The position numbers and the translations under genes are program-made. A DNA stretch of 64,000 nucleotides from Takakia lepidozioides (taxonomy: Eukaryota > Plantae > Bryophyta): NCBI GenBank assembly GCA_030704615.1, contig CM060732.1:36580001-36644000 (forward strand), read 5' to 3'. The notes under the pieces are model-generated. The model was not told the origin of the DNA. It searched no databases and saw only the letters and a program-made list of their open reading frames with translations. Below are positions 1-64,000 of the stretch, piece by piece (positions within the stretch are counted from its first letter, which is position 1; the number at the start of each line of letters is the position of its first letter).

Positions 1-620
1 GAGATGGTGCGGGGTTTTGCGCCACTTGCAGCTTCATCAAGCTGTATCTCCAGCATACATCTTGGAGAATGTGCCACTGATGGGCGATTCTCGGGCCAGG
101 GTGATGGCCAGTGTGCATCAAGTCCGGTCGTGGCTTGGTCAGCAGTGTTGCTAGATGCAGCTACAGTGGGGTCACGGGCTCATCGTCCACGGCTATGGTG
201 GACTAACTTGATGCCACCGCACTGCTCAAGCGTGCATTTGATGGGGTGTGGCAGCGGCCAACACTCACAGTGGATAACATTCTGGACACAGGGAGGCAGT
301 CTCAGCGTGTGAGACACGATGACCGTTCGCCTTTGGCAGTGGTCAACAAGGTGGGTCAACCACGAGCAGCATTACCTACACTGCTCAGCTTCCCAGGATC
401 GCATCTGATTCCGGGATAGTGGACCTGGCCTCCTGTGGGATGCTCAGTTGCAGCAGTTAGTGGAGCCTAATGCTGACGAGCGTGAGCGGGCAATGGGTTT
501 ACCACTGGTACCACGGCGGTGTCGTCTCTTTCTGAGGCATCACGTCGTCAAGTGTTGGGGCAAGCAATGGATCTCAATTGCTTGACCTGGATTATCAGCT
601 TGGCTCTGGCTGAGCAACGC
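1..620 (+). pseudogene. C-terminal part of a DNMT3-like C5 cytosine methyltransferase catalytic domain (motifs VI, VIII, IX, X), frameshifted, inside the retroelement
   Basis: Manual translation across several 1-nt indels: EMVRVLRHL...PAYILENVP (ENV at 65-73) ...VLLDAATVGSRAHRPRLWWTNL (148-210) ...EPNADERERAMGFTTGTTAVSSLSEASRRQVLGQAMDLNCLTWII (~463-596). This is colinear with DNMT3A FENV / IDAKEVSAAHRARYFWGNL / EMERVFGFP..TDVSNMSRLARQRLLGRSW (from memory). Motifs I-V lie upstream of the window. Confidence 0.85.
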
Positions 621-1067
621 AGAGTGCGGAGTACACTTCCCTCAATGGTCTCTCTGCCTACCGAGACGGTACAGGCAGTGAGGGGGGGCGAGCATGTGAG
701 GACCACGGGGTGCATGCATCCATGGCACACGTGGGAGGTGCTCGAGGTTCAGAGGGAGTTGGCAGCCAAGGCGGCTGTGATGTGATGGATGAGGTTGGGG
801 ATTCTTCTCGGGTTGAGGAGGTCCTCAAGGATGAGATGATGGGGCAGGAGATGAGCCTTGTCATTGACTGAGCAGGCAGGGAGTACTGCTCAAGAGGTTG
901 CAGCATAGCAACCACTGGACGCGTCCTCTACCTCTAAGCCCACTGGACTTAAGGTTGCAGTTACGGAGGACAATTGGGAGCCTGACATTGGACCCATTGT
1001 CACCGGAGGAGAGAGACGACGTATACGGCGGTTCCTGAGGGCTTACAGGAATTGCTTTGCCTTCAGT

Positions 1068-2123
1068 TTGAAGGACTTGGGAGCACTGAAGGGTCAAGAG
1101 ATCCGTATTGAGTTGGCCACTGACACGCCAATCTTTCGGAGACCCTATAGATACAGTGACATGGAGAGGTCTTTGATTCAGATGAGGACTCAAGATCTCT
1201 GGGAGGCAGGTTTGGTGGAGCTCTCTGGTGGAGAGTATGCTTCAGCCACAGTGATGCCAGCCAAGAAGGATGTCTATGGCAATTGGACGGAGAGACGTAT
1301 GTGCGGTGATTACCGGCCTGTAAATCGTCAGACCAAGTCCGATAAGTATGCCATGCCAACACCAGAGGAGATCTTTGATGCCATCGGGCATGCTAAGGCC
1401 TTTAGCACTTTGGATTTACGATCCGGATATCACCAGTTGCCAATCAAGGAGGCGGACAAGCAGAAGACGGCATTCTGGGAGATCAATGAGCACGGCAAGG
1501 ATTGCCTATATCAGTGGCGGTTCTTACCATTTGGGCTTAAGAATGCTCCTGCAGAGTTTCAGAGAGTCATGGATAGGATTCTAGCAGGGGTGGACTTTGC
1601 TCGGTGCTACATAGATGACATCATCATCTTTAGTGTTACGATGGAGGAGCATGAGAGACCTTCAGGTGGTATTGGAGCGCTTGAGAGAGCGCACGGATTG
1701 AAGTTGCATCCGGGGAAGTGCAAGTTTTTCCACAACCAGATTGAGTATCTGGGTCACATGATATATCCTGGAGGATTGGGGGTACAGCAGACTAAGGTAG
1801 AGGCCATTGCACAAATTCCACGCCCCACGGATGTGAGCCGAGTTCGAGCTTTCATGGGGTTGACAAACTATTATAGACGGTTTGTCAAGGGATTTAGTAC
1901 CATTGCAAAGGCTCTAACCAAGCTGACCAAGGTGGACCAGGAGTGGCAGTGGGAAGATGAGCAGGAACGAGCTTTTCAAGAGCTCAAGGCGAGGTTGACC
2001 TCGGCGCCTATCTTGAGACGACCTATCAGGGGGCGTCCCTTTCAGCTGCATACGGATTGGAGCATGCTGGGGCTTGGAGCGGTGCTCACACATGTGGATG
2101 ATGGGGAGAGAGAGAGTTCGTAG
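1068..2123 (+). CDS. pol: Gypsy pol: reverse transcriptase and start of RNase H (frameshift-disrupted)
   Basis: ORF 1068-2123 with canonical RT motifs including YIDD. A short out-of-frame stretch near 1660-1690 and a frameshift near 2115 disrupt it. Confidence 0.93.
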   Translation: MKDLGALKGQEIRIELATDTPIFRRPYRYSDMERSLIQMRTQDLWEAGLVELSGGEYASATVMPAKKDVYGNWTERRMCGDYRPVNRQTKSDKYAMPTPEEIFDAIGHAKAFSTLDLRSGYHQLPIKEADKQKTAFWEINEHGKDCLYQWRFLPFGLKNAPAEFQRVMDRILAGVDFARCYIDDIIIFSVTMEEHERPSGGIGALERAHGLKLHPGKCKFFHNQIEYLGHMIYPGGLGVQQTKVEAIAQIPRPTDVSRVRAFMGLTNYYRRFVKGFSTIAKALTKLTKVDQEWQWEDEQERAFQELKARLTSAPILRRPIRGRPFQLHTDWSMLGLGAVLTHVDDGERESS

Positions 2124-4046
2124 TGGCTTACGCTAGCCGCTCGAACAACGCTGCAGAGGCTAAGTACAGCTCATATGAGGGAGAGTGCTTAGCTGCAGTG
2201 TGGGCCGTGGCACACTTCAGGTGCTATCTATACGACAATCTTTTCACCCTTGTCACGGATCACCAGCCACTCAAGTCGTTGATGGAGTCAGACAAGCTTA
2301 CGGGGAAGCTTGCACGGTGGGCACTTATACTCCAGGAGTATGACTTTCAGGTTGTGCATCGACCGGGTTTGGTCAATCGGGATGCGGATGGATTGAGTCG
2401 CAATCCATGCATGAGCCAGCAGGATGACACTGGAGCTCGGTGGCATGGTGAGACGGACGAGGAGATGGTGTCGGGATGGCACGCATCTGCATTTTTGTGT
2501 ATCTTGGCATCGGGAGGTCAGATTGGACCTACAACAGGGATGACTGTAGACGGAGTGTCTGAGGACCCTGAGGCTAGTGATGAGCTAGGTGGTGCCAGAG
2601 ATATACATGAGGATTCGGCTGTGTTGGACTACCTCCGCACGGGAGACACGGCAGCCATTGTGACTGCCAGGGAGAGGGATCGGATCCTGCAACGAGCCAA
2701 GAGGTTCAAGTGGGAGGGGATACACCTACTTCGAGTGTGGGAGGATGGTCGGGTGAGGATTGTGCCTCACCCCACACAGCGTGCACGGTTAGTGCGGCAT
2801 GCCCATGAGGAGTTGGGGCATTTTGGAGTGCGACGCACTCACAGTTTACTGCAGGGGCAGTATTGGTGGCGTGGTATGCATACAGAGGTGCAACAGTTCA
2901 TGGCTAGGTGCATGGTGTGTGACAGGGTGCGTGCTTCATTCAACGCCCCTACACCACAGTTGCATCCTTTACCAATCATGGGATTGGGCTACAGGTGGAG
3001 TCTTGACTTCGCAGGACCGTTGCCACTGACTATGCGCCACCACAGATATGTGTTGGTGATGGTGGAGCACTTCTCCAAGTGGATTGAGTTGGTTCCATTG
3101 CCTGACAAGGCTAGTGAGGGGGCTGCGTATGCATTCTTGGATCGTGTGCTTAGCCGATTTGGTGCTCCAGCTGAGGTACTCACGGACCAAGGGAGAGAGT
3201 TTTTGGGGGAGTTTCAGGCTTTGTGTGATAAAGCCTTGATAGACCACCGCACCACTTCTCGGGATCATCCTGAGGCCGATGGCTTAGCAGAGAGAGTTGT
3301 TCAGACGGTGAAGAGGGGTTTGCGCAAGTATGGCTTGCAGAAGGGACACCTAGGAGATTGGGATCTTCAGGTTTCTTGGTTAGCCATGGGCTACAGGTTC
3401 AGCAAACAAGCATCACTTGCCTCCTTCTCACCATATTTCCTTCTCTTTGGCCGAGAGCCGGATTTGCCTGCAGCCATTCGTAGGGACACTGCTCAAGTCC
3501 TTAACCTTGACGATCCGGACGTGTGGGTACGTGCATGTGATCAGCGTGCAGAGTTGTTCAAGAAAGTCATGCCCATGGCTTTTGAGAACCTTGCCATTGC
3601 ACAGCACCGTGATACGTTGAAGTATGCCACTATACGTGGTGGAGGATATCGTCCTGGGGTTCGGAGGTTTAGCCCTGGTGACTATGTTTATTTGCAGCAG
3701 ACTGCTCCTACGACTCTGGATATTACTGCAGGGCGTGTTATTCTGAGGGTTCGAGAGGTGTTGCCCTCAGGGGTCCTGATCTTAGAGGGTCGGGATGGCA
3801 TGACTTGGAAAGACCATGTGCGTAATTGTGCGCCATGTCACCTTCCCAATGTCGATGGCAGAGTTGACCCAAACTTGGCAGTGGTACCTGCAGGTTTGAG
3901 GTGCATGCTCTGTGGGTCTGCCAAAGGGGCAGCCACCATGCTGTGTGTGTGATCGATGCTCAAGGGGTTGGCATATGGGATGCTTGACACCACCTCTTGA
4001 GAAGGTTCCTGACGGAGATTGGTTGTGTCCACACTGCTTGGGATAG
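2123..4046 (+). CDS. pol: Gypsy pol: RNase H, integrase (HHCC, DDE) and C-terminal PHD finger (frameshift near 3945; stop 4044-4046)
   Basis: HAHEELGH...CMVC; WSLDFAGP, VLTDQG, GLAERVV. The C-terminus reads CMLC..[33 protein letters not shown], a C4HC3 PHD at 3902-4037. Confidence 0.92.
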
Positions 4047-4305
4047 TGGCAGTGGACATGACTGGAGGCAGCTAACAAGACATGGGAGGCCAAGCTCATA
4101 GGAGTCAATACATGAGATCCCAAGCTCAAGTTTCAGGTTGCAAGACGGCGACTAACGATGGGGCAACTCTTGCACCCGGCCTCTTGATCTATCGAGTTTG
4201 AATGTAGTAGGGATAGTGGTGGAGGACTTAGTGAGGCTATGGTCACTATCAGATCTTGTGGCTACATGGACTTAGAGGGACCTAAGCACCAGCTAGGGGG
4301 GCGAT

Positions 4306-5017
4306 TGTGTGGACTAGTGACTGCCATAGTGGGCTGCATAGTGGCAGCCTAGTGACTGACTAGTTGTAGCCTAGTGGTTGGACTAGTGGCGGCACTAGTG
4401 ATGAACTAGTGATATACTAGTGTGTGGTGTGCACATGTGTTGTGTGGTTTGGACAGCGATGTAGTTGTGTAGCGATATGTATGCGCACGACAGCTGTCAA
4501 GTTATTTTACCACTAGTGTGAAACTAGCTAGGAAATAGCTAGCTTTTACATATTGACATTTGGGATTGGCCCAAGTGTCAATCCAGGGGTCAAGGCAGAT
4601 TTAGGCCGTGGAGTGGTTATCTTCACGGCAAGCGCGGAAGGCTCATCTTTCTCGAGTTGAGCCTCACCGCGCCTAGCTATGGCGCCGTAGTGTGGATTCC
4701 CCATGGCATGGGGTGCACTTGGCTTGACTTGTATTTGAGTGATGAGGTTATATATGCATGAGTTTATGCTTCAGCTTTGTGAGCTCTCATGAGCTTGTGC
4801 TTGTATGTCGCTCTGCTCATCTTTATCATTGTGTGGACTAGTTATTGCCATAGTGGGCAGCATAGTGGCAGCCTAGTGACTGACTAGTTGTAGCCTAGTG
4901 GTTGGACTAGTGGTTGGACTAGTGGTGGACTAGTGGTATACTAGTGTGTGGTGTGCACATGTGTTGTGTGGTTTTGGACAGCGATGTAGTTGTGTAGCGA
5001 TATGTATGCGCACGACA
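4306..5017 (+). repeat. Putative 3' LTR of the DNMT-Gypsy element, with ~187-bp direct repeats at both ends (4306-4492 and 4830-5017)
   Basis: Starts TGTGTGG just after the PPT and ends CACGACA. Two near-identical blocks are rich in ACTAGT motifs, with TATATATG near 4749 between them. The 5' LTR and TSD are outside the window. Confidence 0.7.
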
Positions 5018-5094
5018 GGCGAATAAGCCTTTTGTTGTACCACACATTGGAAAGAATAACATTAAAAAACTAAGCTAAAGGGCGGGGGCTTACT

Positions 5095-6160
5095 ACAAGA
5101 TGAGAGGGGCTGGTTGACGTGCTTTTTTACTTGCACTGGACCTCCTTCTTGTGTGTGATCTGCATTAGCAACGGCTAATCAGCCCTTGCTATACCAATTT
5201 TATGGAAAAAAAAATAATGAAAGGGGATGCTTACATGTGCGGTGCAAGAGCGGCTGGTTGGCCAGCCTTCCTACTTGCCCTCCTTTCCCTCCCATGCACG
5301 ATCAGCCGTAGCACAAGAGCAATGGGCTAATCAGCCCCTCTTTTAACAAAAATTTAAACAACTAAAAAAATAAAGCTCAATGAAAGGGAGTTACAAGCGG
5401 GTAATGGGGGCTGGTTGGTAGGTCCCTCCCTGCTTTGGGCTCCCTCCCTCTCATGCAGAATCTGCCATAACAGAAGCCAAAGGGGCTATCTTATCAACCC
5501 CCAATTGTATCAAGAATTAAAAAAATTTAAAGAAAGGGAAGATACTTACCAGTGGGTATTGTGGGCTGGTTGGCGGGGCCCTCCTTGCTTGTGCTCCCTC
5601 CAATGTAAAATCTACCATAGTGGAGCAAGGGGCTATCAGCCCCTTGGTATATCATCAAAGAAAACAGGAAAAAAAAAAAGAAAAAAAGAAAAAAAAAGAA
5701 TGATGATCAATGATTACCATGGACCAAGGGGGCTGGATGCAGGTGGGGCCCTCCTTACTCGTCCTCCCTACACCACATGCCATAGCACAAAAGGAGGAGG
5801 CTGATTAGCTTCATGGTGAACTAAAGCTAAAAACAGTAAAATAACCAAAAGTGGTGAATGCTTACCAACAAGGGGCTGGTTGATGACGGGGCTGGTTGCG
5901 CGGGCCCTCCTGCTCGCACTTCCTCCCTCCAATGCGCCACTTACCACAATACAAGAGCATGGGGCCATTAGCTCCGCTGAACCAAAAAATTATAAAAAGA
6001 CGAGAACATGTGGATGTTCACCGACAACAAGCGACGGCTGGTTGGCGGGGCCCTCCTGCTCACACTCCCTCCCTTTGTGTCCACCACCTGCCATAGCAGC
6101 AGAAGAGAGATCAGCCCCCTCTTGTGCGATAAACTGAGAAGAAAAGAAACAAACAACACA
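5095..6160. repeat. Degenerate tandem array of ~7 units (~155 bp), probably the subterminal repeats of a DNA transposon
   Basis: Recurring GGGGCTGGTTGG..GGGCCCTCCTGCT..CCATAGCA..TCAGCCCCT..poly-A, starting near 5105, 5250, 5406, 5563, 5728, 5871 and 6035. Confidence 0.65.
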
Positions 6161-6871
6161 TTAAATCAATCAACCTAAGAGGGAAAGAGAAGGGAGATGG
6201 AGATGAAATGAGAGCGAGAGAGAAATCAAACAAATAAAGTAGGAGATGGAGACACGGAACACAAACCTTACCTGGATTGGAGTAGCGAGCAAGATGTATG
6301 CGAGAGAGAGTGAGCTGGATGAGTTGTAGAGAAATTTCTGCAAGAGTTCGCAATACCAACCCCCTACCATTGTTGAGGTGGTGGAATGCAAACTTAGGCG
6401 GGTCTGGGTTTGTGGTATATGGTGGGGAATGTGACGAGATAATTTTTTGGCAACCTAAATTAATCGATGCTCTAAATATTAATGCATTTATTAATAATGT
6501 TAATACCTAATAAAGGTGATACCAGACCCTAGCATATATTGGGCTGGTATCACAAAAAATTAAAAAAAATTAAAACAAAAATGCATAACATACCAGTCAA
6601 AATATATGTTAAAATGAAGGGTATATCTAATCAGGGTATATAAGGGCCTTTATGTGCCTTCATAGCCTTTATGTGGTAGGTCTTTTCTCTTTTTGTTGTG
6701 TTGTTAGGGAGCCTTGAGCTATAAGAAAGCTCCAAATCACAGCTAAAACAAATGTTACATATATGTCATTCCTTAAATGTCATATAACCCAAACAATACC
6801 TCTTTAGATCTCGCATATATATATACATAAAAGGAAACCTGACAACCCACAATGTAGGTCCTTGAGGGGTC

Positions 6872-7103
6872 TTTACTTATTTATTTTAGTAAGGAAATAT
6901 GGGAGCGACAGCCCACAATTGAGGCCCTTGAGGAGGGGGGGAAGATTAACCTCCTTTCATTTACGGGCCATGAGACCTACGGGACGATCAACGCCCAGAC
7001 ATACCATCACACGATAACCCACACACGGGGCAGGGCAGCGGGTTCGAACCCCGAACCACCTCAGTGACACACACTGTGCACTTACCAGCTGAGCTACCAG
7101 CCG
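6872..7103 (-). mobile_element. tRNA-derived SINE
   Basis: The minus strand reads GGCTGGTAGCTCAGCTGGTAAG (A box) ... GGGGTTCGAACCC (B box), then a non-tRNA body and an A-rich tail (TAAAATAAATAAGTAAA). There is no intact acceptor stem. Confidence 0.7.
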
Positions 7104-9949
7104 ATGTGCTTTTTTTTAAATCTCAAACCTCCTCCATCTTGCATTGGAAATTAACACCAAAATATTATGCAATATCTTATCAATTTTCTCTTTTACCATA
7201 GATTGTTTTTTTTGTGTTTTGTACATATTGAAGAACATCATATATTCCTTAAAACCATTAAATTATATATAAATGGAAATACTATCCATACCCGGAAACT
7301 ATTCATACCCTCAGGGTATATTTTGGCATATATATCCATACTAGGGGTTATATAGAAATCTGAAAAGTTAATTTACCCATACCCGGAGGGTAAATAATTT
7401 CTTGAGATTTCAATTTATCCATACCCGGAGGGTAAATGATTTGACAAAAATAACTTACTTATACCCTAAGGGTATATTGAAATCAATATACCCGCACAAC
7501 ACTTGTCTTGACCCTAAGGGCCCACATGGAATCCATGCAAGGAATGTTAGGGAAGGTTCTAGAATGGAGGAGGTTCTAGAGATATGCCAAGGTCATTATA
7601 GTCAATATGTGCCCTCAATCATTCCAAAAAGAAATTAAGAAGATTAGGAGGATCATGTGCTTCTTTTACGGCATTACGTTTCTCATGTTCCTACTCCTCT
7701 TGTTGTTCCTCTTATCACTCTTCCACTCTTACAAATACCACTTTGAACTCCTCTCCTTTTCCCAGCATCTAGGTCTCGGGGTGATTCCTCCCTTGTAAGC
7801 ATTCACGGCCTCCAGTGTAGTTATTTTTTCCACCTAATTCAATGTAATCTGGGACTTTGCTCCTTTCAAAAATAATAATAATAATAAGTAAAGAAAATTG
7901 GACGTGCAACAAGCTCTTTGAACAAAAGTGGCTATAGCATGTGGGCCCACATGGCTTCATGCATGCCATGTGAAAGTAGCAATTGCATGTTGGGGCCATA
8001 TGGAATGGAGGCCAATTTGACAAGAGAAGGTTTTAGATTGGATCAGGTTCTAGAACTGTGGCATGGTCATTTTAGCTAGCTATGGCCAAAGAGGGAGCTG
8101 GGGAAGAGATGGAGGGTCCGGTAGGGAGCGTAGAAGAGGTGGGATCAAGGGAGTACAAGAGGAGAGGGAGGGTCGATTAGTTGGCGGCAAGATGGGCAAG
8201 GCACCAATGGCAACGCCAAGGGCTCATCGGCATGGGATAGAGCTATGTTTTAGGTCCGGTTGTACATCACATATTTCTCTCTCGCTCTCTCTTGAAGTTG
8301 AAGTGTACAAGTGGATTGGTTTTCATTATGACCTTCTTAGCAGTATCATGTGGGCTAGTATAACAAGCGACGAGTTTTATGCCCACATATATTTTTATTA
8401 TGTCATGTTCTTTGTATTCAAGGGTGAATTTTGATCTCAAAATTACATCTCCGATGCACTATTTTGTATTCCAATACGACGCGATATGCCTCTATACCGA
8501 TTTTACATGAGATAGGAGATGTAAACCTCTATCAAGATTAAGGTTGCCCCGTTGCTTGGAAAAACTAAGAGGTACGGGTCCAAGTAGTATGTTAGGGGTT
8601 AAATTAGTACACCTATTATATCTTGCGTTGTCTAATTGTAAGTGGGCATGGGCACTCTGGCCGCACTTAGAACATGTAGGATATATACCTCCATTAAAAT
8701 TAACTCACAATAACAAACTCGTGTAATTTCATTCGAATGCACTTCCGGACTCTATATCCATGAGTTGCACCAATGTTGAAAAATAATATGAAACGATCAA
8801 GGAAATTATACTACTTCTTGCAAAATGCAAAACATCTCTCTTTTCCAGACATGTTCATATGACATATTTGCTCAAGATATGTATGCAAAACACCAATTTG
8901 CATTCTATATAAACAAGAAATCTACATACTTTGGTCTCGAATCTCGAATAATTGGTAGAAAGTTATCTTGTTCTTCTTCTCCGAGAGCCTATCATTGCCT
9001 CCACTTTCTCTTCTCTAGGTTGATTTGGGTTGTTCAATATGTGATAATGGCCTAGCAAAGGGCATTCTGTGAAATAAAAGCAAGCTAGTCGCTAGGATGG
9101 TAGCCCAATATTTCACATAGTATTGTCCTTATGAGGTCATTATCCTGCTTAATCCCTAAATGACGACACAACCCGTCATTTTTCATCCACCACGTGTCTT
9201 CCGTGGATGAAACTTGAATGAAAGTGTGCCCTCAACAACAAAGGCCCCCCCCCCCTTTTGTCCTCTACACGCTCCAACATGAAAACAAGCCTTGCAAACC
9301 TCTACTACGGTTGCATTTCTATCAGGAGCACCTCATATCATAACGGATGAGGATGAATTCAGCGCAATCGGCTCCGATGAGGAGTTTGAAGACTTGAGTG
9401 ACAAGGATTTGTGATCAGATGAGGAACTTCTCCTAAAGCCACATGCTCACCGGGTACTGGCAACAACTACCGCGCCTCGGAGGGAGGTTATGCGAAGGAA
9501 GGTAGGACTAGAGGACGCGGTCAAGTCCCTAGGTCCGGGATTAGACAAATGTGAGTCTAATGCAGACTAATCCCGCCATTCTCCTCCTGAGGAATTACCT
9601 CCTGCTCCTGCAGACCCATCTGTTCAGTATAGAAAAGAGCTCGGTGATTAACTTGAACTCGGGGAAGGTTGAACGGTCACTATGGAGTGCACCATCACCT
9701 CCTTGCCATGGTTTTCTCCAAACTCACAACCAGACATTAAAATCGTAGAGGAGGCCGACCTAGAAAGGGATGTCATATTGAAGCATAGCCCCCCTACATC
9801 CATATTTGCAGCAGGGTTCAAATGGATCTCAGTTTGAAGCCGGATCAACCTTTACATCAGAACCAACAACTCAATTGGTCGACAGGACGGTAGGAAGAAA
9901 ACAGCCAAAGCTATGTGATGCATGCGCAAAAAAGGGCCGCACATGGTGA

Positions 9950-10072
9950 TATAGGAAATTTATAGACAAGTATGCGTACCTCTGACGCTATTATTAAAAA
10001 AGAACCAAGTGTTTTCCTAGGATGCAGGGTGTCAAGAGTCCTTTGAGACACTTAACAGAGCCTTATTGACCT
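9950..10072 (+). mobile_element. Highly degraded Gypsy pol remnant (RT-RNase H connection region)
   Basis: Translates as [30 protein letters not shown], a typical Gypsy tether motif. Confidence 0.55.
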
Positions 10073-10076
10073 CGGA

Positions 10077-10157
10077 AATCCCAATGCACAAACGATTGAT
10101 GCCTTGATGCAACTGGATTTGCTTGCTGGTGTTGATGTTGAGGTGAAGCTGTCATAA
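10077..10157 (+). pseudogene. rps10: C-terminal fragment of the nuclear-encoded plastid ribosomal protein S10 (uS10c)
   Basis: [26 protein letters not shown] matches the conserved uS10 C-terminus T(I/V)[15 protein letters not shown](V/I)KL. No upstream exon is present; the fragment abuts the Gypsy remnant. Confidence 0.75.
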
Positions 10158-11419
10158 GAATGTTTGCTAGTGTGATGTGTCAAGGTCATTCATGAATTTA
10201 TTAAGAGCTGGATGGTGCCTTTCTGTGCAACACTAGTTTTTAGTCACTGCACATTCAGTTTGAAGGCTAGCATAGCTGAAGAATCGCTAAACAGGAGTCA
10301 GTCACCAACATTTCGGTTCTGGAAATATGGCTGCATTTCAATTTTGGATAGGTCGAACTAGGGATTCCTGCATGTGGGCGGCCGATTTGGCAAGGTCAAA
10401 ATTTGCTGGAAGTACGGTTTCTGCAAAAATCACTTCCACATTCACAAACAGTGGTCTGCTGTACTGGCCGAGTGCAGGACTCTCATATTTAAGACCCTGT
10501 AATTGAAAAGAGAGGCTTTGAGATGATGTTGGTGGTCAGGCCAGTTACAGATGACTGCTTGCTGAAGAGTACACAAATTTTTCTTTGGATGTTCTGTATG
10601 ACCCTTCTAGCGCTCTCCCACTCCTTTTGTGTGGAATCACACAGAGCAACATCACATGTCATTGTGAAGGTAGGGGGTGAAGTATATGTCCATGCTTCCT
10701 GAGTACTTCTATGTGGCGCCACAGCCTTACATGACCAAGTTGCATTGATCGCTGCAAGGCAAAGCGGGACATCTGGCCTTTTCTGTTGAAATAACCTCCA
10801 CGGTAGAAAGCTCAAACAACTCTGCCATTGTGAGACTTAGAAATGTAGGGATGTTGAAAATGCAAAGCCCGTATATTTGCTCATGTTTGCTGCAGCAATT
10901 TATGGGAGATTTGCTCATACAGTGGAGAGAGAGACAGACTGTGGCCGCAACCACTATGTACAGTGTGGAATTACTACAGTGGAAGGGAAACTTGTTGATC
11001 TCCTCATAACTGGCAACCCAGAAGCGCAATGTGGTGGCCATGTTTGGCCTCGCGATATCTAAGTTTCTCATCATTGGCATGGATTTGAACTACCGAGCTA
11101 CTCACTCTCTCTTTCCAGGTTTTTGCATTATATTACTCTGCCACGGCCTTTCAAACACCCTGAAATTATTGTAAATGGCATGGCACTTGTGCATTGGTTG
11201 TGAGGATATAACGTTGATATTCCACTCTAAAATCCACAAGCAGATCTGAATTGGAGGTCCGAACCGTTCAGATTAGTACATCGACCGCCCATATTTGTCT
11301 GTCTGATTATCTGGTCAGAAGAGTATAGGAAAAGAGGCTAGTGAGAAAGAAGGTGCTGTTCGGTGCGTGGGTATGTTTTGTAGCTGGAGCCTTGAGTATT
11401 TGCAGAGAAAGGAGGAGGC

Positions 11420-13679
11420 ATGGCGTGTCTCAGGTGTGCAGCGCCACTGTCCGAGATCTTCTCCACTTGCCAAGTGCTCAAGCACAATTGCAAAGGCTAC
11501 GGAGTTGCGGGGCATGCACCAACACATGTGAATGCCCATATTTCTTCCGAGGCAGGACCTTCCAGAGAAATCCGGTTGAAGAGTGGCGTGCGGAGGGGGA
11601 TGCAAAGAGGGCGATCTGAGAGGATGTGTGTGGCCAGCGTAGAGGCACCAGAGGTATCAATAGAGACAATAGGGTCAGAGCTCTTGGAGCAGAGGAGGGC
11701 GATTCAGGAGGAAGAGGAAAAGAACAGGACCTTCAGAATCCAGGAGGTCGACACTGTTGAGCACCAAGACTGGCATTCTGCCAAGGTCATTCATGTCCAA
11801 GATGTGGCCACTGGAATCCGCTGCATCACTGTAGAGGCAGAGGTGTCGAGAGAAGTACGTCTATATTTTTCCTCCTCAAAGTGTGTCTGTGTGTATTGTC
11901 AACAGGTTTTGTATAGCAGAGGGATGGGTGGCGTGCCTGTTTCACGTCCCTACAACTGACCTTTATCAAGGATGAACAATTCTCTGGGATCTAAGCATAT
12001 GGTACAAGAGAGGAAAGGGACGGGGCACTTTCATTCTTGATGAGACCGAGATTTGCCGGATTGAAGTGTAGTTGATCCCATTTCATCTTCTTACCGGGAT
12101 TCTTTACTAGTTGGCTCATCGTTCGCCAGCACAAAGCCGTGAGGGCGAACATTTTCAGTTTTCATCATGAGTCACATGCTTGGACAAGTAGTATTTTGTG
12201 TTTAATGACATAGTGGAGGTTGATTACGGCATGGCCTGTGTATCATAATCCGCCCAATGTCTCAGATGGTGGCGCTGGATAAGGCGTACACAAAGCCTGG
12301 ACAGATGGCCCAAGTGAAGGTGGGTGGCAAGGAAGTGAAGATTGCAGTCTCCAGTCCTCCATTTTCTGCAGTTATCAATGCTCCGGTGCTGTACAAGCTT
12401 CGAGGAGACATCCCTGCAGGCACCACAAAGCTGCCGCAGTTCTCTCTATCTGTGAACGCCCCCTTGGACCTCCATGTGGAAGAAGCAACTTCTGCAGTTT
12501 TCAATCTTGCCGTGGGTAAATTTTGCTCAATACCATACACAGATACACATGCAGCATAGATACTGTACAGAGGGAGCCTTCAAAATGTACACGTATGATC
12601 CGGTTATGTTAGGACACATTCGAAGTGGGGAGGTCCACATTTGTTGACCTACTCAGTTTGCCTGTCCTTACTTTCCGAATGTGCAACACATGGTTGGGCG
12701 TGAAGATGACAGGCCTCCTTAATAGGGTGAGATTCTTCTGGTGGTAGTCTTGTAGAGAATCCCATTATAGTCGTGCTCATTGCTACACTATGTATTATAT
12801 TACTTGTTAGATTCTAAGATGGGTGCGTAGATTGGTGCAGGAGAGGAGTTGGAGGTGGGACCATTTGAGGCAACAGACCTGGACTTGCGGCCTGTGATGT
12901 TTTTGGCCCGCTTCCCAACTCTCACCCTTTTCGCACAGGGGGCTGGCATTGCAGTTGCGCGCTCCATTCTTGAAAACAAGGATGGTGATATGGGCAGTCT
13001 TAACCTGAGTTTCCGTGACGATGTTCGCTTGTACTACTCCGCTCGCAAGCCATCCCTGCTCGCATATCAGGTATTGTTTATCACGAAGGCTTTGGAGCTA
13101 AATGGAATCTACGAAAGGGAGCATTCCAACAAGCATTCTTACTTGGCCCCAAACAGTCTGCTTTCTCTGTTCCAACATCAGGAGGAAAGAACAATTAGGT
13201 TGGGTTATTAAAGAAGTGTGAATTGAAGGAACTGGAGAAGGGAGTTACACAAAGCAAGAATGTGAGGCAAGTGAGTCATTCACCTGCCTGCCGACATTTT
13301 GGACTAGTTTGCTCACTCGAGTGAGACATCCAGTCCTTGTTTTTCTCCCGCCCTTATCATTGCATATCATACTGAGTGACTTGTTTGACTCATGCTAAAA
13401 TGGATATTCTAACATGTGGCTTTGGACTTCCAGCAAAAGTTCACCGAATGGGAGGCCAAAAAAGTGAAGGTCCGTGCAACTGTTGATGACAAGTCAGGGG
13501 AAGACTGGGACGGATATGTGGGTTCATTCAGCTCACTATGGGATGAGGATGACATAGAATATGACCCTGAGACCACGGCAGCTGTTGTCTGCGTGGAAAA
13601 GGCAGCAAGGAAGGAGGTAATGGATGTACTTGCAGAGGCTGGCATCCCAGAGAATCAGATTGTAGCATGGGACATCTAA
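11420..13679 (+). CDS. Plastid FAD/NAD(P)-binding oxidoreductase, FNR-like (pKIWI502/At1g15140-type family); exons 11420-11854, 12266-12515, 12841-13070, 13434-13679
   Basis: Three GT-AG introns splice in frame. Transit-peptide-like N-terminus; motifs YTKPGQ, IAVSSPP, FAQGAGIA, LYYSAR, WDGYVG and a terminal AAVVC. Confidence 0.8.
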
Positions 13680-15262
13680 TCTGTTGGGTTCAAACCCAGA
13701 GTGCTGGAATGCCTCTGAAGCTGTCAGTTCACTCGTGAATGCTCAGAGATGTGCAGAGACACACCGAGAAGAGAGAGATAGCAACACGAAGTAACGCAAA
13801 ATTTTGGCCATCACAAGCAAGTCTAAAGAGGATAGGGATTAATGAGAACTACTCAGGCTGTGTGTGCTCACATTAAGAAATTGTAATGGGAGGCCAGTTC
13901 CTTCATAGCTCGACAATGGTGGATGCTGATAATTCAGTGTCAGCTGGTACATGGATTATGAATTTTTGTAGCTTGGGAGTGGTATGGCTTTCATACACAT
14001 AAATTGTTCCTTGGAGAATTTTTAAGAGTCTTTAAGCTAAAAATTTGTAGCTGAGTCTGTAGTTTGAGCTAAGCTACTGGTGTGGACCAATACCCCTTTG
14101 AGATATGAAGATGATGGGCATGTAAAGACATGACATGAGTACATCCTCTTCAAATGACAATGTAGTAACGATGGACGGATAAGAGGTCCCATTTCTTCCG
14201 AATGGTAAGAATTGACGGAGGAATACCTACCACTATTACTGTAAGTGATTAATTCTATCACTAGTGGATTGACAATGGAAGCAATTGTGTGTATTTGCCT
14301 ACTGTTGAAGTCTTACATGTACCACTAGTAGAGTGGTGTGTAAGTGATTAGGGTTAGGATTGGAGGAACACATACCACTACTATGGTGATATGTAAATGG
14401 TTATGCATACCACTAGTGTAGTGAAAAAAGAACCAATTGTGTTCATTTGGCTACTATCGGTCTTCCGCACAGCCTCTATATATGATCAAGCAAAGATGCA
14501 TTGCCAATTCGGACAGACCCATACATTCCAAGTGAATCTGCAAATCCAAAGACTCTTCAAGGTTCAAACTTCAAAAAACAGAATACAATCCCAGAGAGTA
14601 AGTGCTCCCTAGAGGCAAATTTCCATCCATCTACCCAATACATTCATTTGAGATTCACATACAGTGATGCAAATAAAATGAATAACCACATTATCAATGC
14701 TTGAAGATCCCCTATGCACTTGCACTGAAGCTTTCCATCAATGATCAGGACCTTCTTCACTCCCAAATGATATGCCAAATCTTCTTGCAAGACCTAACTC
14801 AACAACAAGACTGTTTCAGACTGGATCTAGTGGCTCTAGATCAATCTAGTTTCCTTCCTCTGTTTCCCCCTAGTTTTGTTTTGCTGTATCTTTTAATCTG
14901 TACAGTAACTAATGCAGTGAAAGCTTTCATACTGCTTGATCTCAAAGTGTTGGCTAACTTACAGGTTGTCTATTTCTCCTCATCTCAAAGAGAGGGACCT
15001 CCCTCCAAAAACTACAATACAAAAGAGCACAATCCACTAGGTTAGAGGTGTTGATATCAACACATCAGAAAAGCCTCATTCACTGTGCTCTCGAAGGTTT
15101 CCTGCCCATACCTTCCAAGTTAGTCCAGATGCACATTGCAGGGGGAAGTAGGATGTCCATATACTTAGTTGAAATTTACCCTGAACCTATGAATCTTCTT
15201 CTACCAGATAAAGAATCACAGTATGACTAGGCAAAGTAAATGTACACTAGTTACCAACAACC

Positions 15263-16495
15263 CTATCCAGAGGAAGATTCAGGTAGAGGAGTAGATGAGA
15301 GTGGCGGTGCCATCTTGGGTACTGCAGGCATTTGATCAGTTAGGGCATGGATGAACTTCTCAGCAGGCCCTGTGTGGACTTCCTCCTTCAAGTCCTTTAC
15401 AAGAAACTTGTGCGTGGCCTCCCCTTGATCACGAATGTCCTGTAACTTCCGTATGTATATCTCCATCGCAGTCACCTTCACAGTTATGTGCCCAAGAACT
15501 GGCTATCAGTGATCATTGTCAATGAGCGAATGCTTCTCATAGCCTGATGCTGGAGAGATTCAGATCTTTTTAACCCTCTAGAACTCCACTGAGCTGCAAC
15601 CAGCAGTCCTACCCACTGAATAAGCCTTGTGCATTAGGGGTGAAAGAAACCTCTACCCAGACCACCCAGCATGTGGTACTATTCAAAATCAGTCCACAGA
15701 CTTCCCGTGTCATGCTAATTGCTGGAAGTTCTGTTTACGATTGCATATGAACTGAAGTTTTGAGGTGCACCTCCTTAGGTGATCCTATGGGTCCACACCT
15801 ATCCACCATAAACCATACAGCAAGAAGTTTCTGAATAAGAGTCTAACCTCGATGGACAGCTGGTCAAGCATTTCCTCATGAGAGCTGTCTTCTGCCTTGG
15901 TTGGTGAACAACTTGGGCTAGCAGATGGCAGGGCCGGCAAAGGGGGCGCTGCAGCAGCTGCTGCCAACTTGTCCCATGCCTGCAATTCTGCTGCATACCT
16001 GCATCCACTCATTTAGTCATACGTCTCTCTCCCTCTGTACACTTACAACTCCGCGGCTTCACATGAAGGATAATACCCTTGAATGCGACAATGTCGAAGA
16101 CCAGAGTGCGTGAGGGCTCGCACAAGGCGGCTTACAGTGCTTTTGCAGCTAAAAGCATCTTCTTCTTTTTGTGCCGTTCGACAGCCTGATTCAGCACAGG
16201 TTTGTCAGTCGCTGTGGGGTGTTGTTCTTCAGCGGCATTCATATGAGGCCTGGCACAGACCTCCCACTTGCGACGCTTGAAGATAAAACCCTCGTCGGTC
16301 ACCAGCTCCCATTCTACAGAAGGCACACCCCATTGACGAAGAGAGACAGAGAGACACAGATTTCTTATACGGCAATGAAAAGCGCGCGAGGATGAGGTAA
16401 TGAAGATCAAGAGACAAGTGAGCACACATACCGCCTTCGGTGTTGTACCACTTCCTATCGCCTCTCTCTGGCGGCTGCCCGCCTCCAGCTGCCAT
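15263..16495 (-). CDS. At3g27520-like protein, putative kinetochore MIS12-complex subunit DSN1; exons 16495-16432, 16313-16136, 15998-15848, 15475-15263
   Basis: In-frame GT-AG splicing gives EWELVTDEGFIFKRRK ... KKKKMLLAAKALYAAELQAWDKL ... LDQLSIEV, matching the plant family motif WEL..DDGF.FKR..RKK.L..LK.KY..E...WE.L. The DSN1 identity is from memory. Confidence 0.65.
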
Positions 16496-16846
16496 AATCC
16501 TTAACTGTATCTCCTCAGACCCAGCACCCCGATTCCCATCAAACTTATCCTCCCCTCTTACTTCTTCATGGAGCTGTCCGGTAGACCAAGTTCAGTAAAA
16601 ACGATTTTAGAAAGCACCGAACGATTCCAGCCCCTCCCTGGTCCAACCACAGACAACGCCAACTTATCCAGTCAACTCTGGTCATGCTCATTGAGCTCAA
16701 AAAGACTGTTACCAAGGCTCCCTTGTATCACAGCTGGGTGACCTCGCTTCTACCCTCAGACAAACGCACCAAGTTCCGGTATCTATCCAACAGGCCATCA
16801 TTTGAAAGATACCCTGTCAGCCTCTCAGCCCCTCCCAATGCTCCCA

Positions 16847-17502
16847 TGGAACATTAGGGGATCGGTTCTGACCACTCTGCGCTTAAAAATAAAACTGCGA
16901 GCCTGGCTCCACTCATTTCTTCCGAGGCAGTGGTCTTCTTCCAAGAACACAAGCAGCTAACCTGAGATAAAATAAATGGCCTGGCTGACCAGCTCTGGCC
17001 AGCCTCATCAGCCCTGTGGAAACCCTCCTCTGGGGGAACCAAATGGGGTACTGCCATCCTAATCTCCCCCTCTCTTAAACACTACATGGTCAAAAGAAAC
17101 CTTGGGAACCTGGAAGAGTTCAACTCTGCACACTCAAATTCCCAAACGAGCCAGATCCAATTGGGATCCTCAACATATATGCCCCCAACAATTCAGCTGA
17201 GCGCATTAACTTTGGAACCTTCTAAATCATCGTATGTCGAGCGACATGTCCACACATCGTTGGATGCTTGCAGGAGATTTCAATATGGTAGAAAACGAGG
17301 CAGACAGAAGGGGTCATGGGTCCCCATACCTTAACCCAGAAGAGGAAAGCTCGTGGCAGGGACTCGTTTATACTCGCCTGACAGAGCTGGACAGGCCCAC
17401 AGCAAACCAAGGGGGAAAGCACGCCTTCTTCACCTGCACACATAACATATGCCTCCAGGACCTGTGCATGCCTCGTCTTGACAGCTTCTATATCTTTGGG
17501 AG
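16847..17502 (+). mobile_element. Degraded L1-clade LINE fragment (APE endonuclease)
   Basis: Frameshifted motifs WNIRG, FFQEHK, GTAILISP, GILNIYAPNNSAER, WMLAGDFNMVE, RLDSFY. Confidence 0.8.
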
Positions 17503-18544
17503 ACACTATGAATGCGGTCTGGATCACACTGTGAACGCTCAAGTTTGTCTTGCAATTTGTTGTGTGATTCTCGACTTGTTTTGATGTGCGATTGCTGGCT
17601 GCTTATAGACAAATACAAGTATATGATTGGAGTATATTGGTAATGTTTGTTTGCAGTGGTTTTGAGTGTATGATGTATAAATGCTTGATGCTTGCATCTT
17701 TCAATCCCAATACCATATCCGAGTTCATATTTGCAGGTTATTGGCATTCCATTGCTCATATCCGGATTGATTTTGAAAACCACCTATGCATACCAGGTTG
17801 ATACTTGAAAATTCAGGGACTACAATATTAACCCCTAAAGGACGACACGACCAATTTTGGGCCTCAATGTGTCATTCAATCTGCCTCTAGGGACCTTGGC
17901 TAGACCAAATCGGCCCCCACAAATTAGGTTGTCTGCAGCTTGGAGTGACGTACTAAAGTATCTCTCTTGATTTGCTCCTGGGTCCGCCATGGTGCCTGTG
18001 TGTAAGATCAAAGCACCACTCTCATGACCGTTGGAAGGAAGTTGGGAAGGCGCAGATGCTTCATGGCGCACACAGAGGATTGGCTATCTATTTTGACCTC
18101 CCCCTAATATGGCAATTTGGCAATTGGTTTTGTCCATTTATCTTGAAATGGCGTTGGCCCATTCCCGCCACATAAGCACATATTCCCAAATGATCAGGCC
18201 ATTAATTACATCTGGTTAGAGGGATTTAGCCAAAAAATTTGAGTTCTGGCTATCTGTTTTTCAGAAAAGTTTACAGAGAGGTTGTGCGAAAGTTTGGCAG
18301 TTGTGCCATAGTTGGGCATGGCTTTTTGCTTTTAGCAAAGGTGGCTATTGCATGGCAAAATATGAATATCCCAGGCAGCCCACTTCCTGGCGAAAGCTCG
18401 TTCAACCATGAAGGGCAAGGATTATTAAGAAACAGGTATTGTCTTAGTGTTTCCTGAAATGTAGTTGGCTCCTCTTTTCTTAGGAACGGTCTGGGGCAGT
18501 TCCATGATCTCCAGATAGAAGACCAAGGAGCCCGGGGATTTGTG

Positions 18545-18972
18545 GTTAAATTTGTGAGCTTGGGGATTTGTGATTTGTGGTATTACTAGCTTGAATTGTG
18601 AGCGAGTTGCGTGGCCACGGTTTTTTTTTCATTTAAAAGGAAAAAAAAAAGAAATACAAATTGATTAGGTGCAATTCTGTCGCGGGCCGCCCATTGGAAT
18701 TGACTTGCTAAATCGAAAAAAATCTCGCTTTGGGGGTGACAAAGATGAGTTGTGGGTTGTGGGCTGCTAAAGAAGGTGTTCAGAAGATAAGGGCCGGTAA
18801 CCCTTTGCAATGTACAGCACCAGGTCCTCTAGAAACTTGATTTGATGCTCGTCCGATTTCTTTGTATGGATTAGTTGAACCAAATAAAGTCTCCGTTATC
18901 GCACAACCAATAGGTAGAGAGCGCTTCTAGCCTGTCGAGCTGGCTCGGAAGTTGCAATTGATCTGGTCATTT
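18545..18972 (-). mobile_element. Block A: hAT-like remnant with a transposase fragment; directly repeated at 29078-29470 and partly at 42953-43143
   Basis: Minus strand ~18880-18782 reads GSTNPYK/KSDEHQIKFLEDLVLYIAKGYRPLSS (one frameshift), resembling the post-BED region of hAT transposases. Near-identical direct copies are visible. Confidence 0.55.
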
Positions 18973-18988
18973 GGGATTTCCTGAGCAC

Positions 18989-19852
18989 ATCTCTTGTTTG
19001 TGTTCAGTCATGTTCTCGTCCTTGACATTAAGGGCTTTGAAAGCCCATTGTTGTTCATCCCGTAAGGTAGCCGAGACTGTTTCCTCTAGAGAGTGAGGGC
19101 TGTTGTTGGATGTGTTGCCCTTAATTATATTAGCCCAAGATGAAGCCTCTGTCTTGAGAGCTGGGTGTTCCCGGGCCATTGTAGACGTCGCAATTTTGTG
19201 TGTTTCCAGCTCTTTACTAAGGGATTCTACCTGCTGGTGGATGTTTGCCGTGAGGGGATCTGGGAGGTCCTTCTCTGTGAGGGTCTTCACTTCGGCCTCT
19301 AGTTCTGAAAGGTGCGCAAGTGTGGATTTCTCATTGTGTTGTTTCAACAAACCACGTAGTTTGCTATTGTTCTCCTGAAGAGAGACCCGCAAAGCGGTGA
19401 CCTCAGCTCGTTCCATATGTTTGTCTCGAGTAACCATCGACTTCTCCAAGTTCCTGTCTCTGTCTACCATTCGTTTCAGCTCGTAGTTGGCAGCGAGCGA
19501 CTTCTCCAAATCCATGTCTTTGTATGCCATCCGATTCTCCCACTCTTTGTCTCGGGCAACGACTAGTAATTGCTGCAGAGTCTCTTCAAAAATGCATCTA
19601 GTTTGCAGGATAGTGATTTGGTCCCGAAGCATTTGAACATCAGCACTCCTCGTGGAGTATTGACGCAATGGAGAGGTCTGTTGAGAGATCGGGGCAGGAA
19701 GAAGAAGCAGAGGGGACCCAGGGTGGTGTGAGTGAGACGGGGAGTCTACATCATCGCCAACTGTCCTTTGGTGGTTGGATGAGGACATCGTGGGGTGGAG
19801 GCGGCACTGGCGCGCCAACGCGCGTGAGCCGAGCGTCGACGTGCTGACACGC

Positions 19853-19912
<60 letters not shown>

Positions 19913-20590
19913 GAAAGCAAGAAGGAGAAAATGTGGTCAAAGACCTTATACCGTGTCAAGGCTCCGACTGGTGAGTTGTGTTGAGTCTTCCCTGCCTCTT
20001 AGCAAAGCAAGAGAGCCCATCGTTGTTTTACGCTTGTTTATAACCTCTTTCATAGTAACCCCATTCATAATGAGCCATACAACCTGAGGCCAGTTGAAGA
20101 AGGCCACAAAATTCGACAATACCGCGTGACACCCCCAAGATTCGGACCTTGAATTAATTGGGTGACAGAGGATGCACTATCCACTAAGCTACCTATTAAT
20201 GGTCAATTTCACGTTATGAGTTCAAGATGGCACTTCAATACTTTTCTTTTCCTTTCTTAAAGAAAGGGGATAGGGGCCTTTAAATTTATTGAAAAATAGG
20301 AAGGTAACAACCCATGAAAAAATAACCCGGTGGAAGGCCATGAAGGCAGAGGTAGGGACCAGTGTTGGCCGGGTATTGGGTTCGAAATCCATACCCGGCC
20401 GGGTATTCAAGCGGTTATCAATATGTACATACCCGGGTCAAAGCAAATTTTGAGACCCGGGCATGTGGATATCCAACGGTTATTACATGTTGAAGTACCC
20501 GATGTGACCACCGGGTCTCGTCTCAAGCACATCTCGCACCTTAACCGCCGCTCCATCAGTTTTTGGCTACGTCGGTTATCAATCGAATCT
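18989..20590 (-). mobile_element. Inverted 5' part of LINE copy 1 (upstream flank, 5'UTR, ORF1 N-terminal coiled-coil half, first ~40 bp of the solo LTR)
   Basis: Reverse complement of ~29988-31338 joined to 38058-38246. It lacks the chromovirus and shows an empty site with a single TCTAC. Confidence 0.85.
19855..19908. repeat. (GA)27 microsatellite in the LINE 5' region; paralog is (TC)14 at 30633-30660
   Basis: Direct reading of the sequence. Confidence 0.95.
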
Positions 20591-20594
20591 ACGG

Positions 20595-23500
20595 TCACCA
20601 CCCTTATTCAGCAAAACCTTGCTCTACCACGGGGAGCGAGTGACATTCAACGGGCTTGGCGTGCAGGAACTTCGGAGCACAAAGTCATATTCATTCGTTT
20701 CAAGGATAAAAGTGCTCACTACTACAATGTGGGGGGAGGGTGATTAGCGAGACACTAACCAACCTATCAGTTACAAAACTTACACACAAACGTAGGATTT
20801 AATTATACATAAGGTAATTCATGCAGACATCGGTTGCTCGTCGAGACCGCAAAGCGACACTTCTCGCTTGCTCAAATGTAAGCGACGTCTCTGACGTCGT
20901 TTTTCATGCACCATTTACCGCAGAAACCAAAAAATGACTCAGACGTCTCTAAAAGTGACTTAGCAAAAATTCAAAAATTCAAAAATTCAAAAAAATTAAA
21001 AAAACGACCCCCATGGCGTCGCTCCAATTCAGCGACCCCCAGGTCGTCGCATTTTTTTTTAAATAATAATATTTATTATTATTATTTTTTCCGGGGTGCT
21101 TGAAGCGATGCCCTTGGCATCGCTACCTCCCAACCGACGTCGGAAGGTCGCACCAAGGCCGACCCCAGTGCATCGCAATTAACGAGGTTTATTTTTATTT
21201 TTATCAGATGCAACGCCTGAGGCGTACAGTGTAGGACTTGGTTATTTTGGGATTTTCTGTTGTTGAGGTGGTCGAGATAGCAACCCCTCTACCGGGGTTG
21301 CTCTAAATTGGAACGACCCTCTGGGCGTCGCTAATTCGCCTGCAACGTCGGTGTCGCACGGTTCCGTGTGCACCAAGCCGTGGGCGTCGTTAAACCCCCC
21401 ATAATTGCAGTAGTGGCTCGGGATAGGGTCATCAGACAGAGGCCTCCATTAAGAGGCCGTCAGGGTATGTACCTAAACGATGATTTGATCCCCCTGCAAT
21501 ACAAAGCCATGCGGGCGAAACTCTTGCAGGTCAAACAGGCTCGGGCTTGGGGACACTACGTAGTGTACCGAGATGGGAGGGTAAATATTGTCCGAGAGTA
21601 AGAGCGTTGCCCCTCTAATTCTAAATAGGGGTTGGGGCCCCATGAGACCAACGTACGCCACATCTACACATTGGCTCATGGAACTGTAATGGATCATTGT
21701 GGAGCCTTCCCCAAGGGCTTCTTGATATTCTTTCCAAGTGTGATGTCATTTTTCTCTTGGAAACACATGCGTACGAAGGAAAGGACCCTCCTTCTATTCT
21801 CGGTTATAGCTTCCAGTTAGTGACTCATCCACGTACAGGTCTCAAAGGATCTGGTGGAGTGGCTGTTACTTTGCGGACTGGCTTCTCCCATTTATCTCCT
21901 TCCCATACAAAGACCCACTGGCAAGCTGGTACATTTGATGTCACATTAAAGGCTACAACCCAGCTCAACCAGACATTCTGCTGGCGGGATGTTATTTTTC
22001 TCGACCCGACCCTACATCTCCGCACAGCGCCCTACAAATGCACACAGATTCGCCATATGTTCCATTGGAGGATATGTCCGGTCTCCGTATCCCACACACA
22101 GACAATGTGTCATATTCTTGGTTGGAGATTTCAACGCCCATACATGATTACTACAGGCCCCCACCTTCAACCCCACAGATCCTCTACATATCCAACACTC
22201 ACATATAGGCTTGGAGAGGCAAAGTGCGGATGTCTATTGCAAAATCACAAACTACGGTCACCATCTACTCAAGTTTTGTGAAATTCAGGCCTGGCTTGTC
22301 ATTTACAATGGCACAATCAATTTAAAATCCTCCAGCCAGTTCACCTGCCACACGTACAAGGGCCAGAGCGTGGTCGACTATCTCTTGGGGAGCCCCAACA
22401 TGACTGATAGGATAAGCTCTTTTTACATCACGGGGTACTCGGATTCTGATCCCTCTTGCCTTTCCTTTGCATTTTATTCCATCTCTCTCCCCGTGAAGGG
22501 ATGCTCTGCTTCTCTCCCTTTACACCCACGGATTCACTTTAATACCCTCTTCTCTCACTTACACGACGCCGAGTATGAAACATGACTAGCGTCAATCCTC
22601 CTCTCCAATTCTAGATCTACCATCTCCTAATGACAAGGCTACGCATCTTACTCACGCCCTTTGGGACTCAGCCCTACGATCCTTCTCCGTCACCCTTCCA
22701 TCTATCTCCTCACCCTTCGGACCCTCTTGTTGTTATACACCGTTTTATGATGAAGAATGCAAGCTGGTTGCAGCTAGACGGTGACATCAAATCTCTGCTA
22801 CTTGATATCCATTCTTCTCCAGATTCCACAAACCTAGCTCCTAAGCACTATAAGTCCCTCATTAGGACCAAAAAGAGAGCCTATATTCTCAAGTTGCAAT
22901 CTTCTTTCCTTACAAAAATAAGATTTTCTCCCCGTTCTTTTTTGTCCCTCCTTAAACCAGCTCACAAAGACCCTCCCCCAATCACTGACATTCATGTCTG
23001 GCATGAGTATGCCCAGTCTTTGTACCATTCCCCAACCCAAACTCCCCCTCCCATAACCTCTAAACCCCTACACTTCTCTCTCTTTACTACAGCCAATGTC
23101 AGCAAGGTTATCAAGAAGCTGCAAAATGGCAGGGCAGTGGATATTTCAGGACTTCATAGTGAATTCATCAAGCACGTTGCACCTACTTTAGCCCCTATAG
23201 CTCACCTCTTCAATGGGGTAGTGCAACGTGGCTTTCCAACAAAGTGGACAAAGAGCATCTCTTGAAGAGCGGTGACAGGCTCGCACCGACCAACTCTCGC
23301 ACTATTATGATGTCCTCGTTATTGGCTAAACTATTTTGGGCAGTAGTGGCCATGGAACTGGACGATTGGGCTGAATCCTCTCACATACGTGCTAAAGGAC
23401 AGGCTGGTTTCCGTCGCAACAAATCCACTCTTGACCACATTTTCACTCTTCTGGTTATGGTGGAACGTGCATGCTATAGCAAAAAAATGGTTTATGTTTG

Positions 23501-24164
23501 CTTCGTGGACTTTCACAAGGCTTTTGATTCAGTTCCTCAAGACCTTCTCTTCCAACAGCTCCATAGAGTGGGAGTCCCTCCAGACATCCTATATGCCATC
23601 TCTTCTATGTATGAGATTGACAGTGGCATGGTCAACATCGTTGGTAGAGGTCCAGAGCAACATTGGAGTCAAACAGGGTTGCCCCCTAAACCTACCGGCC
23701 TTTTCGGGATCTACATTGACGCCTTGGAGGTTTACTTATCAAAAAACCATGGGTGTTGGGGTACCATTGGATGGGGGACCAACAGAATCAGATCTCCTCT
23801 ACGCTGATGATGCAGTTGCCCTTTTGGCACAATCTCCTGTTTTCCTGCAACGTCATCTCCACAGTTTGGAACAGTTCTCCAGAGACTATGGGCTGCAAGT
23901 CAATCTTAGCAAGACCAAGATCATGGTCTTCAATGGCCTGACTGATCGTAGATTCATCTTCAACCACCAGGAAATTGAGATTGTGAAATCATACCGGTAT
24001 CTGGGTCTGGTTATCCACTTTGCAGCAATTGCCCTGGACAGGTTGACTAAAAGTAAGGCGGCCTCTGTCCGCCTTCAGGGCAAATGCAAACAGATACATC
24101 TGCGTCACCCCCCAACCAAAAAGTGGTTGTTTGACAGCGTGGCCATCCCGGCTGCCATCTATGG
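20595..24164 (+). mobile_element. LINE copy 1: ORF1 3' half (interrupted by CACTA) and degenerate ORF2 (APE endonuclease + RT)
   Basis: ORF1 IQRAWRAG..IFIRF / LRGRQGMYLNDDL; EN motifs IGSWN, FLLETH, VGDFNAH, SVVDYL; RT motifs QAGFR, FVDFHKAFDSV, GVKQGCPL, LYADD, YRYLG. Many frameshifts. Confidence 0.9.
20717..21415. mobile_element. Non-autonomous CACTA element, 699 bp, TSD GCT
   Basis: CACTACTACAAT ... ATTGCAGTAGTG termini flanked by GCT on both sides. Removing it restores the LINE ORF1 frame (KDKSA-RDRVIR). Confidence 0.92.
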
Positions 24165-24498
24165 GGGGCATGCTAAATTGTGAGCGGCTCACGTGAGCAA
24201 AAAAAACTGTGAGCAAGATTCTACTCACAGTTTTCGCCCTATTACCACAAAACATTACCTGCTGGAAGCCCTATTACCGTGGGCTTCAAGCGTCGAAAAG
24301 GGAGCATTTTTTTTTGAAGAGTGAGCATGCGGGTTAGCAGCAACATTGTGGAGTGGTTGATTGATGTTTGATTGTGTTTTGAAAAGGAGTTGGATGAAAG
24401 GAGTGGATGAACAATGGATGAATGTGCGATGGAAAAAGATGGATGAGAAAGAGAGTGGATGAATGAAAACGACGAATTCAGACCGGGGACCGCTAAAT
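24165..24498 (+). mobile_element. Left end of a Mutator-like element (MULE) inserted in LINE ORF2
   Basis: Preceded by the 9-mer CATCTATGG (24156-24164). Terminus GGGGCATGCTA..GTGAGCGGCTCACGTGAGCA is an imperfect inverted match to the end at 41781. Confidence 0.7.
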
Positions 24499-26161
24499 AC
24501 CTTCACAATTCAGAGCGGCCTGAGGGAAAAAATAAACCCCGTTCATTTTTTATTTTATTGGCTCTCTTGACTTTGCAACATGTTCAAGTCCATGGAGAAA
24601 TGAAAGGAAATGAAATGGTGCTTCATAATGTCCGCGGAAAGCTCATAGAGCTTATGGGACAAAATGGAAGAAAACATGAGAGAGGAAACGAAACCCAAAG
24701 CCAAGAATAAGAACTATTGTTCGAATGATTAGACTTGAAGGCCTCGTGCAGGTAAGATGCCAAGCATTTCTGATCCTCATAGTGGAAGACTTCAGTGAGA
24801 GATTGGGTTCCATGGAATAAACAGTGGAATCTCCCACGGATCTCATAGTATAGGGCAATAGAAGAAGAAATGTTCTTCGGTTTTAATTTCCCAGCTGCGC
24901 CCTATGCAAGGTGGACATAGGCGGTCTTCCCGCTGCAGGGTTTTCTATCTGTCAGTCTCTATCCATAGGTTGTGGGAACCCACCCTGAACCGCCCCAATG
25001 CTCTCAAGAGGGAAGGAGATAAAGATACCAAAAGGTGGTTGGGCCTCAAGATTCTATCATCTCATAGCACCAAGAATGTCTCACGATAGAAGTGGAGCTT
25101 CGTCGTGAGATTGGGTAGCTTCCAAGTTCTCTTGACATGTAATTCCATAAGCTCTCTCCTAATGAGTCAGTTGCGATCCTGTCTAGATGTGATGTCCACC
25201 CCTTCTGGATTCATTGGTAATAAGGAAGCAGTAGAGAGTTCGTGCGCTGAAATAAACTATCCACTCGAGCATACCAAGAGTGCCTGAAACCTGTAGCTTT
25301 GAGCCTCATAGATGTTGCGAGGGCTTTTGCCATGAGCCCCTTGGGTGATAAGGCCTGTAATCTATGAAGAAAGATTGTAAGCCGGAAGAGGGTCTCGGTT
25401 ATGCAATGGCATGCATGCGAACTCTGCACCTAGGATATGAGATGGAGTTGTGCTTCTAGCGCCAAGCATTGCTTGGAGAAAAAATGACTGCAATGGTTCC
25501 AGATTCTTTTCACGCTTTGTACACTAATCGTGAGCAGAATCCTTAAGCATGAGCAGATTAGGGAAGCAGAGCCTACATCCGAATACAGGGCCTATTGCCG
25601 TGGACGCAAACTGTTCTGAATGCAAATTCACGTAGGCGGCGAGGGACCACTCCATGTCGTGCTCCATGCATGCAATGTGGGATGAATATGTCATTAAAAA
25701 CGGACGGATGAAAGAGGCATGGATGAATGAAAGAAGGTGATGGATGGATGATGGATGAACCTGAAGAGTGGAGGATGCATGGACTGAGATAAAATTGATT
25801 GTACGGCAAACACGGCATTGACGACAAATTCTATACCCGGGGAAATACAGGAAAACCGTAACTACAAACACTGATCCCGCAACCCAAATTTCAAACCCCC
25901 ATGGAAAACCATAAACCGAAAACCCATGCCCGCAACGATAAACCCCAAACCCCAAACCTCAAACCCCAAAGGAGAAACGGAAGCCAGAATCCCAGAACAG
26001 TAACCCTAATTCAAACGGCACATGGGAATCCAACCCAAAAACCAATTAAAATATTTAAAATCAAAACAAAACCTAAGCAAACAGCCATGTTCTACCATTG
26101 AAACAGGTTGGGCATTAAGAAGGCGTCATTCGCAGCCCTCACAAGGAACATGACAATTCAA
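24499..26161 (-). repeat. Inverted block in copy 1: LINE ORF2 3' end and tail plus MULE right-end sequence
   Basis: Reverse complement of ~41151-42843, with a ~90-bp deletion near 25510 that removes the MULE terminus and TSD. Confidence 0.85.
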
Positions 26162-26750
26162 CCCAAAAACCAAAAATAAAAATAAAAATGAAATAAAAGC
26201 CTTGGCGAGGAACCATGTTCGTAGAGGGAAACAAGCTCGGCATTAAGGTGGTGTCAACGCCACCTTAATTCCCAGCCCCTGTTAGAGCTTAATTGTAGCC
26301 CAGAAGACCAACCAAATTAAGGTGTCGTTAACGACACCTTAATTCCCAGCCCATGTTGGAACATGACAATTCACCCCAAAAACAAGAAAAACAATAAAAA
26401 CTAAATAAAAGCCTTGGCGAGGAGCCATGTTCGTAGAGGGAAACAGGCTCTGCATTAAGATGGCGTCAATGCCATCTTAATTCCCAGCCCCTGGTAGAGC
26501 TTAATTGTAGCCCAGAAGACCAACCAGATTAAGGTGTCGTCAACGACACCTTAATTCCCAGCCCCTGTTGGAACATGACCATTCACCCCAAAAACTAAAA
26601 AAACTAAATAAAAGCCTTGGCGAGCAGCCATGTTCGTAGAGGGAAATAGGCTCGGCGCCACCTTAATTCCCAGCCCCTGTTGGAGCTTAATTCCAGCCCA
26701 AAAGACCAGCCAGATTAAGGTGGCGTCAAGGTGGCATCAACGCCACCTGA
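26147..26750. repeat. ~3 tandem units of ~212 bp, each with two TTAAG(G/A)TG..CA(C/T)CTTAA palindromes (probable MULE subterminal repeats)
   Basis: Units begin AACATGAC(A/C)ATTCA at ~26147, ~26360 and ~26572. Palindrome example: AATTAAGGTGTCGTTAACGACACCTTAATT. Confidence 0.85.
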
Positions 26751-27659
26751 ATCTGGCACATTCGTCTCCTCTCATCTCCCCCTCCTGTGGTCCACGACAG
26801 AGGTGGTTTTGTGCAGAGCAGGGCTAGTATCTTTATAGACAGTTCTGCATCAGTTTTTGGCTCAAAATCAGATAGCCGTGGAAGTGCCTTTTCAGAATGA
26901 CTCATTTGTTTTAAGGCAGACATTTATGAAGCACCAGTTTCTCTGCCTTGTATGTTTGAAGATGTGTTCTGAAAAAAGAATCTCCTCTCTCTATCAAGGG
27001 GCCTGATTTGTGAGCTGTCGCTCCCGCCTCTCATTTTAAGATAATAGGGTCTTCAATGGGCACGTGCGATGTGGCCGGTGGGCCCCGCGCACGGACGCCC
27101 GGCTCCCCAGCACCCTGCCCGCCCCGCCCGCCGTTGCGCGCGGTCGCCCAGCCGCGGGCGCGGCTGCAGCAACCGCACCCGCGCCCCCGTCCACCGCGCG
27201 GCCAGTCCCCCGCCAATGAGTCCGCTGCCCTCCAGTCTACCAGTCCGCTGCTGGCCAGTCCGCTGCCCAGCAGTCTGCCAGTCCGCCAGTCTGCCCGCCA
27301 GTCCGCTGGCCAGTCCCCTGCCATCCAGTCCGATGACGGCGCAGGATCGCCACCGTCCATTCCCATAACCCATCCGAACCCTCCATTTTTAGGGCTGCAA
27401 TTCAAACCTGCATCCCTGCCGCCTGCCACTTGCCAGCAGTCGCGAACGTGCGGACTGTTCTCCTGGCACGTTGTCGATCGTGTCTTGTACTGCGGCGCGT
27501 TTCATGCATGTTCAGAAGCGTGTCCTTTGTACTGTATAGGGCATGGACGTGGAAGCAAAACCCGATGATATACTGCCCGCTTATACGGCCTCTTCGACAA
27601 TGTTTGCAAACAGCAAAACCAGGACCCTTCAACAGGAAGGATCTCCATTGGAAGAGTGA

Positions 27660-29073
27660 GACGCAATATGGGTTTATGAATGTGCGAGTGAATGTTGAAA
27701 AGGCCTGCATACCTTGGGATAGAGTTGGTGACTTCGTCCTGGGAGAGGAGAGTTTGGAGGACTACCCCACTCAGTTTTGGGTGAATGTCCATTCTAAAGT
27801 GGAACCCGGCTCGCGAAAAGCACCCAGAGCCAATACATTTCTGTCCAGTATTATGTGTGCACCATCCTCAGTCCTTTTGACGTTTCATTGCATGTCTGTT
27901 GCCATTTTTTGTTTCACGAGTTCTTTGATTTTATGCTTCCTCAAGTCGTTGGATATCGATTTTAGAATTTTCTGTCCAGGTATCAATGCTGCTACGGTCC
28001 TGATGACAAGCGCACCAACAAGGCAATAGTGGAGGATCCAAAACAGAAGCGTGGAGGACCTCTTGTGGGTGCTGGAACATCTTGCCCTCATAAAGGCCCA
28101 AGGAGAAAGAAGTCGGAGTATGGAGAGTCTTACAAACGTGGTTGCCAATGCTGTTTCAAGGTCCAGCAATGTTATCTCGCCCCTGACATCTGTGTCCTCA
28201 CGTACTACAACAACATGGAGCATACAGATGCGCAAGAGAAACCCTCGCATGGGAAGTCCGCAGAGTTCAGGAACACCCGCCACGCCTATGCACCACACAT
28301 TAGCGAGGAATTGAAAGCCTGGGCCGTCGAGTGTTTGTGCTGAGGCATGTCGGTCACCCAAATCATGATGGAGCATAAAGAGCACGTGATGAACAACACC
28401 GGCTTGGGCGATGCATGGACCCGCAATGATTTATTGTTGGAGCAAGATGTTCGCAACCTTGCCGAGAAACGTGCGTGGCAAACCTTCAAAAAGCACGCCG
28501 ATGATGCAGAGAGTGTGGGCATGTGGAGAGACCAGAATCCTGCGTCCGTTTTTTTCTATCAAGAGGAGAAATTAGAGCCAACATTCGAGCATTTTGATGG
28601 AGATTTGACATTCACTATTGGCATACAGACTCCGTGGCAGAAACGACGAATGCTGGAACTAAGACATGACCGTATCGTTGCATGTGATGCAACCTTTGGG
28701 ACAAATCATGACAAGGTACTATTCGAACGATTCCATGGACTTGTACGAGCATGATAGCATAGTACTATGCAACATTCACAGAATATTTGGTGTGCTGACC
28801 CTTTCTGTATGTTTAGGGTTGTGTACGTTGCGGAAGACCGAGAGGCAGACCCATTGTGAACCGCTACAGACCTCATCACTCTTATGAAGTCTTCTCGTGC
28901 AGAACTGAGCAGAATTTGCATGCTCTGACCATCTTACATTGTGCATTCCAACAGTTCCCATTGTACACGTTGATGGTCTTCGACGAGTGGTTGAATGGTA
29001 TACCAGTTGCCTATATCCTATCCACGAGGAATCGGACAAGAGACCTGGTTCCGTGGATGAGAGCCTTGCGTGA
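27660..29073 (+). pseudogene. Mutator-family transposase (At1g60560/At4g13970-like SWIM-MULE type), 3'-truncated, premature stop at 28341-28343
   Basis: Motifs IPWDRVGDFVLGEE, YQCCYGPDD, KRGCQCCF, HADDAESV..W, FTIGIQTPWQ, VACDATFGTN, FPLYTLMVFD..NGIPVAYI. Introns ~27855-27979 and 28716-28954. Start codon not resolved. Confidence 0.8.
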
Positions 29074-30629
29074 TTAAATTTAAATTTGTGAGCTTGGGTT
29101 GTGGTATTACTAGCTTGAATTGTGAGCGAGTTGCGTGGCCACGGGTTTTTTTTCATTTAAAAGGAAAAAAAGAAATAGGTGCAATTCTGTCGCGGGCGGC
29201 CCATTGGAATTGACTTGCTAAATCGAAAAAAGTCCGGCTTTGGGGGTGACAAAGATGAGTTGTGGGTTGTGGGCTGCTAAAGAAGGTGTTCAGAAGATAA
29301 GGGCCGGTAACCCTTTGCAATGTACAGCACCAGGTCCTCTAGATGCTCGTCCGATTTCTTTGTATGGATTAGTTGAACCAAATAAAGTCTCCGTTATCGC
29401 ACATCCAATAGGTAGAAAGCGCTTCTAGCCTGTCGAGCTGGCTCGGAAGTTGCAATCGATCTGGTCATTTGATGAGCACAACCAAATCATGCTCAACAAG
29501 GAATTCCAATTGATGTCCATCCATGTCTCCCTCAATACCAGTGAGCTTAAGTCTAGTTTCTTATATGACTCATCGCAGAACTTGAGGGTGGACCAAATCG
29601 ACTGGAAGATAACGGTTAACAGCAAAGAAAGACCACGTCAAAAAGTTGCAGTTGTAATGTTACCAAAATGTAGATTGAGTCTGCAACATAAGTAAATGTT
29701 GGCTGAGAAGCTCTGTAAGTGGGCCCTCCATGACACCTCCATCACGATTTGCACTCTCTCTGTCAGCTACTGTGGCATTTGCCTGGAGATCAGACGAGGA
29801 GGAAGCCATGGTAGAAATAGATCTCACACGAACGCACCCTAACTACAGACACAAAATATGACAATCCACATAACTTCAGAACACACAAAACTGAAATATC
29901 CTAGCATTAATAATTACATGATAGACCAAAGATCACAAGATTGTCCCCAAGCCCGAGAAAGAGCTGGTTGCGCATTTATGAAGTGACAGATTTGATTGAT
30001 AACCGACGTAGCCAAATACTGATGGAGCGGCGGTTAAGGTGCGAGATGTGCTTGAGACGAGACCCGGTGGTCACACCGGGTACTTAACATGTAATAACCG
30101 TTGGATATCCACAGGCCCGGGTCTCAAAATTTGCTTTGACCCGGGTATGTACATATTGATAACCGCTTGAATACCCGGCCAACACTGGTCCCTACCTCTG
30201 CCTTCATGGCCTTCCACCAGGTTATTTTTTCATGGGTTGTTACCTTCCTATTTTTCAATAAATTTAAAGGCCCCTATCCCCTTTCTTTAAGAAAGGAAAA
30301 GAAAAGTATTGAAATGCCATCTTGAACTCATAACGTGAAATTGACCATTAATAGGTAGCTTAGTGGATAGTGCATCCTTTGTCGCCCAATTAATTCAAGG
30401 TCCGAATCTTGGGGGTGTCACGCGGTATTGTCGAATTTTGTGGCATTCTTCAACTGGCCTCAGGGTGTATGGCTCATAATGAATGGGGTTACTATGAAAG
30501 AGGTTATAAACAAGCGTAAAACGACGATGGGCTCTCTTGCTTTGCTAAGAGGCAGGGAAGACTCAACACAACTCACCAATCGGAGCCTTGACACGGTGTA
30601 AGGTCTTTGACCACATTTTCTCCTTCTTG

Positions 30630-30669
<40 letters not shown>

Positions 30670-31338
30670 TGTCAGCACGTCGACGCTCGGCTCCCGCGCG
30701 TTGGCACGCCAGTGCCACCTCCACCCCATGATGTCCTCATCCAACCACCAAAGGACAGTTGGCGATGATGCAGACTCCCTGTCTCACTCACCCCACCTTG
30801 GGTCCCCTCTGCTTCTTCTTCCTGCCCCGATCTCTCAACAGACCTCTCCATTGCGTCAATACTCCACGAGGAGTGCTGATGTTCAAATGCTTCGGGACCA
30901 AATCACTATCCTGCAAACTAGATGCATTTCTGAAGAGACTCTGCAGCAATTACTAGTCGCTGCCCGAGACAAAGAGTGGGAGAAACGGATGGCAGACAAA
31001 GACAGGGACTTGGAGAAATCGCTCGCTGCCAACTGCGAGCTGAAGCGAATGGTAGACAGAGATAGGGACTTGGAGAAGTCGATGGTTACCCGAGACAAAC
31101 ATATGGAACGAGCTGAGGTCCCCGCTTTGTGGGTCTCTCTTAAGGAGAACAATAGCAAACTACATGGTCTGTTGAAACAACTCAATGAGAAATCCACACT
31201 TGCGCACCTTTCAGAACTAGAAGCCGAAGTGAAGACCCTCACAGAGAAGGACCTCCTAGATCCCCTCACGGCAAACATCCACCAGCAGGTAGAATCCCTT
31301 AGTAAAAAGCTGGAAACACACAGAATTGCGACGTCTAC

Positions 31339-32066
31339 TGTCGCGGCCCTTTGCCTTGAGGGCAGGGGGTCGGGACACATGAGGGGCTGCCCCTGTGGTG
31401 GGGGCAGCGGCAGCGATAGGTATGGGGGGACTGAAGCACCCTTGAGTGCCCAAGGCACTCAAGGAAGCGGAGGCGCTCACTAGGTGGAGCCCCGCACACC
31501 GGGTTGCGGTGGGGGTGGCTCCACAAGGGGTGGTGGTAGCTTAGCGGGACTTAGTGGGGGTGGCATAGGACTCACCATGGGGGCAGAGACCTCGTGGTGG
31601 GAGTCGTGGGGAGTCTTGGGACTCATCACGGTCCATAGGGGCCGTGGTGAGTGGGCCAAGACTCACCGCGACTCATCACCGGGAGTCGAGGGTTTTCGTG
31701 GTGGTTCGCCATAAAATGGCATGGCTAGTTGTGAAACCCCTGCGGACAGCTACAGAAGTATATATAGGGAGTAGTAACCCCGAGAACGGTGCAAGCCCGT
31801 TGGTGACCAAAAACTAGTGAGTAAGCGAGCGAGCCGGAAAGCGACCAAAGAGTGGGGAGCTGTTCCGGACTGCCAACTACCAAAGGGAATTCCCGCTGGT
31901 TCCAAATCGGTGGAGGGTTCTTTGGGAGAACAAAGGGGGACCATTATGCCCCGGTGAGCAGCCGAAGCTCCAAGTTGGTCCGACGGCCAGGTTGGGAGTC
32001 AGTCGCGCGCATCAAAGCGAGTAACTATGACTTGAGGGGGAGCTTGCCGAAGTGAGGTGCGCGACA
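31339..32066 (+). repeat. 5' LTR of chromovirus
   Basis: TGTCGCG...CGCGACA; TATATATA at ~31759; about 13 substitutions versus the 3' LTR (counted by eye). Confidence 0.97.
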
Positions 32067-32068
32067 CT

Positions 32069-32080
32069 TGGTATCAGAGC
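32069..32080 (+). promoter_or_regulatory. Primer binding site for initiator tRNA-Met
   Basis: TGGTATCAGAGC, 2 nt after the 5' LTR. Confidence 0.95.
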
Positions 32081-32121
32081 TTAGAGTTCAGTACGCGATC
32101 GTCCTTGGGATTGGCCTCATC

Positions 32122-35100
32122 ATGGGGTCGGGCAAGCCGAAGCGAAAGCGGAACGGCCCAAAAGATGATGATCCTGGTGAGCCCGATGGGGGCGACGTGT
32201 CACCGAGGCGGCCGTTTGAGGAAGCGATGCATGTTTCCGAAAACGAGGCCGCTCAAGAGCGGGAGGAATCCGAGGAGTCGGAGCCCGAGGAATCCTTGAG
32301 AGCTCCGACAAACCAAGAGATGCCTCCCATGCCGGCAGCCTTTTGGGAAGGGTTGTTGGCGCAGTTTGGCGGGACGTTGAAAGACGTGTTGAAGGCGGCT
32401 AATGTCACTTCCACTAAGGCAAAGTTTAAGGTGAAGCCTAAGGAACCCGGCACCTTCGAGGGCGTCCGAAATCGGAAGGCACTCAACACCTGGCTCATGG
32501 AGCTAGAGCAGTACTTCCGGGCGGCCAAGTTGATTGACGAGGATCGGGTGGAAGTGGCTCCCACCTATTTGAGGGGCTATGCTCAACAATGGTGGCAGAA
32601 ACGCCTTCACGACCGAGGTCCAAGCCCAGAAACCTTGAACTGGAGTGGGTTCAAGGAATTGATGAAGAGACAGTTTGTGCCCCTCAACGCGTCCTGGCAA
32701 ACAGACGACATTCGGGGATATGTCCAGGCTTTCAATGTGCTTTTGCTCGAAGTCGCGGACATGGCAGAACCGGAAATGGTCTTCAACTTTGTGGCGGGAT
32801 TGGCCCCATGGGCCAGGCGGAAGTTGGAGGAGAAGCCACCTAAGACTTTGAACGAGGCAATTGAGAGGGCTGAATGTTTCTCAGATGTCCCTAGGGGTGA
32901 AAGACAAGGCCGTACGGAGCTGAACCACAAGAAGACCCGGCGGGAAGGTGACTCCTTCTGACCGGAAAAGAAGTGGGATAGGCCACGCGGCGACAATGGC
33001 ACGTGGAAATCGAAGGGAGGGCCATCACAAGTCAAGGCGGCACCCGGTGCTTCGAAAGGAAAAGCGGGTGGAGCGGCCTATGGCGGACAGAAGGCAACCT
33101 TTGATGGAGTGTGTTTCAATTGCGGGGAGCTCGGGCACATGGCCAAGAAGTGCACGAAGCCCCGGCAATTGAACATGACTCGGGCGACCACAGAGCTGTC
33201 GGAAGATACCATCAGTCGCTTGGTGGAAGCGGTGGTCGCCAGGACTTGCAAGGTAGGCAAATTTTCTTGTGAGTTGTATCAGGAAACTAGCGCCTTACGT
33301 AAAGGGAGTCAGTTATTGTTCGTGGATGGGATAATATCCAGAACTAATGTGTCGTTGTTGGTGGACACAGGAGCGTCGCACTCCTTCATGACACCGGCAA
33401 CGGCACAAAAGCTGGGACTCCCGACAAGTGACGTGGGGGCCTCTATTGAGGTGCATTCTGCCAAAGGAGAACCGCAATTGGCGACAATGTTAGCGTTTGA
33501 TGTTCCTCTTCAACTGGGGAGTTGGGAGGGACGTGAGAACTTCACCATCTGCGAGATCGATGGAGTGGATCTCATTTTGGGGATGATTTTTTTGAGCAAA
33601 TCCGGAGCGGTCATAGATGGCCACAAGAGAGTAGTCACGCTGCCATGTGGGAATGGTGGCGAGGTCTTACGAGTGTCAGAAATGCCCAAACCCGTGGGAG
33701 GGCGAATAAACCTTCTGTCAGCAAGGGAGTGGGCCGTGGAGGAGGCACACGAGCCCCAGTTTTTGCTCTACATTAGAGAAGTGAAGGGAGAAGGCGATGG
33801 GGAGCCGAGCCCAGATTGGATCAAGGGGATTTTGGAGAAATACCAGGATGTGATGCCGGAGGATTTACCAAGCGGTTTGCCACCGCGAAGAGGAGTTGAC
33901 CACAAGATTGAGGTGATACCGGGATCGGAACCGCCTGCCAAGGCGCCCTACCGGTTGAGCCACAGAGAGTTGGTCGAGCTGAAGACTCAGCTCAAAGATC
34001 TAATGTCAAAGGGGTACATCCGGCCGAGTAAGTCACCTTACGGAGCCCCGGTGCTATTTGCAGATAAAAAGGATGGGACGCTGCGGATGTGTGTCAATTA
34101 CAGGGCTCTGAATAAGGTGACTATCAAAAACCGGTACCCTTTGCCAAGGATCGACGACCTCTTTGATCGGTTGGCAGGAGCGAAGTATTTCAGCCGGATC
34201 GACTTGCGCTCCGGCTATCATCAAATTCGGGTGGCGGAAGGAGATGAGGAGAAGACCGCGTGCAAGACAAGATATGGTTCATATGAGTTCTTGGTGATGC
34301 CTTTTGGGCTCACCAATGCACCAGCGACATTTAGCACGCTGATGAACAGCCTTTTTCAGGAGTGGTTGGATGACTTTGTGATCGTGTACATCGACGACAT
34401 CTTGGTGTACTCGAAAACAAAGGAGGAGCACCTAGAGCACCTGAAAAGGGTGTTCCAAAAATTGCGAGAAGGGAAGCTATATGCTAAAACTTCAAAGTGC
34501 GAATTCGGGGTCACGAAAGTGGAGTTCCTGGGGCATGTGATTACACAAGATGGGATCAAAATGGATGACAGAAAGGTGAGGGCGATCTTGGACTGGGAGC
34601 CTCCGACTTCGGTCCCGGGAGTGCGATCCTTCCTAGGACTCACCTCCTATTACCGGAAGTATGTGAGAAATTTCGCCAGATCGCGGGGCCGTTGTCAGAC
34701 CTTCTGTGTAAATCCAAAGTCTGGGTATGGAACAACTTGTGTAGCCAAGCTTTTGCTGAATTGAAGCAGCGGATGGCGGAAGCTCCAGTCTTGAAAATCC
34801 CGGAGTTCGATCGTCCGTTCGAGATACATACAGATGCGTCGGACTTCGTGATTGGGGGTGTACTGATGCAAGATGGACGTCCAGTGGCTTACAAAAGTAA
34901 GAAACTGAATGAAGTGGAGCGACGGTGGCCGACGCACGAGAAAGAGATGAAGGCGGTGGTGCACTGTCTTGAGCTTTGGCGCCACTATGTTGGTTCCAAC
35001 CCAGTGAAGGTGTTCACGGACAATGTCACGGTGAAGTATTTTGCCACGCAGCCCAAGTTGTCCCCAAAACAACTTAGGTGGCAAGATACTTTGGCAGTGT

Positions 35101-36419
35101 TCGACGTGGATATCCATTACAAACCGGGACGAGACAGCGTGGTAGCCGATGCTTTAAGTAGAAAGCAGCAGCTCTTGTTGGTGTACAAGGGCGAGACGGC
35201 GCTCCAAAGGAAGATCCGGAAGGCTTGCCGGAAGGATGAGCTGGCGAAGTCCGTGATGCAGGACTTGAAGATGGGGGTTAAATCGCAGTTCCACTTGCAA
35301 AATGGAAAGCGGGGCTGTTACAACCCTTGCCGATTCCAGAGGGAACTTGGGAAAGCGTCTCGATGGATTTCATGACTGCTATGCCGCTGTCAAAAGGATT
35401 CGATGCAATCATGGTGGTGGTGGATAGGTTCAGTAAAATGGGTCATTTCATCCCCACCAAGGAGACGGCAACGGCACAGGAAACAGGGCGACTTTACTTC
35501 GCCCACGTCTTAAAGCATCATGGAGTCCCAAAGGATATTGTCTCGGACCGCGATCCAAAGTTTACGAGTAAATTTTGGAGGACACTTGATGGGGACGAGG
35601 CTGAAGATGAGCACCGCCTTCCGACCTACGACCGACGGCCAAACAGAAAGAGTGAATTCCGTAGTGAAGCAGATCTTGCGGAATTACGTGTCGGCAGACC
35701 AAACAGACTGGGTGGAACACTTAGACGCGGCAGAGTTCTGTTATAATAACACAGAACACTCCGCAACGGAAGTTTCCCCTTTTGTATTGGTCTATGGAAA
35801 AGCACCGGTGCCGACAAGTTGGGCCGCCCATGACGTTGAGGAACCGGCAGTAGCGGCGGTACTAGAAGAACGCGAGCGTTTGTTGAAGCTCGCAAAGTAC
35901 AACATTGCCAAAGCTAGGAAACGGTATGAAAGGCAGGCGAATCGGAAGCGGAGGGAAGTGAAGTTTGAGGCAGGCACGGAGGTCTGGTTGAACATCAAGA
36001 ATTTCTGACTACCTCCGGAAGTGAGTCCAAAGTTCGTACCTCCGTATGCGGGACCCTTTCGCATCCGGAAGGTTATGAATGAGGATGTGTATGAATTGGA
36101 GCTCCCGGCAAACAGCAAGGTGCATCCAGTATTTCACGTCTCCCTTTTGAAGCCTTACTTCAAAGATGAAGCGCGTCCGAATCGGCATCAAGTGTTGCGT
36201 CCGCAACCTGTGCTGTTGGATCATGAAAATGAACCTGAGTACGAGGTGGAGGCAGTACTTAAGTCGAGGAGGTTCAAGAACCGAGAAACGGAGTATCTCG
36301 TCAAATTGAAGAGCTATCATCATGTGGAGGCATCTTGGGTGCGTGCCTCAGAAATGAGAAACGCATCCGAGGCGGTTGCAGTTTTCGAAGGGCGACCTCA
36401 AAAGCGGAAGAAGCGTTGA
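32122..36419 (+). pseudogene. gag-pol: Chromovirus gag-pol with disabling mutations
   Basis: Gag (stop at 32959-32961, then in-frame [14 protein letters not shown]), protease [26 protein letters not shown], integrase SMDF/SDRD/GQTER, GPF motif, chromodomain YEVEAVLKSR..YLVK..SW and terminal KRKKR. Frameshifts near 34680, 35305 (HHCC region deleted) and 35585; stop near 36006. Confidence 0.93.
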
Positions 36420-37324
36420 TGGGGACATCAACCTTGGAGCGTGGGGGAGGAAATGCATGCTTAGCCCGGCTTAGCTAGCTCAGGAATCCGATTGCAAAAA
36501 CTTGTATTGTACAAAAATTTGTTATAAAGGAAATGGGTTCCAAATGTTGTGTGTCCTATTTTGTTTGGAATGGTGATGCATGGTGTGGTTGGCTAGTGTG
36601 TAGAATGCATGCTAGCTTACAAAAGTGGGAGAGGTAAATTGGGTTAATCGTGTGTTTGCGCAGTGCCGAAATCGGGTGACTCCCATCCAAGGGGCAAGGA
36701 AACATGCGTCTTCTTTGGGAGTTCACGTGCTAGTGCGCACCTGGTGCGTGCGCGTACTATAACTGCGCTACCGAGGTGGTTGCCTTGTAGTGCGGGCTAA
36801 CGCGGAAGCTATGTGCTTCCGTTCACGTACTATAATCATATAGCCTCGGGACGAAGTCGTAGTGCGGCTTCGACGTGTTCCCGTACTTCAGGCCAGCATT
36901 CCAAGACGGAACCAATTGTAGTGATTGGGGCGCACGGTTGGTTCAAGGTTATCTTCCTAATCAAAGGGGGTTCGAGGTGAACCCTTGCGCAAAGTGATGC
37001 CAAAAGCGGCATCAGGAGCGATCGCAAGCAATGTTGTTGCAGTAACGCGATTCGATCCTCAGGGAGGATCGTTCCTTGACCTTGAAGAAGGCCAAGAAGA
37101 GTGCACTGGGAGGAGCTTGAGAGGCTCCACCCCTCGCCGGGACTTGGAGGAAGTCGGCCGAACTAGCTAGTGAAGAGTAGAGTCAAGTGTGGGGTTTGGT
37201 TCTTTGCCATGGGACGCCATGGTACGGAAACAAACTCCTTGATGTGGGACGCCACAACTTGGATGTTCGTTCTACAAAATGGACAAGTCGATGAGGACAT
37301 CGACTCCCTGTTGGTAGGGGTGTG

Positions 37325-38052
37325 TGTTGCGGCCCTTTGCCTTGAGGGCAGGGGGTCGGGACACATGAGGGGCTGCCCCTGTGGTGGGGGCAGCGGCAGC
37401 GATAGGTATGGGGGGACTGAAGCACCCTTGAGTGCCCAAGGCACTCAAAGAAGCGGAGGCGCTCACTAGGTGGAGCCCCGCACACCGGGTTGCGGTGGGG
37501 GTGGCTCCACAAGGGGTGGTGGTAGCTTAGCGGGACTTAGTGGGGGTGGCATAGGACTCACCATGGGGGCAGAGACCTCGTGGTGGGAGTCGTGGGGAGT
37601 CTTGGGACTCATCACGGTCCATAGGGGCCGTGGTGAGTGGGCCAAAACTCACCGCGACTCATCACCGGGAGTCGAGGGTTTTCGTGGTGGTTCGCCATAA
37701 AATGGCATGGCTGGTTGTGAAACCCCCGCGGACAGCTACAGAAGTATATATAGGGAGTAGTAACCCCGAGAACGGTGCAAGCCCGTTGGTTACCAAAAAC
37801 TAGTGAGTAAGCGAGCGAGCCAGAAAGCGACCAAAGAGTGGGGAGCTGTTCCGGACTGCCAACTACCAAAGGGAATTCTCGCTGGTTCCAAATCGGTGGA
37901 GGGTTCTTTGGGAGAACAAAGGGGGACCGTTATGCCCCGGTGAGCAGCCGAAGCTCCAAGTTGGTCCGATGGCCAGGTTGGGAGTCAGGCGCGCGCATCA
38001 AAGCGAGTAACTATGACTTGAGGGGGAGCTTACCGAAGTGAGGTGCACGACA
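37325..38052 (+). repeat. 3' LTR of chromovirus, preceded by PPT (~37313-37324)
   Basis: TGTTGCG...GCACGACA; near-identical to the 5' LTR. Confidence 0.97.
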
Positions 38053-38207
38053 TCTACGATGGCCCGGCACCAAGCTCTCAAGACAGATGCTTCATCTTGG
38101 GCTAATATAATTAAGGACAACACATCCAACAACAGCCCTCACTCTCTAGAGGAAACAGTCTCGGCTACCTTACGGGATGAACAACAATGGGCTTTCAAAG
38201 CCCTTAA

Positions 38208-38839
38208 TGTCAAGGACGAGAACATGACTGAACACAAACAAGAGATCAGACTAGAGGTACAAGATTAGACAAGAAGTTAAGGTCGGCGTGGCCGTATGCA
38301 CCATGAGTAAATATGAATCAAGATGATCTTTATAACAATGAACAAGAGTACAAGATATTGAAACACGACTTGAATACTGGAATGCTGGAAACTGGACTGG
38401 AGTACTAGATATTGGAAACTGGGCTAGAGTACTGGGAACTGGAAACAGGAGTAGTTTGAATTGGTGTTGGCGAGACTGAAGAGTGTCCAGTCTCGCCTCC
38501 TATATATACTGGCTACTAAGAAACTTCCCTAAAAAGCTTCATCTATGGAGGTTTCTTGTTGGAGAAGTTTCCAAGATTAAACAAAGGTTTCTTGATGGAG
38601 AAGCTTCCTTAAACAAAGGAGATATCTTGATGGAGAAGTTTCCTCAAAAGGAAGCTTCCTGAGCAGTTTCTCAAGTTACTCTTGGTAATTTGATAAATTC
38701 CCGGTAATTTGATAAGTAATGATAAATTATGGTAGATCATGGTAAATATTGATAAGTCATGGTAACTTCTGATAACATGGTAACTTGGTAACTTCTAGTA
38801 TTTACTCCTGGTAAGTTCCTCTGAGCTATGTCCGTAACA
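38208..38839 (-). mobile_element. Solo LTR (632 bp) of an unrelated family, TSD CTTAA
   Basis: TGTCAAGGAC...GTCCGTAACA termini with CTTAA on both sides. Removing it restores LINE ORF1 (FKALN-IRVTGL). Orientation is tentative, inferred from the TATA context. Confidence 0.88.
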
Positions 38840-39025
38840 CTTAACATCCGGGTCACTGGATTAAAACTAGGGAACCTTGCAGATGACGACCCTCTTGGCG
38901 CGATCACCACCCTTATTCAGCAAAACCTTGCTCTACCACGGGGAGCGAGTGACATTCAACGGGCTTGGCGTGCAGGAACTTCGGAGCACAAAGTCATATT
39001 TATTCGTTTCAAGGATAAAAGTGCT

Positions 39026-39654
39026 CACTACTACAATGTGGGGGGAGGGTGATTAGCGAGACACTAACCAACCTATCAGTTACAAAACTTATACACAAAC
39101 GTAGGATTTAATTGTACATAAGGTAGTTCATGCAGACATCGGTTGATCGTCGGGACCTCAAAGAAACCAAAAAATGACTCAGACGTCTCTAAAAGTGACT
39201 TGGCAAAAATTCAAAAATTCAAAAATTCAAAAAAAAACTCAATAAACGACCCCCATGGCGTCGCTCCAATTCAGCGACCCCCAGGTCGTCACATTTTTTT
39301 TTAAATAATAATAATAATAATTTTTTTTTCCGGGGTGCTTGAAGCGATGCCCTTGGCATCGCTACCTCCCAACCGACGTCGGAAGGTCGCACCAAGGCCG
39401 ACCCCAGTGCATCGCAATTAACGAGGTTTTTAAAAAAAAAAATCAGATGCAATGCCTGAGGCGTACAGTGTAGGACTTGGTTATTTTGGGATTTTCTATT
39501 GTTGAGGTGGTCGAGATAGCAACCCCTCTACCGGGGTTGCTCTAAATTGGAACGACCCTCTGGGCGTCGCTAATTCGCCTGCAACGTCAGTGTTGCACGG
39601 TTCCGCGTGCACCAGGCTGTGGGCGTCGTTAAACCCCCCATAATTGCAGTAGTG
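39026..39654. mobile_element. Non-autonomous CACTA element (paralog of 20717-21415 with a ~70-bp internal deletion), TSD GCT
   Basis: Same termini, TSD and insertion site as copy 1. Confidence 0.92.
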
Positions 39655-41150
39655 GCTCGGGATAGGGTCATCAGACATAGGCCTCCATTGAGAGGCCGTC
39701 AGGGTATGTACCTAAACGATGATTTGATCCCCCTGCAATACAAAGCCATGCGGGCGAAACTCTTGCAGGTCAAACAGGCTCGGGCTTGGGGACACTACGT
39801 AGTGTACCGAGATGGGAGGGTAAATATTGTCCGAGAGTAAGAGCGTTGCCCCTCTAATTCTAAATAGGGGTTGGGGCCCCATGAGACCAACGTACGCTCA
39901 CATCTACACATTGGCTCATGGAACTATATGGATCATTGTGGAGCCTTCCCCAAGGGCTTCCCGATATTCTTTCCAAGTGTGATGTCATTTTTCTCTTGGA
40001 AACACATGCGTACGAAGGAAAGGACCCTCCTTCTATTCTCGGTTATAGCTTCCAGTTAGTGACTCATCCACGTACAGGTCTCAAAGGATCTGGTGGAGTG
40101 GCGTGTTACTTTGCGGACTGACTTCTCCCCTTTATCTCCTTCCCATACAAAGACCCACTGGCAAGCTGGTACATTTGATGTCACATTAAAGGCTACAACC
40201 CAGCTCAACCAGACATTCTGCTGGTGGGATGTTATTTTGCTCGACCCGACCCTACATCTCCGCACAGCGCCCTACAAATGCACACAGATTCGCCATATGT
40301 TCCATTGGAGGATATGTCCCGTCTCCGTATCCCACACACAGACAATGTGTCATATTCTTGGTTGGAGATTTCAACGCCCATACATGTTTACTACAGGCCC
40401 CCACCTTCAACCCCACGGATCCTCTACATATCCAACACTCACATATAGACTTGGAGAAGCAAAGTGCGGATGTCTATTGCGAAATCACAAACTACGGTCA
40501 CCATCTACTCAAGTTTTGTGAAATTCAGGCCTGGCTTGTCATTTACAATGGCACAATCAATTTAAAATCCTCCAGCCAGTTCACCTGCCACACGTACAAG
40601 GGCCAGAGCGTGGTCGACTATCTCTTGGGGAGCCCCCAACATGACTGATAGGATAAGCTCTTTTTACATCACGGGGTACCCGGATTCTGATCCCTCTTGC
40701 CTTTCCTTTGCATTTTATTCCATCTCTCTCCCCGTGAAGGGATGTTCTGCTTCTCTCCCTTTACACCCACGGATTCACTTTAATACCCCCTTCTCTCACT
40801 TACACGACGCCGAGTATGAAACATGACTAGCGTCAATCCTTCTCTCCAATTCTAGATCTACCATCTCCTAATGACAAGGCTACGCATCTTACTCACGCCC
40901 TTTGGGACTCAGCCCTACGATCCTTCTCTGTCACCCTTCCATCTATCTCCTCACCCTTCGGACCCTCTTGTTGTTATACACCGTTTTATGATGAAGAATG
41001 CAAGCTGGTTGCAGCTAGACGATGACATCAAATCTCTACTACTTGATATCCATTCTTCTCCAGATTCCACAAACCTAGCTCTTAAGCACTATAAGTCCCT
41101 CATTAGGACCAAAAAGAGAGCCTATATTCTCAAGTTGCAATCTTCTTTCC

Positions 41151-41781
41151 TTGAATTGTCATGTTCCTTGTGAGGGCTGCGAATGACGCCTCCTTAATGC
41201 CCAACCTGTTTCAATGGTAGAACATGGCTGTTTGCTTAGGTTTTGTTTTGATTGGTTTTTGGGTTGGATTCCCATGTGCCGTTTGAATTAGGGTTACCGT
41301 TCTGGGATTCTGGCTTCCGTTTCTCCTTTGGGGTTTGAGGTTTGGGGTTTGGGGTTTATCGTTGCGGGCATGGGTTTTCGGTTTATGGTTTTCCATGGGG
41401 GTTTGAAATTTGGGTTGCGGGATCAGTGTTTGTAGTTATGGTTTTCCTGTATTTCCCCGGGTATAGAATTTGTCGTCAATGTCGTGTTTGCCGTACAATC
41501 AATTTTATTTCAGTCCATGCATCCTCCACTCTTCAGGACTCACATTCGTCCATCATCCATCCATCACCTTCTTTCATTCATCCATGCCTCTTTCATCCGT
41601 CCGTGGTCCCTCGCCGCCTACGTGAATTTGCATTCAGAACAGTTTGCGTCCACGACAATAGGCCCTGTATTCGGATGTAGGCTCTGCTTCCCTAATCTGC
41701 TCATGCTTAAGGATTCTGCTCACGATTAGTGTGCAAAGCGTGAGCGTGCTCACGTGAGCTGCTCACACGGTAGCTACCCTC
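41151..41781 (+). mobile_element. Right end of the MULE, followed by TSD CATCTATGG (41782-41790)
   Basis: Terminus TGCTCACGTGAGCTTGCTCACACGGTAGCTACCCTC; LINE ORF2 resumes directly after it (IYGCEFW). Confidence 0.75.
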
Positions 41782-44700
41782 CATCTATGGTTGTGAATTT
41801 TGGACACCTGGTGTCCCAGTTTCCTGGTGGGAAAAGAATCTGGAACCATTGCAGTCATTTTTTCTCCAAGCAATGCTTGGCGCTAGAAGCACAACTCCAT
41901 CTCATATCCTAGGTGCAGAGTTCGCATGCATGCCATTGCAAAACCGAGACCCTCTTCCGGCTTACACTCTTTCTTCATAGATTACAGGCCCTACCACCCA
42001 AGGGGCTCGTGGCAAAAGCCCTCGCAACATCTATGAGGCTCAATGCTACAGGTTTCAGGCACTCCTAGTATGCTCGAGTGGATAGTTTATTTCAGCGCAC
42101 GAACTCTCTACTGCTTCTTTATTACCAATGAATCCAGAAGGGGTGGACATCACATCTAGACAGGATCGCAACTGACTCATTAGGAGAGAGCTTATGGAAT
42201 TAAATGTCAAGAGAACTTGGAAGCTACCCAATCTCACGACGAAGCTCCACTTCTATCGCGAGACATTCTTGGTGCTATGAGATGATAGAATCTTGAGGCC
42301 CAACCACCTTTTGGTATCTTTATCTCCTTCCCTCCTGAGAGCATTGGGGCGGTTCAGGGTGGGTTCCCACAACCTATGGATAGAGACTGGCAGATAGAAA
42401 ACCCTGCATCGGGAAGACCGCCTATGTCCACCTTGCATAGGGCGCAGCTGGGAAATTAAAACCGAAGAACATTTCTTCTTCTATTGCCCTATACTATGAG
42501 ATCCGTGGGAGATTCCACTGTTTATTCCGTGGAACCCAATCTCTCATTGAAGTCTTCCACTATGAGGATCAGAAATGCTTGGCAGCTCACCTGCACGAGG
42601 CCTTCAAGTTTAATCATTCGAACAATAGTTCTTATTCTTGGCTTTGGGTTTCGTTTCCTCTCTCATGTTTTCTTCCATTTTGTCCCATAAGCTCTATGAG
42701 CTTTCCGCGGACATTATGAAGCACCATTTCATTTCCTTTCATTTCTCCATGGACTTGAACATGTTGCAAAGTCAAGAGAGCCAATAAAATAAAAAATGAA
42801 TGGGGTTTATTTTTTCCCTCGGGCCGCTCTGAATTGTGAAGGTTTCCTTTCTGAAAAAAGAATCTCCTCTCTCTATCAAGGGGCCTGATTTGTGAGCTGT
42901 CGCTCCCATGTGTTTCCCTTAAAAAGAAAAAAAAAAGGAAAAGGAAAAAAAAGGTATTACTAGCTTGAATTGTGAGCGAGCTGGGTTTCTTTTCATTTAA
43001 AAGAGAAAAAAAAGAAATACAAATTGATTAGGTGCAATTCTGTCGCGGGGCGGCCACATCCCATCGGAATTTACTTGCTAGTAATCGAAAAAAGTCCGGC
43101 TTTGCTGGGTGACAAAGATGAGTTGTGGGCTGCTAAAGAAGGCGTGCTTACCAACTTTCACCCCCCAACTTACCATAAGGAGTAAAGACACGGGTGGTTT
43201 TTTCTACCAAGGGTCAGGATGGCACCTCTCTCTCTCCTCTCGTCATCACCCGCCACTTCGACGGTCGAATGGACGGCTGGGATCCGACCCGATCCGACCC
43301 GATCCAATCCTCCAATGGATGAACCACCGCCATCCTCGATAACTATATTCACGTGGGATGAGAAACACATTGATGGATAGATACATCCAGCTACGGATGG
43401 ACGTGTATCCAATCTCCCTGCAGGAACGCACGATCTAAATCCGGATCTGACCCGCTTGACACGCGGGTGCGCGTGGACGGGTTGTGCTTACGTGGCCGCT
43501 GGATCGTGCACAAACCCAAATTTGGCAGAAAAGAGTCCGGGGCAGTCGGAAAAATAGGCTTTGCAAAATGCGTGAGACCCGTGTTTTGAGGGTGCCACGA
43601 TTCATCCAAATTGGGGTTATGCGCCCCAATTTGGGATCCTGATTCCTCAGCGGGAACGGGGAACAGAATCCTGACCTGACACCATGTGAGCCTTGTCTGG
43701 CTAAATTCGCCCCGAAAATTTAACCCGAGTTTAGTATAGTTAACGACACGACTCGGATCGAATCCTGACTCTGTCTATTAAAGTCTGCCGGCCCGTTTAT
43801 TTATAAGTTTTTGTTGCGCTAATAATCGGACGCAAAAGTATTATAGTGCGGCTTTTGAATGTGCCCTAAGAGGTGTTTTATTCCCATTGATGACGCTTGC
43901 AGTGCAGGAATGAAGTTAATTATGAAGCGGAAGCTGTACCTGCCATGACGCAGGCACATTATTATGCGCGGAGCGCCCTCTAGGTTCTAATCCGGATTAG
44001 GGTTTCGGTTTAGCGGACGACCACCGGTTTAGTGGTCGATTAGGGACGCTAATGGCGGATTAAGCGAGGCGAGTACCTAGAGCTATAAAGCACCTGTATG
44101 GTGGCACGAGCGAAGGACCGTTCCATCTTTGACCGGGGGCTACGTGGCGCGATCTGATGTGGCGGGGCTTACACGTGCCGGGAGCGAGCGAGCCAGCGAG
44201 CGAGCGAAGCGTGGTTAGGCAATTTGGCAAGGAGTTTAGGGCAGAGTTTGGCAGGGCGGGGTGCTGCCAAAAGGGAGAGGGACACTGTGGCTCGCTACTC
44301 TCACTCTGGAGCTGCTCTTGCGCACAGCATCATCGCTGCGATCTGCCTGCCTCGCTTCTTGTTCGTACTCTTGTTGCTTTCTTTCTGTGGCGGTGATCGT
44401 CTTGAATAATAAGATCGTTAGCGGGAGTGTCTGATTCTTCGCGTGACTGGAAGTTCTTGCATTGGAAGGGGGGCTTCCAGCCCGGGGAGCCCCCTTTCTG
44501 TGGAGGGAGTAAAGAATAGCTGGGAGTCTAGTGGTTTCCAACTTTGCGGTGGATGGAGGATGTGCAAGTGGCCGGTGTGGTGAAGGTTTGGTAGCTGCTG
44601 TCTGCTTGTGTAGCGGAAGGGGCGGGGGAGATGGAGTCGGTGGATCTTTCAATTCTGAAGTGAATCAGCTTGCAGTGACTGTGGTCTGGATTATGATCCA

Positions 44701-44901
44701 CATTGTCGTCGATCGAAGATAGTGTTGCGCAATGCTGTTGAGTTTAGTTAGTATCGGGCTGTCTGGTAAATTGTGGAGTTTCTTAGCAATCTCCACGTAG
44801 TTCTCATCATTCCCTCGTAATCTTGAAGCCGATGCGCGTGTATTGTTTTAGTTAATTGGTGTCAGAAAGTCGAAAGTACACATCCACGGACATTTGGGAA
44901 T

Positions 44902-47244
44902 ATGACGGAGAGGAAGTTTGAGACAGACGCATTTGACTGGCGAGGCAATTCTGAGGAGCTCGACATTGAGGATCCATTAGGTCTGTTCTGAGTGCTCTAT
45001 GGCTTATCCTCATCGGTTGTAAGAACTGAAGAAATCCAGGGTTTATACTACGGCGCTTCAGAGGGGCAGTGGCCTGCATTAGCTTCAGCTTCTTGTTTAC
45101 TGTAGGAACAGTTGTTATCCTTCGGCAGAACTCACATGAACGCGGTGACGTGATGATCCTTGTCTGTTATTTTGTCTTTATTGCTCTTTTCCGCAATCTC
45201 GAGCCTAAATGTGACAATTTAAACGGACTCTTTGTGTGTTTGAATCGTTTCCATGGCCCTTATTCTTGTGTTTGGTCCATCTCAAAATTTCCGCAGGTTT
45301 CTCCCAGTCATTATGGGAGGAATTGGACTCGAGACTTCTGTTTTCAACCCCTACGACTGACACATTGTTGTCAGATCCAGCACTTTACTCTCATGGCAGC
45401 CAAGGTAACAGTGCATTTTCGTCATCCGATCTCAGAGAGCATGTCGTTGTAGTTATTTGTTTTTCTGTTTGCTGTTTCGTACATCTGCCTTCTTACGTTG
45501 AGACTTGGTTCTTTTCCAAGGATTGCGACATTCTTATTCTTGCTTGTGGTTATGTATCTAGAAAGTTCAGTACATGGAGGCTTTGATCCCATTTTCCGAG
45601 CAAGCAGCCCTCGTCTCAAGAGGCGACGCATGCTGTTCAGCGGAGAAGAACCAGCATTCAGCAGCTGTGATCCACCTTATGAGCCCATGATTGAGCCTTT
45701 CAAGGTACGGAGATTATCATGAAGTCTTTCCAGTGGATGGCTGATTGTTTCGGTCAATATTTTGAACGTTCGGGGATACAATCTCTTTGTATTGGCAGTA
45801 CATGTGTTGCGTTGGCTACATTACAAGGTGCATCCGAGATGTTCTTTGTTTAGCCTTTCTCTAATTAGCCTTCCCGTGTGATGGCTTTCCTAGGGATGTG
45901 GCAGAGTTCCTTGGTTATCTTCCAATGTGACTTTCTCTTAGGTCACATGCGGTTAATCTTCTGCAGTTTGTCTGGGAGTGCAGAGCTGTGTAGATCCTCT
46001 GATCCAGGATGGTGACGGTCATGGAGCTTCAAGCTCAATGCCATCAATTTGGTACAGAGCTCCTGGTAATCACCTTATCTCACCATCATCTCACAGATAG
46101 GTTTGGATCCTCCATAGAAACGCCAGGTTGTGTTGTTACTGCAATCTAGTTATGTCAGGGTGTTGGCTTTTGAGGGAATTGGCTTAGACCATCACCTAAT
46201 GCTGGATACAATGGGCTTGCAATTCCAGATGACAGTCAGAGTTCCTTGGGTGATAATCTGGAGCCTTCAACTGAAAGCTGGATGGAAACATGCATTGAAG
46301 ACAATGACTCCTACATCCAAATGTAAGGAGAAAGGGGCTTATGACAGGTTTTTGGGTACATTGAGTTCTTGGTGGTGTTACTACAGTTGATGCACGCTGA
46401 GTAAGCTTCAATCAGCTCATAAGCAATGTTGATCCTGTGCTGAACTGTGCAGGGATGCAGCAGGGCTGGTCTCTGACACCCCTGGTAAGATTCAATGCTG
46501 TAGTGCTCACCTCAATATGTGTAATCTTCCTGTTCTTGTTCTCTTAGATTTTGAAAGTTCCTCCAAATTAAGAAGCCAGCACTATCTTGAAGAGGGGATG
46601 TTGGGCTTCATTGGGCCTAATTGGAAGGACTGATGTGTATATCCTCCTCCCTGCAGGCATGTGGACTCCTAAAGGACAGCCATATGAAGAGGGAGTTTTG
46701 CAGGGTCCCACAACACCATTCCCTAGCCGGCCCTCAACACCTGGTAATCTTAGTTTGTGGCAGTGGATGGTTTTCATGATCCGAACCAATGTGATATTGA
46801 AATGTCCGATGACGATGAATGGATGTGGTATACACGATACACGTCAATCAGCTCTATAGTGCTACTGGTCTATGTGGTTTTCACCTCATTAGGTTGGATA
46901 GATTGGGTCGAATGATGACTTCTCCAGTTGGGATCTTTCTTGCAACGGTTGCAGGCAGCAGGGCGAGTGCTGTGAGGAAACTTAACTTGAATGCTCCAGT
47001 GGCGTATCCATTTACACTGGTGAAACCTTCAGGGACTGAAGGAGATGTGACGCTAACAGACATAAACCAGCTCATATTGACGCCTCCATCAAGGGTTGCA
47101 AACCATGGCCATGGTGGTAGTGATTCAAGGCCTGGTGGCTCATCAGGACCTGGAGTTGGCCTCTCAGGGAAATCAGTGGTTGCCCGCACTAGAATATGTA
47201 CTGAGGGAAAGGGCACCATTACAATATTGAGAACAAAGGGTTAA
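44902..47244 (+). CDS. XRI1: XRI1-like protein; exons ~44902-44980, 45297-45404, 45562-45704, 46008-46065, 46229-46322, 46453-46484, 46658-46743, 46955-47244
   Basis: In-frame GT-AG splicing. Family motifs DWRG, LKRRRMLF, ESWMETC and the C-terminal VAYPFTLVKP.G..GDVTL.DIN..I..PP...LSGKSVV.RTRI.TEGKGTITILRTKG. Confidence 0.88.
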
Positions 47245-48997
47245 TGAACTCTTCATGCTTGTTGATAAGTCCTTGATTGGCCCTGCTCAAGCTGGTCCCT
47301 CAGGTGTTATCACCTATTCAATTTTTTCTGGCTTGAGCTGCCGGGGTAGCTATCTTGCTGACAAGGTTTCATGTCTTGTTAGCAAGTACGACAGGTGAGT
47401 GTACCAATAAGATGCGGCGTCTTTGTTTCAGATAGTTGAGCTTGACTCATTAGACATGGTATCACCAGAGTCTGTAGACTTACAAACAGGATAAAAGGTA
47501 CGAAGTAGTGTGCAGAAGGTTCCTTTGTTCTTTGAAGCCAGGCATTGTAGCAATAGACTACGACATTTCATGGTGGATCTTGAAATTTACAAAATTTTCA
47601 GTTTGTTGATCCTGAATTCAGTGCCGCTCAAGGCGATGATCCTTGAAGCGCATGTTTGTGAATATGTTGAGCTTCTGGAGAAAGTTAATACTGGCAGTCT
47701 GAATGGTGTTTTCAGCTGGTTATGATGAATTTTCGCTTCATGTCGTAGACAGGCATCCTTGTGCTTCTTTTTGACTGATCTTTTCGTAGTTAATGTTATG
47801 TTGGTACCATAAGCTCTTTTTGCTTCCTGTGGACCTTGGAAATTCGCTTGGTTCCCCCTCTCCTCACTTCCTCTTCACTCCATCTCGAATGCAGGTCATA
47901 TCTCCAAAGCCTGGTCGTACACGTTCCTGTCCCTGTGCGATCTCTGTATCCCTTGTGCGTTTTGCAGGGTAGCAGTGTCTGTGGAGCGTTGGCGTGCGCC
48001 CTAAAATTTGAAAGGTACTTAAGGGCGGGAAGATATGAGATGTCGTGGCCTGTAGCGCTGTAAGTACTTGCGATTTGTCATTTCGTCATTTCCAACCCTG
48101 CCAAAAGGGAACCGTAGCTGCGAGTACTGCACTTTCCTGATTGCTGTCTGTCTACTCCACTCAATGCCTTTTAATGCTATATAATATGTGCTCCTGCCAA
48201 CAGGTACGGGATGATCTGACACGAAATCGACACCAATCGGTCAGGTACTCTTACAAATTCCAACAACACCACCGGGATCATGCATTCCATACACATCGCA
48301 CAGTCAGTAGAGTTGGGCAGGATCCACCACACTACCCACATGTGGAGTCGAACACCCAACTGTCTGCTGCCTAGTCACTTTCTCCCTCTATCTGACGGAT
48401 TCTGCCAGATCCTGCTAAAATTAGCTTCCACACATTCATCCACCGTGGCTTTCATTTTGTTTCTAAATTTACTGGCCAAATTTCTCTACGGTCTGATTTG
48501 TAGAATATTCCAGGACGGGAATAGAATATTCTAGAATTACTTCCCTAATATTTTTTATAAATAATACATGACATCATGTAAGATTCTTGTAATCCTCCTA
48601 TCCAGAAATTGTGGCCAGATTTTTTCGGGAGTTTTCTTCAGTAGGACATCATGATGCCAAACCTAGGGGCTATTCTTCTATGAAACTATGAATATCGAAA
48701 AATACGCATCAACACAAGGACTTGGGATTTGTGGACCATGATAACTGATATGTGCAAGCTGCCCGATGCTGTGTGAATGCTTACGGCTAGTGGTTGGATT
48801 GCTCTTCGACACTGTCTTGCAGCTCTCGGGTTTCATGCTGTTGTGTTCCTTCTCTAGATTGAGGGATACTTCGTATTCATGAGGGCACAATTACATAGAC
48901 TGTCTTCACCACCAGGTACGCTGAAGTGAGGCTGCAAGAGCTGAGAAGGCAGCGGGACAGATGAAGGTCTGAAGGGAATGGCTTAGGCATAGGCAGA

Positions 48998-51900
48998 ATG
49001 GTGCCTCGGGGTCATTTTCCTTGCCCTGCCACACCCACCTCACGCCTTCCGCACGCTCCTTGTTTCCAATTCTCACTTCACTATTCTCGGAGGAGGCAAG
49101 CTCTGCCCCGATTAGGACTCCGGGCTAGATTTCAAGTGTCTTCTCAGATTCTTTATGTGTGTTGTCCTCCACAAAGGACTCCACAATGGCCCGATGGCAA
49201 TCGTATCATGGCACAGCCAGACGCTGTACAGAATTTGAAGGCTAACTGGCCCGAGGAAGAATTTCATGTTTCAAGTGTAAGTGCGAATTGTGATGGAGGA
49301 CAGGAAGAGGAAAAGAAGGGAGTTTGGAAATGGTTGGAAAAGGGGCTGGAGCTAAGGCCACCGGGATTGAGGGTATGGACATGGCAATGTGTGGCTATAG
49401 CAGCAGCAGGATTCATCACGCAAGCTGCCGTAGGCCAAGACCTCGGGTGTGCAGTTGCCTCCAGTTATTCCACTTCCTTCATGCCTATACATGTCCCTTC
49501 AATGACAGCATTTGGAGGGGAGGGAACTGCCCATCCCCTGGGAGGGAATCCTCTGATAATTCAAGCTGGGCCTTTTTCTTGTGTTCACGCACCATCTGTT
49601 TTCTCCCCATTTCCTGTAAAGAAAACCAGTTCAGCAAAGTATAGCCATGTAAAGCAGCTGGCAGGCCCAGGTGGGAAGCAGCTGGCAAGCGTAGGTATGT
49701 CGAGAGGGGTGTCCGCAAGGAGACAGGTACAATTTCTCCTTTGTGGACACTGTTATGGCCTTCGGGCGTGGAGATGTTTAGGTTTTGGACCAGAAAGATC
49801 CTTGAGTATCTTCTTGGAAGGCACTCACTGGCTTGATGCCCCCATATGAGTGATTCTGAGCTGAACCTGGAATCAATCACTTTCCTATCTGCCAGAATTC
49901 TTTGAAGCTTCTGGCAAAGGTCCTCAATTTACGGATTGTGGTTTGAGCTAAGGGAAATAACAAGTAGAGCCTTACAGTTCAGGATCACTGAGTGCAACCT
50001 GCTGATTTGAATGCTCTTGATTGTGGAGCACCACGTCTACTTCTATGCATGAGAGTTTCTAGAAACATCAAAGTTGATGTTCTAAATTGTTCTTTCTTTC
50101 TTTGACAATGATCCGATTGGAGAATTGGGCCAAACCAATCAGTGTTGGGCTAAATGAACGGTCATCTGTTGATGATGCAAATCTGCTGCTACAATGGTCC
50201 TTCTGGAAAATTCCCTGTTTACTTGTCATACTAGAACAGTTAGCCTTTGGGGTTATGGGTTCATTAGATAATACGAAAATGCTGGTTCTAATGACATACT
50301 TGACGAATTAGGTGCTTGGCTTAGTAATTGTAACTTTGTACTCTCAAAGCAGGTGCCAGGTTATTATCTTAAGGGAGGGGCTACACGGTTTAAACGAGAG
50401 CCTAGTAGCTTGATCACCCCGTGTATGTCCATGCCGGGGTTACCTCTAGCCTCAGCATCTGCTTCCTTGGCAGGGTCTGTGGCAGCCATTGTGAAAGCAG
50501 GGTCGCGGCTGGACCTGAATGTGCTACGGGCCTCATTCGGTTCCTCTCTCAATCTCATAAGCCTTTGCAGTAAGGGATCCCTTTCTCAACCTTGGAATGT
50601 CCAAGAAAGGTTTTTGTCTAGGTTGTGCATGAATTGACCCTATCAACTGAACCTTTTTTCCAGTTCTTCAAGCTTAAGTCTGAAGCAGAGCTTTCTTCTT
50701 GAAGTCTACAAGCTTCATGTTTATTATTCACGGCGGTGACAGAATATTCACTCAATATTCAAGTTATTTAAAAAATAAGAAAATATTCCAGAAACAAACT
50801 GTGAGTTGCATGTATAATTGTGGTGTGATGCTTATGACAGTCTGGATGGCAGCATTTGTGGTATGGATGCAGAGAACTGGGCAACTCCCTGCTGAAACGC
50901 CAGTGGTGCTCAGCCAGGTGGCTTTTCGGGTGCTTATCCCTTGCTTTCTCATGTCCAAGGTGATTCATCTCTCACTCTCTCCTCTTCCATATGGGGCTCT
51001 ATGGCCCTCCAGTAGATCCACTAAATTCTTTCTTTCTCTCTTGGACGTTACAAAGTACCATTTCATTTCATTTCTCTACCTCTCTCCCTGCCCTCTGGGC
51101 CTCTGGTGGACATGTTCAATTGCTTTCATTGTCTCTCTCAGGTTAAACTTTAACTAGCTCTAGTACGGAGCAGTCCATCAGTGCATCACTTCCGCGGGCA
51201 GTGACCTCATCCTCTGTCTTTCTACCCTTTCCCTTTTTATTTTTCATCTCAAGTGTAACGGGTTGACATTCCATTTGCCAGGTATCATCTACACTCGCAT
51301 CGCATCCTGCACCATATTTGTTAGCTCTCCCACTTATTGCAGTTGTCCAGGTATGTCATCAACTTTCCGTTGAGTAACTGGGTTATCTGAGAGAATGTCA
51401 GAGTTATTTGGAATATCTTGCACTGAATGTGCAAGAAAAAGTTTGCTGCATAGTTCACTTCGCTACATGTGCTTATAAGCAAGGAAGTGGACAGGCAGAT
51501 CCAAAAACTCATTGTGGGGTCAATTTGAGGAACTTCAAGTTTAATATGTTAGCCATATTAGTTTTAAATCATGTTTGCCCCAGGCTCTACTAGTTTTCCA
51601 TACATCAAGGCCCTGCAGCAATTTTTAGTCTCATTTGCTCAATCCTACTGGAGGTGTTGAATCATTTTAATTGTCACAGGTCAAGAATTTGGAGGTTAGG
51701 GTCACCAGCCTGTCCTCTTTCAAGCAGAGGGGATTTAAATGTTTGATGACAAAGTTGCTTCTCTGACAGGTACTAGTGGGTGCACTTCTAGGGAAAATAG
51801 CATGCCGTATTGTCTTTGGGAAACCAACCTCATCCCAGATTATATCTATTGAAAGTAGTGTACCAGCTGCCCCAGTCCCGGCGGCCATGGTTACGACAGG

Positions 51901-54900
51901 AGGGGGAGCTGGCTCAAGTAGTTTCACAGAGCCACATCCACATCCGCACACAATTTCTGCTCAGTCAAGTTGGATCCCACCAGCGCAGTCCATGGCAACC
52001 AAGAAAGAAGCTATCATAACTGCTGCTTGTGCCTTTGGCAACTCTCTCACTCTTCCTCTGGTATCTCTCTCCCACCCTGTTTCGCACTTGTGCCAGAGTT
52101 CCTGGCGATCTTCTTCTTTCATTGCTCTGAAAGCTTCTCTATTTGCCGTGTCAGTAGTTAGTCTAGCACGATTGCCACTTTCTTCTGAGACCAGGGGATC
52201 TTGTATGTGTGGCTACTGCTCGCATGTGACTACTAATGCACCTTAGTACCAAAACGCTTAATCACTCAATTTTGGTCCTTACAATTATGCGTTAATGACA
52301 ACAATACAGGAAATTGTTTGTGCTGTCGGATTGGGAACAGATATTTCTGACAGGGGTCTTGACATCGGAAGAGGCAAATCGAGCTGCAGGGTGAGTCAGC
52401 CTAACAAAGTATCTCTTGACCAGTGTTTCTATGCCAATTTGTTGTGGTACCTGTTTAGATTTTGATGGGACTGACCTGGTCGAGGATAGCCTCAAAAGAG
52501 AGAGGGAACTCAGCTAGGCTCTTTCCTAAGCCCATTGCACATACACAGGCTAGTGTCCTGAATTGGTTACTGTCTGGAACTGGCTACTTTCTGGATGTAT
52601 TTAGAACCTTGGGGTAAAGGAATATTTTGCCTCAGTAGTTGCTTCTTGCAAGGCAATAGCTTGAATACTGTGGATCAGCCACATCAGTCAAATTCTTGTG
52701 AGAGCTCCTATGACTTCACAAGTTGGGTTCTGCTGGAGACTTGTTGTGATGTGCCAATTGGTGGATCTAGGTCATGCGATGAGATTCACACGATGGTGAA
52801 ACACCATGGCTTGCCATCCTCTCCATGAGATATGCAAGTGGTAAAGTGATTGTGTCATGGAACCCTCGGACCTTCTCCTTCAACTTTTGCTCTTCATAGT
52901 ATTTACCCGGTCCGGGAAATCTTACATAAATCAAACACCATTCCTTATTCTTATCCAGTTAATTTACGTGGCAGGTATCTGGCATTGTTCATGGTGGGTT
53001 GGTCACCCACTCTTTGGACGGTTGGCTATGGAATTATATCTGCTGGTGGTGATGAAGACGAAGATATGACTGTGAAATCTACCAAGCCGGGATTAACATG
53101 GCAGACGATGGCCGACTGGATAAAGAGAATCATGAATCCCCCTCTTTATGGAGTAAGAGGTTGCCTGGCTACTATACACTCCATATAAATTTTCTGTCTC
53201 ATTAGGCTTGCACAGGTTTCCAAGGGAGCCTAAAGAAGCATACATAGCATCATATCCCAGTGGTCATCCATTATGGCTATACCCTCTTGTGTTTGTTGGT
53301 CACGTGTAAGAGTCTGGGACAGGTGTTGGTGGGTGTGCTCGTTGGAGGGACGCCATTGTCACATTTCTTCCTGCCGGCAGTGGCCAAAACTGCAGTCGAA
53401 GCTGAGACTTCTGGAGCATTCGTGGTGCTTCACTCTTTGACAGCTGGCATTCTTCGTCCTATCTTTGATGTAAGCCAATTCTATCTGGCGAAAAGAAAAG
53501 ATTGCCTTTGCTGATTAAACAACCCTTCCAATTGTAGCTCTACAAGAATCTCGTCTGGCAACTTTTCCTTGAAATTGTATCTGTTGGATACTGTTTGTAT
53601 TTGGTGTCTGCATGAGATTCTGCAAGCGTGATATTTGTGTCCAGTGCTCAGGGGTGTACTGCTTTGGCATGGGAAGACCACCCTCCTGAAGGATAAGAAA
53701 GCAAAAATGGCTAGACTGGTTGAATAGACCAATGACAAGTTGGAGTTTGGGAAAACCCAGTACAGTTTGTGCAGAATTGCAGCCAAGGAGGTTACTATTG
53801 ATGACACTCTCTTCATGAAGGATGAAGATTTCATGCTGTTGCTCATGGTTTTTCCAGGATGTGGTTTAGATGATGGTTAGGACATTCGGGTCCTCTAGTG
53901 TTGGACAAAGAATCTGTGGCATAATGAGGGCTTGGCTGCAGGCAGCATCATTGCTAGGGACAGCAACCTTGGCCGTGCAGACGGTGGTGCTTGCAAGTTC
54001 GCTGGCTGCCTCTGTTCCATCTGTTAGGGGCAAGAGTCACAAAAGCCTGAGAAGTAGTGCCGTTGAGGAAGATTCTCCCCAAGATGTGGAGAGATTGGCT
54101 AACTCTATGAAGCTGGAAGGACTTCTCGACAACCGTGCATTCTGGGTCATTTCTTCTGTTCGCCTCATTTTTATGCCCGTGTTTGGCATCATGATGACAA
54201 CTGTGAGTCTCTCTGTCTGGTCTGCTGCACATTTTCTCTCCTGTACTTCCCAGAAAGTGTAGTTTCTGTGAAGAGTAAGGTCATTCCAACCTGTAACCAT
54301 AGTGAAGTTGAGGTGAGCAATCAAACTAATAGAATCAACGAGTTATTAAGGGTGCATGCAAAACCAGACACGTGTGTGTTTTTCTGTTGAGTGACTTTGT
54401 ACCCCATACTTTGGATGCTGATGGCAGCCGACGTTATCAGGGACGTCTGCCTCACATCCTTGCTGCAAGCATATGTCATGGCATCGCGCAATTCTTCGAT
54501 GTACTTCGCCGTTTGTTTTCTCTGATTTTATGAAGTTGGGCTGTGTGTGTGGCATGGGGCATGGCTGCAGGTGCTGCAATGTGTGCGAAATCTGCCTGTG
54601 GACCCCATCTACAGTCTCAGTGTGCTGGTATTTATTCAAGAACTGTTTCCTTCTCTCTTGAGCAGGTGCTGGGAAGAGTTAAGACAAGGTTCAAAATGTC
54701 TTAAAATATTATCAAGAGAAAATTTACTATGCCTGCAGAATTGATTAGTGCTTCATGAAAATGGTTAGGATGTTTTTTTTGCAGACTTCATCATATGCTA
54801 TTGTTTGATGATTTAGTACTCTCTATGAATCACACATTTTCTCAAATGGCCTCTAAGTTGGGTGGTTCGTGTTGGCAGGCGGAAGCTGCAATGCCTTCAG

Positions 54901-55720
54901 CTCAAAATCTTGTGCTGCTGTCACAGGTATTTCCATTTGAGAAAGATGATTGGGTCTATGTAGCTTGTTGTGGAGATTCGAAGAAGTAAAACTCAAGATG
55001 TACTCAGTTGCTGTTTCCTGCCAATATTGGTCACGATGTGCTGTCAAGGTGTATCACTGGATACTGAAGCCTCCAGGTTGTTTTCGGCATACCAGGGTTT
55101 GAATAAATTTGCAGGATTTCTCGCTAAAAAATGAGGCTACCTGGGCTCAAATCTAGCATATACAAGGAAGCGTCATGCTGATTCCTGCATTACAAATGTA
55201 GCTGCCTGATGTATGCGGTACCATTGCCACATGTAAAATCATCTTTCGGCTTTGAAGCCTGTCTACAACCTATTAGACTTATTCAACTGTGTCAGGCTGT
55301 AGTGTGATAGAGTCTCTTAGACGCCTTACTCAGCTCTAGCCACAGTGAAATCTTCATTTGACCTTGCAGAGTTCATTGTGCTACTTATCCTGTTAGCTAA
55401 GATTCTCTGATTGTTCATTGTTGATTGGTGCTCCAGCTGCGCGCGAGTACGCGGCCATTGGCAGGGATGCTTGCTGATCTTCTCCTACGGCAGGTATGCC
55501 CCTCTGTTCCTTTCTGTATTTTTTAAAGTTGATTGACAAATAGCTTGCTTCAGCATTTGAGAACATACAAGTAGCTCAGTTTCCTTGTCGTAGCTGGCGC
55601 AGCTCACTCTCTTTCTCACTCACGCCCTCTAATAAATGTGGGTTGTTGCAGTATGCACTCTCCGTGGTACCAATTACGCTGTGGATGGCATTATTTCTAG
55701 CGCTAGTACAGACTGCCTGA
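48998..55720 (+). CDS. Auxin-efflux-carrier (PIN-LIKES/Mem_trans) family transporter with a ~290-aa N-terminal extension; ~13 exons
   Basis: Spliced segments VLSQVAFRVLIPCFLMSK, ACAFGNSLTLPL, YLALFMVGWSP..WTVGY, RIMNPPLYG, LGTATL..VVLASSL, VRLIFMP, LPVDP, AMPSAQNLVLLSQ, LLLRQY..W..LFL; stop 55718-55720. The junction between ~50496 and ~50840 is not resolved. Confidence 0.8.
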
Positions 55721-57010
55721 TCAATCCATTCGTCCTCTTGCTCCCAGTAAGGGGCACGGCATGGTTCCATCTAGCTAAGTTAGCTACAATTGTGTGGATA
55801 TCAATCATTTGGGCCCAACAAGAAATGGGTGGCTCCTCTCGGTGTTTCCATTTTATAGAGTCATTGGTGAATAATTGCTAGCATTCACATAAAATCAGGA
55901 CACTTCCTGGGCGAAATCTGGTTTCGAAAAGAGTAAAGTTTACGTGGCTCTTTCATTGCTGCTGTACAGTTGCACCTCTGGGCTGTAGAAGTAGGTTAGA
56001 CTGCCCTCTTTGTACCCATTGATTATTTTTAGTAATGATGAGCCGTGGTCACAAACATCCAAGGAAGGAGCGGAAAATCTATTCTCAATACAGCAGTGAC
56101 AGATCTTCAAGGCCAGGGACCTTCAAGCTTGACGGGGTCACCTAACTCCACCTCTGCTGCTGCTTTGTAGGACATGATGCCTGGTCCTTAGCCATCACCA
56201 GTACAAACCTCAGTCAAGTTCTTCACTTTTAGCTTATGTAAGGGCTTTGACTCCTGATCTTCCTGTGTAACAGTGATCACCATAGTGATGTCTATATCTC
56301 CAGTTGGCTAAGTCTATTGGTAAAGAGCACAGAAAAAATTGTTGATTGAAATTGATAGTACAGGGGAGTATTCCAGTTTCATGAACCCTTGCTGGTGTCA
56401 ACAAGTTCTCCTATTATCCATTTCCCAAGCTTCTCTGAGTATTGGTTTGATGGGGATGTAGATACTAAAATCTGTGCACAGAATGGGAAGAAGTCAAGAA
56501 GGTCGTTGTGATGCAGTTTCAATTGGTAGAAGTATATCACTATCAGCCAACAGTGGTACTCTGCACCCTTCGCAGGTGAAGTAAAAGGAGCAAAACCAAC
56601 TTGGATGGAGAGAAACAAAACCGAACTCCTGCTGAACCAGGCAAAAATTATAGTGCCACTGCCTAGCTGAGTTTGATTTGCTGCAGTGTGGGATTGTCGG
56701 GTTGGGCGTCCATGCAAATCATGAATGGTGTGGGATGCATTACACTCCCTTTACAGATGGCAACTGAGAAAAGAAAACCTCCGAGAGTGCAAGGCACAGC
56801 TTGGGAAATGGAAACAAGCATCTGTAAAATATAGAGAAGAAGAAGATGATGAAGAAACAGTGAAAAAAGTTCTTGTATGAAATCCACACTCACTAAACCC
56901 CCACACGGACATATGAGATAAGGACCTCATATCCAAAGTGGGTGTGATCCACACTGGCAGTGGATATCGTCTTCCTTCTTCGTGTGTGGTCTTTGTGACT
57001 GAGTCAAACG

Positions 57011-59568
57011 ATGGCTATGGCGTCCATGACAGTTGCCTGCAATGTGAATGGGCCTGGCTTGGTGGGCACTGAAGCAGTCTCTGTTGGGTCTGATATCTCC
57101 TCCGTCAGCTCTGTGGGCTGTCGAGAGAAAAGTCCCAGCGCTGTTTCGTTAGCTGTGGTGGCCGGGGAAGAGGGGGGTGATGAAGAGTCGTGGACGCGCA
57201 GAGGGGTGATGGGCTCAGGAGTTTTGGCGATTCTGGGCAGCTTGAGTATGCAAGGGGCTTTTCCGCCAGAGGCATTCTCTTTTGGAATCTGTAAGGTCGG
57301 ATTTTCACTGCTGTGATTTTTCTTATTCAGGCCTCGAGAGTGGGTGACGGGTTTGATGGTTCATAGCAGCGGTCTGTTTTTCGGGGAGTGTTGCAAGTCG
57401 AAGGTGTTGTCTCTTTAGCTAGTGCTAGTCGGGGGATCAGAAATGCAAACTTTTGCACAGAAACATGTGGGGAGGTTAACTCTGCTTAACAGGTGCAGCT
57501 CTAGTGTCAACGACGGTGTTAATCTAAAGGTCACTACCAGTTTCTGTGTTGAGAATTTCCCGAGGACATAGAGGAAATTATTTTTTCAAATTTTATAAAT
57601 GTAGCTGGGAAGTTTTATGCACGAGTGTCTGAAGATCCAACCAGCCAGAGGTTTCACCGTTGAGATTTTTTAGGGGGACCCGATCAGCTGCTGGAGTGAT
57701 GCAGGTATTCTCCTCGAAGAAGAAAGAAAGCTTAACTTCGAGCTGACTTTTAGCATTCCAGATGGCTTTTAACAGCACAGCCAGATTTGGTCAATTGATA
57801 GGGAGAGAGAGAAAGGGGGCAGTCGCAGGGAGAAGTATTCCCCCATTGTGTTGAACAAATCTTTTGGCTGTAACAGTCACTTATTTCGGTGGGCCAAGCA
57901 ATATGACGTTGGAGGAGGAAGGTAAGAGGCCGATATGATAAAGCTATATGCCTTGTAGCAAGTCATTTCATTCTGAAACTTGAAAATGTGAGTTTATGTA
58001 GCAGATGAGCCCGTTCATACTCTGCAACACTAATGGAGGTCCAAGTCGCTTCTTGACTGTGGAGCGTGGGGTCACTTGGAGATAGTGTAGGCAGGAAAGT
58101 TTGTTCGTCACAGAGTTGAGCACTCTGCTGCCTTTAGAATTGAACTAATCTAGGACATGCTTGTGGATTGTGGGTGACTGTTTGGAACAGCAGGACCAAA
58201 AGAGTGGCTGAAAGAACAGAAGCAAAAGACATCCTCGTTTCTGATTGCCCCTATTACTGCCTCCCGCTACCGTCTCAACGAAGTTGCAACCATTCTCTGT
58301 ATGATTCCTAGAGAAGTGAAATTGATTAGCTCCTTCTCAGTGTCCTTTGTGCATATTCTGCATGAAAACTGTCTATCCAGAATCGATTATTAGTTGAAGT
58401 TTGGTTACTGAATCGTTAGATTGTTGCCATGAGTTTAAGTAATTGAGAAAAAGTGTCGGGTTGCTGCAGCTGGTGATACTACAATTGCGGGCTATGAGGA
58501 GGCAGGAAGCCTGGTCAAGGTGGCGGCCCGAGATTGCATGCTTCCCGAACCAGGGTCCCTTCTTTACTTTCAGACTCGCATTGGTGTGGAGGTTCGAATT
58601 CCTAATGCTTGTTCTGTCGGTCTCTGCACATTCTGTTTGGATGCTGCGGCAGTTTCAAATGTTGACATCTGGGGTCCTGAAGACTTGCTTGTCGGTCTTG
58701 CTGTCTGTCTGTCTCTACTCTTACACTTTCAAGTGGAAGCCACTAAACGGGTGCAGAGGAAATGGCAGGTGTGCACATTCCAGCTGGTGCTGAAGAATGC
58801 TTCATCATTGCTGAATGATAATGACCCTGTTAAGCTTAACGCCAAGGCCGCCTTGGAGGACTTAATCAGGTCTGTTCTGTCTTATGTCCCTCACTTTTTG
58901 TTTTGGGGGACCAATAAGCCATAGAATAATCTTCTCAAACCAAGCAACTCAATGACATCACTGTGGTGGGTGCAGTTCATTTGTGGTTCTGGATGGACTT
59001 ATTGTGAATGGTGCTGGGGGTCCTCACAGCAAGTACGCATACACCTACCAATCTCTCTTCCACCCATATCTTTTCACATCCTACAGAGTTGGGGGGGTGT
59101 GCATCTACTGCATTCTCCTAACTGTTGCTTCTTAAGTATTGTCACTTCCCTTCTCTGTCAAACACCCTTGGGCCGGCATAGTTTTGGCTTCGGGTGCACC
59201 CAACCTTGTGAGGTCAAAGACTAAGGCCTGGGTTCCTTTGGACATGTACTAGCTCTTAAAAATGTAGAACTTAATACGTTGTTGCCAATTTGTTAGTGGA
59301 CTATCATTGAGTTCATCTATGTCTCTGTAATGTACGACTGAGTTCCTTGCCCTCCTTAAATCTGGTGGTTACAGTAGCAGAAAAAATGTGACAGGTTGTG
59401 CTTGGGAGACTAAGAGGTGTGTACACAACCTAACATTTTCCTGGGTTGCTGTGCAGGGAGAGTCTGATGGATGCGTTGAGGGAGACAACGGTGGCCCTTG
59501 ATCGGTTTGAAGATGGGGTGCAAGACTGCCTTGGGACTGAAAGGAGGAAGATCATTTCAGGGTCATAG
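57011..59568 (+). CDS. Thylakoid lumen protein with Tat signal (At1g49975-like); exons 57011-57290, 58191-58298, 58470-58591, 58769-58869, 58976-59032, 59457-59568
   Basis: Transit peptide, TRRG twin-arginine motif and AFS cleavage-like site, then FGISGPKEWLKEQK..FLIAPI, AARDC, GVEVCTFQLVLKNASSLL, LDRFEDGVQDCL. All introns are GT-AG and in frame. Confidence 0.85.
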
Positions 59569-60912
59569 TGCCATGTTCTGAAAGTAGAGTGGCAATCAAT
59601 CTATGAGTGAAACACACACAGCTCAACCCCAAAAGAGAGTCGGAAATTTCAGTGGGCAAAGGGGATATCCTTGTTATGCTGGCTCCAGCAGGCTGTCTCC
59701 ATGTGCTTTCAATATGGCTTATGCACACAGTTGCAGTTCTGTTTATCTTGGAGTTTCAGATGGTTTTTGACAGATTGGTTCCCAGACAGGAGAGAAAAAA
59801 TTATTAAGGACTTTACTGGAAGTGAGGGCTCAAATTTCGGCATTTTTTCTCTTGCTGCTGCAAGCTGCCAGCATTTTTGTGCAACAGCGCATCGGTTGCC
59901 TATCCATCTATCCAGCTTTGTGTGCCCATCTCACACATTATGGACGGTGAGACCTTGATTTTGTTGCAAATGTACAGCTAGTGTGGCTTTGTCAGATGCC
60001 AGCTCCGGCAGGCATGTCTTCTCTCTCTTTCTCTCCTCACTCGGTGTGGTACAATCACATGTTTGCGCAAGAAGGAATGTATGAAGAAGGAACCCCTTCT
60101 TTCTCGAAGAGACTGATCTATCCATCACTTGTGGAGAAGAACAGATCCCCAAGCATAGTCATCACCTGACAACAAGGTCAGACAGTCTGCCTGATTCATC
60201 GACTCCCTGTCATTCAATAGCAGCTCTATCATCTTCAATTTCCAGTCTACACAAGTTTGACTAGATCCACCAGAATATTCCTATTTTATTTAGTTCTGTT
60301 TTCTAACGGGCAGGCGGGCAGGCTGGCCTGCCCGGTATATCTCTCTCATTTTTTTTAATACCGCAGGGAGCTCTGCTCTTTACATTGGGAACATACTTCA
60401 ATTGTTTTCTCAATTCTTGGGAATACACACACCCCTTGAAAACGAGCTAAGAAAACAAGGTCACGTGTGTTAATTTTTCCACGACCCGCGGCGTCGATTC
60501 TCGACTGGGCACGAGCGAGACGACAAATGGATAGCCTAAGGGCGTCCTTCCATGTGGTCAAACCCGACCAAAAGATGATGTCATGACCCGGTTTTGAATG
60601 TCCGCTTGGCACTTCTATGTGCCAAACCCGGCCCAAACCCTATCTGGGTCCAATCTTCCAACTCTCGGCGAAAAGCCCGATCTTTGACTTTCACCTGCTA
60701 TAGCAGGTTGGTTTTGGCGATCACCTACCAGGCAGGTCTCTGTCTTGTGTGTGAAGCAGAGGTGGAAGAAGGAGACCAGCAACACAACCGTTTGGCCTTG
60801 GGAGATGGGGTGGCTACATGGACGGTCATGCCCTTGGTCAAACCCATTCCAACGTTGATGTCATTGGAAGGGGTCGGGTCTACATGGAAACATGCTCTAA
60901 CATGGAAATATA

Positions 60913-62447
60913 GCGACGACATGCGTCCTAGAAACCCCCGCTACGACAGCCGAAAACATTGTGCAACCGCACATTCTACCCTGGGGGAGCTAATATCGAA
61001 AAAGACTACCTACCAATAGAGGAGGTTGAGGGGGAGCTAATAATGAAAAAGACTACAGACCATTGAACGAGGTTGGGTAGGGCGTGAGCACGGCGGAATG
61101 TTCTACACCCTCCCAGAGATTGTCCTAATATTCTTAGCAATACGAAGTCGTGAAACTCACAAAATTATTTAAATATTATGTAGAAAACGTATTAAAAGCT
61201 CTGCTCATGCATCTGCTAGTAGTCTAGCTATTCTCTGGCTTTGGCTTTGATAACTCCTGGGAAGAGGTGGGCACCTCTGCACAAGAACCTCTCAATAAAC
61301 GATTTTCCAGGAATGATGGCCTCCCGACATGTTGGAAGTTCGGTTAGTGCTCCGCAATTGATGGAGCCAGAAGAATCGGATATCAACCGACACCACAAGC
61401 GTATTCTTAGGAAGGGCAAATCTAAGGCCCACCTCTCTTTCGATTCCTCTAGACGCAAGAGTGACAACCTCTAGTCTCTGTCTCTCCCTCCGCTGCGGAA
61501 ACATCCATAGCTTCCTGCAATTCCCCTTAGGTTTATGGTCATGGGGAAGTGTCCCCTTTTTCATCCTTCATGGTTTGTACTTTGAGGTTATTTTTTCCTC
61601 GTTTCTTTAATATATTTCCGGCTTTCCATCAGCCTTTCTTAAACAACCAGAAAAAAAAAAACAAAACTCTGGTCTCGGGGCAGTGTCCCCTTTCTCATCC
61701 TTATGGTTTCCTCACGAGGTTATTTATTCCTCGTCCCTTTATTAATAAAATTTCGGCCTTTCCATCGGCCTTTCTTTAGAATAATATTAATAGTATTACA
61801 TAGCCTTCATGGCTCTCCAGCAGTATTTTTTCCACTCATTGTTCCCCTCCTTTTTAATATATTTCCATGGTTACCATCCCCTGATCTCTAAAAATAATAA
61901 TAAAAAAATAAAAATACACACCCACAAACAAGACTGCCCAATACTTTAAGGTCAGCATGTACATAATCAGATTTGTTGGATGGCAAATGGAGAGTCTAAC
62001 ATGGACAATAGATTGATAGCAGCCCTTGCGACATCTACAATTACGGACATTAATGATTGGCCAACCACTGAGATTCTGGCCCCATCTCGATCAGAATGGC
62101 CTAACCATCACACTAAGAATATGTTATTGACTTCTTTTTTCCCACCGTCTGTCCAAGGAAACAACTTCGGGCTGACCATTCTAAGGAAAAGGGGGGTGGA
62201 CTTCAGCAGAGACGTGCATCCTGGAACCCCCGCTACCACAGCCGAAAACATTGCGCAACCGTCCATCCCACGGGGAGCTAATAATGAAAGACTGCCTACC
62301 ATTGGACGAGGTTGGGTAGCACATGAGCACCGAGCAAGACATAGTGGCATATTCCAAACATTCCCATAGATTCTTTTAATACTCTTCAGCAAAACGAAAT
62401 TGTGAAACCCATTATGTAAAAACCATAATAAAAGTTCTGCTCATGCG
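60913..62447. repeat. Diverged direct repeat pair (~60913-61215 and ~62205-62447), TE-derived
   Basis: Shared AACCCCCGCTAC..AGCCGAAAACATTG.GCAACCG..GGGGAGCTAAT..CCATTG.ACGAGGTTGGGTAG..CTGCTCATGC. Confidence 0.7.
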
Positions 62448-63936
62448 ATAATAGAGACACCCACAAACAAGACTGCCCACATAAATAATCAGATTTGTCA
62501 AAACATATCCCTGGACCGTTCTAAACATCTCTGCAAGGAAATTTGTGAATTACATTCACCTTCACAACTAATATAGGATTTGCCAATTAAACCCTAGGTG
62601 CACTGTCCAATGAAAACCACCTTTAGTTATATATACATGGAAACAAGGTTTCAATATATAAGTTTTAAATCTTCTACTTAAAATACACTTGAGAAGAGTG
62701 CCATTCATTGGGCAATTAGGTACAAAGTATTTTCATTTGGCAACGACGTTTATTAACGAATAAAAAAAAAAGTGTAGGAACCTGCAAAGAAACATGTTCA
62801 GTCTGGAGGTCCAACATGGTAATCTCATCTCCTTTTATATGTACAGCGAGAGAGTGTGCAAGACCTCTCGAAATAGCACAAGTTTGTCTTTATTGTCGAA
62901 ATTGCTTTTCTGCTCCCGCGGTGTTCATGCCTTTTCTCCTTAGAGGGTTGGTAGAACATGAGCAACGGGTGAGCTCACGTGAGCACAGGAAAATGGAGGC
63001 GAGAGTACAAAAATACGGCAATAGGGTATCTTGTTTCCACCGATACATGCGAATAGGGTTCCTACATGCAAAATAGGGATTTTTGTGCCTATTTCTGTCC
63101 CTATTTCTATCCCTAAACCCTAAACCCTGATGTGAAATAGGCACCCCCTAATGTACATTGACAAGCTCCAAGTTTCAAATATTCTACGGCTTTGGTATCC
63201 TACAAATAGATAACACATGAGGAAAAAACAAAGTCACTGCAATAACCAACGCCATCCAAAACACACAAATACCTCCAGACCAGACCTCTTCATGCCTATC
63301 CTCCGTTCCAAGAATGGCTGAAGTGAACGGCCCATAGGGTCTTTTGGCGCGGAACGACTCCAAAAAAAATGCAAACAATAATTGAACAATTTAATATAAT
63401 GAGGCAAACAACAGATTTCGCCAGCAAAATAAATCAAGGTATTGGATTTCATCAGTGAAATAAAGTTTCGCAAACGAAATTTCAAGGTGTCGTTGCGTAG
63501 GTCATCATCTAATCGTTTCGTGGACGAAACAAAATGAATTGTGTTTGGTTTTGCGTATTAAAGACGGTGTGAGGTTATTTTATTTCGTTAACAATTTGTT
63601 ACATGCTTATTGCGGTAGGTCATTACCCATGCTTTTGTGGATGGAACAAAATGAATTGTGTCTAGTTTCGCATATTAGTGATTGCTAGGAGCGTCAACTG
63701 CACATGATTGAATATGCAACTATTAATCAACAAAAATTGTTGATGGAAATGGCACTGACAGGAAATTCCTTATGCCCCAACTTCGCATGGCTTGTGCTCA
63801 CGTGAGCAGAAGTTTCGCATTTTAGTTTCGTTAAAACATTTTTCCAAGAATATTTTGGGAATATGTGGCATCTCATCTTCCGCTCACATGAGCAGGCACA
63901 CAGAGGCATGAACTTGTTCATGTGCTACCCAACCTC
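62308..63936. mobile_element. Non-autonomous MULE-like TIR element (no TSD found)
   Basis: GAGGTTGGGTAGCACATGAGCA at 62308 is inverted to TGTTCATGTGCTACCCAACCTC ending at 63936. An internal TIR-like copy lies at ~62943, and GCTCACGTGAGCA motifs match the MULE at 24165/41781. Confidence 0.55.
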
Positions 63937-64000
63937 TTCCGATCCTCACACTATGCTTACAAGATAATAACTTTGGGTTTCTCAAAGCAAAATCCTCAAC

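Follow-up and report, generated by a model that had tools for sequence, protein, structure and literature searches.

Structure of the element

The window, a 64,000-nucleotide stretch of the Takakia lepidozioides genome, opens in a dead copy of a Ty3/Gypsy retrotransposon that carries a cytosine methyltransferase (MTase) broken by frameshifts (Table 1). What remains of the enzyme is spread over three frames, with changes of frame near 140, 215, 405, and 498, and its motifs I to IV lie before base 1, outside the window. The peptides quoted by an earlier sequence-only reading of this DNA are all present at the coordinates it claimed, and the unpermuted, DNMT3-like motif order that it proposed is borne out by intact relatives, in which the order is canonical. 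A profile made from 26 relatives matched the forward frames over profile positions 129-174, 172-292, and 194-335 (of 336), with domain E values of 1.5e-12, 1.2e-24, and 2.3e-38 among the six frames scored; the three reverse frames gave E values of 0.8-5.4, which is chance level. The order of the pieces follows that of intact relatives and leaves no space for introns, and the first is 71% identical to Marchantia Mp4g09160. A check against PF00145 had also been proposed; in a Pfam scan this family matched 0 of 5 MTase pieces from the window and did match the intact relatives, where it covers motifs I to VI, the N-terminal half. The enzyme had further been described as lying directly upstream of the Gypsy reverse transcriptase (RT), without introns. 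It is indeed intronless, but the junction is not direct, the two being separated by about 90 linker codons and by an in-frame TAG (906-908) that is conserved.

Table 1. Features in the window, with the evidence or remarks for each
Feature	Position	Strand	Evidence or remarks
DNMT3-like C5 cytosine MTase, C-terminal half	1..632	+	family profile; tblastn to proteins of Marchantia and of the Calypogeia cluster; PF00145 matched in intact relatives
MTase motif VI (ENV)	65-73	+	YILENVP in frame 2
MTase motif VIII, LDAATVGSRAHRPRLWWTNL	151-210	+	frame 1
MTase motifs IX-X	about 478-570	+	ERERAMG in frame 1 at 478-498, then VSSLSEASRRQVLGQAM in frame 3
Poorly conserved linker ending ORF1 (Gag-protease-MTase), decayed here	633..905	+	
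In-frame stop TAG CAA CCA between MTase ORF and RT	906..914	+	agrees with UAG CAR YYA, the leaky stop of the TMV type; putative readthrough site
RT and RNase H	909..2340	+	RVT_1 about 1293-1763, PF00078 E 8e-28; PF17917/PF17919
Predicted long RNA stem	919..1022	+	5' arm about 919-935, 3' arm about 1005-1022
Integrase zinc finger and DDE-type core	2771..3271	+	PF17921, PF00665
C-terminal PHD finger and Pol stop	3900..4046	+	PF00628 E 2e-8; frame change near 3945
Polypurine-tract-like G run	4293..4303	+	abuts repeat B1; same motif in L005, L038, L081
Terminal repeat B1, CA end	4304..4492	+	followed by palindromic junction GACA-GC-TGTC
Repeat A2, TG start	4495..4827	+	partner A1 predicted at the element's 5' end, outside the window, from complete relatives
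Terminal repeat B2, CA end, right end of element	4828..5017	+	94.8% identical to B1
Four-exon host gene	11420..13679	+	introns; conserved in non-seed land plants

Downstream of the stop, the RT-RNase H part of the window copy has a single frame change, near 2110. The family has the Ty3/Gypsy domain order Gag-PR-RT-RH-INT with a DDE integrase. Gag itself was identified from its position and zinc-knuckle-like motifs, PF00098 being matched in distant relatives only.

The terminal repeats of the element are split. The order B-A-B lies within the window, and A-coding-B-A-B is found in loci L005, L016, and L053; two full direct LTRs around the coding region were not found in these three or in the window. 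In complete copies the order is TG[A]-coding-G-run-[B]CA-nn-TG[A][B]CA, and 4-bp target duplications flank two of the three (AAGG in L005 and TCTC in L016), L053 being ambiguous. The internal B-A junction is kept in L038, L041, and L081; it resembles joined cDNA ends and may template or supply the ends on which the DDE integrase acts. Two further loci, L034 and L036 (about 9249-9600), have an internal deletion in which repeat A abuts the end of RT and gag, protease, and MTase are gone. To the right of the element end, degenerate repeats of about 150 nt extend from 5173-5637 to about 6130.

Retention of the methyltransferase across the family

A scan of metagenomes with the integrase region gave 263 related stretches, 80 of which were kept, and one locus (L081) was added from a prokaryote assembly. 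The MTase lies upstream of RT in 38 of the 40 loci in which an RT start is preceded by 1.3 kb or more of DNA, and in these mostly decayed copies ENV is present in 32, motif I in 31, and PC in 31. The DNMT3-like domain is a standing component of this Gypsy family, which has many copies. Three loci, L038, L041, and L081, show little or no damage and share the layout Gag-protease-MTase, stop, RT-RNase H-integrase-PHD. Their ORF1 consists of gag, an aspartic protease, and a PF00145 domain (E 1.8e-13 in L038), and is followed by one stop and then by ORF2, whose 1047 residues run from RT through RNase H and integrase to a PHD finger. The relatives contain the parts that the sequence-only reading had proposed to look for upstream, namely gag, protease, and motifs I and IV.

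The MTase of L038 contains FAGIG, GWPCQG, ENV, and HRPR in canonical order. Compared with PDB sequences, DNMT3 (A, B, or C) fills the first 29 of 45 matches, and a model of the L038 domain, which was used for fold comparison in place of the window copy, has a pLDDT of 92, with DNMT3A, B, or C in every Foldseek row listed (best E 5e-19). A purifying signal on the enzyme, which had been proposed as a check, is seen in the pair L038 and L041, where dN/dS is 0.11 for the MTase (319 codons), against 0.05 in RT and 0.44 in the linker, values that come from one pair with dS of about 1.5 and synonymous sites near saturation. The MTase is almost certainly encoded by the element and DNMT3-like.

The earlier reading had named copies lacking the domain as the sign of an incidental host DNMT3 fragment lying beside or inside one copy. 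L004 and L058, the two of the 40 loci without an upstream MTase match, could be read in this way, as could L034 and L036, which are without the whole gag-to-RT part. Against it, the domain is retained in nearly all loci and, in the intact relatives, is encoded together with gag and protease in one ORF, and the MTase and RT trees described below agree on the main groups, the exceptions being rearranged or deleted copies. Retention and the shared ORF refute the fragment explanation, to which we give next to no probability.

Tens of thousands of sequencing-run contigs from one organism (organism A) align along 1-5000, MTase included, and cover falls sharply after about 5000. This deep cover fits a large family, contig depth being different from copy number. 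Relatives of the element were not found in viral contigs, and prokaryote genome assemblies gave six loci, with L081 as the sole close relative. L081 (1-9285) is an intact member assembled as a circle, with a 127-nt end overlap, in a cyanobacterial genome assembly, and is most likely misbinned plant DNA.

Relatives in land plants and algae

The named MTase relatives are gene models on chromosome-scale contigs of Marchantia polymorpha and Calypogeia. The cluster of M. polymorpha has 18 members, 16 of them named, including Mp4g09160, Mp5g06330, Mp5g06860, MpVg00370, and MpVg00540. The integrase region has named relatives in Riccia sorocarpa and Sphagnum fallax, among others. For the alga Klebsormidium nitens there are integrase-region relatives only (55% and 44%), one of which bears a PHD finger, with too little RT or MTase for placement in a tree. 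A Streptophyta cluster of DNA_methylase proteins comes nearest in the ESM Atlas and serves as a lead only. Such ORFs appear as unlabelled DNA-methylase gene models and may distort counts of DNMT genes in bryophytes.

An MTase search of 50% representatives returned 274 proteins at E<1e-30 and 852 at E<1e-10. The 209 proteins that were examined show two layouts, with the MTase either before RT or between RNase H and integrase. A quick MTase tree of 109 rows, cut down from 178 by dropping at random 69 of the 99 distant rows that remained, holds element domains only. In this tree Marchantia, Calypogeia, L038, and L041 fall in a clade of 39 rows (SH-aLRT 98) whose proteins terminate soon after the MTase, except for a few Marchantia models and truncated proteins. 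Fused MTase-RT proteins fall outside this clade, and one group of them includes Closterium. Proteins of the second, internal layout make up a third clade (98), in which Scenedesmus alone is named. This internal layout is seen in the Gypsy Pol proteins P0355, P0319, P0326, and about 60 others, many of which have EC for PC in motif IV, and one of which is from Scenedesmus sp. PABB004. Almost every protein in the clade that holds the window element retains GWPCQG and ENV. An RT tree (88 of 147 rows after removal of near-duplicates, with no true outgroup) repeats the main groups, and in it the window groups with liverwort sequences (97-98). We infer that the clade with the stop is one of land plants, most of its members being unnamed. 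The central claim of the sequence-only reading, a Gypsy element with its own DNMT3-like MTase in a land plant, is supported by domain order, retention in the family, the neighbouring host gene, and the placement of relatives.

The closest element type described is KnitGypsy-Dnmt3 of K. nitens (de Mendoza et al. 2018, PMC5890265), which, in the available parts of that source, shares the common Gypsy domain set, an intronless and unpermuted DNMT3-like domain, DIRS-like A-coding-B-A-B repeats, and purifying selection on the DNMT. Its host is an alga, whereas that of the present element is a land plant. KnitGypsy-Dnmt3 has DNMT, RT, and RNase H in one ORF, as far as the peer-review file of PMC5890265 describes it, but here a stop separates the DNMT from RT. 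The present element also ends in a PHD finger, a domain that receives no mention in the main text of PMC5890265. It is probably a land-plant variant of the known algal type, probably with programmed readthrough. C5 methyltransferases are likewise carried by the retrotransposons SymbioDIRS-Dnmt3 and SymbioLINE-Dnmt (PMC5890265) and by EpiLTRs (bioRxiv 10.64898/2026.05.21.726589), and the first of these is DNMT3-like and CG-active (PMC5890265). As described in the accessible portions of these sources, they belong to other retrotransposon classes or DNMT clades, with a tyrosine recombinase or chromodomain in place of the DDE integrase and PHD finger found here.

Host plant DNMT3s (PpDNMT3a/b and MpDNMT3b, in the consulted parts of PMC6453930) have the same type of catalytic domain with canonical motif order. 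They are multi-exon genes with a C-terminal DUF3444, whereas the element domain is intronless, is without DUF3444 in Pfam scans, and lies within a Gag polyprotein. No report of a retrotransposon-borne DNMT in a land plant was found in the open-access literature available to us, although the "streptophyte" Gypsy-DNMT3 trees of two later papers may include land plants. None was found in the accessible parts of PMC11982613, PMC5009743, PMC11244446, PMC9516144, 10.1101/2021.02.12.428880, and 10.1101/2022.06.16.496473. A term search found no mention of Marchantia in those supplements of PMC5890265 and PMC12344493 that could be searched, and the available text of the REXdb paper (PMC6317226) does not mention a methyltransferase.

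A conserved in-frame stop between MTase and RT

The survey of the stop covered 51 anchored RT starts, three of them without upstream DNA, so that 48 junctions were scored. TAR CAR YYN is found at 41 of these 48 (33 with TAG, 8 with TAA), in frame in 39 of the 41. Two of the others keep TAG with CAA mutated to TAA, and five are rearranged or non-homologous; a sense codon replaces the stop at 0 of the 48. As controls, 816 decay stops within pol were checked: CAR comes next at 25 of them and CAR-YY-A/C at none. Of 4 terminal stops of Pol, none has CAR after it. About 34 of the 41 junctions come from one subfamily, which reduces the independent cases to about seven; this subfamily has CAA CCC or CCT, and CAA CCC, the most frequent form, differs from CAR YYA by one base. 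The exact CAR YYA is present in the window, L012, L038, L041, L081, L064, and a minus-strand copy in L053. Divergent junctions read TAG CAG TTA (L038), TAG CAA TCA (L041, L081, and the minus-strand copy in L053), and TAG CAA CCA (the window and L012), with unrelated flanking codons and with both RT subclades represented. Within organism A, in contig sets X1 (1704) and X2 (1319), which may come from the source sample, no variant of at least 2% occurs at 904-914, and positions 902, 903, 915, and 916 vary. The ORF1 proteins of Marchantia and Calypogeia end 71-74 residues past the MTase, as judged at the protein level.

UAG CAR YYA is the readthrough consensus of TMV and gives 6-10% readthrough in transgenic Arabidopsis and 32% in transient assays, according to the parts of PMC2754532 consulted. 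TMV-type leaky stops and the retroelements MuLV, SIRE1, and Tca2 share with the present element an in-frame stop, CAR YY, and a downstream polymerase (PMC2754532, PMC3159437, and PMC2194720, as partly available). In the readthrough retroelements these sources describe, the stop lies at gag/pol or pol/env, whereas here it comes after protease and MTase and before RT. From the motif and its conservation, it is likely that the stop is read through at a low rate; no report of such a site in these elements was found in open-access papers. The stop could instead be a true one, with RT and integrase produced by reinitiation, from a spliced RNA, or from a separate transcript. An ATG two codons past the stop, present at 32 of 41 junctions, would permit reinitiation in that subfamily, but it is missing in the window, L038, L041, L081, L012, L064, and L003. 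Some Marchantia models (P0027, P0031, and P0038) fuse MTase with RT, which may most simply reflect predicted introns. The way in which the in-frame stop of Tca2 in Candida albicans is bypassed has also been questioned, according to the portions of PMC2194720 available. On the other hand, ORF1 and ORF2 share a frame in 3 of 3 intact copies, and splicing or reinitiation gives no reason for keeping CAR YY. We regard a true stop as distinctly improbable. No RNA run was listed among the sequencing runs that contain the element. One run guessed to be RNA has a contig that spans 528-2708 with no joint listed at the stop; this contig may be DNA and is left out of the argument.

Readthrough signals of the alphavirus type have extended 3' stems that start about 10 nt past the stop (PMC3159437, in part), which the candidate stem of Table 1 resembles. 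In six junctions that were folded, a long helix is predicted to begin about 7-15 nt past the stop in every case, with z of -1.4 to -4.6. The 5' arm pairs with 3' arms of its own subclade at -12 to -34 kcal/mol, versus -4 to -17 for those of the other subclade. Among about 810 windows, the post-stop stretch pairs best in 24 of 36 copies, and the Takakia copy is not one of these. For L072, shuffled sequences equalled the stem in 413 of 2000 trials, and RNAalifold on four sequences chose a different 3' partner. These predictions are only suggestive of a 3' stem that would stimulate readthrough.

Proposed function of the methyltransferase

The role of retrotransposon cytosine methyltransferases has been an outstanding question since 2018, and the position of the stop is a new clue to it. 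With the MTase before the stop and RT after it, the element would want far more methylase and protease than RT and integrase. Most ribosomes would halt after the MTase, and a minority would read through into RT-RNase H-integrase-PHD. Made in Gag-like amounts, the methylase would be packaged in the particle, released by the protease, and act on new cDNA before or at integration, so that copies would arrive already marked, and the PHD finger could steer integration via chromatin. If readthrough occurs, methylation of the cDNA before or at integration is a slightly favored use of the enzyme. The model as a whole, in which a leaky stop yields methylase in Gag-like amounts that probably methylates the element's own cDNA, has in our judgment about an even chance of being correct. 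Self-methylation of cDNA is the role proposed for DIRS elements, and SymbioDIRS-Dnmt3 domains carry out de novo CG methylation in yeast (both from the available parts of PMC5890265). CpG depletion is no stronger in the element (0.55) than in the neighbouring host gene (0.48), and is thus uninformative on self-methylation.

An active methylase might instead work in the nucleus, where its targets would be host chromatin, repeats elsewhere, or the site of insertion, and leave the cDNA in the particle alone. PHD fingers are chromatin readers, and Pol terminates in one; a surplus of methylase would also suit a wider substrate. Gag-fused products of retroelements are, however, expected in the particle, and packaging would be the expected fate of this one. 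Host DNMT3 methylates moss heterochromatin, as reported in the sections of PMC6453930 consulted, but the DUF3444 of host plant DNMT3s is absent from the element enzyme. The methylome of K. nitens, as far as the sources consulted describe it, is land-plant-like despite such elements. Nuclear action is unlikely, while still deserving serious consideration.

The domain might also have been retained for nucleic-acid binding or RNA methylation, with no part in forming 5mC in DNA. KnitGypsy-Dnmt3, the closest described enzyme and the only one from a Gypsy element to have been assayed, gave no methylation in yeast, a result that its authors call inconclusive in the available parts of PMC5890265, and distant relatives have EC instead of PC in motif IV. 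Within the element's own clade, however, GWPCQG together with ENV is near-universal, and the fold matches DNMT3, not DNMT2. A role other than 5mC formation seems quite doubtful.

Marchantia polymorpha is transformable and has many intact-looking frames, and the function of the methylase is thus directly testable there. More speculatively, the elements may represent an old green-plant Gypsy-DNMT3 lineage, with an internal MTase, flanked by RNase H and integrase, in chlorophytes and one fused before RT in charophytes, whose land-plant branch gained a leaky stop that overproduces an active, self-marking methylase and shapes the bryophyte methylome. We hold this wider history only tentatively.

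Neighbourhood of the element

The host gene at 11420-13679 has 11 matches, five of them named: Sphagnum balticum, Riccia fluitans, Adiantum nelumboides, Calypogeia fissa, and Marchantia paleacea. Sphagnum is the best or near-best match in three exons (73, 79, and 68%), and its protein matches no Pfam family. The named matches are all from non-seed land plants, and these few references put the host in that group, probably with the bryophytes. A Pfam scan of 100 other ORFs of at least 98 residues found mobile-element domains only, plus one EFG_C match below the cut-off. At 31339-37624 lies a separate, young chromovirus-type Gypsy element (Gag, PR, RT, RH, INT, and chromodomain) with LTR stretches that are 99% identical and with no MTase match. 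A decayed LINE with endonuclease and RT occupies 20592-24180 and 38901-40933, its 5' part being duplicated at 97-99% identity about 18.2 kb apart. Long inverted repeats pair 18989-20590 with 29988-31338 and 38068-38246, and 24499-26161 with 41151-42843. Together, the LINE duplication and the inverted repeats suggest nested young insertions.
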